From: an uncultured bacterium
Lineage (GTDB): Bacteria > Ratteibacteria > UBA8468 > B48-G9 > JAFGKM01
DNA length: 59,331 bases
Direction: 5' to 3'
Assembly: GCA_964413825.1 (NCBI GenBank)
Contig: CAYPTS010000002.1
Span: 1-59,331 of the forward strand
The translations under genes and the position numbers were made by a program. This document shows positions 1 to 59,331 of this stretch, in pieces. The number at the start of each line of letters is the position of its first letter. Positions within the stretch are counted from its first letter, which is position 1. The notes below the pieces were generated by a model that saw only the letters and a program-made list of their open reading frames with translations, was not told the DNA's origin and searched no databases.

Positions 1-779
1 CCGTCCGGCTTGTTGGGCAATGCCCGCAGGGCGTCAATGTCCGCTTCTGTCGTAATGCCCCCGGAAATTATGACTTCCCCGGGTTTTTCCGGGCAGAGAG
101 AAATTTTGTCCAGTATGTTCTTTACCGAGTTGATGTCTATGCCTTCGAGCGTCCCGTCTTTGTCAACGTTGGTAATGACGAATCTTTTGTATCCTTTTGC
201 AAGCAGTTTTTTTATAACGTAGTGCGGCGTCAGCGGCACCGCTACCTCCCAGCCGCTCAGCGCGGTTTCGTCCTTACGATAGTCCACCGCAACCAGTATT
301 TTTTCCTTAAGGGTGCTGTCCATCCTGTCGAGGAGTCCGGGTTCGGGTATTTCAATATCCTCCCTGAATTCTTTCCCGCCCTGCTGATAGAAAAGTTTTA
401 TGTCGTTTTTCGTGAAACCTTCTTCCATTGCGAGCGGTATCAGTATGGATGTGCCCATAATGAAGAAATCCACGCCCATGTCCGAGAATTTTTTAATCTG
501 TCCGTAATTTCTTATGCCGCCGCCGAGCTGTATCCTGCATTCTGCGGAGTAAATATCCCGTGTTTTTATAATCTGTTCAAGCGCGTTTTCTTCTTTTTCC
601 AGTTTCCCCGTGTGCGCTCCCCAGAGAAAAACTATGTGCAGTCTTTTGATGCCGGCTATAAGGTAGTCCCGGACAATATCGCCTGCTCCGGCTTCATATC
701 TTTCGACCTTGTTGAAATCTCCCTTGTACAGTCTGACAACCTCACTGCTTTTTAAATCTACGGCGGGGATAATTAGCAT
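1..779 (-). CDS. hisA: HisA-like ProFAR isomerase (histidine biosynthesis), 3' end outside window
   Basis: Absent from the ORF track because it runs off the window edge. Hand translation of the minus strand from the ATG (complement of 777-779) gives MLIIPAVDLKSSEVVRLYKGDFNKVERYEAG..., later ..QLGGGIRNYGQIKKF.. and ..VIISGGITTEADIDAL.., typical HisA/HisF barrel motifs. The plus-strand ORFs here look spurious. Confidence 0.8.
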   Translation of the reverse strand, partial: MLIIPAVDLKSSEVVRLYKGDFNKVERYEAGAGDIVRDYLIAGIKRLHIVFLWGAHTGKLEKEENALEQIIKTRDIYSAECRIQLGGGIRNYGQIKKFSDMGVDFFIMGTSILIPLAMEEGFTKNDIKLFYQQGGKEFREDIEIPEPGLLDRMDSTLKEKILVAVDYRKDETALSGWEVAVPLTPHYVIKKLLAKGYKRFVITNVDKDGTLEGIDINSVKNILDKISLCPEKPGEVIISGGITTEADIDALRALPNKPD

Positions 780-2742
780 TTTTCTTAACCCTCTCGGTAT
801 ATTTACATTCAGGGAAATTGGGGCAGGCAAGAAAGGTGCCGTATTTTCCCTTTTTGACTGTCAGGGGCACCTTGCAGTTCGGGCATGTCCGGTCACCCAC
901 GATTGTTTCGTCGACTATGGGTTCTTTGTAGGTGCATTCCGGAAAATTCGGACACCCGAGGAACATGCCGTACCGTCCCTTTTTGACTGTCAGGGGCACC
1001 TTGCAGTTCGGGCATTCTTTTTCTCCCGCAAAGACCTTGTCGAATATCATGCTCGATTTATCCTTGTTGTTCTCGGCCTTTGCCAGAAGCGGTTTATAGT
1101 TGTCGTAGAATTCTTTCAGTACGTTTGTCCATTTCCTGTCTCCCTCCGCTATCCTGTCGAGGTCGTCTTCCATTCCCGCAGTAAAATCAACTTTGATTAT
1201 GTCCTGGAAAAACTGCATCAGTATTTCATGGACTACCCTGCCTGTTTTTAGAGGTATCAGCGCGCGTTTTTCTATTTTTACGTACCCCCTGTTCAGGAGG
1301 ATGGATATGGTGGGCGCATAGGTGGACGGCCTGCCGATATTGTTTTTTTCAAGCGCCTTAATCAGGGTTGCCTCGGTGTATCTCGGCGGCGGATTGGTTT
1401 GGTGTTCTTCCTTTGCGTACCGCAGGACGTTGAGAGTCTCGCCTTTTTGAATGCCGGGCAAAAGTTCTTCGCCCCTGTCTATCTTTGTATTCCACACCTT
1501 CATAAAACCGTCGAATTTTACGGAGTTGCATTCAGCCGTAAAACCGTATTTCCCGTTTTGTGCGAGAATCTTTATGTTGTCAATCTCCGCTTCTTTCATC
1601 TGGCTTGCGGTAAAACGTTCCCATATGAGTTTGTAAAGTTTGTACTGTTCCTCGCTGAGATGACTTTTAATTTTCTCAGGCGTTCTTAAAACGGACGTTG
1701 GTCTGATTGCTTCGTGCGCTTCCTGTGCGGACGAGGATTTGCTTTTGTAAAAATGCGGTTTTTCAGGCAGATACGCATCTCCGAATGTTTCTCCGATGTA
1801 CCGTATGACCTCGCTTTTTGCGGGCTTTGCCACCGAGGGGGAATCGGTTCTCATGTATGTAATCAGTCCGATGTTTTTGCCTTCAATAGAGATTCCCTCG
1901 TATAACTGCTGGGCAATAACCATCGTTCTTGAAGATGAGAACCCGAGTTTTACGGATGATTCCTGCTGGAGAGTGCTTGTGATGAACGGAGGATACGGCC
2001 TGATACGTTTTACCGTACCGGTTTTCTCCGTTACAGCGAGTGTGCCCAATTCAAGTTCGGCAAGTATGCCGTCAACTTCTTTTGAGTCCTTCACCCCGTA
2101 TTTTTCTATTTTTTTACCGTTAATTTCCGAAAGGGACAGAAAAAAATTCCCCCCGTTTTTTTCGGATTCCGCTTGTACCGTCCAGTATGTCTGCGGGACA
2201 AATCCTTCAATTTCCTTTTCTCTCTCAACTATCAGCCGCAGTGCCACCGATTGCACCCTGCCAGCGGAAAGTCCTCTTCCGAGGAAAGGACTTAACGTAT
2301 ATCCGACTATCCTGTCCAGTATTCTTCTTGTCTGTTGTGCATAAACGAGGTTTAAGGAAATGGTCCTCGGAGAGTTGAAAGCCGCCCTCACTGCTTCAGG
2401 AACTATTTCATGGAAAGCGACGCGTTTTACCTCTGCGGGATTTTTGCCGATTGCGTATGCTATATGCCATGCGATAGCTTCACCTTCCCTGTCTTCGTCG
2501 GTCGCAAGGTAAACCTCCCCGTATTCACCGGCGGATTTTTTAAGGTTAGCCACGACCGTTTTTTTGCCGGGTATCAGTACGTATTTCGGTTCAAAATCTT
2601 TTTCTATCTTAACCCCCATCTCGTTTGCGGGCAGGTCTCTTATATGCCCCATGGTTGCCATGACTCTGTATTCACTGCCCAGTATTCCTTCTATGGTTTT
2701 TGCTTTTGTGGGGGATTCAACTATAATAAGTCCCTTTTTCAT
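742..2742 (-). CDS. topA: DNA topoisomerase I with two C-terminal C4 zinc ribbons
   Basis: MKKGLIIVESPTKAKTIEG.. Toprim N-terminus, ..ATDEDREGEAIAWH.., and a duplicated CPNCKVPLTVKKG.YG.FL.CPNFPEC motif. Start set at the internal Met (2742); the tracked ORF extends upstream only by reading through an intergenic repeat. Confidence 0.95.
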   Translation of the reverse strand: MKKGLIIVESPTKAKTIEGILGSEYRVMATMGHIRDLPANEMGVKIEKDFEPKYVLIPGKKTVVANLKKSAGEYGEVYLATDEDREGEAIAWHIAYAIGKNPAEVKRVAFHEIVPEAVRAAFNSPRTISLNLVYAQQTRRILDRIVGYTLSPFLGRGLSAGRVQSVALRLIVEREKEIEGFVPQTYWTVQAESEKNGGNFFLSLSEINGKKIEKYGVKDSKEVDGILAELELGTLAVTEKTGTVKRIRPYPPFITSTLQQESSVKLGFSSSRTMVIAQQLYEGISIEGKNIGLITYMRTDSPSVAKPAKSEVIRYIGETFGDAYLPEKPHFYKSKSSSAQEAHEAIRPTSVLRTPEKIKSHLSEEQYKLYKLIWERFTASQMKEAEIDNIKILAQNGKYGFTAECNSVKFDGFMKVWNTKIDRGEELLPGIQKGETLNVLRYAKEEHQTNPPPRYTEATLIKALEKNNIGRPSTYAPTISILLNRGYVKIEKRALIPLKTGRVVHEILMQFFQDIIKVDFTAGMEDDLDRIAEGDRKWTNVLKEFYDNYKPLLAKAENNKDKSSMIFDKVFAGEKECPNCKVPLTVKKGRYGMFLGCPNFPECTYKEPIVDETIVGDRTCPNCKVPLTVKKGKYGTFLACPNFPECKYTERVKKNANYPRRRFKKQ

Positions 2743-2764
2743 CTGATTTATACCTCTCTTTTTT

Positions 2765-2817
2765 TGTGGGAAAGGTCTCCCGACCTTGACCTCGGCATCA
2801 GGAGATGCCTCCCACAA
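2765..2817 (+). repeat. Hairpin repeat type A, copy 1 (GTGGGARAGGTCTCC ... GGAGATGCCTCCCAC)
   Basis: Imperfect inverted repeat between divergent topA and murG. A very similar 52-nt sequence occurs at 12641-12692 in the same orientation. Confidence 0.8.
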
Positions 2818-2883
2818 TAATGTGAAAAAAATTTAAATTACCCTTATTATAGTACTTTTTTCTCATAATAAAAATCAAGTGTG

Positions 2884-2892
2884 TGCTATAAT
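2884..2892 (+). promoter_or_regulatory. Extended -10 promoter element TGCTATAAT, 6 nt upstream of the murG ATG
   Basis: TGcTATAAT at 2884-2892 is followed by gtacgg and then ATG at 2899. There is no Shine-Dalgarno sequence in between. Confidence 0.45.
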
Positions 2893-2898
2893 GTACGG

Positions 2899-3984
2899 AT
2901 GCCGGAAGTAAAAACGAAGGTTGCGGTGGTAACGGGTCCCACGGGAGGGCATTTTTTTCCCGGCTTGGCTATGGGAGAGGGGCTGGCGGAGAAAGGAAAG
3001 ATTGAGGTGTATTTTTTCGTGCCGCGCAGGAGGTATCTGGCCGACTGGCTGGAAAAGAAGGGTTTTGGATATAATTTCATACCGGAGGTCAGACTCACCT
3101 TTAGAAACTTTTTATTTCCTGTGAAATTCCTGCATGCTTTTTTCCGCGCCTGCCTGTTTTTATCGGCCGGCAGGTTTGACTGCGTTGTTATTACCGGCAG
3201 TTATGCGACGGTCCCATTTCTGGCGGCGGCGAGGTTTTTCCGCGCGAGAATTTTCGTTCATGAGCAGAATTACCTTCCGGGCAGGGTGACAAAAATCTCC
3301 GCCCGGATTGCGGACCGCATAGCGCTTTCGTTTTCGTCTTATTCGGGCCTTCCGGAAAAAAAGTGCGTTGTTTCGGGTTTCCCCGTCATGAGTGATTTTA
3401 TGCGGCGTTTTCCGAGAGCCGGGGTGCTGGATGAGTTTGGTTTTTCTGCAGGCAACAAGACAGTTTTGGTTCTCGGCGGCAGCCAGGGAGCGCTTTTTAT
3501 CAATGAGTTGATAATCAGGAATCTGGAGTTTTTAAAGGGAAAAAATGTGCAGTTTCTGCACCTTGCCGGCAGGGGAAAAGATGTGCTTGCAGGTGAATAC
3601 GGCAAGCATGGAGTACCGGCGAGGGTTTACGATTTTTATTATGATATGGCGAAACTATATTCGGTTGCGGACCTCGTTATATGCAGGGCGGGAGCGGGAA
3701 CTCTTGCGGAAATAAGCGGATGGAATCTGCCGGCCATAGTTGTTCCGTATCCCTATGCGGGCGGGCACCAGAAGTACAATGCGCTGTATTTTGAGGAACG
3801 CGGGGGCTGTAAAATGCTTGAACAGAACATGGAAAGCATAAAGGCTTTTCCTGCAGTGTTTGAAAAAGCGATTAAAGAACTTGATGTGATGAAACAAAAT
3901 ATGAAAAAGGCGTCTATTGCGGATTCCCGCGGTGGTAACGTCGACCGGATATTGGAGCTGCTGGATGGAAAAAAACATTCTTGA
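2899..3984 (+). CDS. murG: Undecaprenyldiphospho-muramoylpentapeptide beta-N-acetylglucosaminyltransferase
   Basis: VAVVTGPTGGHFFPGLA.., VLVLGGSQGA.., ADLVICRAGAGTLAEI.. and ..GGHQKYNA.. are GT28 MurG motifs. Confidence 0.9.
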   Translation: MPEVKTKVAVVTGPTGGHFFPGLAMGEGLAEKGKIEVYFFVPRRRYLADWLEKKGFGYNFIPEVRLTFRNFLFPVKFLHAFFRACLFLSAGRFDCVVITGSYATVPFLAAARFFRARIFVHEQNYLPGRVTKISARIADRIALSFSSYSGLPEKKCVVSGFPVMSDFMRRFPRAGVLDEFGFSAGNKTVLVLGGSQGALFINELIIRNLEFLKGKNVQFLHLAGRGKDVLAGEYGKHGVPARVYDFYYDMAKLYSVADLVICRAGAGTLAEISGWNLPAIVVPYPYAGGHQKYNALYFEERGGCKMLEQNMESIKAFPAVFEKAIKELDVMKQNMKKASIADSRGGNVDRILELLDGKKHS

Positions 3985-5359
3985 CGGGACAAACAGGATT
4001 TACCTTATAGGTATTGGCGGGACGGGCATGAGCGGGCTTGCTAAACTTTTACTGGATATGGGAAAAAAAGTTGCAGGGTCGGATAACACTCCCTCGGCAA
4101 CGCTGAAAGAACTTGAAAATAAAGGCATCCGGGTTTTCTGTCCGCAGGCGGAAAAAAACGTAGCCGGCAGAAAAATAGGCCTTGCCGTGTATTCTCACGC
4201 GATTTTTCCGGATAATCCCGAATACAAAACGTTTCTTCAGGAAAGAATACCCATGATAACTTATCCTCGGGCCGTAGGATGCCTGATGGAAAAAAAAAGG
4301 GGGATAGCGGTTGCGGGAACCCATGGAAAAACAACTACGTCGTCGCTTATAGTCTCTGTATTGAAGAAGTCCGGCTGTTCGCCCTCTTTCCTTCTTGGCG
4401 GAGAAATTTCCGGTCTTGGGAATTCAGGCGTCGGCGCCGGCGAACTCCTCGTGGTGGAAGCATGCGAGTATAAAAGGTCCTTTCTTAACTACTTTCCTGA
4501 AATAGCTTTATTGACCAGTATAGAAAAAGACCACCTGGATTACTACAAGGACATTGCAGACATAAAGAGCTCCTTTGAGGATTTTATCGGAAACGTAAGG
4601 AATGAAGGACTGGTGATATATTGCGCCGACGACCGCAATGTTTTGTCGGTCGTTAAAAAACATCAAAGGAAAAACCGCGTGTCTTACGGCTTGAAGAGCG
4701 GCCAATGGACTGCAGGGAACATAAGGTTCGCAGGGAGATATTCTGAATTTGACTGCTTTTTTGAAGGGAGAAAAGAAGCGTCGGTGAGACTCGGAATTTC
4801 AGGGGTGCATAACGTGCAGAATTCGCTTGCCGCAATTGCTTGTGCGAGGCATCTCGGCGTACAGTGGGAGGGCATAAAGAAAGGGCTTGAAGAGTTCAAC
4901 GGAGTTCACAGAAGGTGTGAATTTCTCGGCAAAATCCGCGGCGTCACGATGATTGACGACTACGGACACCACCCAACGGAGATAAAGTGCACGCTCAAAT
5001 GTGTCAGGGAGATGTTTCCAAATTCACGGATGATTGTCGTCTTTCAGCCGCACCAATACAGCCGCACCCGTTTTCTCCTGAAAGAGTTTGCCGTGTCGTT
5101 TGCCGCCGCTGACAAGGTGGTTGTGCCCGATATTTATTTCGTGAGGGATTCAATTCTTGAAAAGAAACTCGTCAATGCGCAGATTCTCGTAGAAAAGATA
5201 AGAAAGAAAGGCGGTGAAGCTTTGTACCTGCCGACTTTTGAGGAAATTGTCGAATATCTGCACGAAATTGTAAAAGAGGGCGACGTCGTGCTTACGATAG
5301 GAGCGGGACCGGTTAACAAGGTGGCCGAAGGACTCCTTAAAAAATTGAGGGAAAAATGA
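3965..5359 (+). CDS. murC: UDP-N-acetylmuramate--L-alanine ligase
   Basis: IYLIGIGGTGMSGLAKLLLDMGKKVAGSD, GIAVAGTHGKTTTSSL and DDYGHHPTEI. Start taken at MEKNIL, overlapping the murG end. Confidence 0.93.
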   Translation: MEKNILDGTNRIYLIGIGGTGMSGLAKLLLDMGKKVAGSDNTPSATLKELENKGIRVFCPQAEKNVAGRKIGLAVYSHAIFPDNPEYKTFLQERIPMITYPRAVGCLMEKKRGIAVAGTHGKTTTSSLIVSVLKKSGCSPSFLLGGEISGLGNSGVGAGELLVVEACEYKRSFLNYFPEIALLTSIEKDHLDYYKDIADIKSSFEDFIGNVRNEGLVIYCADDRNVLSVVKKHQRKNRVSYGLKSGQWTAGNIRFAGRYSEFDCFFEGRKEASVRLGISGVHNVQNSLAAIACARHLGVQWEGIKKGLEEFNGVHRRCEFLGKIRGVTMIDDYGHHPTEIKCTLKCVREMFPNSRMIVVFQPHQYSRTRFLLKEFAVSFAAADKVVVPDIYFVRDSILEKKLVNAQILVEKIRKKGGEALYLPTFEEIVEYLHEIVKEGDVVLTIGAGPVNKVAEGLLKKLREK

Positions 5360-6030
5360 GCGGCAGTGGTCTTACAAGGGATGAAATAGCGGCAATAGAA
5401 AAGGAAACCGAAGAGAAGTACGGGATAAGCCGCCTGATTCTCATGGAAAATGCGGGAAGGCTGACCGCCGAAACCGTCGCGGAAAGGTGCGGTGAGATAC
5501 AAGGGAAGAAGGTCTGCATTGTTTCAGGAAAAGGGAACAACGGAGGAGACGGCTTTGTTGCCGCCAGGTATCTTTTTAACATGGGTGCCGGTGTGAAGGT
5601 TTTTTATTGCGGCTTTCCGGGATCGTTTACCTCGATTTCCTTTACAAATTATGAAATCTTATGTAAAATGAACATTGAAAGTTTTTCTCTTGAAAATGCG
5701 AAATCTGCGGATTTTGAACTGAAAGATGCGGATGTAGTAGTTGATGCTCTTTTTGGAACAGGCGTAAGGGGCGAGGTTGCAGGCCGCCCGGCAGAGTTAA
5801 TAGCGGCGGTAAACGAAAGCAGGAAATTCATAGTATGCGCCGATATCCCTTCCGGTCTGGATGCGGATACCGGAAGAATTTGCGGGACTGCCGTGAGGGG
5901 ATGCGTAACGGTCAGTTTCGGTTTTGCCAAAAAGGGATTTTTTCTCAACGACGGTCCGGAATATTGCGGGGATATAGTGGTTAAGGATATAGGATTTCCT
6001 AAGTTTTTCAAGAGAATGGATAAAAGATGA
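5356..6030 (+). CDS. nnrE: NAD(P)H-hydrate epimerase (YjeF N-terminal domain only)
   Basis: LMENAGR.., SGKGNNGGDGFVAARYL and DALFGTG. ATGA overlap with the murC stop. Confidence 0.8.
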   Translation: MSGSGLTRDEIAAIEKETEEKYGISRLILMENAGRLTAETVAERCGEIQGKKVCIVSGKGNNGGDGFVAARYLFNMGAGVKVFYCGFPGSFTSISFTNYEILCKMNIESFSLENAKSADFELKDADVVVDALFGTGVRGEVAGRPAELIAAVNESRKFIVCADIPSGLDADTGRICGTAVRGCVTVSFGFAKKGFFLNDGPEYCGDIVVKDIGFPKFFKRMDKR

Positions 6031-8654
6031 TGAAAAAAACATATGCGGAAAACGCGGGATTTCTAATAGCGGTTTTTACGTTATGCGCACTGCTGAATTG
6101 TGCGGAAATTGATACCGGCGGACTGCAATCCGGAACCTTTGGCAAAAAGGTTCAGATAATAGACAGAATAGTTAATACGAAAAATAAGGTATATCTGCCG
6201 GAACTCGGAGCGGTTCTTCAGCATGAAAAAAATGAAGAAATAAGAAGCAAAGCGGTTCTCGCTCTTCTGGAAATAGGCGATTCAACCTGTATCCCGTATT
6301 TTAAAACGGCGTTGGAGGACAGTTACTGGCAGGTGCGGCTTTATGGAGTGCAGGGGCTTGTAAAATACGGAGAAGGCAACATGATGCCGGTGTTCAAGTC
6401 CGCGATGAAGGACAGTTACTGGCAGGTGCGGTATTATGCCGCCGCGGGATTGAGCAAGTACGGCAACGAAGCCGTCGTGCCTGACCTTGCCGGTTATCTG
6501 CAGGATTCCAATGAGAAGGTAAGCGAACAGGTTTTGTGGGCGCTCTTGACGCTGATGGGGGACGATGAAGCAAGGGCGGCATTCAAGAGACTGCCCGAAG
6601 ACAGGATAAAGCCTGTTGTAGATAAGACCAGAAGTGCGAATCCTGAAATCAGGATAAGAAGCTTGTGGCTGCTTGAGTCTACCGGCGACAACAGGGCAAT
6701 TCCCCATTTCATCAGGATGCTTTCCGATGAAAACGATGAAATCAGAATAAGAGCGCTGTGGGCGCTCGAAAATTTTAAAAGCAGTGACGGGGGAAAAGAA
6801 ATAGAGTCTCTCATGCTGGATGAATCCGTCAGGGTAAAAATAGAAAGCATAAAGGTTCTGGCGCATCTTAAGATGGAAGAGGGTATTGCGGGGCTGGTAA
6901 AAGGGCTTTCCGACCGCAGCGATTCTGTAAGGATTTATTCGCTGTGGGCGCTTGAAAAGTTTAAGCATCCGGCTTCATACCCGGCGGTTGCCGAGTGCCT
7001 CGCAGATTCTTCCCCTGAAGTCAGAAAGTATGCGGCAAGGCTGATAGAGCAGTTAAACGACCCGCTTTTTCTGCCCGTACTGCAAAGGTTTTCAGCAGAT
7101 GAAACCTTTCCTCTCGATGCAAGGCTTGCCGCTTTGCGAATAATGGGTAAAACAGGGGATGCAAGCGTTCGGGAATTTATTCACGTAAATACAGGGGATT
7201 CCGACCCTCTGGTGAGATATGCCGCAATCAAATCCTTATACGACCTTGACAGGTTTGACCCCGTTTACCTGAAAACTCTTGCGTATCTTGAAAACAGCGA
7301 CGCATCGGCCAGGGTGAGGGGCGAGGCGTCAAACCTCCTGCGCGGGATAACGGGAGAAATGCGGTTAATGCTGAAGAATCCGGTACAAAGCGAGCGCAAA
7401 TTTGTTCTTGACAGGCTGGACTCTCTGTCCGGAACCAAGGGCTTTCCGTCTTTGCTGATAGAAATGGCTTCTTCCGGATATCCCGACGTGAGGGAGAAAA
7501 TGCTGGTTCTTGCAAGTGAAAATCCTGAAGGGATTTTTGCCCGCAGTGTGAGAAAAATGATGAAAGAGCCGGACATTGCGACAAGAAAACTTGCCGCACG
7601 CGCTCTGGGCGAGATGAAAGACAGGGAATCGGTGCCGCTGCTGCGGGAAGGGCTTAAACACAGGGACCCCGAACTTCAGATTATATGCGCATGGGCGCTT
7701 GCCAGAATCGGGGCGAAGGAAGGCGTTGCGTCCGTTGCTATTGCTTATCTTGAAGGAAGAAATCCCGAATACCACAAAACCGCCGCCGAAGCGCTCGGTT
7801 TTTTGCAGGATAAAAGGGCGTCCGGTATTCTTCTCAGGCGCATGGCGGATTCGGAACTTGACGTTAAAATTACGTGTGCGTGGGCGCTTGCGCGGATAGG
7901 CGATGCAAGGGGGATGGAGACGCTTGTGAGGTTTTCCGAAGAAGGCGTTGAGCCTGTCAGAACCTCCGCAAACGTTTATCTTGCGGATGCATCGATACCT
8001 TTGAGCCTGCGGCGAAACATTCCGGCGATAAGGGAAAAAATACATTTCGAAAGGCTGGGCATCCGCGAGGTCAGCCCCCGGGTTGTCAGCGCCGGGAAAA
8101 TTTCCGGAACGCTTGAAATAGACGGCGCCGACAGGGAGCGGTTCTGGCAGACCGCCTCAAAAGAAAATCTTTTTCTTGAAGTTCCCGAAGACAAGATTAA
8201 AGCCGAGGTGCAGACCATGGTCTCAATCGGTTACGATGAAAACAACCTGTATTTCTTCTTTATATGCGACGACCCGGATACTTCAAAAATCAACCTTAAC
8301 TCGAGAGATTTTATAACGCTTTCGCTGAATCCCCTTAATTCGGCGGGAGAATGGTACCAGTTTGTCATGCATCCGTTCGGTCACGTAAAGTATTCTTACA
8401 TATGGAAAATTCATACCGATGGCGAACCTGAAAGGTCGTGGACATCCGTATGGAAGGCGGAATCAAAAGTTGAAAATAGAAGATACGTTATTGAAATTGC
8501 AATACCGCTGGAAGACTTAAAGACGGAGAAAATTTCAGGGGGAGACGTATGGAGTGTCAACTTCCAGAGAGAATCCGAGCACGTCCCCCTGACCGCATGG
8601 AGCGGAAGAATCGATAATCCCGAACAGTTCGGCATTCTCCGTTTCAAGGAGTAA
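6027..8654 (+). CDS. Secreted HEAT (PBS-lyase-like) repeat protein with a C-terminal CBM9-like/DOMON-like domain
   Basis: N-terminal hydrophobic signal. More than 10 repeats of the D..VR..A..AL..IGD type (for example DSYWQVRLYG and DSYWQVRYYA). The C-terminus has IDG..RERFWQ.A....YDENNLYFFF.CDDPD...WSVNFQRE, resembling carbohydrate-binding family 9-like domains. ATGA overlap with nnrE. Confidence 0.7.
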   Translation: MMKKTYAENAGFLIAVFTLCALLNCAEIDTGGLQSGTFGKKVQIIDRIVNTKNKVYLPELGAVLQHEKNEEIRSKAVLALLEIGDSTCIPYFKTALEDSYWQVRLYGVQGLVKYGEGNMMPVFKSAMKDSYWQVRYYAAAGLSKYGNEAVVPDLAGYLQDSNEKVSEQVLWALLTLMGDDEARAAFKRLPEDRIKPVVDKTRSANPEIRIRSLWLLESTGDNRAIPHFIRMLSDENDEIRIRALWALENFKSSDGGKEIESLMLDESVRVKIESIKVLAHLKMEEGIAGLVKGLSDRSDSVRIYSLWALEKFKHPASYPAVAECLADSSPEVRKYAARLIEQLNDPLFLPVLQRFSADETFPLDARLAALRIMGKTGDASVREFIHVNTGDSDPLVRYAAIKSLYDLDRFDPVYLKTLAYLENSDASARVRGEASNLLRGITGEMRLMLKNPVQSERKFVLDRLDSLSGTKGFPSLLIEMASSGYPDVREKMLVLASENPEGIFARSVRKMMKEPDIATRKLAARALGEMKDRESVPLLREGLKHRDPELQIICAWALARIGAKEGVASVAIAYLEGRNPEYHKTAAEALGFLQDKRASGILLRRMADSELDVKITCAWALARIGDARGMETLVRFSEEGVEPVRTSANVYLADASIPLSLRRNIPAIREKIHFERLGIREVSPRVVSAGKISGTLEIDGADRERFWQTASKENLFLEVPEDKIKAEVQTMVSIGYDENNLYFFFICDDPDTSKINLNSRDFITLSLNPLNSAGEWYQFVMHPFGHVKYSYIWKIHTDGEPERSWTSVWKAESKVENRRYVIEIAIPLEDLKTEKISGGDVWSVNFQRESEHVPLTAWSGRIDNPEQFGILRFKE

Positions 8655-8655
8655 A

Positions 8656-10503
8656 ATGATTAACGTCAAAAAGACACTGCCCGTGCTGGTATTTTTTGTT
8701 GCGGCATCCATGGGTTGCTGCAGCGAATGGTTTCAGAAAAACAGGGAGTTGGCGGCTGTTTTCCATCCGCGCGTATGGACTTACATAGAAATGGCCGGAA
8801 ACGAAGATGCTGCGGGGAGACAGAAGGAAGCCGATTCACTGCTCAGGCGCGCCGAAAGAAAGATAGAAGAGGCAAAGCCCTTCATGCCCGGCAACTGGCC
8901 TATGGGATGGCCGCAGGACGGTAAAAACACGCTGAAATTTCTGCAGTATGCGGCTCCCGATGCATATATGTACAGAATTATAGGAGATTATGCCTATTCG
9001 CACAACAGGATGAAAGAGGCGCTGGCATATTATGAAAAATACATTCTGCATTCCGTCGTTTCCGATACGGATTATATGGCAAAAATGGCGGATATCTTTC
9101 AAAAAGAAGGCAGGCCGCGGGATGCAATAATAGTTTACAACAATATTTACAGTGTGGTGGAATCAAAAAATTTTCACGGGACAGGTTTTTCCCGGAATTA
9201 TCTGACAGGCAAAATCAAAAATCTGAATATGCAGATTAGGAAACCCAATGTCCTGCTTCTCGACATATTTTTTGTCGGCATCGGGGATTATACCATGAGC
9301 GACATTCAGCAGATGTTGACGGAAAAAACCATGGGAATGAAGGAATTTTCCATTCTGCCGAGACGGGATTTTGACAGGGTAATGGCTGAAGAATCTCTGA
9401 CTAAAGAGGATTTGCAGTATCCCGATGAATTGTCAAACCTGGGCAAGATGTTGAATGCGGATTATATAATCAGGCCTTCGCTTACGCTTATAGACGGATA
9501 CTATATTTTTCATGCGGACGTTTTCGACCCCGCGAGAAAAATATGGTTTGAAAACTACGAATACAAGACCCTGTCGCGCATTAACATTGCAAATCTTGTC
9601 GACCGCTTTACATGGCAGTTCAGGGGCAGGGAGATACCTGCGGGATTGCTTTTGCCGGAGAGTGATTCTCTCTGGGAGTATGAAACCGACAGTCTGATAA
9701 ACGACCTCCGGATTTCTTCCGGGGGCGAAAGGATTATTGCGGGATGTGACAGCGGTGCGGTTTACGTTTTCAATGCAAAAGGAACGGTGCTCAGGAAATT
9801 CAAGATGTCTGAAAAAATACTGAAGACCGCGGTTTCGCCCTGCGGGAAGTTTTACTCGTGGCTCGCTCTTGACGGCAATGTCTTTTTTGCCGAAGAACCC
9901 GGCAGAGTTGTCAGGTGGAGTGAAAAACTTGGAAACCAGGGAAGGGACATTGATATTTCGAAAGACGGAAGGTTTGTTGTTATAGGAGTAAACAACGAGG
10001 TGATTTTCAAAGACCGGCGGGGCGAGATTTTCTGGCGGGAAACCGTACCTCATTGGGCGACAAAGATAAAAATATCCGGGGATTCCCACAGGATTTTTGC
10101 GGGCATGGAAAACGGTGGCTATTGGTGTTTTTCAGACGAGGGAAACATTCTTTGGAAGAAAAATCTCGGCAGCAGGATAACTGACATAAAAGTATCCGCC
10201 GGTAACTACAGTTGCGCGGTTAACGTTAGCGGAAAAACTTTTGTTTATGACGAAAAGGGGAATGAAGTTATGAACTTCGACGCGGGCAAGGATATGCAGT
10301 ATTCCGCTTTCAGGCCCGATGTGATAGAACTGCTTTCCGGAAAAAAAGGCAAGTACGTATATCTGCTGTCCGCCGATAAAAACCGGCTGTGGGAATACAG
10401 CCTCAGCGGCAAGGTGAATTTTATCGATGCCCTTTCTGACGGCAGGTTCATATGCGCGGTGGAAGGGAAAAACATTTTTACTTTTAGAACGGTCTGGAAA
10501 TAA
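8656..10503 (+). CDS. Large lipoprotein: TPR-like N-region, LpoB/CsgG-like alpha/beta domain and C-terminal beta-propeller-like repeats
   Basis: Signal plus lipobox (..VAASMGC). Middle segment NVLLLDIFFVG..RRDFDRVMAEESL..LGKMLNADYIIRPSLT. C-terminal repeated ..G.V.VF...G..LW pattern. Starts 2 nt after the preceding stop. Confidence 0.55.
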   Translation: MINVKKTLPVLVFFVAASMGCCSEWFQKNRELAAVFHPRVWTYIEMAGNEDAAGRQKEADSLLRRAERKIEEAKPFMPGNWPMGWPQDGKNTLKFLQYAAPDAYMYRIIGDYAYSHNRMKEALAYYEKYILHSVVSDTDYMAKMADIFQKEGRPRDAIIVYNNIYSVVESKNFHGTGFSRNYLTGKIKNLNMQIRKPNVLLLDIFFVGIGDYTMSDIQQMLTEKTMGMKEFSILPRRDFDRVMAEESLTKEDLQYPDELSNLGKMLNADYIIRPSLTLIDGYYIFHADVFDPARKIWFENYEYKTLSRINIANLVDRFTWQFRGREIPAGLLLPESDSLWEYETDSLINDLRISSGGERIIAGCDSGAVYVFNAKGTVLRKFKMSEKILKTAVSPCGKFYSWLALDGNVFFAEEPGRVVRWSEKLGNQGRDIDISKDGRFVVIGVNNEVIFKDRRGEIFWRETVPHWATKIKISGDSHRIFAGMENGGYWCFSDEGNILWKKNLGSRITDIKVSAGNYSCAVNVSGKTFVYDEKGNEVMNFDAGKDMQYSAFRPDVIELLSGKKGKYVYLLSADKNRLWEYSLSGKVNFIDALSDGRFICAVEGKNIFTFRTVWK

Positions 10504-10509
10504 GAAGAC

Positions 10510-10651
10510 AAAATCAAAGCCCCTCGCAAGAAGAACGGGGGTTCGGGAGTCGGGATTGGGTGTTCCCCGTAAAGAAAAAACGGGGCAAGCGGGAAAGACA
10601 AAGGAAGAGAAGAGTTTTTTCGAATCCCTAATACCGAATCTCTAATCCCGG
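10510..10651 (+). repeat. Leader-element type B, copy 1 (upstream of the oxidoreductase gene)
   Basis: AAAATCAAAGCCCCTCGC..GGTTCGGGAGTCGGGATTGG..TTCCCCGTAAAGAAAAAACGGGGCAAGCGGGAAAG..GAATCTCTAATCCCGG. The 72-nt core differs at only 3 positions from the reverse complement of 16794-16892 (hand alignment). Confidence 0.9.
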
Positions 10652-10687
10652 TACTTAATTAGTTTGAGACAAAGGAGGATATGCAAA

Positions 10688-11701
10688 ATGGTTAAGATTG
10701 GTATAATTGGAGCAGGGTTTATGGGAAGTATGCATGCGAGCGTTTACAATCTTTTGCCTGATGCCGCAATTGTCGGGATTGCCGACATAAGGGGAGAAAA
10801 GGCAAAGTCTCTGGCGGCGAAGTATAAAACAATACCGTATTATGACCCCCAGCAGTTGTTCGACAAACAGGATATTACGGTCATTGACGTTTGTCTGCCG
10901 ACGTTCATGCACAAGGAATACGTTATTAAGGCCGCGGAAGCAGGCAAGGACGTATTGTGCGAGAAACCGATTGCGCTTACCGTCGAGGATGCCGATGAGA
11001 TGATAAAGATTTGCAAAAAAAACAATGTCAGGTTTATGGTGGCGCACGTGATAAGATTCTGGGACGAATACCGGTTTTTGAAAGAGGCGTTCGACAGGAA
11101 AACTTACGGAGAGTTGAAATCTCTTTCATGCAGGCGTCTTTCTGCCCTGCCGACTTGGGGATGGCAGGACTGGCTTCTCAATAACGATAAATCCGGAAGT
11201 GCCGTAGTCGACCTGCACGTTCACGATACGGATTTTATAAGGTATCTCATTGGAGAGGAACCCGGAAAAATTTATTCCAAAACGTTAAAAGACGAAATAC
11301 CTTATTCGCATATATACACCACATTTTCTTTCAAAAACGGACTTGTGGTGAGTACGGAAGGGGGATGGGACTATCCCGCGTCATTTCCCTTTGAAATGAG
11401 TTATATCGCTAAGTTTGAAAAGGCGGTGCTTGACTTCAACTCGAGAAATACTCCTTCGCTTACGGTTTATGAATCATCCGGCAAGGTGGACAGACCTGTC
11501 TTTGAAAAGGTGAAGGTTGACGGGGCAGAAGGCAACATAAGCGACCTCGGCGGGTATTTCTTCGAGCTAAGGTATTTTGTCGACCACGTGTCGCATAACA
11601 AGCCTTTCAATGTGGTTACCCCCGAGGATGCCAGAGATTCCCTGCGCCTGATTTTGAAGGAAAAAGAGTCTGCCGATAAGGCCGCTGAAATTTCCCTATG
11701 A
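10688..11701 (+). CDS. Gfo/Idh/MocA family NAD(P)-dependent oxidoreductase
   Basis: MVKIGIIGAGFMGSMHA.., EKPIALT and a Rossmann N-terminus. AGGAGG lies 9 nt upstream of the ATG at 10688. Confidence 0.85.
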   Translation: MVKIGIIGAGFMGSMHASVYNLLPDAAIVGIADIRGEKAKSLAAKYKTIPYYDPQQLFDKQDITVIDVCLPTFMHKEYVIKAAEAGKDVLCEKPIALTVEDADEMIKICKKNNVRFMVAHVIRFWDEYRFLKEAFDRKTYGELKSLSCRRLSALPTWGWQDWLLNNDKSGSAVVDLHVHDTDFIRYLIGEEPGKIYSKTLKDEIPYSHIYTTFSFKNGLVVSTEGGWDYPASFPFEMSYIAKFEKAVLDFNSRNTPSLTVYESSGKVDRPVFEKVKVDGAEGNISDLGGYFFELRYFVDHVSHNKPFNVVTPEDARDSLRLILKEKESADKAAEISL

Positions 11702-12588
11702 AAGTCGGGTCTGTATCTATCGTAGGCAAACCGAATGTCGGGAAGTCGACCCTTATCAACAGTCTGCTGGGTTATAAGGTTTCCATCGTATCTGCGCATC
11801 CCGCAATTACCAGGATAAAAATACTCGGAGTGTATAATTCCGACCGGGGGCAGATTGTAATTCTCGATACACCGGGTTTTGAGAAGAGCCGCAATGAACT
11901 CGGCAGAATGATGTTGAAAACCATATTCAGTTCGGTTGACGACGCCGACCTGATATTGCTTGTAATAGGTTCGCGCGGATGGGATGAAGACGATGAAAAG
12001 ATAATGGAGTCCCTCCAGAAATTCAGGAAAAAGACAATTCTTGTGATAAACAAGGTGGATAAGGTTTCACACAAGGAATTGCTTTTGCCCCTTATAAAAG
12101 AGAGTTATGAGAAATACGATTTTGCCGACGTAGTGCCGGTTTCCGCTTCGAGAAAAAAAAACATAGATGTTCTAAGGGAGTGTATCTTCAGGCATCTTCC
12201 TGATGGCGAGAAGATGTTCCCCGATGAGATGGAGACAAACATTCCCGTGGAATATGCCATAGCGGAAATTATAAGGGAAAAGGCCGTCGATAAAACCTAC
12301 CAGGAGGTTCCGCAGTCCATAGCGGTTGAGGTTGAGGAGATGTCATCCGGGAAGCAAAACAAGGATATGGCGGTTATAAAGGCAAACATTATAGTGGACA
12401 GGGAAAATCTGAAAAGTATCATCATCGGCAAAAACGGCGCAAAACTTAAGGTAATAGGCAAACTTGCAAGGGAAGAAATAGAGGATTTTCTCGGTAAAAA
12501 GGTTTATCTTGAATTGTGGGTCAGGGTTATAAAAGGGTGGAGGGACAGGCCTGATGTTTGCAGGAAGTTTGGTTACGGCGATATGTAG
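11698..12588 (+). CDS. era: GTPase Era
   Basis: IVGKPNVGKSTLIN, DTPG, NKVD and a C-terminal KH domain (..IIGKNGAKLK..). ATGA overlap with the preceding gene. Confidence 0.93.
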   Translation: MKVGSVSIVGKPNVGKSTLINSLLGYKVSIVSAHPAITRIKILGVYNSDRGQIVILDTPGFEKSRNELGRMMLKTIFSSVDDADLILLVIGSRGWDEDDEKIMESLQKFRKKTILVINKVDKVSHKELLLPLIKESYEKYDFADVVPVSASRKKNIDVLRECIFRHLPDGEKMFPDEMETNIPVEYAIAEIIREKAVDKTYQEVPQSIAVEVEEMSSGKQNKDMAVIKANIIVDRENLKSIIIGKNGAKLKVIGKLAREEIEDFLGKKVYLELWVRVIKGWRDRPDVCRKFGYGDM

Positions 12589-12640
12589 CGGACTGTTTTC
12601 ATCCGGAGAGCGGCGTTGGCTGCGTCGTCATCTTTGCCAG

Positions 12641-12692
12641 GTGGGAGAGGTCTCCTGACCTCGAAATCGGCATCGGGAGATGCCTCCCACAA
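12641..12692 (+). repeat. Hairpin repeat type A, copy 2
   Basis: GTGGGAGAGGTCTCCTGACCTCGAAATCGGCATCGGGAGATGCCTCCCACAA, between the convergent era and lon-like genes. Homologous to 2765-2817. Confidence 0.8.
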
Positions 12693-12800
12693 GTATGCCT
12701 CCTCGCTTCCTCCTTGCCGTCTTGCTCTCCGGCGAACTCAATCCGCTAATACAGCAGATTGCCTTCATCCCGATTTCACTTCAAACACATAATCTCCAAA

Positions 12801-15230
12801 TTACTTTGAACTCTTTCTGGATTTTCTGCGCTTTTCTCCCGGAAGTTTCTGGTGCCGAAGGTAGTTTTGCGTGAGTTGCTCAAGTTTCTTTGTTACCAGG
12901 TAGTTCACGCTTCCTTTGGGATAGTTTCCTTTTTTGTCTTTTTCCCCTGCCGGAACTCCCGTGAGGATTTCGATGCCTTCATCGATGGCCTTTACCGACC
13001 ATACGTGAAATCTGCCTTTTTTGACGGCATCAATGACTTCGTCCTTCAGCATTAGATGTTTCAGATTGCTTCGGGGAATGATTACACCCTGTTCTCCTGT
13101 AAGGTTGTTCATTTTGCAGGTATAATAAAAACCTTCTATTTTTTCGTTGACGCCGCCTATAGGCTGGATTTCCCCTCTCTGATTTACCGAGCCGGTTACC
13201 GCTATTCCCTGCTTTACAGGAAGCCCTGAAAGAGAGGAGAGCAGGGCATATAATTCGGCGGATGATGCGCTGTCCCCTTCAATCTCTTCGTATAACTGCT
13301 CAAAACATATGCTTGCGCTGAACACCGCAGGTTTGCTGTCCACGTATTTTTCACCGAGATATCCGCTTAATATCAGGAATCCCTTGTTGTGAATCGTCCC
13401 GGAAAGCTTTACTTCGCGGTCTATGTTTATCATGCCGCCTCTTCCCGTATACACCCTTGCGGTTATCCTTGAAGGTTTGCCGAAAGAATAATCTCCGAGA
13501 GTAAGCACGGAAAGCCCGTTGACCTGGCCGGTTTTTGCCCCGTCCACATCGACCATAATCGTGCCTTCCTTGATGAGTTCTTCAAGCCGTTTCTCTATAA
13601 GATTGGAACGAAATATCTTTTCTTCAAGGGCTTTGTCCACATGTCTTTTTTCGACGACTTCCGAACTTTCCGAGATAGCCCAGAAATTCGATTCCCTTAT
13701 GATGTCTGCTATTTCAATGAACCGCGTCGTTAGTTTGTTCTGGTCTGATGCGAGACGCGAGCCGTATTCAACTATCTTGCATACGGAGTCCCTGTTAAAA
13801 TGCTGCAACTTCTCTTCCCTGCAGATGGTGCTTATGAAAGAGGCATAGTTTTTCACTCCTTCGCTGTCGCCGTCCATGATGGTGCTGAAGTCCGCCTTTA
13901 CCTTGAACAGTTTTTTAAATTCTTCGTCATAAGAAAAGAGCAGATAATAGAAAAGGGGGTTTCCTATAAGGAGTATTTTTACATCGAGGGGAATGGGTTC
14001 CGGTTTCAGCGTGGGGGTATTGATAAGGCGGAACTGTTCATTCAGGTCTTCTATTACTATTTCCTTGTTTTTTATCGCTCTTTTGATTATCTCCCATGAA
14101 AAGTAGTTTTTCAGGATGTCTATCGCCTGAAGAATCAGGTATCCTCCGTTGGCTTTATGGAGCGCACCGGGTTTTATCATTGTGAAGTCCGTTGCCATCG
14201 CTCCATACTGAAACGGCTTGTATTCAATCCTTCCGCTCAGGTTGTATGAAGTCGGATTGGATTCCTTTATTACGGGCGCCCCTTCTGTTTTCGAGTTGTC
14301 GATAAAGACGTTTACCTGATACTTGTAGAGGGCGGACGGCTTTTCCGGAAGTTTGACGCCTGGAAGTATTTCGACGTCCTTTTTTTCCTTGAAATCTTCC
14401 ACGTTGTCAACCATGTCTTTTTCAACGTCGGACAGATATTTCAATACCGCCGGGAGTTTTCTATATTTTTCCTTTAATTCTTCTATCCGCGGGTTTATCG
14501 TATACCTTGCCGTTTCGGTTTCGAGGGCAGTCAATTTCTGCTGGGCTTCCTTTTCCAGTTTTCTTATTTCCCTCGATACAAGGGTAAGTTGTTCATGAAG
14601 AATTTCCTGCTTCTTCTTTATTTCCTCCTTTGCTTCCTCCGTCAGTTTTTCCATGTCTTCTTCTTCAATCGTTTTGCCTTCAACGGTGGGAACGATTACT
14701 ATTCCCGAAGGCGTTTTTTTAATCTGGAAATTGGCAGTTTTTGCGCCGTTTTCAAGTTTCTCAAACAATGCATTGCGCTTGTTCTGAAAATCCTTTATTA
14801 TGAGATTTTTGTGGTCCTCGTACATCTGGCTTTCCAGTTCTTTCGGAAGTTCTGTCTGGAGTTCGTCGGTCAATGCATCCATGTCCTTTTTGAAGTCAAC
14901 GGCTTTGCCGGAAGGCAGTCTAAGAGCGGTAGGCGTATCCGGATTCGAAAAATTGTAAAGATAGCACCAGTCCTGCGGGACAGGCTGGTTTTCCGCCGTT
15001 TTCTTAAGCGCCTGTTCAACGGAAGTTGTCTTGCCAGTGCCGGAAATACCCGTAACGAATATGTTGTATCCGTCGCTTTTTATCTTGAGTCCGAACTCAA
15101 GCGCCTTTTTTGCGCGTTCCTGCCCTATAATTCCTTCGAGAGGAGATATCTCCTCGGTCGTGGTGAAATTGAAATGATTACCGGTGCATTCCTTTTTGAG
15201 TTTTTCCGGTGGAACACTGTATTTTTTCAT
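12801..15230 (-). CDS. Lon-like (LonC/COG1067-type) protease: AAA domain with coiled-coil insertion plus Lon_C proteolytic domain
   Basis: GQERAKKALEFG.., VTGISGTGKTT Walker A, a long charged coiled-coil insert, and C-terminal ..EGDSASSAELYALLSSLSGLPVKQGIAVTGSVN..G.I.PIGGVNEKIEGF. Confidence 0.85.
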   Translation of the reverse strand: MKKYSVPPEKLKKECTGNHFNFTTTEEISPLEGIIGQERAKKALEFGLKIKSDGYNIFVTGISGTGKTTSVEQALKKTAENQPVPQDWCYLYNFSNPDTPTALRLPSGKAVDFKKDMDALTDELQTELPKELESQMYEDHKNLIIKDFQNKRNALFEKLENGAKTANFQIKKTPSGIVIVPTVEGKTIEEEDMEKLTEEAKEEIKKKQEILHEQLTLVSREIRKLEKEAQQKLTALETETARYTINPRIEELKEKYRKLPAVLKYLSDVEKDMVDNVEDFKEKKDVEILPGVKLPEKPSALYKYQVNVFIDNSKTEGAPVIKESNPTSYNLSGRIEYKPFQYGAMATDFTMIKPGALHKANGGYLILQAIDILKNYFSWEIIKRAIKNKEIVIEDLNEQFRLINTPTLKPEPIPLDVKILLIGNPLFYYLLFSYDEEFKKLFKVKADFSTIMDGDSEGVKNYASFISTICREEKLQHFNRDSVCKIVEYGSRLASDQNKLTTRFIEIADIIRESNFWAISESSEVVEKRHVDKALEEKIFRSNLIEKRLEELIKEGTIMVDVDGAKTGQVNGLSVLTLGDYSFGKPSRITARVYTGRGGMINIDREVKLSGTIHNKGFLILSGYLGEKYVDSKPAVFSASICFEQLYEEIEGDSASSAELYALLSSLSGLPVKQGIAVTGSVNQRGEIQPIGGVNEKIEGFYYTCKMNNLTGEQGVIIPRSNLKHLMLKDEVIDAVKKGRFHVWSVKAIDEGIEILTGVPAGEKDKKGNYPKGSVNYLVTKKLEQLTQNYLRHQKLPGEKRRKSRKSSK

Positions 15231-15258
15231 TTATTCACTCCGTATCGTGCAAAGCCGA

Positions 15259-15287
15259 TTGAAAAAAATGTTGAAAAAACGTATAAT
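15259..15287 (+). promoter_or_regulatory. Sigma70-like promoter TTGAAA-17 nt-TATAAT upstream of rex
   Basis: TTGAAA at 15259-15264 and TATAAT at 15282-15287, with a 17-nt spacer. Confidence 0.5.
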
Positions 15288-15333
15288 AATGATACCGGTT
15301 TTGAACAAAAAAGTCAATTGCGGTGCGGTGAAA

Positions 15334-15966
15334 ATGGCGAAAAAAAACAGCATTTCCCAGGAAACCATCAAGCGCATGATTACGTATCTCCGGTATCTTG
15401 AGGCGCAGAAGAAAAAAGGCGTGCGGATAATTTCTTCAAAGGACGTCACTTCTTTTCTTAACGTCCCGCCGGAACAATTCAGAAAAGACCTTTCTTTTTT
15501 CGGCGGGTTCGGCAAGAGAGGCGTCGGGTATGACGTAAACAATCTTCTGGAAACAATCAAAAAAATACTCGGTCTCGATAAAACGATTAGAGCGGTGCTT
15601 GCAGGAGCCGGACGGCTTGGAGCGGCTTTAATCCAATATCCGGGGTTTTCCGGCATAAACATCGATATTATCGCCGCTTTTGACAATGATTCCGCCAAGA
15701 TAGGCAAAACGCTTAAAAACACGAAAATACGCGACATTAAAAAAATCGGGGATTATACAAGAAAAAACAGGGTAAGGGTGGCTTTGTTGTGCGTACCTGC
15801 GGATGCCGCACAGTCTGTAGCGGACGTTCTTGTGCGTTCAGGTGTGAAAGGCATACTTAATTTTGCCCCTGTAAGGCTGATTCTGACTGCCGACGTTTAT
15901 GCGGGGAACGTGGATATGGCATCGGAACTCGGTAATGTGGTATACCACATGAAGGTACCGGATTGA
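15334..15966 (+). CDS. rex: Redox-sensing transcriptional repressor Rex
   Basis: ISQETIKRMITYLRYL.., FGGFGKRGVGYDV and a LAGAGRLGAAL Rossmann motif. Start set at MAKKNS. Confidence 0.85.
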   Translation: MAKKNSISQETIKRMITYLRYLEAQKKKGVRIISSKDVTSFLNVPPEQFRKDLSFFGGFGKRGVGYDVNNLLETIKKILGLDKTIRAVLAGAGRLGAALIQYPGFSGINIDIIAAFDNDSAKIGKTLKNTKIRDIKKIGDYTRKNRVRVALLCVPADAAQSVADVLVRSGVKGILNFAPVRLILTADVYAGNVDMASELGNVVYHMKVPD

Positions 15967-16042
15967 TTTTTAGCCGCCGATGCATTGCGGGGTCGTAATA
16001 ATGGTTGTAATGATAGAATAAACCTACTGGGAGGTGGTGCAT

Positions 16043-16558
16043 ATGAACGTACACGAAGCAATAAGGATAAGGAGAAGCGTCAGGGTGTATCAGGACAAAC
16101 CCGTTCCGGAAGACGTATTGAAGCGCATCCTGGAAGCTGCAAGACTGGCGCCTTCGGGCAACAACCATCAATCGCGCAAGTTTGTGGTGGTGACGGACAG
16201 AATTATAAAGGAAAAACTTGCACAGGCCGCTAAAAACCAGAGTTTTGTGGCGGAAGCGCCGGTGGTGATAGCTGCAGTGGGGTTGAACCCCGAAAAAATA
16301 ATGTCCTGCGGTATTCAGGGGGACCCGGTTGACGTGGCGATATCGGCGGACCACATGACGCTTGCGGCTGTAGAAGAGGGGCTCGGCACTTGCTGGATAG
16401 GCGCTTTTCTTCAGGACCAGGTGTGCGGTATTCTAAACATTCCCAAACCGTACAGGGTTATAACACTGCTTACCCTCGGATATCCTGCGGATACTTCTGG
16501 AAGCAAGAACAGAAAATCTCTTGGAGAGGTGGTATGTTACCAGCAGTTCAGTCTATAG
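16043..16558 (+). CDS. Nitroreductase family protein
   Basis: EAIRIRRSVRVYQDKPVP..ILEAARLAPSGNNHQ. GGGAGG lies upstream of the ATG at 16043. Confidence 0.85.
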   Translation: MNVHEAIRIRRSVRVYQDKPVPEDVLKRILEAARLAPSGNNHQSRKFVVVTDRIIKEKLAQAAKNQSFVAEAPVVIAAVGLNPEKIMSCGIQGDPVDVAISADHMTLAAVEEGLGTCWIGAFLQDQVCGILNIPKPYRVITLLTLGYPADTSGSKNRKSLGEVVCYQQFSL

Positions 16559-16762
16559 TTTGAAGATAAATATCATTACCCGGGTTATAAGGGAAGCCGC
16601 AAGAAAAGAGAAAAGCAGCATATAGCCGAGTGTTATCAGTACCATCTTGTAATGTCTTGAGGGGCTTCTCATAATTAAGGCAAGGTTTGATACGAAAACT
16701 GCCAGAAGAGACAAAGCCCATATTGCAATGCCCAGAAAAAAGAATATCTGCAAGTTTTCCAT
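16553..16762 (-). CDS. Small two-TM membrane protein, unknown function
   Basis: 69 aa with two hydrophobic segments. AAAGGAG RBS supplied by leader-element B copy 2. Confidence 0.4.
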   Translation of the reverse strand: MENLQIFFFLGIAIWALSLLAVFVSNLALIMRSPSRHYKMVLITLGYMLLFSFLAASLITRVMIFIFKL

Positions 16763-16774
16763 TGTTCTCCTTTG

Positions 16775-16918
16775 CCCCCGAACTTTTTAAAAGCCGGGAT
16801 TAGAGATTCAGAAATGCTTTTCTCTGCCTTTGTCTTTCCCGCTTGCCCCGTTTTTTCTTTACGGGGAACCTCCAATCCCGACTCCCGAACCTCTGCTTTT
16901 TTGTGAGGGGTTTTGATT
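16775..16918 (-). repeat. Leader-element type B, copy 2 (sense with the downstream minus-strand gene 16553-16762)
   Basis: The reverse complement reads AAATCAAAACCCCTCACAAAA..GGTTCGGGAGTCGGGATTGGAGGTTCCCCGTAAAGAAAAAACGGGGCAAGCGGGAAAG..GAATCTCTAATCCCGG..AGTTCGGGGGCAAAGGAGAACAATG. Confidence 0.9.
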
Positions 16919-17012
16919 TATTATATATCTGTAGCATTTTCTGTCAAACGTTCCATAGATTTTGACTTGAAAATGGCCGGCGGTCGGTGTATAATTAGAT
17001 ATAATATTTACG

Positions 17013-17095
17013 GCCGGAGTGGTGGAATGGCAGACGCGCCGGACTCAAAATCCGGTGAGGGCAACCTCGTGAGGGTTCAACTCCCTCCTCCGGCA
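17013..17095 (+). tRNA. tRNA-Leu (anticodon CAA), class II with long variable arm, no encoded CCA
   Basis: Acceptor GCCGGAG/CTCCGGC, anticodon arm CCGGA-CUCAAAA-UCCGG, variable arm, and T-arm GAGGG-TTCAACT-CCCTC, folded by hand. Confidence 0.9.
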
Positions 17096-17380
17096 TAGCA
17101 ATCTTCTTTGAAAAGAGGGAGTTGAAGGGAGCGAAGATGTTCGGCTCCGATGAATAAGAGGAGCCATGCGGGTGGCCTACCCGAGCAGTATCGGGATGCG
17201 AGGGAGCCAACTCCCTCCTCCGGCATAGCAATCTTCTTTGAAAAGAGGGAGTTGAAGGGAGCGAAGATGTTCGGCTCCGATGAATAAGAGGAGCCATGCG
17301 GGTGGCCTACCCGAGCAGTATCGGGATGCGAGGGAGCCAACTCCCTCCTCCGGCATAGCAATCTTCTTTGAAAAGAGGGA
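17070..17380 (+). repeat. 130-bp perfect tandem array (2 full units plus about 25 nt) seeded in the T-arm and acceptor 3' end of tRNA-Leu
   Basis: Units 17096-17225 and 17226-17355 are identical by eye. Each ends GAGGGAGCCAACTCCCTCCTCCGGCA, mimicking the tRNA end GAGGGTTCAACTCCCTCCTCCGGCA. A third partial unit runs to about 17380. Confidence 0.95.
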
Positions 17381-17409
17381 AAGGCAATAATGAAAGGATA
17401 GGGATAAAA

Positions 17410-17697
17410 ATGATAAAGAAGGATATTGTAGAGGAAGTGGCGGGGAAAACAGGGCTTAACAAGTCCATAGTCAAAGAAATAACCGATAAATTTTTAATGT
17501 CTCTTTCACAGGCGTTTCTGGAAGGAAAGAGGGTTGAGTTGAGGGGGTTCGGAGTTTTTGACGTGAAGAAGGTCAAACCAAAAAAAGGCAGGAATCCAAA
17601 AACCGGCGAGGATGTCTTTATTCCTGAGAGAAACAAGGTAGTTTTCAAGGTCACGAAATTGTATAAAAAGGGGAGGAAAAACGATGAACTGTTCTAA
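17410..17697 (+). CDS. HU/IHF family DNA-binding protein
   Basis: MIKKDIVEEVAGKTGLNKS..VELRGFGVFDVKK..KGRNPKTGEDV.IP....VFK. Confidence 0.85.
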   Translation: MIKKDIVEEVAGKTGLNKSIVKEITDKFLMSLSQAFLEGKRVELRGFGVFDVKKVKPKKGRNPKTGEDVFIPERNKVVFKVTKLYKKGRKNDELF

Positions 17698-17818
17698 ATG
17701 CCTGTTTTTAATCCTGCTGATGCTTATATTGCTTTCAATTACTGCGTGTTCTTTTAAAGCGGATTTAAGGAATCCATGGCAGAGCAAAATCAAGGATAGC
17801 CCTTCGCATAGAGGGTAA
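17684..17818 (+). CDS. Possible 44-aa lipoprotein (below the ORF-track size cutoff)
   Basis: GGGAGG lies 7 nt upstream of the ATG at 17684. MNCSKCLFLILLMLILLSITAC.. is a signal peptide with a lipobox-like ITAC. Overlaps the end of the HU/IHF gene. Confidence 0.3.
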   Translation: MNCSKCLFLILLMLILLSITACSFKADLRNPWQSKIKDSPSHRG

Positions 17819-17883
17819 CAATCTGATAATTTCAATATTAAAAAGACCGGGAGAAAAAAATGCTTTCGTGTCTTTTTTCATAA

Positions 17884-18165
17884 TTAACGTTCAATTTCAA
17901 ACGGTATTTCGGATACGTAGGTTGGTTTATAAACGTTAATGTATTCGTTGAGTTTATTCGGCGTCGGTCCTCCCGTTGTCTTCTGCCATTGTCCGACCAC
18001 GTAGTAATAATATGCTCCAAGGCCAAAAAGGATTAGGGACAGTATAAAAAATACGATGCCTTTCTTTTTATTGATTTCGGAAATCATCATTGAGAGAAAA
18101 AATCCCAAAAAACTTATTCCTATTACTACCAGTGCTGTCAGATATCCTGTTTCAAATTCCATCAT
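17884..18165 (-). CDS. Small two-TM membrane protein downstream of tsf
   Basis: 93 aa with two hydrophobic helices. Same strand as rpsB-tsf and 33 nt downstream of them. Confidence 0.45.
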   Translation of the reverse strand: MMEFETGYLTALVVIGISFLGFFLSMMISEINKKKGIVFFILSLILFGLGAYYYYVVGQWQKTTGGPTPNKLNEYINVYKPTYVSEIPFEIER

Positions 18166-18198
18166 TCCTCCCGGTTATGTGTATGCTTAAAGGTTATT

Positions 18199-18786
18199 TT
18201 ACCCTCCGAGTTCAAATTTTACAAATCTTTTTATTTTTATATTTTCACCGAGTTTTGCTATTTTCGATTCGACGTATTCCTTTATGGTCATATTTTCGTC
18301 TTTGATAAAAATCTGCTCCATCAGGACGTTTTGCTTGTAGAAATCCTGAAGTTTGCCGTCCACTATCTTTTCGACTACTGCAGGAGGTTTGTTTTTGAAC
18401 TGCTCCTTGAATATCTCTTTTTCCTGGGCTAAAACGTCCTCCGGTACGGAATCTTTGTCAATCCACTGCGGGTCAGCTGCGGTAATCTGCAGTGTGAGGT
18501 TTTTTACCAGTTCTTTAAACTCTTCATTCCTTGCCACGAAATCGCTCTCGGAATTGACCTCTATCAGAACCCCTATTTTTCCGTTTGTATGAACGTAGGA
18601 ACCGATAAGCCCTTCTTTTGTTTCTCTCTGGGATTTTTTCTGGGAGATAAGCAATCCTCTTTTTTTCAATATTATAAGCGCTTTTTCAATGTTGCCTTCC
18701 GATTCCTCAAGCGCTTTCTTGCATTCGATAACGCTTGCCGACGTTTTATCCCGTACTTCTTTCACAACAGATACGTCAACCTTCAT
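18199..18786 (-). CDS. tsf: Translation elongation factor Ts (short form)
   Basis: VKEVRDKTSASVIECKKALEESEGNIEKA and ..GKIGVLIEVNSESDFVARNEEF. Start at MKVDVS; the upstream part of the tracked ORF overlaps rpsB. Confidence 0.9.
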   Translation of the reverse strand: MKVDVSVVKEVRDKTSASVIECKKALEESEGNIEKALIILKKRGLLISQKKSQRETKEGLIGSYVHTNGKIGVLIEVNSESDFVARNEEFKELVKNLTLQITAADPQWIDKDSVPEDVLAQEKEIFKEQFKNKPPAVVEKIVDGKLQDFYKQNVLMEQIFIKDENMTIKEYVESKIAKLGENIKIKRFVKFELGG

Positions 18787-19633
18787 TTTTTTCAGCCTCC
18801 TCATTGTCTTCTGCGGTTTTTCCCTTTTCCTGTTCTTCTTTTTTTCTGCCGGAACGGGCTTTCTTGTCCGATTCCTCGGGTTTCTCTCCCGCTGACTCTT
18901 CCTGCGCGGGAGTTTCTTCCTTGCGTCCCTGTCCCTGTACCGGATATTCCGAAGCCATCGCATTGCCTTCAACGACGCACTCCGCAAGTTTGGAAAGAAT
19001 CAGACTCACGGATTTGAGCCCGTCGTCGTTTGCGGGTATCGGGTAATCGAGAAGTTCGGGATTGCTGTTGGTATCCACTATGCCTACGATTTTGAGCCCA
19101 ATCTTTTTTGCTTCCCTTATGATGTTGATTTCTTTCCTGACATCAACAACGACGAGAATATCGGGATGCTTTGTCATGTGGCGTATTCCCGCAAACTTTT
19201 TGAGGAGATTTTCCTTTTCTTTAAGCATCAGCGACGCTTCCTTCTTTGTATACAGGGAGAGCTTGCCGCTGTTTTCAAGTTCTTCTATTTCTTCAAGCCG
19301 CATTATCCGCTTTCTTATCTCTCCGAAGTTTGTAAGCGTTCCGCCTATCCATCTGTAATCCACGTAAGCCATCCCTGACCTTTCCGCCGCTTCTTTTATT
19401 GGTGCCTGCGCCTGTTTTTTCGTTCCGACAAACAGGATGGCTTTTTTTGCGGCCGCGGATTTTTTCAGGAATTCCCCGGCTTCTTTTATTTTTTCAAGGC
19501 TTTTCTCGATATCTATTATATAAATGCCCTGCCGTTTTCCATAAAGGAATTGTTTTATGCGGGGGTCAAACTGTCTTGTCGGATGTCCAAAGTATACGCC
19601 GCTTTCCAAAAGTTCTTTTATTGTAACTTCCAT
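18776..19633 (-). CDS. rpsB: 30S ribosomal protein S2 with a roughly 55-aa charged C-terminal tail
   Basis: LLESGVYFGHPTRQFDPR and ..VDTNSNPELLDYPIPANDD.. Tail is rich in E/K (..EETPAQEESAGEKPEESDKK..). Confidence 0.95.
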   Translation of the reverse strand: MEVTIKELLESGVYFGHPTRQFDPRIKQFLYGKRQGIYIIDIEKSLEKIKEAGEFLKKSAAAKKAILFVGTKKQAQAPIKEAAERSGMAYVDYRWIGGTLTNFGEIRKRIMRLEEIEELENSGKLSLYTKKEASLMLKEKENLLKKFAGIRHMTKHPDILVVVDVRKEINIIREAKKIGLKIVGIVDTNSNPELLDYPIPANDDGLKSVSLILSKLAECVVEGNAMASEYPVQGQGRKEETPAQEESAGEKPEESDKKARSGRKKEEQEKGKTAEDNEEAEKNEG

Positions 19634-19752
19634 TTTTCCCTTTCTCTTTTTTGTTGTGTTGAAGCGTTTTCAGTTCACGAGCTAATGCATATATTTTACC
19701 CGAATTAGTTTTTGTGTCAAATTAAAGTTGATATTATACCAGAAAAAATTAT

Positions 19753-19873
19753 AAAATCAAATAGCAGAAAAAAGTCAGCCGGGATAAACTGGGGGGGAGC
19801 AGAGAAACAGAAGAAGAGAAAAGCATTTCCGAATCTCTAATCTCTGCTTTTAAAGAGTTCGGGATAAAGGAGG
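19753..19873 (+). repeat. Leader-element type B, copy 3 (partial, upstream of the CBS gene)
   Basis: AAAATCAAATAGCAG.. then AGAGAAAAGCATTTCCGAATCTCTAATCTCTGCTTTTAAAGAGTTCGGGATAAAGGAGG, matching the 3' half of copy 2. Confidence 0.75.
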
Positions 19874-19876
19874 CGT

Positions 19877-20332
19877 ATGAAAACGGTAAAAGATTTTATG
19901 GTGAAGGAAATACCGGTTCTCAATGAACAGCAGACAATCGGGAACATACTAAAAATTTTTGCCGGTTCTCATAATAACATTTTGCCGGTTGTTAACAGCG
20001 CCGGAAAAATAACGGGACTGATAAGCTTGGAAGAACTGTTTGACGACCTTCTGTTTTCAAGGGAGGAGGTTGCGCTTCTTGAAAAAGTTTCTTTTCTTGC
20101 GGATTTTCTTACAGATGCCGTTGAAAACGTTGATTATATTTCACCTTTGGTAGTTGCAAAAGACATAATGCAGACCACGGTGTTTTCCATAAAGGAAAGT
20201 GAATCGATGCTCAAGGCAGCAGTTCTTATGAAAAAGAAAAACATCCACCGCCTGATAGTAATAAATGCGGATAACGTCCCTACGGGATATGTTTCCAGAA
20301 ACGAGGTGTGCAGAGCTTTTCTGACTGACTGA
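19877..20332 (+). CDS. CBS-domain pair protein
   Basis: Two CBS-like modules (VKDFM...IPVL......ILPVVN..GK.TGLIS and AKDIM...VFSI........HRLIVIN). Confidence 0.8.
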   Translation: MKTVKDFMVKEIPVLNEQQTIGNILKIFAGSHNNILPVVNSAGKITGLISLEELFDDLLFSREEVALLEKVSFLADFLTDAVENVDYISPLVVAKDIMQTTVFSIKESESMLKAAVLMKKKNIHRLIVINADNVPTGYVSRNEVCRAFLTD

Positions 20333-20342
20333 CAGGATAAAA

Positions 20343-21647
20343 ATGGATATAAAAGCGTTAATCAGCATCGCTGTATTTTTCCTGTGCTATTTTTTTATCG
20401 CCGCAGAACGGTCCCCGCGGGTTTACATTGCTCTCTCGGGCACTGTCCTGCTTATTTTGTTTAAGGTGTATACGCCGAAAGAGGTTGCCCTGTACGTTGA
20501 CTGGGAAACCATAGGTTTTCTTTTCGGGATTTTCATTACCATTAAGATTATCGAGGAATCCGGCTTCTTTAACTATTTTTCACTTCTGCTTGCCAGAAAA
20601 CTGGGTTTTAACCCTGTAAAAATATTTATATTTTTTCCTTTGATGGCTTGTTTTTTGTCGGGCTTCATTGATTCCATAAGCGTTATAGTGTTTCTCGTGC
20701 CTCTTACCTATGCCTTGAGCAAAATTCTCAAATTCGACCCGGTTCCCTTCGTGATTGCGGAAGTCTGTCTTGCCAATATCGGCGGAGCCGGAACGCTTAT
20801 GGGCGACCCGCCCAACGTGGTGCTTGGCTCCATGTTCGACCTCGGGTTTACCGATTTTGTAAAGCATAACTGGATTTTGAGCATGTCCGGCGCCTGCGCG
20901 GCGATATTCGTGTTTTACAGGATGCACAGGAAAGACTTGCTAAAACTGAATCAAAAAATAAAAAAAGAGGAACTCAAAAAACTCGTGCCCGAAGAAGCCA
21001 TAGAAGACAGGCTTTTAATGAGGGTGGGACTGACCGGGCTTCTTGCAACCGTAGTTTTACTGGTCATGAGGGATTTCACCGAAGAAATTCTGCCTCTGAA
21101 CATAGCGCTGGCAAGCCTTGTCCCTGCTTTTACCATCCTTTCTGCCAGAGGCAACAATCCAAAACTTAAAAATATTCTTAAACAGATAGATATTGAGACT
21201 CTGATGTTTTTGACGGGATTGTTCGTCCTGGTGGGAGCGCTTGAGAAAACCGGTGTCATGAGCATGCTTGCATCCGTCGTGAGCGGTTTTGCCGTGCATC
21301 CCATGAAAATGGCCGGTGTGCTTTTCTGGGGCGGCGCCGTTTCCAGCGGTTTTATAGACAACGTTCCGGAAGCCATAAGCATAGGGTATCTTATCAAAAA
21401 TCTGATGCCGGTATTAAGTTATTCTTTTACCCTGCTCATATGGGCGGCAAGCCTCGGCCTCGACATAGGCGGAAATTTCACGCCGATAGGGGCAAGCGCG
21501 AACGTAGTCGGTTATACGTTCATGGAAACCCACCGCGTAAAAATTGGATGGGTCAGGTGGGCCAAAATTGCCGTCTTGCCCACGCTGGCGGCGCTGGCAG
21601 TCTGCTGGGCAGGCCTAATTATAAAATACCGCCTTGGATTTTATTAA
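20343..21647 (+). CDS. ArsB/NhaD (CitMHS/SLC13-like) family anion permease
   Basis: About 12 predicted TM segments. ..VDWETIGFLFG.F.. and ..ANIGGAGTLMGDPPN.. are motifs typical of the family. Confidence 0.8.
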   Translation: MDIKALISIAVFFLCYFFIAAERSPRVYIALSGTVLLILFKVYTPKEVALYVDWETIGFLFGIFITIKIIEESGFFNYFSLLLARKLGFNPVKIFIFFPLMACFLSGFIDSISVIVFLVPLTYALSKILKFDPVPFVIAEVCLANIGGAGTLMGDPPNVVLGSMFDLGFTDFVKHNWILSMSGACAAIFVFYRMHRKDLLKLNQKIKKEELKKLVPEEAIEDRLLMRVGLTGLLATVVLLVMRDFTEEILPLNIALASLVPAFTILSARGNNPKLKNILKQIDIETLMFLTGLFVLVGALEKTGVMSMLASVVSGFAVHPMKMAGVLFWGGAVSSGFIDNVPEAISIGYLIKNLMPVLSYSFTLLIWAASLGLDIGGNFTPIGASANVVGYTFMETHRVKIGWVRWAKIAVLPTLAALAVCWAGLIIKYRLGFY

Positions 21648-22172
21648 TGCGGCCGCCAGCAGAAACAACACTATCATCCAGTTGACATATTCCCTGTTCA
21701 GATTTACCCTGCGCCATGAGAAATTTTTCAGGTTTACCTTTCGAATGCCGGGGATAATCATGGGCGTTTGTTTCCTGTACAGAAGATATTTGTCGCCGAA
21801 TTTCTCCGACAGGAACCGTTCCTCTGAAAACATCGTGGGAATGTACGTCAAAGGGAAGAAAACGAGGAAATAAATAAGAACGAATACGCTGTTTGAAACA
21901 ATAACAAGACCTGCCGATACGAGAAAACTTCCAAGATAGAGCGGGTGCCTGCACATGCCGTAGGGTCCGGTATCGGTAAGAATTTCATTCTTTTTGATTA
22001 TGCCAGATGACAGCACCCTTAGTAAAAGGCCTGCCGCAATGAAAGGAACTCCGGCAAGCACCATGGACGGCGTGCCTTTTCCGAGGACGAGAACAAGCAG
22101 AAAAAAAATCCAGTTGAATGTCGTGCGTTTTTCAGCAATTTTCAGAATGATACCAGTTCTATTTTTCCCCAT
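21615..22172 (-). CDS. Isoprenylcysteine carboxyl methyltransferase/PEMT-like membrane methyltransferase
   Basis: ..LTDTGPYGMCRHPLYLGSFL.. motif and multiple TM segments. Confidence 0.75.
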   Translation of the reverse strand: MGKNRTGIILKIAEKRTTFNWIFFLLVLVLGKGTPSMVLAGVPFIAAGLLLRVLSSGIIKKNEILTDTGPYGMCRHPLYLGSFLVSAGLVIVSNSVFVLIYFLVFFPLTYIPTMFSEERFLSEKFGDKYLLYRKQTPMIIPGIRKVNLKNFSWRRVNLNREYVNWMIVLFLLAAALIKSKAVFYN

Positions 22173-22882
22173 GCGAAGATTTCCTTTCCCCTTATTATGA
22201 GCACGCCTTCTATGAAAGGGAACTTTTCAATTTTCTTTTCAATGAGTTCCCGGTCGATTTTTGCTCCATTAACGAGATTTCCGAAGTATGTTGCAGAGCC
22301 GTCGGAAAAAGCCGCAGAACCCGAAACGACGGTTACCGCATCGGCGTTTCCGTAACTGAAAGAGTGTCCGACCGTACCGCTGGATGTGGCAATTCCCACA
22401 GGCAGATTTCCGCCGGGGAGTTTCAGTCCGAGCTTGAATGACAGGGGGGAATCCCCTGCGTAGATACCTACGTTAAAATTTCCGTTTATCCTTGCGAAAA
22501 CATCCCCGCCGTTTTCAATAAAAACCTGTTTTGCGGAAGACAGGATTTTTCTGCCGGTAATTTCCGCTATCGCTCCCGCGACCGAGGCCATCGGGCCGGT
22601 GTCCGTCATCCTTGCGGAATCGCACATGAGTTTTATTATTTCCTCGTTTCCGCGGCAGTTTACCGGGGAAAACGAAGTATAGAACTCCGGATGCCGCCGG
22701 ATGTAGGCTTTTATGATTTCCCGCTGGTTCTTCACTTCCTCCTCAACTTCTTTTTTGAGAAGTTTGTCAGCCATGACAAAGAGGTCGGTTTCCTCGATTC
22801 TGACCTGGAATTTTTTAAACCCCTTAATATTCAAGGTTTTCCGGTAGAACCTTTCCCTGACGATATTTTTTTCGCTATTCAT
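22142..22882 (-). CDS. UPF0280 (ApbE-like superfamily) protein
   Basis: RERFYRK....F.V.IEETDLFV and TGPMASVAGAIAE. Start at MNSEKN. Confidence 0.65.
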   Translation of the reverse strand: MNSEKNIVRERFYRKTLNIKGFKKFQVRIEETDLFVMADKLLKKEVEEEVKNQREIIKAYIRRHPEFYTSFSPVNCRGNEEIIKLMCDSARMTDTGPMASVAGAIAEITGRKILSSAKQVFIENGGDVFARINGNFNVGIYAGDSPLSFKLGLKLPGGNLPVGIATSSGTVGHSFSYGNADAVTVVSGSAAFSDGSATYFGNLVNGAKIDRELIEKKIEKFPFIEGVLIIRGKEIFAWGKIELVSF

Positions 22883-23052
22883 AAATCCCGCCGTTTTTAT
22901 TATAACACAGACTGATTTTTTGTTGCATGGAACCGGCAAATGCTGTAAACTATACCAAAATCTTCAATCGCTCACTATAAAAGGAAGTGAGACGTGAAAA
23001 GCAGAAGCATTTACATTTCACATTTCACGCTTTTTGAGAGAAGGGGGTTATT

Positions 23053-24423
23053 ATGGGGTATATGTGGGCAGGCAGGTTCAAGGGCAGTGTGGACGAAAGG
23101 GTTATTGAGTTTACCTCGTCGCTCAATGTTGACGTGAAGCTTGCTCTGTATGACGTTGCGGGAAGCATTGCTCATGCGAAAATGCTTGCAAAGTGCGGGA
23201 TTATAAGCGTCGCCGCCGGAAAAAAAATAGCGGCCGGACTTAAGAAAATTGAAAAGGAACTTGAAAACGGCAGGTTTGTTTTTAAGAAATCCGACGAAGA
23301 CATACATACCGCCGTCGAGCGGCGTCTGACAGAACTTGCAGGGAAAGACGGGGAGCGTCTGCATACCGCACGTTCGAGAAACGACCAGATAGTGCTTGAT
23401 GAAAGGCTCTTTCTGAAGGATGCGGTAAAAGAACTGATTGCGGGGATTATTGACCTGCAAAGGGCAATGGTTTCCAAAAGCGGGGAGGTTTTCCCCGCGG
23501 TTATGCCTGCTTACACGCATCTTCAGCAGAGCCAGCCGGTACTTCTTTCCCACTATTTTCTTGCTTACGTGGAAATGCTGGAAAGGGACAAGCAGAGGCT
23601 GGCGGATGCGTACGCAAGAGTGGATGTTTTGCCTGCCGGCGCCTGCGCCTGCTGCGGCACGTCTTTGGGGATTGACAGACAGTATATGGCGGATTTGCTC
23701 GGCTTTTCCGCAGTATCGGGAAACAGCCTGGATACCGTCGCCTCTCGGGATTTTCTTGTCGAACCTGCGGCAGACTGCGTTATGTTGATGCTGAACCTGT
23801 CGAGATTTTGCGAGGATTTGATTATATGGAGCACGTCTGAGTTTAATTTTGCCGAACTTCCGGACGCATACTGTACGGGTTCGAGTATAATGCCGCAGAA
23901 AAAGAATCCCGACGTCCTTGAACTGATAAGGGGGAGGGCGTCCTTATCCCTCGGTTTGTTTACGGGACTTGCGGGTTTGTTGAAAGGACTGCCGCTTGCC
24001 TACAACAGGGATATGCAGGAAGACAAACGGGCGATTTTTGGTATATTGGAAGACGCTCTTTCTTCCGTGAACGTGCTTTCCGGACTTGTTCAGGGGATTG
24101 TTTTTGACAGGAGCAGAATGGAAAAAGCGCTTTCGGAATTCACGCTGGCAACCGACATAGCCGAGTATCTTGTGAGGAAAAACGTTCCTTTCCGCGAATC
24201 CCACAAAATCTGCGGCGCAATAGTGCGCTACTGCATGGAAAAAAACAGGAATTTGCGGTCTCTCGGCATGAAGGAATGGAAAAGTTTTTCGCCAGAGTTT
24301 TCAGAGGACGTAAAAAACGTTTTAAGTTTCGAATGCTCGGCCAGGTCCAGGTCGTCGGCAGGAGGAACCGCTCACGGACAGGTTAAAAAGGAGATAACCA
24401 GATGGAAGAAGGCATTGAAGTGA
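23053..24423 (+). CDS. argH: Argininosuccinate lyase
   Basis: MWAGRF....D..V..F..S...D..L...D...SIAHAKML, HTARSRNDQ and GSSIMPQKKNPD. Confidence 0.95.
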   Translation: MGYMWAGRFKGSVDERVIEFTSSLNVDVKLALYDVAGSIAHAKMLAKCGIISVAAGKKIAAGLKKIEKELENGRFVFKKSDEDIHTAVERRLTELAGKDGERLHTARSRNDQIVLDERLFLKDAVKELIAGIIDLQRAMVSKSGEVFPAVMPAYTHLQQSQPVLLSHYFLAYVEMLERDKQRLADAYARVDVLPAGACACCGTSLGIDRQYMADLLGFSAVSGNSLDTVASRDFLVEPAADCVMLMLNLSRFCEDLIIWSTSEFNFAELPDAYCTGSSIMPQKKNPDVLELIRGRASLSLGLFTGLAGLLKGLPLAYNRDMQEDKRAIFGILEDALSSVNVLSGLVQGIVFDRSRMEKALSEFTLATDIAEYLVRKNVPFRESHKICGAIVRYCMEKNRNLRSLGMKEWKSFSPEFSEDVKNVLSFECSARSRSSAGGTAHGQVKKEITRWKKALK

Positions 24424-25673
24424 TTTTTGAAGATTTTTTCAAATACAAAAGGGGAGTTTTTCATGCGGAAAGCAGGTCGTTGAAGGATATCGCAGGTAAA
24501 TACGGCACGCCTTGCTACGTTTACAGCAGGAATTATCTGCTGTCGAGGATAAACGGTTTCCGCGATGCTTTCAAAGAAGCTTCTCCGCTTGTCTGTTATT
24601 CCGTCAAGGCGAATTCCAACATGTCCATACTCCGGATGATGAAGGAAAACGGGTTCGGCGCCGATGTGGTATCCGGAGGCGAACTGCGCAGGGCACTGCT
24701 CGCCGGATTTAATCCGGGCAAGATAGTTTTTGCGGGAGTGGGAAAGAAGGAAGAAGAAATTGAACTGGGCGTGAGAAAAAAAATATTCTGCTTCAACGTT
24801 GAAAACGAAGAAGAACCCGGTCTGATAGAGAGATACGGCAAAAAATATAAAAGAAAAGTTTTGTGCAGCATCAGATTGAACCTCGACATAGACGTTGATA
24901 CGCATCACTACGTGAAAACTTCAAAGAAAGAGACCAAGTTCGGTCTGGACGTACGCACGGCGGCCGAGATTATTAAAAAATATCGTAAGAGCGGGTACAT
25001 TGACATAAGAGGTTTTCATCTGCACCTCGGTTCCCAGTTGAAGGATGTTTCTCCCTATCTCGAAGCGCTGGAGAAAGTGAAACGGTTTTCCGTTGAGAGG
25101 GGATTCAATCCGGAAGTGGTAGATATGGGCGGCGGATTCGGCATTCCTTATTCCCTTTCCGACATTGTGAAAGATATTGAGTATTTCGGCGGGCCCATAG
25201 CAAAAAAGATAAATGAAATGAGAGTTAAAACGCTCATTCTCGAACCCGGCAGATATATCGTCGGCAATAGTGCCGTTTTAATCGCAAGAGTGCTCTACGT
25301 GAAAAAGAGGGACGGGAAGAATTTTGTCATCACGGATGCCGGAATGAACGACCTGATACGTCCTTCGTTTTACGGCAGTCATCATACGGTCCTGCCTGTA
25401 GCGAAGCCCGGCGGCAGTAAAAATATGATGAAAGCGGACATTGTGGGTCCCATATGCGAGACCGGAGATTACCTCGGCAAGGATGTGGAGGTGCCGGAGT
25501 CTGTTAAAAAAGGCGACCTGCTTATCATAGCAAGCGCAGGCGCATACTGTTTCAGTATGTCTTCCAATTACAACAGCCGGCCGCGTCCCTGCGAGGTTAT
25601 GGTTGACGGCGAAAAGGTTTCTGTCATACAAAAAAGGGAGACGTATTCAGATTTATGGAAGGGCGAAATTTGA
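24402..25673 (+). CDS. lysA: Diaminopimelate decarboxylase
   Basis: YGTPCYVYS, YSVKANSN, DVVSGGEL, GGGFGIPY and EPGR. Confidence 0.93.
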   Translation: MEEGIEVIFEDFFKYKRGVFHAESRSLKDIAGKYGTPCYVYSRNYLLSRINGFRDAFKEASPLVCYSVKANSNMSILRMMKENGFGADVVSGGELRRALLAGFNPGKIVFAGVGKKEEEIELGVRKKIFCFNVENEEEPGLIERYGKKYKRKVLCSIRLNLDIDVDTHHYVKTSKKETKFGLDVRTAAEIIKKYRKSGYIDIRGFHLHLGSQLKDVSPYLEALEKVKRFSVERGFNPEVVDMGGGFGIPYSLSDIVKDIEYFGGPIAKKINEMRVKTLILEPGRYIVGNSAVLIARVLYVKKRDGKNFVITDAGMNDLIRPSFYGSHHTVLPVAKPGGSKNMMKADIVGPICETGDYLGKDVEVPESVKKGDLLIIASAGAYCFSMSSNYNSRPRPCEVMVDGEKVSVIQKRETYSDLWKGEI

Positions 25674-26633
25674 GAAATTCCTGCTTTGATGCGTTTTTCC
25701 CGCGCCGTCTATTATAAAAACTTCCACTCCGTTCAATCTGTCCGCGGTTTTTATGCTTTTCTCGACGCCCATGACGTAAAAAGCGGTTGCCAGCGCGTCT
25801 GCCGTTGAGGCGTCAACGGCCGTGACCGTGATGCCCGCCGGTGAATTCTGTACCGTCTTTCCCGTTACTGGGTCTATTATGTGTCCGAATTTTTTCCCCT
25901 TAATCAAAAGGTATCTTTCATAATCTCCGGATGTTGCCACTGCAAATCCGCTGACGTATAAATCTGTAATTAAGACGTCTTTCCTGGAAGGACTCTGTAT
26001 GCCTATGCGCCATTTTTCTCCGCGGGGAGGTCTGCCGAAACAGTAGATATCGCCTCCTGCGTTCACGAGCCCGTTTTTCACGCCGTGTTCTTTAAGGAAT
26101 TCCGCAGTTTTATCGACAATATATCCTTTTGCTATTCCGCCCATATCCAGACCGCAGGGAATTTTTACGGTGGTTCCCTTGATTTCTATCTTGTGCCATC
26201 CCGTACGCGCAAGGCATTCACGGATTTCTTTTTCAACAGGCGGATTCCCTGATAATTCAGCCTGCTTGTAAAGTTCGATAAGGGGCAGTACGGTTATGTC
26301 GAATGCCCCGCCGGTTATTTCGCTTACAACCGTGCTTTTTTTTATGAGTTCGAGCAAATGAAAGGAAACTTCCGCTTTTTTCAGATTGTTCAGCCGTGCC
26401 AGTTCGCTGTCAGGTGTGTGCGCGCTGAAGACTTTCTCCAGTTGTCGGATGTTTTCGAATGCTTTATCCAGTAGCGCTTCATACCCCTGTGTTTTTTCTA
26501 TCTTTATCGCGACAAAGGTTCCGAGAGCCGGTTCCTCCCTCGATACGTAAGAGGGGATACGGTTTCCGTGCAGGATAAGCGCAGTAAGAAGAATTAAAAA
26601 CGTTAGAACGGGAATCAATATAGTTTTTTTCAC
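25653..26633 (-). CDS. apbE: FAD:protein FMN transferase
   Basis: Signal/TM N-terminus. ..GGAFDITV.., DMGGIAKGYIVD, NAGGDI and ..HIIDP.TG. Confidence 0.88.
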   Translation of the reverse strand: MKKTILIPVLTFLILLTALILHGNRIPSYVSREEPALGTFVAIKIEKTQGYEALLDKAFENIRQLEKVFSAHTPDSELARLNNLKKAEVSFHLLELIKKSTVVSEITGGAFDITVLPLIELYKQAELSGNPPVEKEIRECLARTGWHKIEIKGTTVKIPCGLDMGGIAKGYIVDKTAEFLKEHGVKNGLVNAGGDIYCFGRPPRGEKWRIGIQSPSRKDVLITDLYVSGFAVATSGDYERYLLIKGKKFGHIIDPVTGKTVQNSPAGITVTAVDASTADALATAFYVMGVEKSIKTADRLNGVEVFIIDGAGKTHQSRNFSNFALP

Positions 26634-26687
26634 GCGCAGGCCTCTTTGTTCTCCTCTTTCCGCGGGAAACGGCAGGATGAACCGGTT

Positions 26688-27050
26688 CTACCGGATTCTT
26701 GCAAGGAGCGCTTCTTCATCGGGGATATCGGAGGTATCTATTTTTTTGTCCATAAAAGCGTCTATGAAAACGCGGATGAGAGTGTTTTTCGTTATGCGTT
26801 CTTTCCTGTATTCCGGAGCCCTGTTTTTCTGTATGTCGCGTATAAGTTTTTCAAGAAAATCGAGTTGGTCTTCTCTCAAAAGCGAGGTCAGCCGCACGTC
26901 GAAAGTCTTGAATTTCGGCACGTCCTGTTTTTTTTCTGCCTTCTTTTTTTTGGAAATCTGCAGTGTAACTTCCTTTTCCACGGATTTTCTTTCCGTTGAC
27001 GTAGAATTTATCCAGCTCAGCGGGTCTCTTCCCAGTCCTGTTTTTTTCAT
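26688..27050 (-). CDS. Small basic protein downstream of parA with a ParB-like N-terminal GLGR peptide; not a canonical ParB
   Basis: MKKTGLGRDPLSWI.. resembles the ParB N-terminal (K/R)GLGRGL..LI ParA-stimulating peptide. The rest is a K/E-rich linker and an approximately 70-aa helical region. No ParB/Srx or HTH motifs recognised. Confidence 0.5.
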   Translation of the reverse strand: MKKTGLGRDPLSWINSTSTERKSVEKEVTLQISKKKKAEKKQDVPKFKTFDVRLTSLLREDQLDFLEKLIRDIQKNRAPEYRKERITKNTLIRVFIDAFMDKKIDTSDIPDEEALLARIR

Positions 27051-27105
27051 TTTTTTCTTTTCTCCTGGTTAGCGGGTTACGAAATAATAAAATGGTTCAT
27101 TTTCT

Positions 27106-27867
27106 TTATTTAGGACCCCGCAGGATTTCAGCCGTAAGTTTTTTATAATCTTCCCAGCCGTGACTGCCCGGTGCGAAATCCTTGATGGTTTTTCCGAAGC
27201 CGGGCGCTTCTGCCAACCGCACGTTTTCTCGTATCTTTGTTTTTAAGACTTTGTTCTTGAAATGATTTTTCACTTTTCCCGCCACATCCCTGCATATGTT
27301 TTTCCTCGCATCGAACATCGTGATTATTATTCCGGTTATCTTAGTATCGGAATTCAGCCGCTTCTTTACTATTTCTATTGTTTGCATTAATTTTGTAAGT
27401 CCTTCGAGGGCGAAGAATTCCGCCTGTATGGGAATGAATACTTCATTTGCCGTGGTCAGGGCGTTCAGAGTCAAAAGCCCGAGGGACGGCGGACAGTCTA
27501 TAATTATGTAGTCGAAATCCGTCCTGCTTTTTTTAAGGGCGTCCCTTAAAATTATCTCCCGGCCTATTTCGTTGACGAGTTCTATCTCCGCGCTTGCCAG
27601 TTCTATGCTGGCGGGAATGAGAAAAAGATTCTTTTGATAGGTGGGGAGAAGTACGTCTTTCAATGGAGTTTTCTTTATGAGAACGTCATAGACGGATTTT
27701 TTTATCTCCGGCGGTTCGAAACCGAGATGGATGGTTGTGTGCGACTGGGGGTCGAGGTCTATCAGAAGAACCTTCTTGTCCTTCTGTGCGAGAAATGCTC
27801 CCGTGTTCACAACAGTCGTGGTTTTTCCCGAACCGCCCTTCTGGTTTATGACCGCTATCTTTCTCAT
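27106..27867 (-). CDS. parA: ParA/Soj family partition ATPase
   Basis: MRKIAVINQKGGSGKTTT deviant Walker A with the signature Lys, then ..LLIDLDPQ.. and ..IIIDCPPSLG. Confidence 0.9.
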   Translation of the reverse strand: MRKIAVINQKGGSGKTTTVVNTGAFLAQKDKKVLLIDLDPQSHTTIHLGFEPPEIKKSVYDVLIKKTPLKDVLLPTYQKNLFLIPASIELASAEIELVNEIGREIILRDALKKSRTDFDYIIIDCPPSLGLLTLNALTTANEVFIPIQAEFFALEGLTKLMQTIEIVKKRLNSDTKITGIIITMFDARKNICRDVAGKVKNHFKNKVLKTKIRENVRLAEAPGFGKTIKDFAPGSHGWEDYKKLTAEILRGPK

Positions 27868-27964
27868 TGTGTCTCCCCCCATGTATGAACTTCAGAACTT
27901 CGCAATAATATAAAACAATATCCGTTTTTTGTCAAGAGGGATTTTTAATGGTATCCTTTCGATT

Positions 27965-28819
27965 ATGGAGATAACGGGAAAAACGAAGGTCACGGGGGTT
28001 TTCGGATATCCTGTCAGGCATTCGCTTTCGCCGGTTTTTCAGAATGCGGCATTCGTGTGTCTGAACCTTGATTACGTATATGTTCCCATGGAGGTTTTGC
28101 CCGAACGCATCGGGGAGGCAATAGGGGGGATAAGAGCGCTGAACTTTGCTGGTGTAAATCTTACCATTCCCCATAAAAAGACGGTGTTGCGGTATCTCGA
28201 CGAGATTGACGGAGATGCGGATATTCTCGGAGTTGTCAATACGGTTGTCAATAAAAACGGCAGGCTGAAAGGATACAGTACCGACGGTAGCGGTTTTGTG
28301 CGCTCGCTCAAGGAGCATAAAAGCGGTTTCGGTCTCCGCGGGAAAAATGTTTTTATCCTCGGAGCAGGGGGGTCTGCTTATGCCATTGCGGGTGCGCTGG
28401 TGAAAGAAAAGGTTTCTAAAATTTACGTGTGCAACAGAACTCCGGAACGGGCTTTGCAACTGGCAAAACATCTTTCGAAGAAACTCGGTTTCCGCGGAGC
28501 GGTATGTGTGCCTTTCGACGACAGGAATAACAAAAAATATTGGAAAAGCGTGCATCTGACGGTTAATACGACGTCGGTAGGCATGAAAGACGGCGACCCT
28601 ATGCTGGTAACCCCGGGCAATCTTAAAGACAGGGAATTTGTTTACGACCTTGTATACAACAGAAAAACCGAACTGGTAAGAACTGCGGAAAAATACGGGG
28701 TAAATTGTCTTGACGGGTTGTCGATGCTGATTTATCAGGGGGCGGTTTCCTTTGAACTGTGGACAGGGAAAATGGCCCCCGTGTCCGTGATGAAGCAGTC
28801 CGTTGGACTGCCGGAGTGA
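27965..28819 (+). CDS. aroE: Shikimate dehydrogenase
   Basis: GYPVRHSLSPVFQNAAF, GVNLTIPHK, NTV, GYSTDG and ILGAGGSAYA. Confidence 0.9.
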   Translation: MEITGKTKVTGVFGYPVRHSLSPVFQNAAFVCLNLDYVYVPMEVLPERIGEAIGGIRALNFAGVNLTIPHKKTVLRYLDEIDGDADILGVVNTVVNKNGRLKGYSTDGSGFVRSLKEHKSGFGLRGKNVFILGAGGSAYAIAGALVKEKVSKIYVCNRTPERALQLAKHLSKKLGFRGAVCVPFDDRNNKKYWKSVHLTVNTTSVGMKDGDPMLVTPGNLKDREFVYDLVYNRKTELVRTAEKYGVNCLDGLSMLIYQGAVSFELWTGKMAPVSVMKQSVGLPE

Positions 28820-28834
28820 ACGGACATTATTTAC

Positions 28835-28864
28835 TTGACAATTTATAAAGCGTTGTGGTATATT
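28835..28864 (+). promoter_or_regulatory. Sigma70-like promoter TTGACA-18 nt-(TGg)TATATT
   Basis: TTGACA at 28835-28840 and an extended -10 TGGTATATT at 28856-28864. It would transcribe leader-element C copy 1 and the small membrane protein gene. Confidence 0.6.
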
Positions 28865-28890
28865 TACGAAAGTTAAAGAAAGACACAAGC

Positions 28891-29048
28891 AAAATCATAA
28901 CCCCTCACTGCACTTGTCATTGCGAGGCAGAGCCGAAGCAATCTTGTATTAAGGTTGAGATTGCCGCGCCGGAAGACGCCCGCCTACGTCAAGATTACGG
29001 CGGACATGGCTCGCAACGGCAGAAAGCGCCGGTTCGGGGTAAAGGAGG
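28891..29048 (+). repeat. Leader-element type C, copy 1 (with about 40-nt internal insertion)
   Basis: AAAATCATAACCCCTCAC..CTTGTCATTGCGAGGCAGAGCCGAAGCAATC..TTAAGGTTGAGATTGCCGCGCC..GGCTCGCAA..CGGTTCGGGGTAAAGGAGG. Confidence 0.9.
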
Positions 29049-29056
29049 CAAGAAAA

Positions 29057-29290
29057 ATGGGAGCGTTGATTGGCGGAATAGTGGCTGTAATTCTCGGGAT
29101 ATGGGGACTTGCCGCGTGGTGGCCTTATTTTGTAAAGGCTCTTATGGCGTCGGTTCCTTTTCTGCTTCTTGTAGGTGGAGTCATAGCGGTTGCCGCGGGG
29201 ATAAGCGACATTAAAGATAAGATGGAAGAAAAGAAAGAGAAAAAAGAAGAGAAACCCGAAGCAAAAAGCGAAGAAAAACCTGCTCAGTAA
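29057..29290 (+). CDS. Small two-TM membrane protein with K/E-rich tail
   Basis: MGALIGGIVAVILGIWGLAAWW..VPFLLLVGGVIAVAAG.. then EEKKEKKEEKPEAK. The RBS AAAGGAGG comes from the leader element. The tracked ORF start at 28955 reads through the repeat. Confidence 0.5.
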   Translation: MGALIGGIVAVILGIWGLAAWWPYFVKALMASVPFLLLVGGVIAVAAGISDIKDKMEEKKEKKEEKPEAKSEEKPAQ

Positions 29291-29313
29291 AAATAACAAA
29301 AACTGGAAACGTT

Positions 29314-29349
29314 AGAGGGGGAGTTGTCACAACTCCCCCTCTTTTTTTA
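29314..29349. terminator. Bidirectional rho-independent terminator
   Basis: Perfect 13-bp stem AGAGGGGGAGTTG-tca-CAACTCCCCCTCT followed by TTTTTTT, between the convergent small membrane protein gene and leuS. Confidence 0.8.
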
Positions 29350-29355
29350 TTCGGG

Positions 29356-31803
29356 TTATTTAACGACGAGGTTAAGTATTTTGTCCTGAACGTACACTTT
29401 CTTGACGATGGTTTTGCTTTCAAGCCATTTTGATATGCCCGGGTCGGCAAGGACTTTTTTGATGACGTCGGGTTCAGGCGAACCCGAGGCAACGCTTATC
29501 CTGCCTCGTACTTTTCCGTTTATCTGAACGGCTACGGAGGATTCCTTGTCTTCGAGAAACTCTTCTTTTACCTCCGGCCATGATTCGTGGAATATGGATT
29601 TCCCCCCGTTTCTTCCCGCCCAGAGTTCTTCGCACAGGTGCGGAATGAACGGAGCCATGAGTATGATAAAGCGGTTCCACACGCCGGATAATTTTTCTTT
29701 GGAGCACTGGTTTTCTGCAACGAGCCGGTGCAGGGTGTTTGTAAACTCCATCATTTTTGCGATGGCGGTATTGAAATGAAATTCCTTTCCTATGTCGTTG
29801 GTAACGGCCTTAATAGTCCTGTTAATAAGTTTTTCTGCGGCAATGTCGCCGCCGTCTTTGCCGGCGGCAGTGTATCCCGCAATGTTCTTGTTCAGCGTCC
29901 ATATCCTGTTTATGAATCTCCATGTGCCTTCAATGCCTTTTTCCGACCATTCAAGGTCCAGTTCCGGAGGCGCGGCGAAAAGTATGAACAGCCGCAGGGT
30001 ATCCACCCCGTAATTTTTTATTACTTCTTCAGGGTCGATAACGTTGCCCTTGGACTTGGACATTTTCGAACCGTCTTTTATCACCATTCCCTGGCAGAGA
30101 AGATTTTCAAACGGTTCGTTGAAATCAAGATAGCCAAGGTCGTTTAAAACCTTAACGAAAAACCTGCTGTAAAGAAGGTGCAGTATCGCGTGTTCTATGC
30201 CGCCTATGTACTGGTCGACCGGTATCCAGTAGTTTACCTCTTCCCTGTTAAACGGCTTATCCTCCGTGTTCCCTGAAGCATACCTCAGAAAATACCATGA
30301 CGAGTCCATGAAGGTGTCCATCGTATCCGTTTCTCTTTCGGCGTCTCCTCCGCAGGCGGGGCATTTGCATTTTAAAAATTCAGGGACGTTTTTGAGAGGG
30401 GATTCTCCCTTTCCTGTGAGTTCGACGTTATCCGGCAGTCTGACCGGCAGGTCTTTTTCAGGCACGGGAACTGTCCCGCATTTACTGCAGTATATCACGG
30501 GAATGGGCGTTCCCCAGTATCTCTGCCTCGAGATGCACCAGTCCCGCAGACTGTAGTTTACGGTTCCCTTTCCTTTTCCGGCTTTCTCCATGTCTTCCGT
30601 TATCGCCTTGATGCAGGCGGCATTTGTCATGCCGTCAAACTTGCCGGAGTTCACCATGACGCCTGCATCTTCATATGCGTTCTCAATCGTTTCCGGTACG
30701 CCTGCCCACTCTGGATTTTTTATTACAACCTTTACGGGCAGTTTGTACTTGCCTGCGAATTCAAAGTCCCTCTGGTCATGGGCCGGCACCGCCATGATTG
30801 CACCGGTTCCGTATTCCATAAGGACGTAATTTCCCAGCCATATCGGAATCTGTTCGTTGTTTACGGGGTTTACCGCCGTTATGCCGGTGAAAACGCCTTC
30901 CTTCTCCATCTTTACGCTGGATTCGACAGTTACGTTCTGATTCTTTGCCTTCGCAAGGAATTTTTCAACATCCTGTCTGCATGGACTTTTTTCCATAATG
31001 TCTTTTATCATGGGATGCCGCGGCGACATCACCACGTAGGTGGCTCCGAACAGCGTATCCGGCCTGGTTGTAAATACCCTGAGGTCTTTGTTCAGGGAAG
31101 GCACGGCAAAATGGACCTCACAGCCGTGGCTTTTGCCTATCCAGTTTTTCTGCATCGTGATGACGCGCTCGGGCCAGTTGCGTATTCCGGAAAAATTCAG
31201 CAGTTTCTCCGCATAATCGGTGATTTTTATGAACCACTGCGAAAGTTCTTTCTGTTCCACCGGCGAACCGCATCTCCAGCATCCTCCGTCCACGACCTGT
31301 TCGTTTGCCAGAACAGTACTGCAGGACGGACACCAGTTGGCGGGCGAGAATTTTTTATATACGAGGCCTTTTTTATAAAACTGCAGGAAAAAATACTGGT
31401 TCCACCTGTAATATTCAGGGTCGCAGGTAGCAAGTTCCCGTTCCCAGCAGTAGGATATTCCAAGTTTTTTGAACTGCTTTCCTATGGTTGCAATGTTTCT
31501 GTATGTCCATTCTTTTGGGTGTATCTTCTGTTTTATGGCGGCGTTTTCGGCAGGCATTCCGAATGCGTCATATCCTATGGGATGCAGGATGTTGTAATTG
31601 TTGAGCATGAAAAACCTTGCTATGACGTCGCCTATGGTGTAATTCCTCACGTGTCCCATGTGTATCTGGGCGGAGGTGTATGGAAACATTTCAAGAACGT
31701 AAAATTTCTTTTTGTCCTTTATAAACTGCGCCTTATAGATTCCCGACTCTGCCCATTTCTTCTGCCACTTCTCTTCCACTTCCTCAAAATTGTATTTTTC
31801 CAT
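29356..31803 (-). CDS. leuS: Leucine--tRNA ligase
   Basis: MEKYNFEEVEEKWQKKW, PYTSAQIHMGHVRNY (HIGH-type) and KMSKSKGNV. Start at the internal Met 31803. Confidence 0.97.
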   Translation of the reverse strand: MEKYNFEEVEEKWQKKWAESGIYKAQFIKDKKKFYVLEMFPYTSAQIHMGHVRNYTIGDVIARFFMLNNYNILHPIGYDAFGMPAENAAIKQKIHPKEWTYRNIATIGKQFKKLGISYCWERELATCDPEYYRWNQYFFLQFYKKGLVYKKFSPANWCPSCSTVLANEQVVDGGCWRCGSPVEQKELSQWFIKITDYAEKLLNFSGIRNWPERVITMQKNWIGKSHGCEVHFAVPSLNKDLRVFTTRPDTLFGATYVVMSPRHPMIKDIMEKSPCRQDVEKFLAKAKNQNVTVESSVKMEKEGVFTGITAVNPVNNEQIPIWLGNYVLMEYGTGAIMAVPAHDQRDFEFAGKYKLPVKVVIKNPEWAGVPETIENAYEDAGVMVNSGKFDGMTNAACIKAITEDMEKAGKGKGTVNYSLRDWCISRQRYWGTPIPVIYCSKCGTVPVPEKDLPVRLPDNVELTGKGESPLKNVPEFLKCKCPACGGDAERETDTMDTFMDSSWYFLRYASGNTEDKPFNREEVNYWIPVDQYIGGIEHAILHLLYSRFFVKVLNDLGYLDFNEPFENLLCQGMVIKDGSKMSKSKGNVIDPEEVIKNYGVDTLRLFILFAAPPELDLEWSEKGIEGTWRFINRIWTLNKNIAGYTAAGKDGGDIAAEKLINRTIKAVTNDIGKEFHFNTAIAKMMEFTNTLHRLVAENQCSKEKLSGVWNRFIILMAPFIPHLCEELWAGRNGGKSIFHESWPEVKEEFLEDKESSVAVQINGKVRGRISVASGSPEPDVIKKVLADPGISKWLESKTIVKKVYVQDKILNLVVK

Positions 31804-31878
31804 TATGGCTCTCCTATCTCCATAAATATACTTCAAATTAGGTTTTATTTCAATTTTAGTGAAATTTCCGCCGGCCCC

Positions 31879-31906
31879 TTGACAAAAAAAATATATGGTG
31901 TATAAT
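31879..31906 (+). promoter_or_regulatory. Sigma70-like promoter TTGACA-16 nt-TATAAT
   Basis: TTGACA at 31879-31884 and TATAAT at 31901-31906, upstream of the regulator gene at 31940. Confidence 0.6.
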
Positions 31907-31939
31907 ACATGTGTAAACAAGTGAAAAAGAGAGGGAAAG

Positions 31940-33055
31940 ATGAACAAGAAGCCCGAACCTATCTATGCAAAGATAGAAAGCGACATTCAGAAACAGATAA
32001 AAGAGGGGAAACTCAAACCCGACCAGCCTATTCCTTCGGAAAACCTGCTTTCGAAACAATACGGGATGAGCAGGACGTCTGTAAGAACCGCTCTTGAGAA
32101 CCTGAAAGAGCAGGGTGTTATCTATACCATTGTCGGAAAGGGGAGTTTTGTAAAAGGTTACGGGATTGTAAAAGAGAACAACAAGAGGATAGCGTTTATA
32201 GTTCACGGGCTTGAGAACTCCGATTTGGACATCTATAAGGGAATAGAAGATACTCTGCAGGAAGAAGGTTTCACCCTTGCGATATACAACTCTGAAAGGA
32301 GTATAGAAAAAGAAAACAGAAACATAAAGAACCTGTTGCATGGGAACGAAACAGGCGCGATAATTTTTCCCAACTGGGGCGGGACAAACGCCGATGTCAT
32401 ATATGAACTGACGAGGGTAGGTTATCCGTTTGTTTTGATAGACAGGTATTTCCCCGGATTTGAGACAGACTATGTGGTAACGGATAACAAAAAGGGTGGA
32501 TACATGGCCGCCGAATACCTGATAAAACTGGGACATACGCGGATAGGGTTGCTGTCCGCTATACAGTGTACCGCAATAAGAGACAGGATTGACGGTTATC
32601 AGGATGCTCTGCGTGATAACAAGATACTGCTTGACCTTGCCCTTATGAAGAAGGTTCCCCAAAATGACAAGTATTTGAAGGAAGAACCGTCAAACGGGGG
32701 TTACAAAGAAACCAAGGAGTTACTGAAGGAGAAACCCACCGCGATATTTGCGACGAACGATTTTCTTGCAAGGACAGCGTTAAGGGCGATACGGGAAGAA
32801 GGGTTATCCGTACCGGATGACATATCTGTAGTCGGTTTTGACAACCAGAAATTCTCCGGATATCTGGGATTAACCACTATTGCCCAGCCGTTTTATGATA
32901 TGGGTGCACAGGCTACAAAGATACTCATCGGAAAGATAAGGGGAAAACAGGAGAGGAAGCAGATATATCTGTCTCCCGAACTGGTTATAAGAGAAAGTTG
33001 CGCAGGTTATAAGACATCCACACCAAGGAAACAGAAAGCAGTGTCAGTCCGGTAA
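31940..33055 (+). CDS. AraR-like regulator: GntR wHTH N-domain fused to a LacI-type periplasmic-binding-fold sugar sensor
   Basis: IYAKIE.DI...I..G.L.P...IPSEN.L..QYGMSRTSVR.AL..L...G.I....GKG.FV, followed by a PBP1-like domain (..TAIFATNDFLA.. and VVGFDN). Confidence 0.8.
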   Translation: MNKKPEPIYAKIESDIQKQIKEGKLKPDQPIPSENLLSKQYGMSRTSVRTALENLKEQGVIYTIVGKGSFVKGYGIVKENNKRIAFIVHGLENSDLDIYKGIEDTLQEEGFTLAIYNSERSIEKENRNIKNLLHGNETGAIIFPNWGGTNADVIYELTRVGYPFVLIDRYFPGFETDYVVTDNKKGGYMAAEYLIKLGHTRIGLLSAIQCTAIRDRIDGYQDALRDNKILLDLALMKKVPQNDKYLKEEPSNGGYKETKELLKEKPTAIFATNDFLARTALRAIREEGLSVPDDISVVGFDNQKFSGYLGLTTIAQPFYDMGAQATKILIGKIRGKQERKQIYLSPELVIRESCAGYKTSTPRKQKAVSVR

Positions 33056-33062
33056 AAGATAG

Positions 33063-33170
33063 TAAATCGAAGCTCCTCAGCACTTGTCATTGCGAGCGGA
33101 AGCGAAGCAATCTCAATGACAATTCGACAAACAGCGTTCCCCGTAAAACAAAAACGGGGCAAACGGGAAC
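33063..33170 (+). repeat. Composite leader element: type C 5' arm fused to the type B core hairpin
   Basis: TAAATCGAAGCTCCTCAGCACTTGTCATTGCGAGCGGAAGCGAAGCAATCTC.. followed by GTTCCCCGTAAAACAAAAACGGGGCAAACGGGAA. Confidence 0.8.
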
Positions 33171-33179
33171 GGTAGATAC

Positions 33180-34310
33180 ATGACATCAAAAGAGAGATTG
33201 TTGGCTGCGGCAGATTTCAAAAAAACCGACAGGGTGCCCATAGAACTGCAAATCGGTGAAAAAGAGAGAGCGTTGCCTGAATGCAGTCGGATAGCGGCTT
33301 TTATGGACAGTGAAGCCGATAACTTCATGGGAGTTGCCGGGGCTGACTGGGGATTTTTCGGGCTTCCCTGCACATACCGCGAGGAAATGATTGAGGACCG
33401 TCCCGGAGCATTCAGGCGCGTGAAAAGAGTCTTTGACACGAAAGCAGGGGAGTTCTTTGCTATAACGAAGCATTTTTATCCCCATGTTGACAGTTCCGAT
33501 TATCACTGGGAAAAACGTTATATCACCTGCCTTGACGACCTTCAGCGCCTGACAGATGCTTCACGCACTGCCTGTCCCGTGCTTGCCGATGATTACCGTG
33601 CCGGGCTTGCAAAAATAGGAGAGAGGGGACTTGCTTTTGCCCCGCGTCTGCATCCCCTCGGAACGCTTGTACGGTGGTCAACAATGGAAGAGGTGTACGG
33701 ATGGTTTGTTTCCGAGCCGGCCATTATTCACCGTTTTCTCGAAAATGCCAACCGGCAGGTATGCGAAACAATTGTAGAGATGGGAAAGTCCGGCATTTCC
33801 CCGTGGTTCATGACCTGGGCGCATGAGATGTTGATACCGCCGTGGCTTGGACGCAGGCATTTTGATGAACTGGTATTTCCCTACGACAAGGCAGTGCATG
33901 ACGCGATACATTCTATCGGCGGCAAAGTCCGCGCCCACTGCCACGGCAATCCCATGAAATTTCTTGAAAGGATGGCGGAGATGGGGATAGATTCGATTGA
34001 GCCGCTTGAGCCGCCTCCATGGGGCGACGTCGACCTGAAGGAAGCCAAGCGGCTCGTGGGCGACAGGATGCTTCTTTCGGGCAACATCCCTTCGCAGAAT
34101 TTCCCGTTTATGAGCAGACAGCAGGTGGAAGAAAGTGTCAGAAAAGCGATTTCGGATGCGGCATCCGGCGGAGGTTTTACCCTGCGGATGACCGGGGGAG
34201 ATGGCGAAGTAAACGCAGAACTTCCACCAGAAATGCTCAAGAAAATAATAGAGAACGTTGAGGCATATATTGAAGCGGGTTTGAAATATGGCATATATGG
34301 GGATGTATGA
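33180..34310 (+). CDS. Uroporphyrinogen decarboxylase (URO-D)-like family protein of unknown substrate
   Basis: MTSKERLLAA..FKKTDRVP N-terminus and overall URO-D/MtaA-like pattern (..D.IEPLEP.. and ..L.GNI....). Confidence 0.7.
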   Translation: MTSKERLLAAADFKKTDRVPIELQIGEKERALPECSRIAAFMDSEADNFMGVAGADWGFFGLPCTYREEMIEDRPGAFRRVKRVFDTKAGEFFAITKHFYPHVDSSDYHWEKRYITCLDDLQRLTDASRTACPVLADDYRAGLAKIGERGLAFAPRLHPLGTLVRWSTMEEVYGWFVSEPAIIHRFLENANRQVCETIVEMGKSGISPWFMTWAHEMLIPPWLGRRHFDELVFPYDKAVHDAIHSIGGKVRAHCHGNPMKFLERMAEMGIDSIEPLEPPPWGDVDLKEAKRLVGDRMLLSGNIPSQNFPFMSRQQVEESVRKAISDAASGGGFTLRMTGGDGEVNAELPPEMLKKIIENVEAYIEAGLKYGIYGDV

Positions 34311-35211
34311 TGTCGTGGTACTCGGGCATGTGCTCAAGGAGCGTATTGTATTTGCCGATGGTAAAGAGGCGGGGCCGCTGCTTGGAGGACCCGCTTCATA
34401 TTCCGCGTCTGCGGCTGGCAGTCTGGGATTAAAGGTTGGTCTTGTTACGAAAATCGGGACTGACATGTCGGAGTGCCTGTTGAAGGTCTTTGAAGAGACA
34501 GGGGTGGATACAATGGGCGTAATGGTCGGGGAAAACACTACGACTAATCGTCTTGTTTACGATAAGGAAGGTGGGAAGAAACTGGAGTTTTTAAGCAGGG
34601 CGGAAGATATCCTTTTTGAGGATATCCCCCAGGCGTATCTCAACAGCAGGTTTTTTCTCGTAGCGGCTGTGAATTACGAAGTTTCGGAGACCCTGTTGAG
34701 CAGACTTTACGGGAAAGGCAGGAGATTGTCCATGGAACTGAGCGGTTTCGGCGGCGCTTCTTCACAGACAGGCAGGACGAAAGAAGAAAGAGTCAGGATA
34801 CTTTCCCGTATAGCCCGGTATTTTGAGATAGTGAAAGGCGGCAGGGAAGATTACGAACGCATATTTGACGAAAGTGCGGATATAGAGGAGAGTGCGGGGA
34901 AGTTTATAGGATGGGGGGCAAAAGTATCCGTAACCACGATGGGAGAAGCAGGCAGTATTATTACAACCAGGGACGACTGTATTCGCGTAGAGCCGGTTCC
35001 TGCCAGGTTTGCAGATGCTACGGGTGCCGGAGACGTATGGCATGCCGGGTTTTTAAGCGAATATCTTAAAAGCGGGGATATCATAAAGGCAGGGCAGTTT
35101 GCCTCCGCGGTCGCATCTTTGGTGATCGAGAAGACCGGCGGCGTGGTCAAAGAAAGGTTTCCTTCTCACGAACAGGTAAAACAGCGTATCAAATCTATCA
35201 TTTCCGGGTAG
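34288..35211 (+). CDS. PfkB-family carbohydrate kinase
   Basis: ..DATGAGDVWHAGFL.. and an N-terminal VVVLGHV. The real start may be 34303, overlapping the upstream stop. Confidence 0.85.
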   Translation: MAYMGMYDVVVLGHVLKERIVFADGKEAGPLLGGPASYSASAAGSLGLKVGLVTKIGTDMSECLLKVFEETGVDTMGVMVGENTTTNRLVYDKEGGKKLEFLSRAEDILFEDIPQAYLNSRFFLVAAVNYEVSETLLSRLYGKGRRLSMELSGFGGASSQTGRTKEERVRILSRIARYFEIVKGGREDYERIFDESADIEESAGKFIGWGAKVSVTTMGEAGSIITTRDDCIRVEPVPARFADATGAGDVWHAGFLSEYLKSGDIIKAGQFASAVASLVIEKTGGVVKERFPSHEQVKQRIKSIISG

Positions 35212-35361
35212 TATCTCCAAACTCATTCCGCGTGAAACAGAAGGCAATTTATCTGATATTTTTTATCATGGTATAATAGCACTTTAGTTGAAAAAGAAAC
35301 AGCGAAAATTGGCGGCGCATCAAAAAGACAGCAGAAAAATATTGAGTCACGGAGGTGGAAA

Positions 35362-36012
35362 ATGGACTTTTTTTTCGGAGGCAAGAGAAACAGGGTGCAC
35401 GAGAGAACGGAGAATTACCTGGACAAGATAAGGGAAACCGTCGAGATGTTCAGAAAGACAATTGAGAAGTATTTTGATACGGGTGTGTCGAGGGAGTTTA
35501 AGGAGATGATAGAGACGGTACATCTTTCCGAGTCAATGGCCGACGACATAAGAAGGGATATAGAACTGGAGATGTACCAGAAATCGCTTATCCCTGAATC
35601 GAGAGGTGACGTTCTCGGGCTCATCGAGTCGACGGATGCGGTGCTAAACAAGGCGCAGTCGGTGTTATATCAGATTGAAACCGAGTCTCTTGCAATTCCC
35701 GGAGAATTAAAGGAAGATTTCATGAAACTTATCAACAATAACATAGCCGCTTTTGAGAGTGCGATTGAAGGTTTCAGAATACTCTTTTCCAGTTTGAAAG
35801 ATGTCAGGGAAAAGGTGCAGGAGGTGGACAAAAGAGAAAGTTCTTCCGACAGGATGGAGAGGGACCTTATAAGGAAGATTTTTGCAGGCAATTATGACAT
35901 AGGGCAGAAAATACTTTTGAAGGACCTTATTATCGAGATAGGCAATATTTCCGACATGTCGGAAACGGTGACCGACAGGCTGAATATAGTTGCCGCCAAA
36001 AGATTGGTATAA
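35362..36012 (+). CDS. DUF47/TIGR00153 PhoU-like protein (PiT-associated)
   Basis: Helical, E/K-rich, with ..ESMADDIRRDIE... Immediately upstream of a PiT transporter, the usual pairing. Confidence 0.8.
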   Translation: MDFFFGGKRNRVHERTENYLDKIRETVEMFRKTIEKYFDTGVSREFKEMIETVHLSESMADDIRRDIELEMYQKSLIPESRGDVLGLIESTDAVLNKAQSVLYQIETESLAIPGELKEDFMKLINNNIAAFESAIEGFRILFSSLKDVREKVQEVDKRESSSDRMERDLIRKIFAGNYDIGQKILLKDLIIEIGNISDMSETVTDRLNIVAAKRLV

Positions 36013-36014
36013 AT

Positions 36015-36941
36015 ATGGATATAAGATTATTGGGCCCTTTGTATATGGGATGGGCGCTCGGTTCCAACGATTCCGCCAACATTTTCGGAACCGCGGTTTC
36101 GTCTTATATGGTGAAATACAGGACTGCGGTTATACTTGCCGCAGTCTTCGTTTTTGCCGGGGCGTTTTTCGGAGGCAGACCCGGGATGGAAACCCTTTCC
36201 GGCCTGACGATGCAGACAGGCAATACCGCTTTTATAATCTCTCTTGCCGCCGCAATAACGGTCACGTTTTTGGGAATTCTTAGGCTTCCGGCGTCCACCT
36301 CTCAGGCGGTAATCGGGGCAATAATGGGTATAGGCATTATCAACAGGTATGTGGAAACCGGGGGACTGTTAAAGATTTTTGCCTGCTGGGTTACCACTCC
36401 GGTAGGAGCGGCGTTGATAGCCGTATTTCTCTATGTAGTTGTGTCTAAAATTTTGAGAAAACAGGCGCTTCACTTTATCATCTATGACAAACTGATGAGA
36501 AATCTTATCATACTTTCAGGTGTGTACGGCGCTTATTCGCTCGGAGCGAACAACGTCGCAAACGTGACGGGCGTTTTCTATCAGGCAGGCACTCTTAACA
36601 TGCGCGGGGCATTGTTGCTCGGAGGGGCCGGGATTGCCCTGGGGGCATTGACATCAAACAGGGGAATAATGTCTACCGTCGGCAGGAGAATTATACCCGT
36701 AGATGCTTTCTCCGCGTTTATTTCAGTACTCGCCCATTCGGTTACACTGCATATCTATGCCCATATAGGCGTTCCGGTTTCATCTTCACAGGCAATCGTC
36801 GGAGCGGTGCTCGGTATCGGACTGTTTAAGGGCATGAAGACGGTTGACGGGAAAATGGTTCTCAGGATACTGTCCGGATGGTTTTTAACTCCCGTTCTGG
36901 CCGCTCTTTTTTGTCTTGCCCTTTACTACCTTTTAACCTGA
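36015..36941 (+). CDS. Inorganic phosphate transporter, PiT family
   Basis: GSNDSANIFGTAVSS and GANNVANVTG PHO4 motifs, multi-TM. Confidence 0.85.
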   Translation: MDIRLLGPLYMGWALGSNDSANIFGTAVSSYMVKYRTAVILAAVFVFAGAFFGGRPGMETLSGLTMQTGNTAFIISLAAAITVTFLGILRLPASTSQAVIGAIMGIGIINRYVETGGLLKIFACWVTTPVGAALIAVFLYVVVSKILRKQALHFIIYDKLMRNLIILSGVYGAYSLGANNVANVTGVFYQAGTLNMRGALLLGGAGIALGALTSNRGIMSTVGRRIIPVDAFSAFISVLAHSVTLHIYAHIGVPVSSSQAIVGAVLGIGLFKGMKTVDGKMVLRILSGWFLTPVLAALFCLALYYLLT

Positions 36942-37000
36942 CAACCCGTAAGGTGCGTACGCCGGTGTATGCTATAATATCTTAAAACAGGGGGATTTTA

Positions 37001-38116
37001 ATGGATATTTATTTCAACATGGGAGCGAAGGTTTATTTTGAAAAAGGCGGGTTGGAGAGATATCTGCCCGAGGTGAAAAACTACGGAAGAAAAGCCCTTG
37101 TTGTCAGCGGAAAACACTTTGTCTTCGACACCGGTCTTTACGACAGGATATCGAAGATACTTTCGGATACGGATATTACGCACGTTTCTTTTTCAGGGGT
37201 TAATCCCGAGCCGGACACTGATGACGTGGAGAAAGGCGCGCTGATGTGCGTAAAGGAAGGATGCGACTGCATCCTTGCCGTCGGCGGGGGCAGTGCGATG
37301 GATGCGGGCAAGGCGATAGCGGTGCTTGCCGCCAACGGTGGTTGTGTCAGGGACTATTTCGGCGAGGTCGAATATAAGAGAGAACCCCTGCCGGTTATTG
37401 CAGTGCCCACCACCTGCGGCACCGGAAGCGAGGTGACGAGGTTTGCCGTGATAGTGGACAGGGAAGAACGTACCAAGAAGACTGTGAGCAGTGAAAAAAT
37501 TATACCGAAGATGTCAATTCTCGATGCCGGTTTGCTGAAGACTCTTCCGCAAAAACTTGTAATGGCGACCGGCATGGATGCTTTTTCCCACAGTGCTGAA
37601 AGTTTCCTGTCCTCAAGAGCGGACTACCTGTCGAAACTGTTTGCGATAGACAGCCTCAGACTGCTTATGGAATCTCTCCCCGCGGCATATGAAAGACAGG
37701 AAGACATAGATGCAAGGGAAAAAGTTTTTCTCGCTTCCCTTCTCGCAGGGTTCGCGTTAAACCGGACGGGAACGATAATAGTTCACGGCATGGGCTATTC
37801 CCTGACGATAAAACACGGCGTTCATCACGGCACCGCCAATGCCGTGCTTCTTCCCTACGTGTTTGAATATCTGAAGAATAACGGATATAAAGAGGAAATG
37901 GAAGAACTTGAAGCAATCTGTGGAGATACGGGGAAACTAAAGGACTTTGTGAAGAGTCTGGGTTTGCCTGCAAGACTGAACGATGCCGGAGTTGAAGAAA
38001 GCGAGATGGACGAACTTGCGGATTTATCGGTTGCCGGAACGCAGAGGTCGCTGAAGAACATGAAGATAAGCATGGACAGGGAAGATTTTAAAAAAATTCT
38101 GAAAACTGCCCTGTAA
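37001..38116 (+). CDS. Iron-containing (group III) alcohol dehydrogenase
   Basis: AVGGGSAMDAGKAIAV, PTTCGTGSE and ..HG..HG.ANA... An extended -10 TGCTATAAT lies at 36970-36978 upstream. Confidence 0.88.
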   Translation: MDIYFNMGAKVYFEKGGLERYLPEVKNYGRKALVVSGKHFVFDTGLYDRISKILSDTDITHVSFSGVNPEPDTDDVEKGALMCVKEGCDCILAVGGGSAMDAGKAIAVLAANGGCVRDYFGEVEYKREPLPVIAVPTTCGTGSEVTRFAVIVDREERTKKTVSSEKIIPKMSILDAGLLKTLPQKLVMATGMDAFSHSAESFLSSRADYLSKLFAIDSLRLLMESLPAAYERQEDIDAREKVFLASLLAGFALNRTGTIIVHGMGYSLTIKHGVHHGTANAVLLPYVFEYLKNNGYKEEMEELEAICGDTGKLKDFVKSLGLPARLNDAGVEESEMDELADLSVAGTQRSLKNMKISMDREDFKKILKTAL

Positions 38117-38133
38117 CTGACCGGAGGTAAGCA

Positions 38134-38901
38134 ATGAAGGTGAAATTAACAGAGATGACGTTGAAGGAAGTAAGAGACGATGGTCCTTTCGAGGTTGCCG
38201 TTCTGCCATGGGGTGCCTGTGAACCGCACAACATGCACCTTCCTTACGGGTGCGATGCTCTGACCGGAGAAAAGATTGCGGAGATAAGCGCGGCAAAGGC
38301 TAAGGAAAAAGGCGCAAAGGTTATAGTATTGCCTGCCATGCCGGTAGGGGTCAATACAAATACCATGAAGTTTCCCATGACGCTGAACTTCTCGCCGTCG
38401 ACGCAGTTAAAAATGTTAAAAGACATTATAGAGGCGCTTGAAATCCACAAGGTGCGTAAACTTATCATACTGAATGCGCACGGGGGTAACGAATTTAAGT
38501 TTGTGTCGCGGGAACTGCATGGAAAAACCTCCGTACACATGTTCCTTTTGAACTGGTGGGAAGTGAGGAATGATATAGCCGCAGGAGTTTGCGATGATAC
38601 TTCCGGAGAGCACGGGCATGAAGCGGAGACTTCATGGTTTATGTATCTATATCCGGAGCTGGTACATCTTGAATGGGCTGACGACGGAAAGGTTAACGAG
38701 CCGGTGCTGGAAGGTTTGCGTAAGAAACAACTGTGGATAACAAGGCCTTGGCATCTTCTTACCACAAACGCGGGACACGGAAATCCGAAAAAAGCAACTC
38801 CGGAAAAAGGCAAAAAGATAGTGGACGGAGCGACAGACAGGATAGCCGACATTATAAAAGAACTTTCCGATGCCGGGATTAATGAACGGTTCCCTTACTG
38901 A
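38134..38901 (+). CDS. Creatininase-family amidohydrolase
   Basis: LPWGACEPHNMHLPYG.D and LNAHGGN. Confidence 0.8.
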   Translation: MKVKLTEMTLKEVRDDGPFEVAVLPWGACEPHNMHLPYGCDALTGEKIAEISAAKAKEKGAKVIVLPAMPVGVNTNTMKFPMTLNFSPSTQLKMLKDIIEALEIHKVRKLIILNAHGGNEFKFVSRELHGKTSVHMFLLNWWEVRNDIAAGVCDDTSGEHGHEAETSWFMYLYPELVHLEWADDGKVNEPVLEGLRKKQLWITRPWHLLTTNAGHGNPKKATPEKGKKIVDGATDRIADIIKELSDAGINERFPY

Positions 38902-38903
38902 CT

Positions 38904-39827
38904 ATGAAGACGATACATTTCAGCGAAATGGGAAAATCCATGGGCGAATTTGTTGCCGGCATAGGCAAGTTTGACGGAATTCACCTTGGGCACAGGACAA
39001 TCCTTGAAACAATCATGAGGGAATCTGACAAGACGGGCTGCATGCCCGCAGTTTTCACTTTCCGCAAATTTCCCGCGGAATTTTTTCTGACAGGATGGGA
39101 TGAAAAGTTATCTATGCTGGAAGAAGCCGGCATAAAAGTATGTTTCTGGTGCGACCTTGAAGATGTTATCCATTTGTCTCCGGAACAATTCCTTGACGTT
39201 CTTATTGCATCCGGGGTAAAGACGCTGGTGGTGGGATACGACTTCCATTTCGGGAAAGAGAGAAAGGGCAGTATAAGATTTCTGCGCGGGATGAAAGGAG
39301 AAAAAGGTTTTAACCTGACGGTGGTTCCTCCCCTGAAAGCAAACGGAGAGGTTGTTAACTCTTCGGACATCAGGATGTTTATCAAAAAAGGAGACGTGGC
39401 AAAGGCGAATGTCTTCCTCGGCAGGTATTTTTCGGTGGCGGGCAAGGTTGCGAAAGGAAGCAGTATAGGGAACACAATCGGCTTTCCCACCGCCAATCTT
39501 GCTCTTGAAAACGAGATACGCATAGGGGAGGGCGTTTACGCAGGATGGGCGGAATATAAAAAAAAGATTTACAAAGCGGCGGTAGTCACTGGCGTTTCTC
39601 CGACATTTGCCGACGGCATAAATAAATTTGAGGCGTTTCTCATCGGATTTGACGGAAGGGATATCTACGGCGAAACGCTGAAGATTTTTCTGCTGAAGAA
39701 AATACGCGGACAGATAAAATTTCCTGACAAAGAAAGTCTTAAAAAACGCATAGCCGCAGACGTGAAGGAAATAACCGCTGTTCTTGATACCGTACCTGTC
39801 CCTCATACCGTGAGTTCATCAATATAG
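38904..39827 (+). CDS. ribF: Bifunctional riboflavin kinase/FMN adenylyltransferase
   Basis: GKFDGIHLGHR, GFPTANL and ..E..L..F..D.YGE. Confidence 0.9.
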   Translation: MKTIHFSEMGKSMGEFVAGIGKFDGIHLGHRTILETIMRESDKTGCMPAVFTFRKFPAEFFLTGWDEKLSMLEEAGIKVCFWCDLEDVIHLSPEQFLDVLIASGVKTLVVGYDFHFGKERKGSIRFLRGMKGEKGFNLTVVPPLKANGEVVNSSDIRMFIKKGDVAKANVFLGRYFSVAGKVAKGSSIGNTIGFPTANLALENEIRIGEGVYAGWAEYKKKIYKAAVVTGVSPTFADGINKFEAFLIGFDGRDIYGETLKIFLLKKIRGQIKFPDKESLKKRIAADVKEITAVLDTVPVPHTVSSSI

Positions 39828-39862
39828 TTCGCTGTACTGTAACCTTGACCGCGAATAAGGCA

Positions 39863-40822
39863 TCAGTCTATTTTCTGGAGTTCCACGACAGGCTTCTGAT
39901 TTACCACGTTGAGCAGATAAGGAGGGAGGGCATCAGTTTGCAGAGGGCGTTCCCTGTACTGCACTATTATTTTATCTTTTTCTTCGGCGGTGTTTACAAC
40001 CACGTATTCCTTGTCCTGCGTCCTTGAGGGCACGGCGACAACCATCTTTTCGCTGAAGTCGACCTCGGGCAGGGGAAGAGACAGGTTCTGAACCGTATTT
40101 TGCGTGTGCCAGACAGCCGTCCATTCTCCCTTGTCGCGTATTACAATAGCGCCGGGAAGGTGTTTTGCGCTTTCCGTTTTCATTGGTGCCATTGCTTTTG
40201 ATTTCCTTGCCGCAGAGATATCTTCTGACGGTCCCACGTAAACGAGGGAAAGCGCTTCTTCCTTTTCGGTTACCTTTTCCGCAGGGATACCGGCAGGTTC
40301 CGATTTGTCCGCATCTGTTTCTTCATCCCGTTTTTCCTGTTCATCCGTCGCTTCAAGAAGTCCGTCGTCCATTCTTTCCCTTGCCGCATAAAGAGCGGGT
40401 TTTTCCGTTCGCGGCCCCCCTGTCGTTTGTTTCTCGTCAATGCTTGCGACAGCAGGATTTCTATATACTTGTTCTCCATGAGGCGGGAGATTTGCCGAGG
40501 GCGTATAGGTTTCTTTTAAACTGCCGAGTATCACAATGAATGCGACCGCCATGGCTGCCAGCGCGCCGAGAGCGGGGACGTAGAATTTTTTCAGGCCGGT
40601 TTTTGCGGGAGTCAGTTTTTCAAGTATTTCCCGTTCGAGATATGCAGGGGCTTCTACGGGCGGGGTTGCGGCTATTATGTCCCTTGTCTTCCGCATGCGC
40701 ACAAGGGTTTCCCTGCATTCTCCGCAATCCTTGAGATGGGATTCGAGCAAACCGGAAGTTTTTTCATCCAGTTGTCCGTCCATGTATAACGAAAGAATTT
40801 TTACATTCCCGTGAAGTTTCAT
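39863..40822 (-). CDS. Anti-sigma factor (zf-HC2), single TM, extracytoplasmic PrcB_C-like domain
   Basis: MDGQLD......LESHLKDCGECRE, a TM helix (..YVPALGALAAMAVAFIVILG..), and C-terminal ..WTAVWHTQ...LPLPEVDFSEKMVVAV.. ATGA overlap with the sigma factor stop. Confidence 0.7.
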   Translation of the reverse strand: MKLHGNVKILSLYMDGQLDEKTSGLLESHLKDCGECRETLVRMRKTRDIIAATPPVEAPAYLEREILEKLTPAKTGLKKFYVPALGALAAMAVAFIVILGSLKETYTPSANLPPHGEQVYRNPAVASIDEKQTTGGPRTEKPALYAARERMDDGLLEATDEQEKRDEETDADKSEPAGIPAEKVTEKEEALSLVYVGPSEDISAARKSKAMAPMKTESAKHLPGAIVIRDKGEWTAVWHTQNTVQNLSLPLPEVDFSEKMVVAVPSRTQDKEYVVVNTAEEKDKIIVQYRERPLQTDALPPYLLNVVNQKPVVELQKID

Positions 40823-41361
40823 TTTGTCAGTTCCTCCCTGAACGGCAGTATTTTTTCCGAGAGTTTCTGTCTTGCCCTCGCAAGCCGGGACTTCACCGTT
40901 CCTGCCCTGCACCTGAGAATTTCAGATATTTCTTCATAAGAATGCCCTTCCATGTCTCTAAGGATGATGATAGCCTTTTCCGCAGGAGTGAGACTGTTGA
41001 TGCATTCCATGATAATCTTTCTGTTGTTGCTTTTTCTGATATCTTCTTCGGGCGAACCGTTTTCAGGCGCCGGCACGTCTATTTCCTTTGTATTAAGGCC
41101 GAAAGAATACGAGGTGAAATTCTGGATTTTTCTCTTCCGGAGCGAGTTTTTCCATACATTGCAGGCGATGCGGTAGAGGTATGTGGAGATTTTGGAACGT
41201 CCTTCAAACCTGTCAAAAGAACGGTAAGCCCTCAGAAACGTTTCCTGGGTTATGTCGCACGCCTGGTGAAAATTACCGCATAACCCGTATGCCGCATTGA
41301 AAACACGGGGCATTTCCTGCTTTACTATATGTTCAAATTCCTCTCTTTTTCCAACAGGCAT
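40819..41361 (-). CDS. ECF (sigma-70 family, group IV) sigma factor
   Basis: Region 2 ..ACDITQETFLRAY.. and region 4 ..LRDMEGHSYEEISEILRCRAGTVKSRLARAR. Confidence 0.88.
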   Translation of the reverse strand: MPVGKREEFEHIVKQEMPRVFNAAYGLCGNFHQACDITQETFLRAYRSFDRFEGRSKISTYLYRIACNVWKNSLRKRKIQNFTSYSFGLNTKEIDVPAPENGSPEEDIRKSNNRKIIMECINSLTPAEKAIIILRDMEGHSYEEISEILRCRAGTVKSRLARARQKLSEKILPFREELTK

Positions 41362-41424
41362 ATATACCCTTTTGTTAATTAGACACGTAAACGGCGGAAA
41401 GGTTCCGTCTTTCCAAAAGGTGTT

Positions 41425-42690
41425 TTATTCAGGCAGGGGGAGTCCCGCATAGTCAAATGTTTCGGCCCTTCCTTTGAGTTTAAGCTTTATCACAGTTCCG
41501 TGTTTGTCCGGCGGTTGTGAAGGCATACCCGTAATGACAAGTTTTCCCTGTTCATGTTTAAACCGGAGTTTCTTGCCTGAGGCAAGTATTTCGGCGGACA
41601 GAACCCTGCTTCCTATCCCTGTAATGACCGCGGTGCTTCCCGGCCACCTGAATATGTGAAGATACGCGTTATTTCCCTTTGCCGTTGCCATGCCGAGCAT
41701 CCCGGCGCCCCAGAATCCGAACCCCGTAGCTTCCCACGCTGAACCTGAAGGGAGTCTTTCCGTTCCGTAAATTGCCTCGCCGTTTTTCTTCATCCATCTG
41801 CCGATTTCTTTCAGGCGCAAGGTCTCGTCCTTTCTTATGCCGCCGTCGGGTTTGGGGCCAATGTTGAGCAGGTAGTTGCCCCCGTTGCTTGCGCAGGTCA
41901 CGAGATTTTGTATAAGTTGCGTGGCCGGCTTCATGTTGGGATTGTTCTTTGTGTAGCCCCATCCGCAGAAATCTCCCATCGTCATGCAGGACTCCCAGTA
42001 CCTGCCTGCCTTGGACGCGTTGGTGTTCTGCTCGGGAGTATCCGTGTCTTCAGGCAGTCCCGCACGGTCGTTTATAATGATATGCGGCTGGAGTTTGCGT
42101 ACCATGCCGTTGAGTTTTTTGCTTTTCCATAGGACAGGAGTGTCTTTGTTGATGTCTGTTCCGGGTATCCATCCTCCGTCGTACCAGAGGATATCTATCT
42201 TGCCGTAGCTGGTCATAAGTTCCCTGACCTGTGAATGTGCCTGTTGAACCATTGCCTTAAAACTTTCGCGATAGTTCTTCCTGTTAAAATATCCGGGAAA
42301 GCGCCAGTCGAGAAGGCTGTAGTAAAGTCCCACGCGCATATTGTGTTTCCTGCATGCGGCGACGTATTCCTTCACAAAATCCCTTTTTGCGGCGGTTTTT
42401 ACCGACGTAAAATCGCTGACTTTTGAATCAAATAGGCAGAATCCGTCGTGGTGCCGGGTGGTCAGAATCATATATTTCATGCCGGTATTCTTTGCGGCCT
42501 TGACCCAGAGTTCAGGCGTGAAACTCTTCGGGGGATTGAATTTTTCCGCCAGTTTCGCGTATTCCGTACCGGGAATGCGTTCAACGAGTCTTGTCCATTC
42601 GCCTCTGCCGAGTACGGAGTACAGTCCCCAGTGTATAAACATCCCGAACTTCGCTTCCGTCCACCACTTCATCCGTTGTTCCTGGTTCAT
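41425..42690 (-). CDS. Alpha-L-fucosidase (GH29)
   Basis: W..AKFGMFIHWGLYSV, ..TTRHHDGF.LFDS.. and ..LWYDG.W. Confidence 0.9.
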   Translation of the reverse strand: MNQEQRMKWWTEAKFGMFIHWGLYSVLGRGEWTRLVERIPGTEYAKLAEKFNPPKSFTPELWVKAAKNTGMKYMILTTRHHDGFCLFDSKVSDFTSVKTAAKRDFVKEYVAACRKHNMRVGLYYSLLDWRFPGYFNRKNYRESFKAMVQQAHSQVRELMTSYGKIDILWYDGGWIPGTDINKDTPVLWKSKKLNGMVRKLQPHIIINDRAGLPEDTDTPEQNTNASKAGRYWESCMTMGDFCGWGYTKNNPNMKPATQLIQNLVTCASNGGNYLLNIGPKPDGGIRKDETLRLKEIGRWMKKNGEAIYGTERLPSGSAWEATGFGFWGAGMLGMATAKGNNAYLHIFRWPGSTAVITGIGSRVLSAEILASGKKLRFKHEQGKLVITGMPSQPPDKHGTVIKLKLKGRAETFDYAGLPLPE

Positions 42691-42791
42691 TTTAATCCCT
42701 CCAGTGTTTATAACCTGCCGTTTAACGCTTTAATATAATATAAAAAAGGGATATGTACAAAATAATTTGACTTGGAATGGCAAACAACTAA

Positions 42792-43100
42792 AATAGATTA
42801 GGATGCAATTTAAAGAAGAGAAAAACATGGCAGGGCATTATAAGCGAACCGTATACAGATTACAAGTCTATCGCAAGGAGATATAAAGACTGTTTCATAG
42901 CAGGGGAGGGGGACGTAAGGGTGTTGATGCGCAACGATGCCGCGGAGATAAGAAAAATGGTACTTGCAATGGTGGAGACGGCAAAGATGTCAAAGGGATA
43001 TATGATGTGCATAGGAAACCACATACCTTTTAACGTCCCCCCGGAAGCGGTTAAACTTTATTTTGACCTGTCCGCCGAACTTGCCTACCGTTCCGAGTAA
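42792..43100 (+). pseudogene. 3' remnant of a URO-D-like gene (no start codon or N-terminal two-thirds)
   Basis: The open frame with no upstream ATG reads ..YKSIARRYKDCFIAGEGDVRVLMRNDAAEIRKMVLAMVETAKMSKGYMMCIGNHIPFNVPPEAVKLYFDLSAE.., the typical C-terminal end of URO-D-like proteins. Hand translated. Confidence 0.45.
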
Positions 43101-43373
43101 GGTAACCGTCCGAACGCCTGGCGCTTTTCACCTTATCTTGCAACTGTGCTTGCGCACTCACACGTCAACTCTTTCCCTTTCTCTTCCACCGCTTATCATA
43201 TCCTTATATAGAATCTCAGCGTTAAATCGATAATTTGACTTGAAGAGAAAAATGAGTAAAATAAGGGAAGTATAAAAACTTCCAATTTAAAATCCTATAG
43301 AAGGAAGACATAAATCAGGGCCCTTCACTATGTGAAAGATACAGGTGAGGGTTCGGGACAAGGAGGAATTGCG

Positions 43374-46097
43374 ATGGCTAACGATAAGTATGTGTATTTT
43401 TTCGGAGGAGGTAAAGCTGACGGCGAAGGAAGCATGAAGGAACTTCTCGGGGGAAAGGGTGCAGGTCTTGCCGAAATGGTGAAACTTGATATTCCGGTAC
43501 CGGCAGGATTTACCATAACTACTGAAGTCTGTACATATTATTATAAGAATGACAAGCGTTTTCCCGATGGATTGGAAGACAGCATAAAAGAAAACCTTTC
43601 AAACGTAGAGGGGATAATGGGCAGTAAATTCGGCGATATGGAGAACCCCCTGCTTGTTTCCGTGCGCTCCGGTGCAAGGAAGTCCATGCCGGGTATGATG
43701 GAAACCGTGCTTAACGTCGGGCTGTGCACGTCGACCATTCCCGGACTTATCAAGAAAACGAACAATCCCCGCTTTGTCTATGATGCATACAGAAGGCTTA
43801 TCATGATGTATTCCGACGTTGTCATGGAAAAGGCCGCGGGCAAAGAAGTTGAAGAGGGCAAAGGTATCAGGGTACAGCTGGATGGAATGATGACAGAGGT
43901 CAAGGAGTCAAAAGGATACAAGTCGGATACCGACCTTACGGCCGAAGACCTCAAGGATTTGTGCGAAAGCTTCAAGAAGCGGGTAAAAGAGGTTATAGGC
44001 GAAGAATTCCCGGACAATGCATGGGAACAGTTGATGGGCGGCATAAAGGCCGTTTTCCAGTCATGGAACGGAAAAAGAGCGGTTTCCTACAGACGTATAG
44101 AAGGAATACCTGACGAGTGGGGTACGGCTGTCAACGTACAGGCGATGGTATTCGGCAACATGGGAAATACCTCGGCTACGGGCGTGGCGTTCTCGCGCAA
44201 TCCTGCAACCGGAGAGAATAAATTTTACGGCGAATGGCTCGTTGATGCCCAAGGTGAGGACGTTGTTGCAGGAATAAGAACTCCGAATCCGCTGAACGAA
44301 GAGACCAAAAACGAACAAAACCGGCATCTTCATTCGCTTGAGGAGGCAATGCCCGATGTTTATAAGGAATTGAGCGGTATCAGGGCGAAACTTGAAAAGC
44401 ATTTCAAGGATATGCAGGATATAGAATTTACAATTCAGGAAGGAAGGCTGTGGATGCTGCAGTGCCGCGTCGGTAAGAGGACAGGCACGGCGGCTCTGAA
44501 TATGGCGATGGATATGCTCGGAGAGGGACTGATAGACAAGAAAGAGGTTGTGATGCGCCTTACAGCCAGCCAGATTGACGAACTTCTTCATCCGCTCGTT
44601 GACCCCAAAGCGGAAGCGAAGACCAAAGCCCTTGCCAAAGGTCTGCCTGCCGGCCCCGGAGGCGCCCAGGGACAGATAGTTTTTACCGCCGATGATGCGG
44701 TCAAGTGGGCGAAACAGGGTAAAAACGTAATTCTTGTAAGGGAAGAGACCAACCCCGAAGATGTCGAAGGAATGAGGGCGGCGCAGGGCATTCTTACCGG
44801 AAGAGGCGGGATGACCAGCCACGCCGCTCTGGTTGCCAGAGGATGGGGCAAGTGCTGTATCGTCGGGTGCGGCGCCTTGAAGATAGACGTTCATAAGAAA
44901 ACAATGGGTGTTGACGGCAAGGTGCTTAAGGAAGGAGACAGCGTTACCCTCAATGGAACAAGAGGTTATGTCTATGAAGGCGAACTTCCCATGGTAGACG
45001 CTACGGAAAACCCGAGATTTGCCGAGTTTATGAAGATTGCTTCTTCTCTGCGCAAGATGGGCGTAAGGGCGAATGCGGATACTCCGGACGATGCAAGAAA
45101 CGCCCTTGCTTTCGGTGCTGAAGGGATAGGGCTTTTCAGAACGGAACACATGTTTTACGGGAAAGGTGCGGAAGAGCCGCTGTTCTTACTGAGAAAAATG
45201 ATTATGGCGCATTCGGCGGAGGAGAGGAGGGCGGCACTTGATGAACTGCTTCCGTATGTTAAAAAGGACATGAAGGCAACCATGGAGGTCATGAATGGAT
45301 TTCCGGTTACCATAAGGCTTCTTGACCCGCCTCTCCATGAATTTGTGCCAAAGCGCGCGGAAGAACAGGCGCGCATAGCGGAAAGTCTCGGAATATCGCC
45401 GGAAGAGTTTGTAAAAAGGTCGGAAGGCCTTCACGAGACCAATCCGATGATGGGGCACCGCGGCGTCCGTCTCGGCGTTACGTATCCCGAAGTTACAGAG
45501 ATGCAGGTCAGGGCTATTTTTGAGGCCGCGGCTGAACTGATTACGGAAGGGAAAAAGGCCATGCCGGAGATAATGGTTCCTGTGGTCGCCATGGTGGAGG
45601 AACTTAAAGACCAGAAAAAAATTGTTGACAGGGTCTACGGCGAAGTATGCGCAAAATACAGCGTCGACAAAATAGATTACATGTACGGCACCATGATTGA
45701 AATACCGAGGGCTGCCCTGACCGCCGACAAGATTGCGGCGGAGGCGGAATTCTTTTCCTTCGGAACCAACGACCTGACCCAGATGGGCTTCGGATTTTCG
45801 AGAGACGACATAGGAGGATTCGCCCCTGATTACCTCGATAAGAAAATACTTCCCCAAGACCCGTTCCAGGTTCTCGACCAGGAAGGTATAGGCGAACTGG
45901 TTGACATCGGGATAAGGCGCGGGCGGAGTACGCGTCCGAATCTGAAGGTCGGTATATGCGGCGAGCACGGAGGAGAAGCCGAATCCGTCAAGTTCTGCCA
46001 CAGGGAAAAGATGAATTACGTCAGTTGCTCTCCTTTCAGAATTCCCATAGCCATACTGGCAGCGGCGCAGGCAGCGGTGGAAGACGAGCGCAAATAA
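43374..46097 (+). CDS. ppdK: Pyruvate, phosphate dikinase
   Basis: YVYFFGGG...G...MKELLGGKGAGLAEM, GGMTSHAALVARGWGK and GTNDLTQ. AAGGAGG lies upstream of the ATG at 43374. Confidence 0.97.
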   Translation: MANDKYVYFFGGGKADGEGSMKELLGGKGAGLAEMVKLDIPVPAGFTITTEVCTYYYKNDKRFPDGLEDSIKENLSNVEGIMGSKFGDMENPLLVSVRSGARKSMPGMMETVLNVGLCTSTIPGLIKKTNNPRFVYDAYRRLIMMYSDVVMEKAAGKEVEEGKGIRVQLDGMMTEVKESKGYKSDTDLTAEDLKDLCESFKKRVKEVIGEEFPDNAWEQLMGGIKAVFQSWNGKRAVSYRRIEGIPDEWGTAVNVQAMVFGNMGNTSATGVAFSRNPATGENKFYGEWLVDAQGEDVVAGIRTPNPLNEETKNEQNRHLHSLEEAMPDVYKELSGIRAKLEKHFKDMQDIEFTIQEGRLWMLQCRVGKRTGTAALNMAMDMLGEGLIDKKEVVMRLTASQIDELLHPLVDPKAEAKTKALAKGLPAGPGGAQGQIVFTADDAVKWAKQGKNVILVREETNPEDVEGMRAAQGILTGRGGMTSHAALVARGWGKCCIVGCGALKIDVHKKTMGVDGKVLKEGDSVTLNGTRGYVYEGELPMVDATENPRFAEFMKIASSLRKMGVRANADTPDDARNALAFGAEGIGLFRTEHMFYGKGAEEPLFLLRKMIMAHSAEERRAALDELLPYVKKDMKATMEVMNGFPVTIRLLDPPLHEFVPKRAEEQARIAESLGISPEEFVKRSEGLHETNPMMGHRGVRLGVTYPEVTEMQVRAIFEAAAELITEGKKAMPEIMVPVVAMVEELKDQKKIVDRVYGEVCAKYSVDKIDYMYGTMIEIPRAALTADKIAAEAEFFSFGTNDLTQMGFGFSRDDIGGFAPDYLDKKILPQDPFQVLDQEGIGELVDIGIRRGRSTRPNLKVGICGEHGGEAESVKFCHREKMNYVSCSPFRIPIAILAAAQAAVEDERK

Positions 46098-46102
46098 AGA
46101 AC

Positions 46103-46214
46103 TTGAGAAGTTTGCAAGTTTTGGAGTTGCGAACTTCATAACTTTGCATGTTCTTGAGTTGTGAAGATTGCAGGTTGCGGAATTTGGGGCAGATGGAGGG
46201 TTGTAGCTTGTGAG
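46103..46214. repeat. Degenerate 16-bp periodic repeat (about 7 units)
   Basis: Units read in 16-nt register: ttgagaagtttgcaag / ttttggagttgcgaac / ttcataactttgcatg / ttcttgagttgtgaag / attgcaggttgcggaa / tttggggcagatggag / ggttgtagcttgtgag. Confidence 0.5.
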
Positions 46215-46895
46215 GTAAGCCAGTTCGAGTATGACGCTCCATGACAGACAAAGCTAAGTGTTTGGGGAAAGGGGAAGTCCCATATAAGACATAAATTCGG
46301 GGCGGCGATGCCCCTTCGAAAACGGGGTGGCTTTCCCTTTTATGCCCCAAACCCAAGTTTTGGAGCTGTCCTTCCGCTAATTGTGCTCCGGACTGCTTTC
46401 CTTAACGCTTCATCTTCCGGAAAGTTCCTGTGCCCGTTTTGCTCAACAGGATTTTTTCCTTCAATGCCACAACTTCAGAAAATTTCCTGTACCAGTTACG
46501 GCCGGATCGTCTTGTCCCTTGTCCGGCCCCGGGAGGACAGTCAGAAAAACCTCAATCTATCAATTGCCTGTCCATGGTCCCTTCCTGTCCTTTTTTTGCG
46601 GCAAATTCCAGGCATTGTTTTATGTCGTAATGGATGCAACATCGTTTTTCGGCAAAAAAACGCTTATTTTTTGATTTTATTTTAATCATAGACAAAAAAC
46701 CTGAAAAAGGGGTATAATTACTGAAAGTCGGATTTTGTTCGGAACATGAGGTCCGGAATTCATGACTTCTATTTTTTTTTGGAAGGGCAGGGCGGAAATC
46801 CTGATTTTTTTTAAAAAAGTATCTTATGAAACGCTCCAAATGAACCAATGTAAAGTATTCTCTATCAAGTATTTAAAAATACTGTGGAGGTACAT

Positions 46896-47789
46896 ATGGA
46901 AAGAAGGGATTTCATCCGGAACAGTTTTCTGACTGTCATCGGTCTGGGATTTTCGTCCGTATTTAAAGGCAGGGGAAACGGGTTTTTATTTGCTGAAGAC
47001 GGTGTTTCTGAAATAGTTGCCGCAAAAGGCGGCGACATTTACAGTTCGACAAAAAAGGTTATAGACGGTTTGGGGGGAATGGCGAAGTTTGTCAGGCGGG
47101 GTTCTAAGGTTGTCATAAAGCCGAATATCGCATGGAACAGGACCCCCGAACAGGCGGCTACCACACATCCCGAAGTTGTAACGGCACTTGTGCGGTTGTG
47201 TTTGGAATGCGCTCCTGCCCAGGTTGTTGTGACCGATAACCCATGCAATCCGTGGAAAGTGACATCTGTAACAAGCGGTATAAAGGAGGCGGCTGAAAAG
47301 GCCGGAGCAATCGTAAGGGCGCCGCAAAAATTCAGGAAGGTGGTAATCCCCGATGCGCAGGTGCTCAAAGAAGCCGAGGTGCTTGAGGACGTTCTCAATG
47401 CGGACGTAGTTATAAACGTTCCGGTTGTAAAGGTTCACGGCGGGGCGCGGATAACGGCCGCAATGAAAAATCTCATGGGGGTGGTGAAGGACAGGGGGTA
47501 TTTCCACAGGACCGACCTGCACAGGTGCATAGCGGAGATAAGCGGTTATGTAAAACCTGCGCTTACCGTTCTTGACGCTACGAGAATTCTTTTGACAAGG
47601 GGTCCCCAGGGACCCGGAGAAGTGAAACAGACCGGCATAATTGCGGCGGGCAAGGATTTTGTGGCACTGGACGTGTACGGTGCGGAATTGCTGAACGTCA
47701 ATCCGCAGAACGTTCCGCATATAGCCATTGCCGCATCCATGAACCTCGGGACGGCGGACAAATCAAAAATCAGGGTTAGAAACGTATGA
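46896..47789 (+). CDS. DUF362 domain protein with twin-arginine signal
   Basis: MERRDFIRNSFLTVIGLGF (Tat motif RRxFI), VVIKPNIAW...........THPEVV. Confidence 0.75.
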   Translation: MERRDFIRNSFLTVIGLGFSSVFKGRGNGFLFAEDGVSEIVAAKGGDIYSSTKKVIDGLGGMAKFVRRGSKVVIKPNIAWNRTPEQAATTHPEVVTALVRLCLECAPAQVVVTDNPCNPWKVTSVTSGIKEAAEKAGAIVRAPQKFRKVVIPDAQVLKEAEVLEDVLNADVVINVPVVKVHGGARITAAMKNLMGVVKDRGYFHRTDLHRCIAEISGYVKPALTVLDATRILLTRGPQGPGEVKQTGIIAAGKDFVALDVYGAELLNVNPQNVPHIAIAASMNLGTADKSKIRVRNV

Positions 47790-48391
47790 AGACGTTCATG
47801 AGGCGCTTGATACAGGCAATTTTTATTTTCCTGTTTTTCTATCTGCTCCGTAGAACTGCGGAATATCCAATTCCGGAGAAACTGCCCCTGAGTCTTTTTT
47901 TCAGGATAGACGGTCTGCTTGCGGTTTCCACGACCGTTTCGACAGGACACTTTTCGTTATATTTTATACCTGCGCTTGTTTTGATGCTGTTTTTGCTTCT
48001 AAGGGGAAATTTTTTCTGTTCCAGGATATGCCCGTTCGGAGGGCTGATTGATTTTGGAAATATTGTCCTGTTGAGGAAAAAATGGAGGTTTTGTCCCCGC
48101 ATTCCGTTTTTCCTCAGGAAAATCCGTCTGTTTCTTCTTGCCGGTTTTCTTCTGCTGTCTTTTGCCGCTTTCTTCATCGCGGTTCCCAATCCGTTATGGA
48201 TTTCAGACCCTTATGTCATTATGACAAGGGCTTTTATATTAAAACGGGCATGGATGGTCTTTTTTCTTGCGATTCTTGCATCCAGCATTGTTGTTCCGAG
48301 ATTTTGGTGCAATTACATATGTCCCCTGGGTTGTCTGTATTATAATCTCGGGTGTATCGGAAAACTCCGTTTCCTAAAAAGGAAAAAATGA
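47786..48391 (+). CDS. NapH/MauN-like membrane polyferredoxin (4Fe-4S binding)
   Basis: Four or five TM segments with CSRICPFGGLIDF and WCNYICPLGCLY motifs. ATGA overlaps on both sides. Confidence 0.7.
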   Translation: MKTFMRRLIQAIFIFLFFYLLRRTAEYPIPEKLPLSLFFRIDGLLAVSTTVSTGHFSLYFIPALVLMLFLLLRGNFFCSRICPFGGLIDFGNIVLLRKKWRFCPRIPFFLRKIRLFLLAGFLLLSFAAFFIAVPNPLWISDPYVIMTRAFILKRAWMVFFLAILASSIVVPRFWCNYICPLGCLYYNLGCIGKLRFLKRKK

Positions 48392-48984
48392 CACGAAGGA
48401 CATTTATCAGGCAACTGGCGGCGTTTTCTCTGCTTATTTTCGGCGGCGTCCGCTTTCTCTTTAAACCCGGCAAAAGGGGTTTTATAAGGCCTCCGGGTTC
48501 CGTAACTGAAAATGATTTTAATACAAAGTGCGTGAAATGCGGCAAATGCATACTTGTATGTCCTGCAAAATGCCTTAAGCCGGTACCGATTGAAAAAGGC
48601 ATTGTCGAATGGGGGACTCCTCACGTTATCCCCAGAGAAGCAGGGTGCATAAGATGTATGAACTGTTCAAAGGTTTGCCCTTCTTCCGCCATTGCAAGGG
48701 TAGGGCGCAGCAGTATAAAAATGGGTACTGCGGAGATAAACAGGGATAGATGCCTGGTCTGGAAGCACAATAAGGACTGTCTGGTCTGCATGGAATACTG
48801 TCCTGTCGGCGCCATAGACGTGGATTATCAAGGCAGGCCGGTTGTAAACGAAGATTTATGTGCGGGCTGCGGTTTATGCGAGGAGAATTGTCCGGTAAAG
48901 GGCGAATCGGCCATAATAGTTTCAAACCGCGGAGAAAAAAGATATCATATAAAGGAAAGAAGTTACAGAGAGACAAAATCATGA
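48388..48984 (+). CDS. Tat-signal ferredoxin with four CxxCxxCxxxCP clusters
   Basis: MTRRTFIRQLAAF.., CVKCGKCILVCP, CIRCMNCSKVCP, CLVCMEYCP and CAGCGLCEENCP. Confidence 0.8.
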   Translation: MTRRTFIRQLAAFSLLIFGGVRFLFKPGKRGFIRPPGSVTENDFNTKCVKCGKCILVCPAKCLKPVPIEKGIVEWGTPHVIPREAGCIRCMNCSKVCPSSAIARVGRSSIKMGTAEINRDRCLVWKHNKDCLVCMEYCPVGAIDVDYQGRPVVNEDLCAGCGLCEENCPVKGESAIIVSNRGEKRYHIKERSYRETKS

Positions 48985-49098
48985 CCCCTAAGCGCTTGTC
49001 ATTGCGAGGCGAAGCCGAAGCAATCTCTTAATAAGGTTGGGATTGCCGCGCCATAAAACGGCTCGCAATGACGAAAAACGTCGGTTCGGGGTAAAGGA
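48974..49098 (+). repeat. Leader-element type C, copy 3 (upstream of tatA; its 5' module overlaps the ferredoxin stop codon)
   Basis: AAAATCATGACCCCTAAGCGCTTGTCATTGCGAGGCGAAGCCGAAGCAATCTCTTAATAAGGTTGGGATTGCCGCGCCATAAAACGGCTCGCAATGACGAAAAACGTCGGTTCGGGGTAAAGGAGA. Confidence 0.9.
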
Positions 49099-49107
49099 GA
49101 GAGCAAT

Positions 49108-49305
49108 ATGTTTAATCTGGGACCAGGAGAACTTGTTGTAATTTTGTTGATTTTGCTTCTGCTTTTCGGCGCGAAAAGGCTTCCTGAAATAGGTCGCTCC
49201 ATAGGAAAATCGCTCGGTGAATTCAAAAAAGGCGTAAAGGAAAGCGAAGACCCTTTTCGAAATGTTACCTTGAAGGAACACGAAAGGGACGATGAAAAAC
49301 GATAA
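49108..49305 (+). CDS. tatA: Twin-arginine translocase subunit TatA/E
   Basis: MFNLGPGELVVILLILLLLFGAKRLPEIGRSIGKSLGEFKKG. Confidence 0.9.
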   Translation: MFNLGPGELVVILLILLLLFGAKRLPEIGRSIGKSLGEFKKGVKESEDPFRNVTLKEHERDDEKR

Positions 49306-50014
49306 CTATGAACCTTCTACGCAGACATCAGTTATCGAACACCTTGAAGAACTGCGAAAAAGGCTTGTTTTTGTCCTTGCCGGGTGGCTGATTTTGTCGC
49401 TTGCGGCATATTTCTTTTCGGAAGAAATACTTGGATTTGTAATATGTCCGCTTTCCAGATATCAGGAAAAACCCGTTTTTACAAGGCCGGCCGAGCCCTT
49501 TATAGCGGTAATAAAACTGTCTGCTTTTGCCGGCGCGTTTTTAAACATTCCGAATCTTCTCGGGCAGGCATGGCTGTTCCTTTCTCCCGCCCTGACGAAA
49601 AAGGAAAAAAAGGCCGCTGTTTTTGTTTTCTGCGGGTTTCCGGTACTGTTTTTTGCCGGCGCGCTTTTTTCGCTATATGTCATTGTTCCATTTGGACTTA
49701 GGGTTATGTTTTCTTTTGCAGGGGAGGCGATGGACCCCTTTATTTCCATAGGGGGATACCTTAATTTTGTCCTTGTTTTTATTGCGGCATTCGGCATGAT
49801 TTTCAACCTGCCGGTTATTATGGGCGGTCTTGCTTCGGCCGGAATCGTAAGTTCCGAACTGTTAAGGACTAAGAGACGTTATGCGATACTTGCATCCTTT
49901 GTTCTCGCCGCAATAGCGACTCCTCCGGATGTAATCACACAGATTCTGGTTGCAATCCCGCTGGTTTTCCTTTATGAAATCTCGATAATTTTTACAAAAT
50001 TATTAAAAAGATAA
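49292..50014 (+). CDS. tatC: Twin-arginine translocase subunit TatC
   Basis: ..VIEHLEELRKRL.., six TM segments and ..AAIATPPDVITQ. Confidence 0.9.
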   Translation: MKNDNYEPSTQTSVIEHLEELRKRLVFVLAGWLILSLAAYFFSEEILGFVICPLSRYQEKPVFTRPAEPFIAVIKLSAFAGAFLNIPNLLGQAWLFLSPALTKKEKKAAVFVFCGFPVLFFAGALFSLYVIVPFGLRVMFSFAGEAMDPFISIGGYLNFVLVFIAAFGMIFNLPVIMGGLASAGIVSSELLRTKRRYAILASFVLAAIATPPDVITQILVAIPLVFLYEISIIFTKLLKR

Positions 50015-50224
50015 AACATTATCAGACATATACTTATCAGTATCCATATAATCTAATTTCTTAAAACAGAAAATCTTTAAAAACCATCTTGCGGAAAGTG
50101 TTTTTTTCAGCCCAAGAGTTAACATAATATCTCTTATCCGACGTTTTTTGCGCAACTCATTGACGGGCATAGTTTTGCGAGTGATTTATTGCTTTGGGGT
50201 TGTATTCGGGGGAATTTTCGGGTG

Positions 50225-50908
50225 CTACTCTTCCGAAACTTCAAGCAAGGAAATAGTTAAAGTCTTTCTGGGAAAGAACTTACTAAGAAGATTCGCTATT
50301 ACACAGCCGTCATAAAAAAATACAAAGCCGCTAATCAAAGTGCCTGCTAACCAATTGAGGAATAAGAACATAACGACTATAGACAGGGCAAGCAAACCTA
50401 TCATTGCCGCGTAGATTATGGTATATTCCTTAATAACCTTGAAAATCTTTTCAGCGATAAGGTTGAGTTTGAACGCTTTTTGAAGGTTGTCCTCTTCAAG
50501 ATATACGCAAACCGCAAAAGGAAGGAAATAAAGGGCTATTAGCAGGGATAAAGTGCCTATTGTGTTTAAAATCTGCCCTCTAAGGTAAAATAAAGACAAA
50601 ATTCTGCCTTCGGACAGGGAAAGCATAAACTGCCCCCCTAAAAGCATCAATAAAACGGGTATGGCGGCATAACTTATGCATATAATGAATATGTTGAGGC
50701 CTCTGGTGAAGAGATTTTTGATATTTTCGTCCCACTTCACCGGCGACTTATCCTGCTCTATACTTTTCTTGAGTTTCGTCCCGAGATAGCCGAGAGGCAC
50801 GAGTCCGATGACCGGAATCAGGGTCAGTACGCCTCCGGTGAGAAGGTTAATAATGTTTTTCTGGTTTTTAACAGGGTCTTTAAATGCCTCTTTAATTTTT
50901 TTCTTCAT
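50225..50908 (-). CDS. DUF4013-like polytopic membrane protein
   Basis: N-terminal ..LLTGGVLTLIPVIGLVPLGYL...........P.WDEN...LF..GL pattern. ATGA overlap with the pdxJ stop. Confidence 0.45.
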   Translation of the reverse strand: MKKKIKEAFKDPVKNQKNIINLLTGGVLTLIPVIGLVPLGYLGTKLKKSIEQDKSPVKWDENIKNLFTRGLNIFIICISYAAIPVLLMLLGGQFMLSLSEGRILSLFYLRGQILNTIGTLSLLIALYFLPFAVCVYLEEDNLQKAFKLNLIAEKIFKVIKEYTIIYAAMIGLLALSIVVMFLFLNWLAGTLISGFVFFYDGCVIANLLSKFFPRKTLTISLLEVSEE

Positions 50909-51618
50909 GATTTCATTACCTCAAGCATTTCCTTTACCGCCCTTTCAAGCCCCACAAATACCGCCCTGCCGATTATGCTGTAGCCGATGTTGAGTTCCTC
51001 GATGCCTTCAATGCGGCATATAGGGGGGGTGTTTTTTATGTCCAGACCGTGGCCTGCGTTTACCCTTATCCCGATGGAAAGCGCGTATGCTGTTGCAGAG
51101 GAGATTTTTTCCAGTTCTTCACGCACCGCATCTTCCGTTTTTACATTGGCATATCTTCCCGTATGAAGCTCTATGAATTCCGCTCCGGCATCCCTGCTGG
51201 CCGCTATCTGTTTTTCGTCCGGCTCGATGAAAAGGCTGACGCGTATCCCCTTATCCTTGAATTTTTTTATGTTGTCCCGTATACGGGCAAGGTTGTTTGC
51301 CACGTCCAGGCCGCCTTCGGTCGTCAGTTCTTCCCTTTTTTCCGGAACGAGGGTTACCTGGTAAGGTTTCACGTCGAGGGCGATTTTAACTATTTCTTCT
51401 GAAAGCGCCATTTCAAGGTTCAGATACGTTTTAACCGTCTGCTTCAGCAGGTAAACGTCCCTGTCCTGTATGTGCCGCCGGTCTTCCCTCAAATGACATA
51501 CGATTGAGTCACAGCCTGCAATCTCGCACAGAGCCGCGGCATGCACCGGGTCCGGAACCTCCCCCCTTCTCGCCTGCCTCACGGTTGCCACGTGGTCGAT
51601 ATTTATTCCCAGTTTCAT
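50905..51618 (-). CDS. pdxJ: Pyridoxine 5'-phosphate synthase
   Basis: MKLGINIDHVATVRQARRG..PDPV.AA and HLREDRRHI. Confidence 0.93.
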   Translation of the reverse strand: MKLGINIDHVATVRQARRGEVPDPVHAAALCEIAGCDSIVCHLREDRRHIQDRDVYLLKQTVKTYLNLEMALSEEIVKIALDVKPYQVTLVPEKREELTTEGGLDVANNLARIRDNIKKFKDKGIRVSLFIEPDEKQIAASRDAGAEFIELHTGRYANVKTEDAVREELEKISSATAYALSIGIRVNAGHGLDIKNTPPICRIEGIEELNIGYSIIGRAVFVGLERAVKEMLEVMKS

Positions 51619-51744
51619 TGTTCCCCCTGGCTCTCTCTCATTGTCATTGCGAGCCCCGTTTTCGGGGGCGCGGCAATCCCGGCCTTAACAGGAGATTGCT
51701 CCGGCTTCGCCCCGCAATGGCAAGCGGTGAGGAGTCCTGATTTT
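51619..51744 (-). repeat. Leader-element type C, copy 4 (sense with pdxJ; fills the whole hisC-pdxJ spacer)
   Basis: The reverse complement reads (TAG)AAAATCAGGACTCCTCACCGCTTGCCATTGCGGGGCGAAGCCGGAGCAATCTCCTGTTAAGGCCGGGATTGCCGCGCCCCCGAAAACGGGGCTCGCAATGACAATGAGAGAGAGCCAGGGGGAACA(ATG). Confidence 0.9.
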
Positions 51745-52845
51745 CTATAGTATTTCCGTCAAGTGCCTTACAAGAATGGAATTTTCCTCCGGCGTCCCTA
51801 TTGTTACCCGTGCGTATTCCTGCCCTATTCCCGCCATACTGCGTATGATTATACCCCGCATTTCCAGTTTCTTTATTATGTCCCCGGCATTTCTCTTGAA
51901 ACGGCACAGGATAAAATTTGCCTCGGTGGGGAAGCATTTTACGCCCAGTTTTTCAAGTTCCGGAAAGAGATATTTTTTACCTTCGGTATTGTTAATGTAC
52001 GACTTTTTCACGTATTCTTCGTCGTCGAGGGCGGCAAGCGCCGCTTCCTGCGCCGGCGCCGTTGTGTTGAAAGGCGGACGTATCCGTTCCATGAAACCTG
52101 TTATTTCGCTGTTTGCCGCGCCGTACCCTATCCGGAGCGCCGCAAGGCCGTATATTTTGGAAAACGTCCTCGTTACAATGACGTTTTTGCTTTGCACGTA
52201 GGGATAAGCGGTTCCGAAGTTTTTATCTTCCACGTATTCCATGTATGCCTCGTCGGAAATAATAACTACGTCGTCCGGCACCTTCTCCATGAACCTTGCG
52301 AGCTGGTCGGCGTAAATTATGTTTCCCGTGGGGTTGTTGGGGTTGCACAGTATAATAACCCTTGTCTTAGAGGTGATTTTCGCAAGGAACATGTTCATAT
52401 CATAGGAAAAATCCTCTTTGAGCGGTATCTCGACAGTTTTTGCGCCTATCTTCATCGCAAGTATTTTGTAAATGAGAAAAGACGGGGCCGGGTATATCAC
52501 CTCTTCCCCGGGATTTATAAAAGTCTCCATTGCCATGGATATAATCTCGCTGGAGCCGCTCCCCATGATTATGTTGTCCGGCGCGCATTTTGAAACCTCG
52601 GCGATTCTGTTTTTCAGGTAATAGCCGGAGCCCTCCGGATAGCGGTATATCCTGTCCGCGCATCTTTTGAATGCCTCTGCCGCTTTCGGCGACGGCCCCA
52701 TGGGATTTTCGTTGGATGCCAGTTTGACAATCTTTTCCATGTCCAGTCCGTACGCCCTGTTCAGTTCCTCCATCGGTTTTCCCGGAACGTACGGCGAAAT
52801 CCTTTTTATCCCTTCCCGTACAATTTTTTCAACATTATTGTCCAT
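51745..52845 (-). CDS. hisC: Histidinol-phosphate aminotransferase
   Basis: ..KLASNENP.GPSP.., ..Y.YP.. and ..TFSKIYGLAALRIGY. Confidence 0.9.
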   Translation of the reverse strand: MDNNVEKIVREGIKRISPYVPGKPMEELNRAYGLDMEKIVKLASNENPMGPSPKAAEAFKRCADRIYRYPEGSGYYLKNRIAEVSKCAPDNIIMGSGSSEIISMAMETFINPGEEVIYPAPSFLIYKILAMKIGAKTVEIPLKEDFSYDMNMFLAKITSKTRVIILCNPNNPTGNIIYADQLARFMEKVPDDVVIISDEAYMEYVEDKNFGTAYPYVQSKNVIVTRTFSKIYGLAALRIGYGAANSEITGFMERIRPPFNTTAPAQEAALAALDDEEYVKKSYINNTEGKKYLFPELEKLGVKCFPTEANFILCRFKRNAGDIIKKLEMRGIIIRSMAGIGQEYARVTIGTPEENSILVRHLTEIL

Positions 52846-53833
52846 ATTTCAATCCCGTTTGGCTTCTTGTTATGTCCATCGTTTCCGCGGCAGTCTTCCT
52901 TGCCTTTGCCGCCCCGTCATTCAGTATATCCCACAGCGCTTTCCTGTTTTTTTCCAGCGCCGCCCTTTTTTCTCTTATGCCGCCAAGATACTGAACAAGC
53001 GCTTCGCCCATCTCGCGTTTGCAATCGGTGCATCCTATAACCGCACTTTTGCATTCTTTTTCTATCTCCCCTGTCCTTCCGGCATTGAAAAGTTTGTGAT
53101 AGGCGAATACCGGACAGGTTTTTGGATGTCCCGGGTCCTTCTTGTATATCCTTTTGGGGTCGGTGAACATCTTGCTTGCCTTTGCCCTGATAACCTCCGG
53201 CGTATCTTTCAGGTAAATGCAGTTGTCGTAGGACTTGCTCATCTTCCTGTTGTCAGTCCCCGGTATCTTCGGGGTTTCCGTCAGAAGCGCCTCGGGCACG
53301 GGAAAGGTTTCCCCGTATAGATAATTGAATCTTTTCGCTATCTCCCTTGTCAGTTCGAGGTGCGGCAGTTGGTCCATCCCTATGGGAACGTGCCCTGCCC
53401 TGTACAAAAGGATGTCCGCCGCCTGCAGTACCGGATATCCCAAAAACCCGTAAGTGTTCAGGTCTTTTGCAATCAACTGCTTCTTCTGTTCCTTGTACAC
53501 GGGGTTTCTCTCAAGCCACGGATTAGGCACTATCATTGAGAAAATCAGGTGCAGTTCCGCATGCTCCGGAACCATAGACTGAACGAATATGGCGGACTTT
53601 TCCGGGTCAAGTCCTGCCGATATGAAGTCCATGGCCACCTCCTCGGCGAAAGTCTTTATCTTCCCCATCGATGCGTATTCGGTGCTCATCGCATGATAGT
53701 CCGCCACCATATAGAAACAGTTGTAGCCCTCGTCCTGCAGTTTCTTCCAGTTGGCGAGCGCCCCGAAAAGATGCCCTATGTGCAAAGGTCCCGTGGACCT
53801 CATGCCGCTCAAGATATTCCCTTTTTTGTTCAT
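52835..53833 (-). CDS. trpS: Tryptophan--tRNA ligase
   Basis: SGMRSTGPLHIGH and KMSKS. Confidence 0.95.
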   Translation of the reverse strand: MNKKGNILSGMRSTGPLHIGHLFGALANWKKLQDEGYNCFYMVADYHAMSTEYASMGKIKTFAEEVAMDFISAGLDPEKSAIFVQSMVPEHAELHLIFSMIVPNPWLERNPVYKEQKKQLIAKDLNTYGFLGYPVLQAADILLYRAGHVPIGMDQLPHLELTREIAKRFNYLYGETFPVPEALLTETPKIPGTDNRKMSKSYDNCIYLKDTPEVIRAKASKMFTDPKRIYKKDPGHPKTCPVFAYHKLFNAGRTGEIEKECKSAVIGCTDCKREMGEALVQYLGGIREKRAALEKNRKALWDILNDGAAKARKTAAETMDITRSQTGLKYGQ

Positions 53834-53863
53834 AAGTTCATAACTCCATAACTTAATAACTGT

Positions 53864-55201
53864 TTAATTTTGTTCGAGGTGTTCTGAAAAATCAGCGCCC
53901 TGCCCTTTTATGCGCTCGTTCAGGAGCCATTTCCACAAAGGGACAAAACTTATTTTTCCCTCTTCTTTTTCCGTATCCTCTGTGATTAACAAAAGTTTTT
54001 TTACGTTTTTGAACGTATCCCTGAATTCCAGCAGGGAATCAATCTCGCGTTCCTTGAGCATGTTTGAATAGCAAACGTTTATGCCGGTCAAGTCGGAATC
54101 CTCTTTTACGACAAAGTCGACCTCCCGTTTGTTTTTCCAGTAGTAAAGGTCATATCCCCGGGTTTTTAAAACGCTGCCTACCATGTTTTCTGCAAGTTTC
54201 CCTTTGTCTGCGGAAAATCTGAAAGCGATAACGTTTCTTAATCCTGTATCCAGGCAGATTACCTTTTTGGGGTTTACTTTTTGAACTTTCAGAGAATAGG
54301 AAAAAACCGGGAGCAAAAAGAAGTACTGGCTTTCTTCTATGTGCGACAAGTAAGATGTAACGGTTTCCCTCGACATTGTAATCGTCTGTTTCGCAAGATT
54401 ATAGTATGAATTAACGGAAAAACAGGATGTAATGTCCGTAAACAGAAACTTCAGCAAATCTTTCAGCATGTCGGTATTGCTCAGCGCAAATCTTTCGCCG
54501 ATATCCCGGAACACCAGCATGTGAAAATACTCGCTCAGTATCTTTTTTCTCAACATTGCGTCTTGTTCCTTTGCTATTTCAGGAAAAATACCCCATTCGA
54601 TATATTCGTCAAGAAGATTTTTTATCTTGAATCTTAACGGTGTATATTGAAAGTTTTTTTCCAGAGTCAGCCCCTTAAATCTCAGAAATTCGTTAAAATT
54701 CAAGGGATACAGCGGATAACTTACCGTCCTTCCCCTCAAGGACGTTGAAATTTCACGCGACAGCAGTTTGGATGAAGAGCCTGTTATAAAGATTCGTATC
54801 TTCTCTTTCTCGTAAATTCTTCTTACAAAAGTCTCCCATCCGTCTATATTCTGTATCTCGTCGAACAAGAAAAACAAATCAGAGCCCTTATAATCGGGGT
54901 AAAGTTCATAATAAGCGTCTATTAAAAATTGCAGGTCTTTTACCGTTAAAGGCAACAACCTGTCGTCTTCGAAGTTGATATAAACAATTCGTTCTTTCTT
55001 TATGCCATGTTTTTCCGCAAGTGTTTTTATCAATGAAAAAAGGTAAAAACTTTTTCCGCCACGCCTGGGACCGAATAAAGTGATTATCTTTTCGGAGAAG
55101 AGCGGAACTTTTAAATCTCTGCTTATAACAACAGGCAGTTGGCTCGAATGAAATTCCTTGATTATGAATTTAAAAATCTCTTTTCTTGATAAAGTGTTCA
55201 T
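53864..55201 (-). CDS. COG1373-type AAA ATPase with C-terminal DUF4143 (copy 1)
   Basis: GPRRGGKSF Walker A and LFFLFDEIQ Walker B. The C-terminal ..YYWKNKREVDFVV.....GINVCYS lacks the ExK half of the nuclease-like motif. Confidence 0.8.
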   Translation of the reverse strand: MNTLSRKEIFKFIIKEFHSSQLPVVISRDLKVPLFSEKIITLFGPRRGGKSFYLFSLIKTLAEKHGIKKERIVYINFEDDRLLPLTVKDLQFLIDAYYELYPDYKGSDLFFLFDEIQNIDGWETFVRRIYEKEKIRIFITGSSSKLLSREISTSLRGRTVSYPLYPLNFNEFLRFKGLTLEKNFQYTPLRFKIKNLLDEYIEWGIFPEIAKEQDAMLRKKILSEYFHMLVFRDIGERFALSNTDMLKDLLKFLFTDITSCFSVNSYYNLAKQTITMSRETVTSYLSHIEESQYFFLLPVFSYSLKVQKVNPKKVICLDTGLRNVIAFRFSADKGKLAENMVGSVLKTRGYDLYYWKNKREVDFVVKEDSDLTGINVCYSNMLKEREIDSLLEFRDTFKNVKKLLLITEDTEKEEGKISFVPLWKWLLNERIKGQGADFSEHLEQN

Positions 55202-55289
55202 CTGTTACATTGTATAATTGTCTTCCGCTCAAGTCAAATATTTATATAAATATGTCTTTTGTGAAAGACAACCTTTTTGCGGGCGCCCA

Positions 55290-55724
55290 TCAATCTCTGC
55301 CGGATTTTGCCTGTGCACAGCGTTTTTTCATTCCAAAGTATTCCAGGACTATTTCCCTGTGGTCGAAGGCAAAGTCCTCCGGAAGGTTGTCTTCCGTGAA
55401 AACTCCCGCATCCGCGGCATCGTCGTCCGCCTTCAAGACCCCCTGCCCTTTCGCCGTGAACACCGTGGAAATAGTATGCTGGCGCGGGTCCCTGTCCGGA
55501 GCCGAATAAGTGTGAAACTGTTTCAGTCCGCAAACGTTCAGCCCCGTTTCTTCTTTCGCTTCCCTTGCCGCCGCATCCTCGAGGCATTCCCCGTAATCCA
55601 CGAATCCTCCGGGTATCGCCCATCCATGGGGGTAGTTTTTTCTTTTAATCAGGACAATGCCTCCGTCCATCTCTATTATGACGTCTACGGTAGGCACCGG
55701 ATTCCTGTATTCCTTCTTTTCCAT
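55290..55724 (-). CDS. NUDIX hydrolase
   Basis: Complete Nudix box [23 protein letters not shown] (Gx5Ex7REUxEExGU). Confidence 0.85.
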
Positions 55725-55803
55725 TACAACTAATTGTACACCCTCCCCCGCTCGAAATCAAACCTGCAGGCAGGAGAGACTCATCAGAGTCCCGCCACAT
55801 TCA

Positions 55804-56976
55804 CTATTCGCAGTTATCTCCCCTCCCCGTTTCTTTCCGCGCGGACAATAGTTCGGGTAGTTCTTTCAAGGCATCTTTTATGGGCAGGACAGAAATATCT
55901 GCCTGTCTGAGGCGGCGTTCGCCTCCGTAAATAAAATAAGTTTCAGCCTCAGGATAGTCTCTTTTGAAAGCCAGCAGTCCTTTCATCATAGAATTTGACG
56001 TCTTGCCCGTCCTTTTAATTTCAAATGCTTTGATGCCCTTTTCACCGTAGAGAACAAAATCCACCTCCATATTATTGGAGGTTCTCCAGTAAAATATGTT
56101 ATAACCCAGTTTCAGATAGTCGTTTACTGCCTTTAACTCTTGCAAAAAGAGTGTCTCCAAAGCATGTCCGCTTATATCTTCAGGCATATCGAGAGGCCCT
56201 GTAGGTCTTAATGTGCGGTAAATCCCAACGTCAAAGAAATAGAATTTGGGATGAGACGTCAGGCGTCTTTTGGCTCTTTTGGTAAAGACCGGTATCTTAT
56301 AAGAGATAAGGAGGTCTTCCAATATACTGAAATAGTTTTCCACCACTTTGCGCTCTACGCTGCAATCCCGCGCTACCGAAGAAATGTTTAAAACCGAACC
56401 CTGGGAGAAACTTGCAGATTCCAAAAATCTGTAAAATGCGTCCAGTTTTCTTGTTAGTCCTTCCTGTCTGACCTCTTCTTCAATGTAAGTTTTTACATAA
56501 CTTTCCATGTATTCCTTGGGATTTCTCTCTGTGTAGACGCAGGGAAGTTGACCGTAGGTCAATGAATGATTAAGGTCAAATTCTTTTCCCAGTTCTATTA
56601 CGGTAAGCGGATAGAAGTGATATGATAATGCTCTCCCCGCCAGCAAATTTACCCCTTTGCTTCTTATTTTTCTGGCGCTGGAACCTGTTAGTATAAACTT
56701 GCACTTGTTTTTTTCAATGAGTCGATGAACTTCATTAAGGAGTTCCGGAATTCTCTGAATTTCGTCAATAATAATCCAACCATTGAAATTTTTTGGTATA
56801 AAATTTCCAAGCCGTTGGGGATTAGCAAGAAAATCATTGAAAATTTCCGCTTCCAAAAGGTCTAAATAAACCGCATCGGGGAATTCCGATTTGACCCAGG
56901 TAGTTTTCCCTGTGCCCCTGGGTCCGAAAAGAAAGAAACTTTTATCTTCCGGATATTTTAGCAATCTGGAGTACAT
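55804..56976 (-). CDS. COG1373-type AAA ATPase with C-terminal DUF4143 (copy 2)
   Basis: GPRGTGKTT Walker A and IIIDEIQ Walker B. C-terminal ..FYWRTSNNMEVDFVL...GIKAFEIKRT has a D..ExK-type pattern. Confidence 0.8.
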   Translation of the reverse strand: MYSRLLKYPEDKSFFLFGPRGTGKTTWVKSEFPDAVYLDLLEAEIFNDFLANPQRLGNFIPKNFNGWIIIDEIQRIPELLNEVHRLIEKNKCKFILTGSSARKIRSKGVNLLAGRALSYHFYPLTVIELGKEFDLNHSLTYGQLPCVYTERNPKEYMESYVKTYIEEEVRQEGLTRKLDAFYRFLESASFSQGSVLNISSVARDCSVERKVVENYFSILEDLLISYKIPVFTKRAKRRLTSHPKFYFFDVGIYRTLRPTGPLDMPEDISGHALETLFLQELKAVNDYLKLGYNIFYWRTSNNMEVDFVLYGEKGIKAFEIKRTGKTSNSMMKGLLAFKRDYPEAETYFIYGGERRLRQADISVLPIKDALKELPELLSARKETGRGDNCE

Positions 56977-57248
56977 ACTTCCATTTTACATGTATTTTTG
57001 GAGTTGTCAAGTAAAAATTCATACAGAAGCACAGGCGGTAAAGGGGGCGGGGTTGTCCTTTTCAAAAAATCTTCCCGGGAGATTCCTGCTTGAGAACAGA
57101 TAACTCTCAAGGTAGAACCTTGATTTTTAACCTGTCATAATAAATCTATACGAAGAGGAATCGTTGCGTCAAATAGGAATCTATACGAAACTATCTTCCT
57201 AAAAAGAACTATAGGGAGGCGAATTGCGTCATGTCCTTATTGAATTGC

Positions 57249-57509
57249 CTAAATTCCGTAAACGTTTTTTCTGTGACCCACTTTGACAATACAGACAACC
57301 TGCAAGGTGTCGTCTATATAATATAGAATTCTGTAGTTGCCGCGGCGAATCCGGTATTGCGGCCGACCTGACAATTTTCGGCAGTCATGCGGCCTTGGAT
57401 TATCCGCGAGTGAAGATATCCTGTCGATAATATCCCTTATATCCCTGTCGGGAAGCGATTCAATCTCTTTAACTGCCGACCTTTTTACCTCGACCTTATA
57501 TTTTCCCAT
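57249..57509 (-). CDS. RelE/ParE-family type II toxin
   Basis: 86 aa. ..L......I...I..L..NPRP..C.KL.G....YRIR.GNYRILY.IDD... pattern. Overlaps the antitoxin stop. Confidence 0.8.
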   Translation of the reverse strand: MGKYKVEVKRSAVKEIESLPDRDIRDIIDRISSLADNPRPHDCRKLSGRPQYRIRRGNYRILYYIDDTLQVVCIVKVGHRKNVYGI

Positions 57510-57729
57510 CGGCCTTCAATTTTTTCAGCAGTGTTTCATAAGATACGCTGGGTTCTTTTACTCTTTGTTCAAACGCCGCAAGGTCTTCACTATCTTCAGC
57601 CAATTCGCGCCGGACAGCTTCGTTCATGATGCCGGATATCGACTGTTCTGTTTCACTCGCTCTCACTTTAAGAATCCTGTGTAAATCAGGGTCAAGATAA
57701 ATCGTCGTTCGTTTTGTCATGGCCGCCAT
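57496..57729 (-). CDS. Ribbon-helix-helix antitoxin
   Basis: ..KRTTIYLDPDLHRILKVRASETEQSISGIMNEAVRREL.. is an RHH pattern. Located upstream of, and overlapping, the toxin gene. Confidence 0.7.
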   Translation of the reverse strand: MAAMTKRTTIYLDPDLHRILKVRASETEQSISGIMNEAVRRELAEDSEDLAAFEQRVKEPSVSYETLLKKLKADGKI

Positions 57730-57822
57730 ACAGTACCTCCTTTATCTCCTATTACATTCTTCCTGTAACACTATAACATCATAATGTTTTAATGTCAACA
57801 GGCAGGTACTATTTTTTAGCCT

Positions 57823-59331
57823 TCATCGGAAATTATTGATGTTTCCAGCGTGTTTTTTCAGAAGCGCCCTTACCGGCGCACTGTTAATGACATTATCTCT
57901 CATAACATCATGAAACTCGTTAAGCATTTCTTCCGTTTCAGCGAGTGAATATTTGCCTGTATTTTTTACGACAAAAATCTTCTCGTGTTTTGTAGCAGTC
58001 TCATCCGCAGTGAGAATCTCTTCAAAAATGTTTTCTCCGGGGCGTATACCTGTAAATTTTATTTCTATATCTTCGTAGGGTCTTAAACCGTGGATTTTTA
58101 TCAACTCTTCCGCCAGTTCCGTGATTTTCCTTGGTTCTCCCATGTCAAGCACCATAATCTCCCCTCCCCTGCCGATGGCAGAGGCCTGGAGTACCAGTGC
58201 AACGGCTTCAGGGATGGTCATGAAATATCTTTTCATGTCTTTGTGCGTTACAGTAAGGGGACCGCCGTCTTTCAATTGTTGTAAAAACAACGGCAGGAGA
58301 CTTCCCCTGCTTCCAAGCACGTTGCCGAATCGTACAGATATAAAGGACGTTTTTCCGCAGTTGTTGGTGCCGCACCCGTTTGCGTTGAAGGCACTGCATA
58401 TGTATTCCGCAACCCTTTTCGTGGCTCCCATAATGCTTGTAGGGTTGACTGCTTTATCGGTGGAAATCTGGATAAACTTTTCCGTACCGTAAGCCGCAGA
58501 GGATACCGCAAGGTTGTAAGTTCCGAAGATGTTTACCTTCACCGCTTCTTCGGGGTTATATTCCATTATCGGCACGTGTTTGTATGCGGCGGCATGGAAT
58601 ACGACGTGGGGACGGAACTTTTTGAATATCGCGTCTATCCGTTCTTTATCCCTGATATCGGCAATTACGAAACAAACGTTGTCCGGAAAATCTGTTTTTT
58701 CCATGGAAGTTTTTCCGTATATCCCTTCCTTTTTGCCGTTTGTAAACAGAAAATCACAATTCTGCTTTATCCGCATCTTTAAATTATGCAACTCGGTGTC
58801 ATCGGTATCAAGCAGTATTATCTTTTTAGGGTTGAAGGAACAGACCTGCATCACGATTTCGGAACCTATGGAGCCGCCTGCTCCGGTAACAAGTACCGAC
58901 TTGTTTCTCAAAAATTCTTCAACCTGTTTTAAATCAATAGTTATGTTTTGTCTGCCGATAATGTCTTCGATGTTTATATCCCTGAGCGTCTTCGTGGTTA
59001 TGCCCGGTTTTTGCTGTGAATACATGTCGGGCACAATCTTGATTGTTTTTACATTGCTTTTAAGTGCGAAGTCATAGATTTTTCGAAGTTCTTTATAATT
59101 CAGCGAAGGAATTGCAATGACGACCGCTTCCGCTTTGACTCTTGATACGGTTTCTTGCAATGCGTCTATTTTTCCCGTTACCCTCACTCCGTTTATATAA
59201 GAGCCGATTTTATCCGTATCATCGTCAAGGAATGCTACGGGATAATAGTCGGCGAATTTTTGTCTTATCATATCCCTGACCACGATTTCGCCGATACTGC
59301 CCGCACCTACGATTACCGTGACCGCTCCTTT
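57823..59331 (-). CDS. CapD/PglF/WbpM-like polysaccharide biosynthesis NAD-dependent sugar 4,6-dehydratase, 5' end outside window
   Basis: ..VLVTGAGGSIGSE.., ..FHAAAYKHVP.. and ..STDKAVNPTS.. The frame stays open to the window edge (..GAVTVIVGAGSIGEIV..). Confidence 0.85.
   Translation of the reverse strand, partial: KGAVTVIVGAGSIGEIVVRDMIRQKFADYYPVAFLDDDTDKIGSYINGVRVTGKIDALQETVSRVKAEAVVIAIPSLNYKELRKIYDFALKSNVKTIKIVPDMYSQQKPGITTKTLRDINIEDIIGRQNITIDLKQVEEFLRNKSVLVTGAGGSIGSEIVMQVCSFNPKKIILLDTDDTELHNLKMRIKQNCDFLFTNGKKEGIYGKTSMEKTDFPDNVCFVIADIRDKERIDAIFKKFRPHVVFHAAAYKHVPIMEYNPEEAVKVNIFGTYNLAVSSAAYGTEKFIQISTDKAVNPTSIMGATKRVAEYICSAFNANGCGTNNCGKTSFISVRFGNVLGSRGSLLPLFLQQLKDGGPLTVTHKDMKRYFMTIPEAVALVLQASAIGRGGEIMVLDMGEPRKITELAEELIKIHGLRPYEDIEIKFTGIRPGENIFEEILTADETATKHEKIFVVKNTGKYSLAETEEMLNEFHDVMRDNVINSAPVRALLKKHAGNINNFR

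Follow-up and report, generated by a model that had tools for sequence, protein, structure and literature searches.

REP/BIME elements (of enterobacteria) and REPINs are palindromic extragenic mosaics that are co-transcribed and can affect mRNA stability. The single REPs measure about 20-40 nt, lie mostly after genes or between cistrons, in both orientations or in inverted pairs, and depend on a RAYT transposase. Correia and ERIC elements also insert in both orientations, with a duplication of the target (TA for Correia). The MIRUs of mycobacteria are intergenic operon repeats, oriented with transcription and lying against the flanking stop and start signals; they consist of tandem 40-100-bp units with small reading frames. 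In leaders of the phage T4 gene 38 type, the ribosome-binding site is split by a hairpin located between the Shine-Dalgarno sequence (SD) and the AUG. Correia elements (Neisseria) and ERIC/IRU elements (enterobacteria) are strain-variable inverted repeats of 100-170 nt, which can supply expression signals and change mRNA processing (PMC10969869, PMC3049150, PMC2229807). BOX elements of Streptococcus pneumoniae, built as boxA-boxB(n)-boxC, can sit in transcribed 5' leaders and raise or lower downstream expression, and one of them lies between two T-box motifs of the trp operon (PMC3049150). BOX, RUP and SPRITE elements are over-represented between convergent genes (PMC3049150). BOX, BIME, Correia and ERIC elements are all co-transcribed and able to alter the fate of mRNAs (PMC3049150, PMC10969869, PMC3184786, PMC2229807).

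We have analysed a stretch of 59,331 nucleotides from an uncultured bacterium (hereafter the window), in which a repeat that we call type B precedes several genes. The best explanation for our observations is that type B belongs to a modular set of intergenic repeats present in the mRNA leaders of a Ratteibacteria/Omnitrophota-like lineage. The literature yielded nothing on repeats in Ratteibacteria, and sequence searches gave unrelated primer matches only.

Copies in the window and in related contigs

A sequence-only reading of the window had pointed to two nearly identical copies on opposite strands, B1 and B2, each sense to the gene that follows, and their coordinates and start codons were confirmed (Table 1). 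A recount gave the same 3 differences over the 72-nt core (2 over the 65 nt from GGTTCGGG to CAAAGG), and a repeat finder reported the pair as an inverted repeat of 106 nt (10531-10636 / 16795-16900; 87% complementary). BLAST aligned the two copies with an E value of 2e-33. The beta-propeller gene upstream has its stop codon at 10503, and the head of B1 follows 7 nt later. The partial third copy that had been proposed before the CBS gene (B3) is real and decayed: its 3' half is intact (19802-19863, 85% identical to the 3' part of B2), and its 5' arm and hairpin are degenerate. The inner hairpin pattern TTCCCCGT..ACGGGGCAA occurs 3 times in the window versus 0.00 expected by chance, and the head motif 8 times versus 1.27 expected. 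One hairpin-only copy, which the earlier reading had missed, is found 11 nt before the ATG (33180) of a gene of the URO-D family, fused to a module (33057-33110) resembling another leader element of the window, type C. No further type B copy was found in the window by covariance model R1, and a motif match at 3619-3635 was discarded, as it falls within the murG coding sequence.

Table 1. Location of type B copies, their parts and neighbouring signals in the window
Feature	Position	Strand	Basis or context
B1	10510-10651	+	upstream of Gfo/Idh/MocA oxidoreductase gene
B1 5' head module AAAATCAAAGCCCCTCGC	10510..10527	+	head-motif scan
B1 core element	10535..10658	+	covariance model R1 137.5 bits, alignment, folds
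B1 5' arm GGTTCGGGAGTCGGGATT	10540-10557		part of B1 core
B1 hairpin P3, then P4	10563-10588 (P3)		part of B1 core
B1 3' arm, four C-rich 7-nt units, and tail TACTTAA	10622-10651 (units)	+	alignment
Shine-Dalgarno AAAGGAGG (10671-10678) and ATG 10688 of Gfo/Idh/MocA oxidoreductase	10671..10690	+	Pfam GFO_IDH_MocA
B2	16775-16919	-	upstream of 69-aa hydrophobic ORF
Sigma-70 promoter TTGACA-16-TATAAT before B2	16920..16947	-	12/12 consensus matches
B2 5' head module AAATCAAAACCCCTCAC	16903..16919	-	head-motif scan
B2 core element	16787..16896	-	covariance model R1 113.2 bits; fold z = -3.76
B2 5' arm	16891-16874		part of B2 core
B2 hairpin P3	16868-16843		part of B2 core
B2 3' arm, two 7-nt units only	16809-16794		part of B2 core
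B2 3' module GTTCGGGGG (16783-16775), Shine-Dalgarno AAAGGAG (16773-16767) and ATG 16762	16760..16783	-
B3, decayed copy	19764..19869	+	covariance model 19.1 bits; before CBS-domain gene
After B3: GTTCGGGAT, Shine-Dalgarno AAAGGAGG (19866-19873) and ATG 19877 of CBS-domain gene		+
Hairpin-only copy GTTCCCCGTAAAACAAAAACGGGGCAAACGGGAA	33136..33169	+	covariance model 22.5 bits, hairpin pattern
Minimal leader without cargo, AAATCAGGGCCCTTCAC..GTGAGGGTTCGGGACAAGGAGG	43312..43388	+	ATG 43386, pyruvate phosphate dikinase

The similarity between B1 and B2 is not an assembly artefact, since independent assemblies carry the element. The stretch 10195-17250, with B1 and B2 unchanged, is 100% identical in NCBI assembly GCA_022705005.1, B2 is identical in an ENA assembly, and the B2 core is identical in contigs L022 and L024. 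One Logan contig begins within B1 and one ENA contig begins within B2, as is typical of repeats in short-read assemblies.

The hairpin pattern served as a query against genome and metagenome collections, both strands included. The genome collection gave 7 loci, among which the sole relative was a short form (L006); the matches in Listeria, actinobacteria and alphaproteobacteria were coding or chance matches, and one hit of the metagenome scan (L010) was a chance match of the same kind. The metagenome scan gave five contigs from the landfill metagenome Ga0172377, with full elements (L012-L015) and a short form (L011). Covariance model R1, built from an alignment (A1) of six full copies, found no copy in the ~190 kb from relatives fetched for the comparison of orthologous sites; it later matched a hairpin-less variant (L031:618-716, 67.9 bits) and a diverged, nearly palindromic one (L030:2697-2778). 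The related DNA examined amounted to ~300 kb in all. Related contigs thus hold six B-like copies (4 full, 1 hairpin-less, 1 diverged) and 2 short hairpin-only forms, a small sample, found for the most part via the hairpin pattern, in which hairpin-less variants are under-sampled. Proteins homologous to the flanking gene products carry the source label Candidatus Ratteibacteria or Omnitrophica. Viral, phage and plasmid collections contained no match to type B.

The copies had been described as pointing towards the adjacent start codon. This held for the whole family: all 12 members, searched for on both strands, are sense to a nearby downstream start codon, and the copies outside the window are also all at gene starts. 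The distance from the end of the core to the start codon is 1-29 nt in the nine B-like copies (29 nt between B1 and the ATG of the oxidoreductase gene), and that from the end of the hairpin module is 4-11 nt in the three short forms. In the window, the members precede the oxidoreductase-era operon, the 69-aa ORF, the gene of the CBS protein and the URO-D-like gene; those of the related contigs precede ileS, rpsP, ispH, dnaK and trmD as well as genes for ribulokinase, an lplA-like product and a membrane protein. These genes are unrelated and share no common pathway.

Modules, conservation and predicted fold

The type B unit is a non-coding, multi-copy sequence of about 110-129 nt. It starts with an A-rich run and ACAGA, followed by GGTTCGGGAGTCGGGATT(G/A)GAGG, a hairpin (TTCCCCGT-loop-ACGGGGCAA) and GCGGGAA; next are a further, small hairpin and a 3' arm whose 7-nt units are C-rich (GAATCCC TAAACCC GAATCGC GAATCCC GG), followed by a tail, (C/T)NTTTAA. 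The two arms, GGTTCGGGAGTCGGGATT and the 7-nt C-rich units, are complementary. A shared tail, TTTAA..GTTCGGGG..AAGGAG, which includes the ribosome-binding site, is present in 5 of 7 copies. B1 had been thought to contain an internal duplication. Four 7-nt units in the 3' arm are in fact the common state, shared by B1 and the four metagenome copies, and B2, with its two units, therefore most likely bears a deletion of ~15 nt.

Neither is the head a constant feature, as had been claimed for all copies: AAAATCA..CCCCTCAC is present in B1, B2 and L014, and absent or degenerate in B3, L012, L013 and L015, which makes it a separable module. The hairpin occurs without arms at 33136 and in L006 and L011, the arms occur without the hairpin in L031, and a type C module is joined to the hairpin at 33057-33170. 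Type B is therefore a mosaic, whose sub-modules appear in varied combinations. The same head and a GGTTCGGGG..AAGGAG tail also frame type C elements and the cargo-free leader at 43312-43388. Since head and tail are shared, B and C look like alternative cargos in one leader frame. The proposal of a dispersed family of leader elements is upheld, and shared modules relate it to type C.

Conservation is uneven along the element. Identity among copies is 96% in the 5' half and 74% in the 3' half, and the 5' half, which carries repeated CGGGA/CGGGG motifs and the hairpin P3, is near-invariant over ~58 nt across two populations. Such a difference points to a sequence-specific constraint acting on the 5' half. 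The high identity of dispersed copies had been ascribed to recent spread, gene conversion or strong constraint; only the last of these fits well, and for the 5' half. B1 is no closer to B2 (87%) than B2 is to L014, from another metagenome (90%), which speaks against gene conversion within this genome and against a burst of very recent date. The hairpin cores of L006 and of the window are 92-94% identical, as compared with 67-76% for the DNA of their orthologous syntenic genes.

A repeated box, GTTCGGG or GAGGTTCGGG, flanks the insert on both sides in B2, B3, L012 and L015; where a flanking repeat is present it is always the GTTCGGG box, and it is missing in L013 and L014. No site-specific target duplication was found at type B copies. 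A domain search of the 59-kb window disclosed no transposase among its ordinary chromosomal genes.

The sequence-only reading had proposed that CCCCGT pairs with ACGGGG in an inner hairpin and GGGATT with AATCCC in an outer stem, and both pairings were predicted in single-sequence as well as in consensus folds. The predicted consensus is Y-shaped, with stems P1 (GGTTCGGG/CCCGAAYC) and P2 (GGGATT/AATCCC) and the apical hairpins P3 and P4. In this fold 95% of the cells were paired, versus 25-63% when the 3' partners were slid by one to three columns. One compensatory pair was the only sign of covariation, as the copies resemble one another too closely, and the observed score was reached in 100 of 500 shuffles. 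The modelled fold is thus plausible, not proven by evolution. The z-scores of the folds ranged from -1.2 to -3.9 among copies. We considered sense-specific folding as a proof of RNA function and rejected it, since the comparison of strands over 8 copies was mixed: the sense fold was clearly more stable in 4 and about equal in 3, and the antisense fold was better in L030, a near-perfect palindrome.

We also rejected several other identities. A leader peptide was suggested by a TTG-start ORF (GGGATTGGAGG) running through B1 and B2, but the TTG is TTA in L012, L013 and L015, and the loop contains a 2-nt indel that causes a frameshift. GGTTCG../..CGAATCCC resembles a tRNA T-arm, but neither ARAGORN nor the Rfam tRNA model lends support to this. 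Integron attC sites have core sites (RYYYAAC ... GTTRRRY) around an imperfect palindrome and form one-strand cassette arrays. In type B, GTTCGGG does not fit GTTRRRY and is at the 5' end, and copies precede housekeeping genes on either strand. With Rfam 15, only a tRNA-Leu passed the gathering threshold in the window and nothing did on the related copies; the best match on B1, D12-methyl, reached 22.6 bits for a gathering score of 57.

Expression signals and orthologous sites

B2 is directly downstream of a perfect TTGACA-16-TATAAT promoter, which abuts its AAATCA head. B1 sits within an operon and contains no internal promoter. Where a promoter is recognisable, type B lies downstream of it. 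No terminator-like site was found on the sense strand in or after B1 or B2, P3 being followed by CAAGCGGGAA. The predicted unpaired probability of the SD varied from 0.18 to 0.88 between copies; because of this spread, there is no common logic of SD occlusion, and SD masking or an RNA thermometer was rejected as a general function. In most full copies an ordinary SD follows the element. The sole good SD is on the far side of the structure in L031, L006 and L011: in the two short forms it (AAAGGAG) is 5' of the P3 hairpin, with the AUG 3' of the hairpin, and in L031 an AGGTGA stands 5' of the whole element and the AUG comes directly after it.

We compared three loci with relatives at 77-93% protein identity, a synteny check that had been recommended at the outset, and observed presence/absence polymorphism at these loci. 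The spacer between the beta-propeller and Gfo genes is 184 nt long in the window; in relatives whose proteins are 84, 80 and 77% identical it is about 76-106 nt long and devoid of B, and in one of these contigs (L016) it keeps AAAATCAAAG and a minimal-leader-like CTTCACTATGTG. At the ribulokinase locus, L015, L025, L026 and L028 share a conserved promoter (TTGAAN..ATTATTATACAAT), and only L015 has a whole B between the -10 box and the ribosome-binding site; its relatives (83, 79 and 77% identity) have about 35-60 nt from the promoter to the ATG. The conserved promoter and the position of B past its -10 box indicate an insertion within the 5'UTR, and the position of the promoter suggests that B is inside the transcribed leader of this gene.

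The third locus contains different modules in different contigs. Ahead of rpsP, L013 carries B, L031 (S16 protein 93% identical) a long type C, and L030 a repeat of a third kind; between rpsP and trmD, L013 and L030 both carry type C and L031 carries the hairpin-less B. In L006, a head-SD-hairpin leader separates pdxJ from the next gene, two genes that overlap in the window; conversely, type C precedes pdxJ in the window and nothing is found there in L006. Type B is thus variably present at orthologous sites, where it has been gained or lost, and structured modules turn over rapidly in the leaders of this lineage. The earlier reading had foreseen neither the lack of the element at the orthologous sites of relatives nor the different modules of orthologous leaders.

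Possible explanations and comparison with known systems

As the element comes and goes between related genomes, it is better seen as a mobile leader module than as a classical riboswitch, which is unlikely. We hold it to be about an even bet that type B is a mobile, mosaic and self-folding module of 5' leaders. Type B would be transcribed as part of the 5'UTR and fold into the Y shape, which may join the two ends of the element and keep the flanking expression signals usable. We propose that its insertion is tolerated at housekeeping genes because the folded ends would meet, leaving the flanking signals unseparated. The near-invariant 5' half, with its CGGGA/CGGGG motifs and P3, would be recognised sequence-specifically, be it by an RNA-binding factor acting in trans or by the machinery responsible for copying the element to new leaders. 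On balance, one would expect a portable 5'UTR structure that alters mRNA stability or translation efficiency, rather than metabolite sensing.

Three other readings share part of these observations. Type B might be purely selfish DNA of the MITE or REP kind, devoid of any role as RNA, with a strand-specific target site in leaders such as the GTTCGGG box by the ribosome-binding site. Its presence or absence at orthologous sites, the decayed copy B3, the repeated box on both sides of four inserts, arms that can be read as imperfect terminal inverted repeats with 7-nt sub-repeats, the palindromic L030 with its better antisense fold and the lack of significant covariation are all consistent with this. 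Yet the flanking repeat is the same sequence at every site, unlike a normal target duplication, the ends differ in conservation (96% versus 74%), unlike the inverted repeats bound by transposases, and there is neither a transposase in the window nor a plasmid, phage or viral match. Moreover, 12 of 12 members are sense and beside a start codon, whereas classical families are enriched between convergent genes (PMC3049150). We find selfish DNA a possible but rather unlikely explanation. We regard as unlikely that type B is a true cis-regulatory RNA, i.e. a riboswitch or the site of a global translational regulator, governing a regulon of growth genes (ileS, rpsP, the era operon, ispH, dnaK) and merely duplicated to new genes. 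A place in the 5'UTR, in sense and right before the SD, would suit such an RNA, as would the invariance of the ~58-nt 5' half across two populations, a hairpin core that differs less than coding DNA when L006 and the window are compared, and the translation or growth functions of several downstream genes. Leaders bound by CsrA-type proteins carry multiple GGA motifs, which the multiple GGA/CGGGA motifs of the element may recall. Against it, conservation is lacking at orthologous sites, the gene set also includes ribulokinase, the oxidoreductase and small membrane proteins, a decayed copy persists, and no common SD-occlusion or terminator switch is predicted. The best Rfam match stays far below its gathering score, and hairpin and arms can be separated (L031, 33136, L006), which would be intolerable for an aptamer.

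A new self-cleaving ribozyme or RNA-processing site, trimming the leader to a defined, stabilised 5' end of the mRNA, seems very improbable. Known small ribozymes occur in repeats and Correia elements are cleaved by RNase III, precedents that type B could follow by analogy. Cleavage has been described for both Correia and ERIC elements (PMC3049150). The predicted compact multi-helix junction with its invariant 5' strands and junction nucleotides, and the position in the leader close to the SD, might fit as well; no known ribozyme family matches, however, variants persist without the hairpin or without the arms, and nothing in the sequence points to a cleavage site. Chance similarity or an assembly artefact has practically no probability, considering the E value between copies and the 0.00 matches expected for the hairpin pattern, the identical copies in NCBI, ENA and Logan assemblies of different samples and the related copies in another metagenome. 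Beyond the mobile leader module that we favour, a bolder version, which we consider unlikely, would make type B and its sister modules a transposable 'leader cassette', a mobile regulatory device acting at the level of RNA. It would insert specifically in the interval from promoter to start codon, supply a structured platform and often its own ribosome-binding site, and put housekeeping genes under common post-transcriptional control, via a trans-acting binder of the invariant 5' half or self-processing of the leader. If this were true, type B would represent a class of mobile elements selected for their function in mRNA, not in DNA.

If confirmed, the mobile leader module would provide natural portable 5'UTR modules that rewire housekeeping expression in a poorly known uncultured lineage, and it would explain why short-read assemblies break at gene starts in these genomes. 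The invariant half of ~58 nt gives a concrete means of searching for the protein or enzyme by which it is recognised.

In its behaviour, type B appears closest to the mosaic BOX and BIME repeats and to MITEs such as Correia and ERIC. It resembles BOX in being short, non-coding, multi-copy, strongly folding and modular, a likeness of architecture only, as no sequence relation was seen. Unlike BOX, which has recognised terminal inverted repeats and target duplications, it has unequal ends and no ordinary duplication, and it was found only before start codons and in sense. Like REP/BIME, it is palindromic and assembled into mosaics, but it differs from REPs and REPINs by its length (~125 nt) and by the position of every copy, upstream of a start codon and sense to it. 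With MITEs it shares a size below 300 bp, a non-coding nature, multiple copies and presence/absence polymorphism at orthologous sites, though not a target-site duplication that differs from site to site. Compared with Correia and ERIC elements, its orientation is fixed, as is its place beside the ribosome-binding site, and one end is far better conserved. In contrast to the tandem MIRUs, it is a single hairpin-rich unit and has no conserved reading frame.

Type B also shares features with regulatory leaders. As with riboswitches and T-boxes, it is in sense, predicted to be structured, located before a ribosome-binding site and present several times per genome; it lacks their coherent gene set, orthologous conservation, significant covariation, terminator or SD-masking alternative and Rfam match. 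In L006, L011 and L031, folding would be predicted to join SD and AUG as in leaders of the T4 gene 38 type, unlike most full copies, with their ordinary SD after the element. Because of its strict orientation and position, its unequal ends and its lack of an ordinary target duplication, we do not place type B in any named family. Bacteria commonly contain small structured repeats, and the well-studied families are scattered over both orientations, with an accumulation behind genes; a family seen only in 5' leaders, in sense only, at the ribosome-binding sites of core genes suggests an unusually specific mechanism of insertion or selection at the level of RNA.

Shared modules in leader repeats

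Type C, a sister family of B (the hairpin-rich repeat of about 125 nt that stands in 5' leaders, sense to the start codon), shares with it an identical head and an identical GGTTCGGGG..AAGGAG tail. In the window, the genes behind type C are a small membrane ORF, tatA and pdxJ, and the family was also found in leaders of the related contigs L013, L030 and L031. At one site, a C-like module is joined to the inner hairpin of B. A further leader repeat (GCAGCGGTSCGATTCATCG..) precedes ribulokinase and rpsP genes in relatives, so that orthologous leaders carry differing repeat families between relatives.

The B variant in L031, which is without the hairpin, occupies the entire rpsP-trmD spacer. Its tail is followed 1 nt on by the trmD ATG, with no SD between, and an AGGTGA that shares bases with the stop codon of rpsP stands 5' of the variant. 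Folding of this variant, if it occurs, would join SD and AUG. The minimal leader, a cargo-free frame of head and tail, lies with its pyruvate phosphate dikinase gene downstream of two copies of a 34-nt promoter-like sequence (TTGACT..TAAAAT), 468 nt apart, which enclose an apparent short gene fragment.

Leader repeats and other features (window positions unless a contig is named)
Feature	Position	Strand	Motif
Type C	28892-29047		GTCATTGCGAGG..GAAGCAATCT..GAGATTGCCGCGCC..CTCGCAATGAC
Type C	48976-49099		as above
Type C	51625-51744	-	as above
C-like module	33057-33110
C-like module with B hairpin	33057-33170
GCAGCGGTSCGATTCATCG.. repeat	L026, about 9940-9990
GCAGCGGTSCGATTCATCG.. repeat	L030, about 9880-9990
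Hairpin-less B	L031:612-722
Promoter-like sequence	42762-42795		TTGACT..TAAAAT
Promoter-like sequence	43230-43263		TTGACT..TAAAAT
57-nt palindrome	2766-2822		GTGGGA.AGGTCTCC..GGAGATGCCTCCCAC
57-nt palindrome	12641-12697		as above
tRNA-Leu(CAA)	17013-17095	+
tRNA-Leu and tandem units, whole region	17013-17380
130-nt unit	17078-17207
130-nt unit	17208-17337
AAA_14 + DUF4143 ATPase	53864-55201	-
AAA_14 + DUF4143 ATPase	55804-56976	-

Palindromic and tandem repeats

The third repeat family is a palindrome whose two copies are 86% identical to each other, one in the divergent topA/murG gap and the other in the convergent era/lon gap. Whereas B is confined to leaders, the palindrome also occurs outside them.

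Behind tRNA-Leu(CAA), two tandem units are followed by a further 43 nt, and the final 18 nt of the tRNA form the start of each unit. Compared with the window, the array is one unit shorter in this organism's NCBI assembly. It could be the scar of repeated integration and excision at the tRNA, or a duplication prone to slippage.

Towards the window end, two paralogous ATPase genes lie near one another.

Likeness to the tRNA T-arm

The GTGAGGGTTC of the minimal leader (43345-43357) recurs identically in the T-arm region of tRNA-Leu (17058-17075). Since neither ARAGORN nor the Rfam tRNA model gave tRNA support for a T-arm likeness, that of the minimal leader and of the B arms may be a coincidence. 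The resemblance in B extends to both halves of the canonical tRNA T-arm, to which its two arms (GGTTCG.. and ..CGAATCCC) are similar.

Follow-up and report, generated by a model that had tools for sequence, protein, structure and literature searches.

The spacer between a ferredoxin gene and tatA in DNA from an uncultured Ratteibacteria bacterium contains a hairpin-forming sequence of 125 nt, which raises the question of whether it is an RNA leader acting on the gene that follows it or a DNA repeat of another kind. The initial annotation of this 59,331-nt stretch (hereafter the window) had named the sequence a type C element, counted four copies of it in front of unrelated genes, and taken it for a transcribed RNA element for which no function was known. 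We examined the four copies together with related sequences from other genomes, from viral contigs and from metagenomes.

Composite copies in four spacers

Inspection of the window sequence confirmed three full copies and one half copy of the repeat, all at the places reported earlier. Each lies in a spacer between co-directional genes and on the sense strand relative to the downstream gene, and Pfam assignments confirmed the genes on either side. We also built a profile HMM from 70 distinct dimers of other organisms, leaving out the window and L121, a locus from the same species. When run against the window, this profile matched four sites and nothing else. These matches, with the neighbouring genes according to Pfam, are:

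Copy 1, 28916-29016, + strand, E = 7e-12: aroE upstream, a 77-aa membrane protein downstream
Copy 2 (half copy), 33086-33117, + strand, E = 1.5e-5: GntR/LacI-type regulator upstream, URO-D-like gene downstream
Copy 3 (the flagged copy), 48998-49072, + strand, E = 1.9e-15: 4Fe-4S ferredoxin upstream, tatA downstream
Copy 4, 51643-51719, - strand, E = 8e-11: class I/II aminotransferase upstream, pdxJ downstream

Because a profile made only from foreign dimers finds exactly these four sites, the window copies are ordinary members of a family that crosses phyla. Short motifs of the repeat are also in excess in the window. With up to one mismatch, GTCATTGCGAG occurs 5 times compared with 0.88 expected, a count reached in 0 of 100 shuffles, and GAAGCAATC occurs 7 times compared with 0.68 expected, with three of these seven occurrences inside copies. 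A further match to a regular expression for the repeat unit, at 426-470, was discarded as a chance match within coding DNA.

Comparison with other sequences showed that the 125-nt element is a composite. Its core is an inverted pair, 75-105 nt long, of hairpin units of about 30 nt that are of the CGTC/TGTC-tagged REP kind. A unit consists of Y-GTC, a 5-bp stem (ATTGC/GCAAT), an internal loop with GA opposite GAA or GCG, a variable apical stem-loop whose first base is G and last base is C, and then a C. In all intact window units GTC stands directly before ATTGC, as it does throughout the family, and every window unit, like the family consensus, has a C directly after GCAAT. Around this core there is a head (AAAATCA..CCCCTCA) and a tail (GGGGTAAAGGAG / GGTTCGGGGTAAAGGAG), which together form a lineage-specific module distinct from the widespread hairpin pair. 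The earlier description had treated the AAAATCA and tail segments as parts of one element with the hairpins, and this does not hold, since head/tail modules are absent from the widespread element. The parts of the four copies are:

48975..48991, + strand: head module of the flagged copy, AAAATCATGACCCCTAA, overlapping the ferredoxin stop codon
48998..49025, + strand: left hairpin unit of the flagged copy, GTCATTGCGA[GGCGAAGCC]GAAGCAATC, with GTC tag, ATTGC/GCAAT basal stem, GA/GAA loop, GGC-GAA-GCC apex and trailing C
49026..49040, + strand: spacer between the two units, TCTTAATAAGGTTGG
49041..49072, - strand: right hairpin unit of the flagged copy, inverted, reading GTCATTGCGA[GCCGTTTTATGGC]GCGGCAATC on the minus strand, with GCG before GCAATC
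49082..49099, + strand: tail module of the flagged copy, CGGTTCGGGGTAAAGGAG, the Shine-Dalgarno sequence of tatA (ATG at 49108)
28835-28864: sigma70-like promoter upstream of copy 1
28891-28907: head of copy 1
28916..29020, + strand: core dimer of copy 1, with a degenerate right unit (CTCGCAACGGC) that has a long apical stem-loop
29030-29047: tail of copy 1
33064-33080: head of copy 2
33086..33123, + strand: copy 2, an intact left unit and the terminal AATGAC of the right unit (internal deletion)
33136-33169: a different repeat downstream of the left unit of copy 2
51643..51721, - strand: core dimer of copy 4, with a mutated left unit (GCCATTGCGGG), preceding pdxJ
51728-51744: head of copy 4, adjoining the aminotransferase TAG

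As had been noted, the AAAATCA segment overlaps or abuts the upstream stop codon in two cases. The ferredoxin gene ends in aaa tca TGA (48976-48984), and the TAG of the aminotransferase gene (51745-51747) directly adjoins the AAAATCA of copy 4. Two other details need correction. What had been described as an insertion of roughly 40 nt in copy 1 is the longer apical stem-loop of its right unit (CCGCC...GGCGG). Copy 2, listed as truncated, is indeed a half copy, but what remains of it beyond the left unit is the last 6 nt of the right unit fused to a different repeat, which recurs at 10562 and 16836.

The head/tail module behaves separately from the hairpin pair. There are seven heads in the window, and all seven are in sense orientation, with or without a hairpin pair inside; some of them carry quite different inserts in place of the dimer. 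On L224, a contig from a related MAG, a module filled with a dimer is followed in tandem by an empty one. These filled and empty modules, together with the other inserts in the window heads, indicate that the head/tail module can be separated from the dimer. The tail of the module provides the gene downstream with its Shine-Dalgarno sequence. Beyond the window, the module was found only in L121 and L224 among the fetched loci. Thus, the constant sense orientation in this lineage is explained by the head/tail module and not by the hairpin pair. We suggest for this lineage that a leader module carrying the downstream ribosome-binding site took up the dimer in its loop, and that the composite of dimer and module may then have spread as one unit, which would give every copy the same sense orientation.

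A hairpin family found across phyla

The initial annotation likened the GTCATTGCGAG...CTCGCAATGAC palindrome to intergenic repeats of environmental genomes, and searches showed that it is indeed frequent there. At least 120 IMG/VR contigs contain the pattern CATTGCGAG-N5-14-GAAGCAATC, both as single units and as inverted pairs, and at least 119 contigs of GTDB species genomes contain the narrow pattern of the window dimer, GCAATCT-N8-25-GATTGCCGCGCC. About 85 of the 124 GTDB pattern matches listed are full dimers, and about a quarter of the GTDB contigs listed were chance matches in GC-rich genes, which we discarded. The dimer was found in MAGs of at least 10 phyla. Its hosts include Patescibacteria (Berkelbacteria, Saccharibacteria, Doudnabacteria), Planctomycetota, Elusimicrobiota, Chloroflexota, Nitrospirota, Omnitrophota, WOR-3, Ignavibacteria, Clostridia, and gamma- and delta-proteobacteria. 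At the family level we recovered 163 distinct dimers with a median length of 84 nt, and the base before GTC was mostly T (57% of dimers) or C (34%), together 91%.

Orientation was compared in other genomes with asymmetric dimers that have close, co-directional ORFs on both sides. By gene calls from a crude ORF heuristic, 20 of these are sense and 14 antisense (binomial p = 0.39), and by the same calls another six lie in divergent and four in convergent spacers. These counts and the divergent and convergent sites argue that the hairpin pair is not orientation-locked. The orientation lock, which had been put forward as a property of the repeat, is therefore not seen at the family level, where orientation relative to genes appears random.

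The long interrupted stem-loop that had been predicted from the flagged copy was supported by folding. As RNA, 48974-49098 folds at -45.9 kcal/mol with z = -3.65. As DNA, the core at 48995-49075 folds at -20.2 kcal/mol, with z = -4.7 for the + strand and z = -3.8 for the - strand. Covariation of the stem had been proposed as a check, and it is present in that the apical stems vary in sequence and keep pairing. In the right-hand unit (SL2), at least three contiguous Watson-Crick apical pairs occur in 62% of distinct sequences as compared with 8% of shuffles, and for all units the corresponding values are 36% of 300 distinct apical segments and 7% of shuffles. The basal stem has a compensatory variant in the family, ATCGC/GCGAT. 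Because the four conserved segments co-vary together, two separate unit hairpins and one long cloverleaf-like hairpin are inseparable by covariation.

We saw no signature of target-site duplication beyond chance in the 163 distinct dimers; 132 of the 163 have no direct repeat at their junctions, and the distribution matches that of a control with shuffled partners. Among the fetched loci there was no usable synteny for orthologous empty sites, and the closest protein match to the window in them was a LeuRS from Omnitrophota with 55% identity. All-against-all clustering of the ORFs in 240 loci selected by the repeat gave no recurrent neighbour protein in genomes and only phage families in the viral set. 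At the RNA level, the only match in the window past the Rfam gathering score was a tRNA, and the best permissive matches at the element had E values of at least 0.75. The proposed check against Rfam thus gave no family for this element. Literature searches by sequence and by peptide words returned no relevant paper, and the Di Nocera and RepRanger papers give no consensus that could be searched for ATTGCGAG.

Association of the units with ssn nuclease genes

Ssn nucleases are recently described enzymes that recognise hairpins called NTS or SRM (Chenal 2025, Nat Commun, PMC11893778). Repeats of the Neisseria NTS type (CGTCATTCCCGCGMAVGCGGGAATCYRG) and related SRM hairpins flank ssnA genes, and the authors of that study pointed out that the NTS-ssnA-NTS layout resembles an insertion sequence (PMC11893778). 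SsnA is a 94-aa single-domain GIY-YIG protein (CDD cd10448) that binds the hairpin only as single-stranded DNA, cuts a few nt 5' of the NTS, and does not act on dsDNA or RNA (PMC11893778). Cleavage needs the 3 nt that precede the palindrome, the C after the palindrome is the most important base for binding, and in Neisseria the Ssn system lowers transformation by NTS-flanked DNA (PMC11893778).

A direct connection between our units and such a gene was found at genome locus L139, where a left unit is followed by a 97-aa GIY-YIG ORF and an inverted right unit. The TGA stop codon of this ORF overlaps GAGATTGC. At least 8000 homologues of this protein exist, about 95 aa long and all assigned to PF01541. 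We fetched 80 metagenomic loci by means of the nuclease protein and not by means of the repeat. In those with both flanks available, units were present on both sides of the gene in 47 of 70 and on at least one side in 64 of 70. A second count, over 68 metagenomic loci, found 37 arranged as forward unit, ssn, reverse unit, where both tags face away from the gene; all 68 had at least one unit near it. Close to the gene, within about 150 nt, there were 9.2 units per kb, and farther away 0.79 per kb, a 12-fold difference. In 21 of 74 loci the stop codon reads TGAGATTGC and overlaps the right unit. With the SsnA orthologue of Neisseria gonorrhoeae the flanked protein shares 45% identity (E = 6e-30), and the stop codon of the gonococcal ssnA orthologue is directly followed by CGTCATTCCCGCTCAGGCGGGAATC, an NTS. 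Because units flank a GIY-YIG gene and its protein is homologous to SsnA, we read the window copies as ORF-less dimers of an Ssn-related motif. Repeats of this kind, said earlier to lack an assigned function, do have one, as the sites that Ssn GIY-YIG single-stranded-DNA nucleases recognise (PMC11893778).

Only 2 of the 240 repeat-selected loci contain such a nuclease gene, as would be expected if each nuclease gene goes with many gene-less copies. Neither the 59-kb window nor L121 or L224 contains an ssn gene. NCBIfam has no model specific for the unit-flanked nuclease, and its only sequence relative in the PDB is an uncharacterised UPF0213 protein, 1ZG2. Some pairs of cassettes are about 90% identical within different flanks, which is a hint of mobility.

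The resemblance to Ssn NTS/SRM hairpins includes the (C/T)GTC 5' tag, a stem that begins and ends with AT, a C that immediately follows the stem, intergenic copies in the hundreds, and units that flank a single-domain GIY-YIG gene of about 95 aa. There are also differences. The stem is ATTGC...GCAAT here and ATTCCCGC...GCGGGAAT in the Ssn NTS/SRM, and our units have the GA/GAA internal loop in the stem and a variable apical stem-loop. The dominant direction of the tags is away from the gene here, whereas it is towards the gene in Neisseria NTS. The window has only gene-less dimers, and the hosts belong mostly to uncultivated phyla. Run on both strands of the window, the published SRM regular expression, HGTCWYN(0-2)YYVSBRHN(0-5)WNVSBRGN(0-2)RNCYNB, gives no match. 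None of the individual window units fits it, nor does the generic ATTGCGAG unit; a Neisseria NTS used as a control does. This branch of the family, with its interrupted stem and variable apex, has probably been under-counted.

As a comparison, REPs with a CGTC or TGTC tag have stems that start with AT and occur mostly as inverted dimers, and no tyrosine transposase flanked by CGTC repeats was found (Di Nocera, De Gregorio & Rocco 2013, PMC3733652). Our units share with them the tag, the AT at the start of the stem, a short tail after the stem, inverted dimers that can fold into larger hairpins, and the lack of a transposase. By contrast, the four CGTC families, compared with the ATTGCGAG type by their descriptions, have uninterrupted stems of 8-9 bp with loops of 4-5 nt and no associated gene reported. 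We place the element, as a new sequence variant, with the Ssn-related hairpin repeats or the CGTC-type REP dimers; here it sits inside a lineage-specific leader module.

Origin of the repeat

These data point to a selfish or domesticated DNA repeat as the most likely identity of the element, and not to a dedicated RNA leader. Judging from sequence comparison, the window copies are probably gene-less, inverted dimers of Ssn-type hairpins that would be non-autonomous, REPIN/MITE-like derivatives or targets of such a system. According to this explanation, an Ssn nuclease encoded elsewhere in the genome, or formerly present there, would bind the units when they are exposed as single-stranded DNA, for which replication, transformation and transcription bubbles may provide occasions. 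Repair or copying initiated by the nuclease could then have spread the dimers. If each unit were cut on its 5' side, on opposite strands, the outward direction of the tags would place these cuts at both ends of the dimer.

The main rival is the reading from which this work started, that of a cis-acting transcribed RNA leader or intercistronic element (a stabiliser, attenuator or processing site) whose RNA hairpin would be under selection. It is favoured by the established ability of E. coli REPs to stabilise upstream mRNA. In this lineage all five copies, four in the window and one in L224, are sense and adjoin a ribosome-binding site, which makes an RNA-level role possible there. The end of the hairpin is 6-20 nt upstream of the Shine-Dalgarno sequence, copy 1 is about 27 nt downstream of a strong sigma70-like promoter and would hence be a 5' UTR, and the RNA fold is strong, as noted above. 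Against this, the family as a whole has both sense and antisense copies and occupies divergent and convergent spacers, the two strands fold with similar stability, there is neither a T-run nor a terminator feature after the hairpin in any copy, and Rfam gave no match. Furthermore, the conserved bases are those that an Ssn nuclease, which binds ssDNA and not RNA, requires (PMC11893778), and the sense lock is accounted for by the separable head/tail module. What holds from the original reading is that the sequence is non-coding, hairpin-forming and of REP/BIME-like character; the orientation lock belongs to the head/tail module. We therefore consider selection for an RNA leader to be unlikely. 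An effect on mRNA is possible and is not needed to explain the data; if a stable 5' or intercistronic hairpin does have such an effect, it would be a by-product.

Two known classes of mobile repeat resemble the element in its general form. Like REPINs, which are mobilised by a REP-associated tyrosine (Y1/HUH) transposase (RAYT), it consists of inverted doublets of small hairpins in many intergenic copies without target-site duplications (Bertels & Rainey 2011, PMC3116915). In both systems many non-autonomous doublets coexist with a rare, repeat-flanked gene for a hairpin-specific enzyme that cleaves ssDNA. However, that enzyme is a GIY-YIG nuclease here and an HUH/Y1 transposase in REPIN-RAYT, the tag is YGTC and not GTAG, and REPINs are lineage-specific and vertically inherited (PMC3116915) whereas the hairpin unit here is nearly identical across phyla. 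Likewise, Di Nocera et al. detected no tyrosine transposase with CGTC repeats at its sides (PMC3733652). A phmmer search with E. coli RayT gave nothing at E <= 1 in 15,835 six-frame segments from all loci (about 2.3 Mb) and the window, and with no RayT homologue in any fetched locus or in the window we rejected mobilisation by a RAYT, which we regard as very improbable. A classical MITE, that is, a deletion derivative of a DDE-transposase insertion sequence with terminal inverted repeats and target-site duplications, would agree with terminal inverted repeats of at least 11 bp (GTCATTGCGAG/CTCGCAATGAC), with a size of 70-120 bp and with intergenic positions. The earlier annotation had named a match to a known MITE as an alternative. 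This origin seems just as remote as that through a RAYT, and we rejected it because the 163 dimers show no target-site duplications beyond chance. Single units are also common, and there is no recurrent transposase within +-4 kb. In addition, 97% of prokaryotic MITE clusters are genus-specific (PMC11602168), so conservation across phyla would be atypical.

A bolder version of the Ssn-type explanation would be that the cassette of unit, ssn and unit is an autonomous mobile element that spreads horizontally, driven by the GIY-YIG ssDNA nuclease, with the gene-less dimers as its miniature non-autonomous derivatives. We hold this only tentatively and think the odds are somewhat against it. If true, it would add to the DDE, Y1, serine and tyrosine elements a further, separate class of transposon or homing element, and it would explain how a non-coding sequence of about 80 nt is nearly identical from CPR bacteria to proteobacteria. 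The idea of a mobile or domesticated element analogous to REPIN-RAYT was raised as a hypothesis in the Ssn paper (PMC11893778). It is strengthened here by the nested arrangement of unit, gene and inverted unit and by the abundance of gene-less dimers.

Direct evidence would be needed before the four spacers in the window are taken for conserved regulatory RNAs. A very large branch of the family, one that spans phyla, escapes the published SRM search pattern, and each variant predicts a new ssDNA-nuclease specificity that may be of use in biotechnology. Palindromes that have lacked an explanation and many short 'hypothetical proteins' in environmental MAGs, for example peptides like VIASEAKQS or LAMT, can now be given the annotation of Ssn-related repeats.

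Head and tail module in the window

In the window, dimers (gene-less inverted pairs of hairpin units) are enclosed by a lineage-specific leader composed of a head and a tail. The head, with the consensus [AT]AAATCA-N2-3-CCCCTC[AG], occurs seven times.

Heads in the window
3620-3636, minus strand, head
10510-10526, plus strand, head
16904-16920, minus strand, head
28891-28907, plus strand, head
33064-33080, plus strand, head
48975-48991, plus strand, head
51728-51744, minus strand, head

All seven heads are in sense orientation relative to the downstream gene and, in four of these cases, the upstream stop codon is directly 5′ of the head. The tail (..GGGG(T)AAAGGAG) pairs with the head and is also the Shine-Dalgarno sequence of the downstream gene. 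The insert between them varies, being an SRM (Ssn-related motif) dimer or other repeats. This lineage-specific head module may be a leader that is mobile, or alternatively a hairpin with a regulatory role.

Other repeats in the window

A second repeat family has members including GTTCCCCGTAAAGAAAAAACGGGGCAAGCGGGAA and CCGAATCTCTAATCCCGG..AAAGGAGG. Its copies are 85-91% identical to one another and they too have start codons downstream.

Further repeats and the only tRNA gene in the window
10531-10636, second repeat family
16795-16900, minus strand, second repeat family
16777-16838, second repeat family
19802-19863, second repeat family
33136-33169, second repeat family
17013-17095, tRNA gene
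17078-17380, head-to-tail tandem repeat, 2.3 copies of a 130-nt unit, 100% identity
2766-2822 and 12641-12697, hairpin-rich 57-nt direct repeat, 86% identical, GTGGGAAAGGTCTCCCGACC...GGAGATGCCTCCCAC

The tRNA gene overlaps the start of the 130-nt tandem repeat (region 17013-17380), an arrangement that may have arisen by duplication of an attachment site or may be an artefact of assembly.

Arrangements of units at other loci

In some cassettes of the ssn nuclease gene, the stop codon is followed directly by a forward unit or an entire gene-less dimer in place of the reverse unit (for example, L243 around 1780-1880). At six of 68 ssn loci the unit tags face the gene, as in Neisseria. Therefore, several architectures coexist.

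A Planktothrix agardhii plasmid (L322; NZ_LR882964.1, 18450-19513) encodes an ssn homologue that shares 68% identity with the GIY-YIG protein of locus L139. Its neighbours are an MmeI-type restriction-modification gene on one side and DISARM drmA on the other. At its flanks is yet another variant of the unit, GTCATTCTGAG..GAAGAATC, which includes three tandem partial copies.

At L002, L013 and other IMG/VR loci (L001-L120), units are single, rather than dimers, and occupy intergenic spacers. They are carried by two groups of related phage-like contigs, with several units per contig on one strand and often with a ribosome-binding site directly 3′. At L042 (2697-2818), the 33-nt unit GTCATTGCGAGCCTGCGAAGCAATCTGGTCGTC is repeated four times in tandem without spacers.
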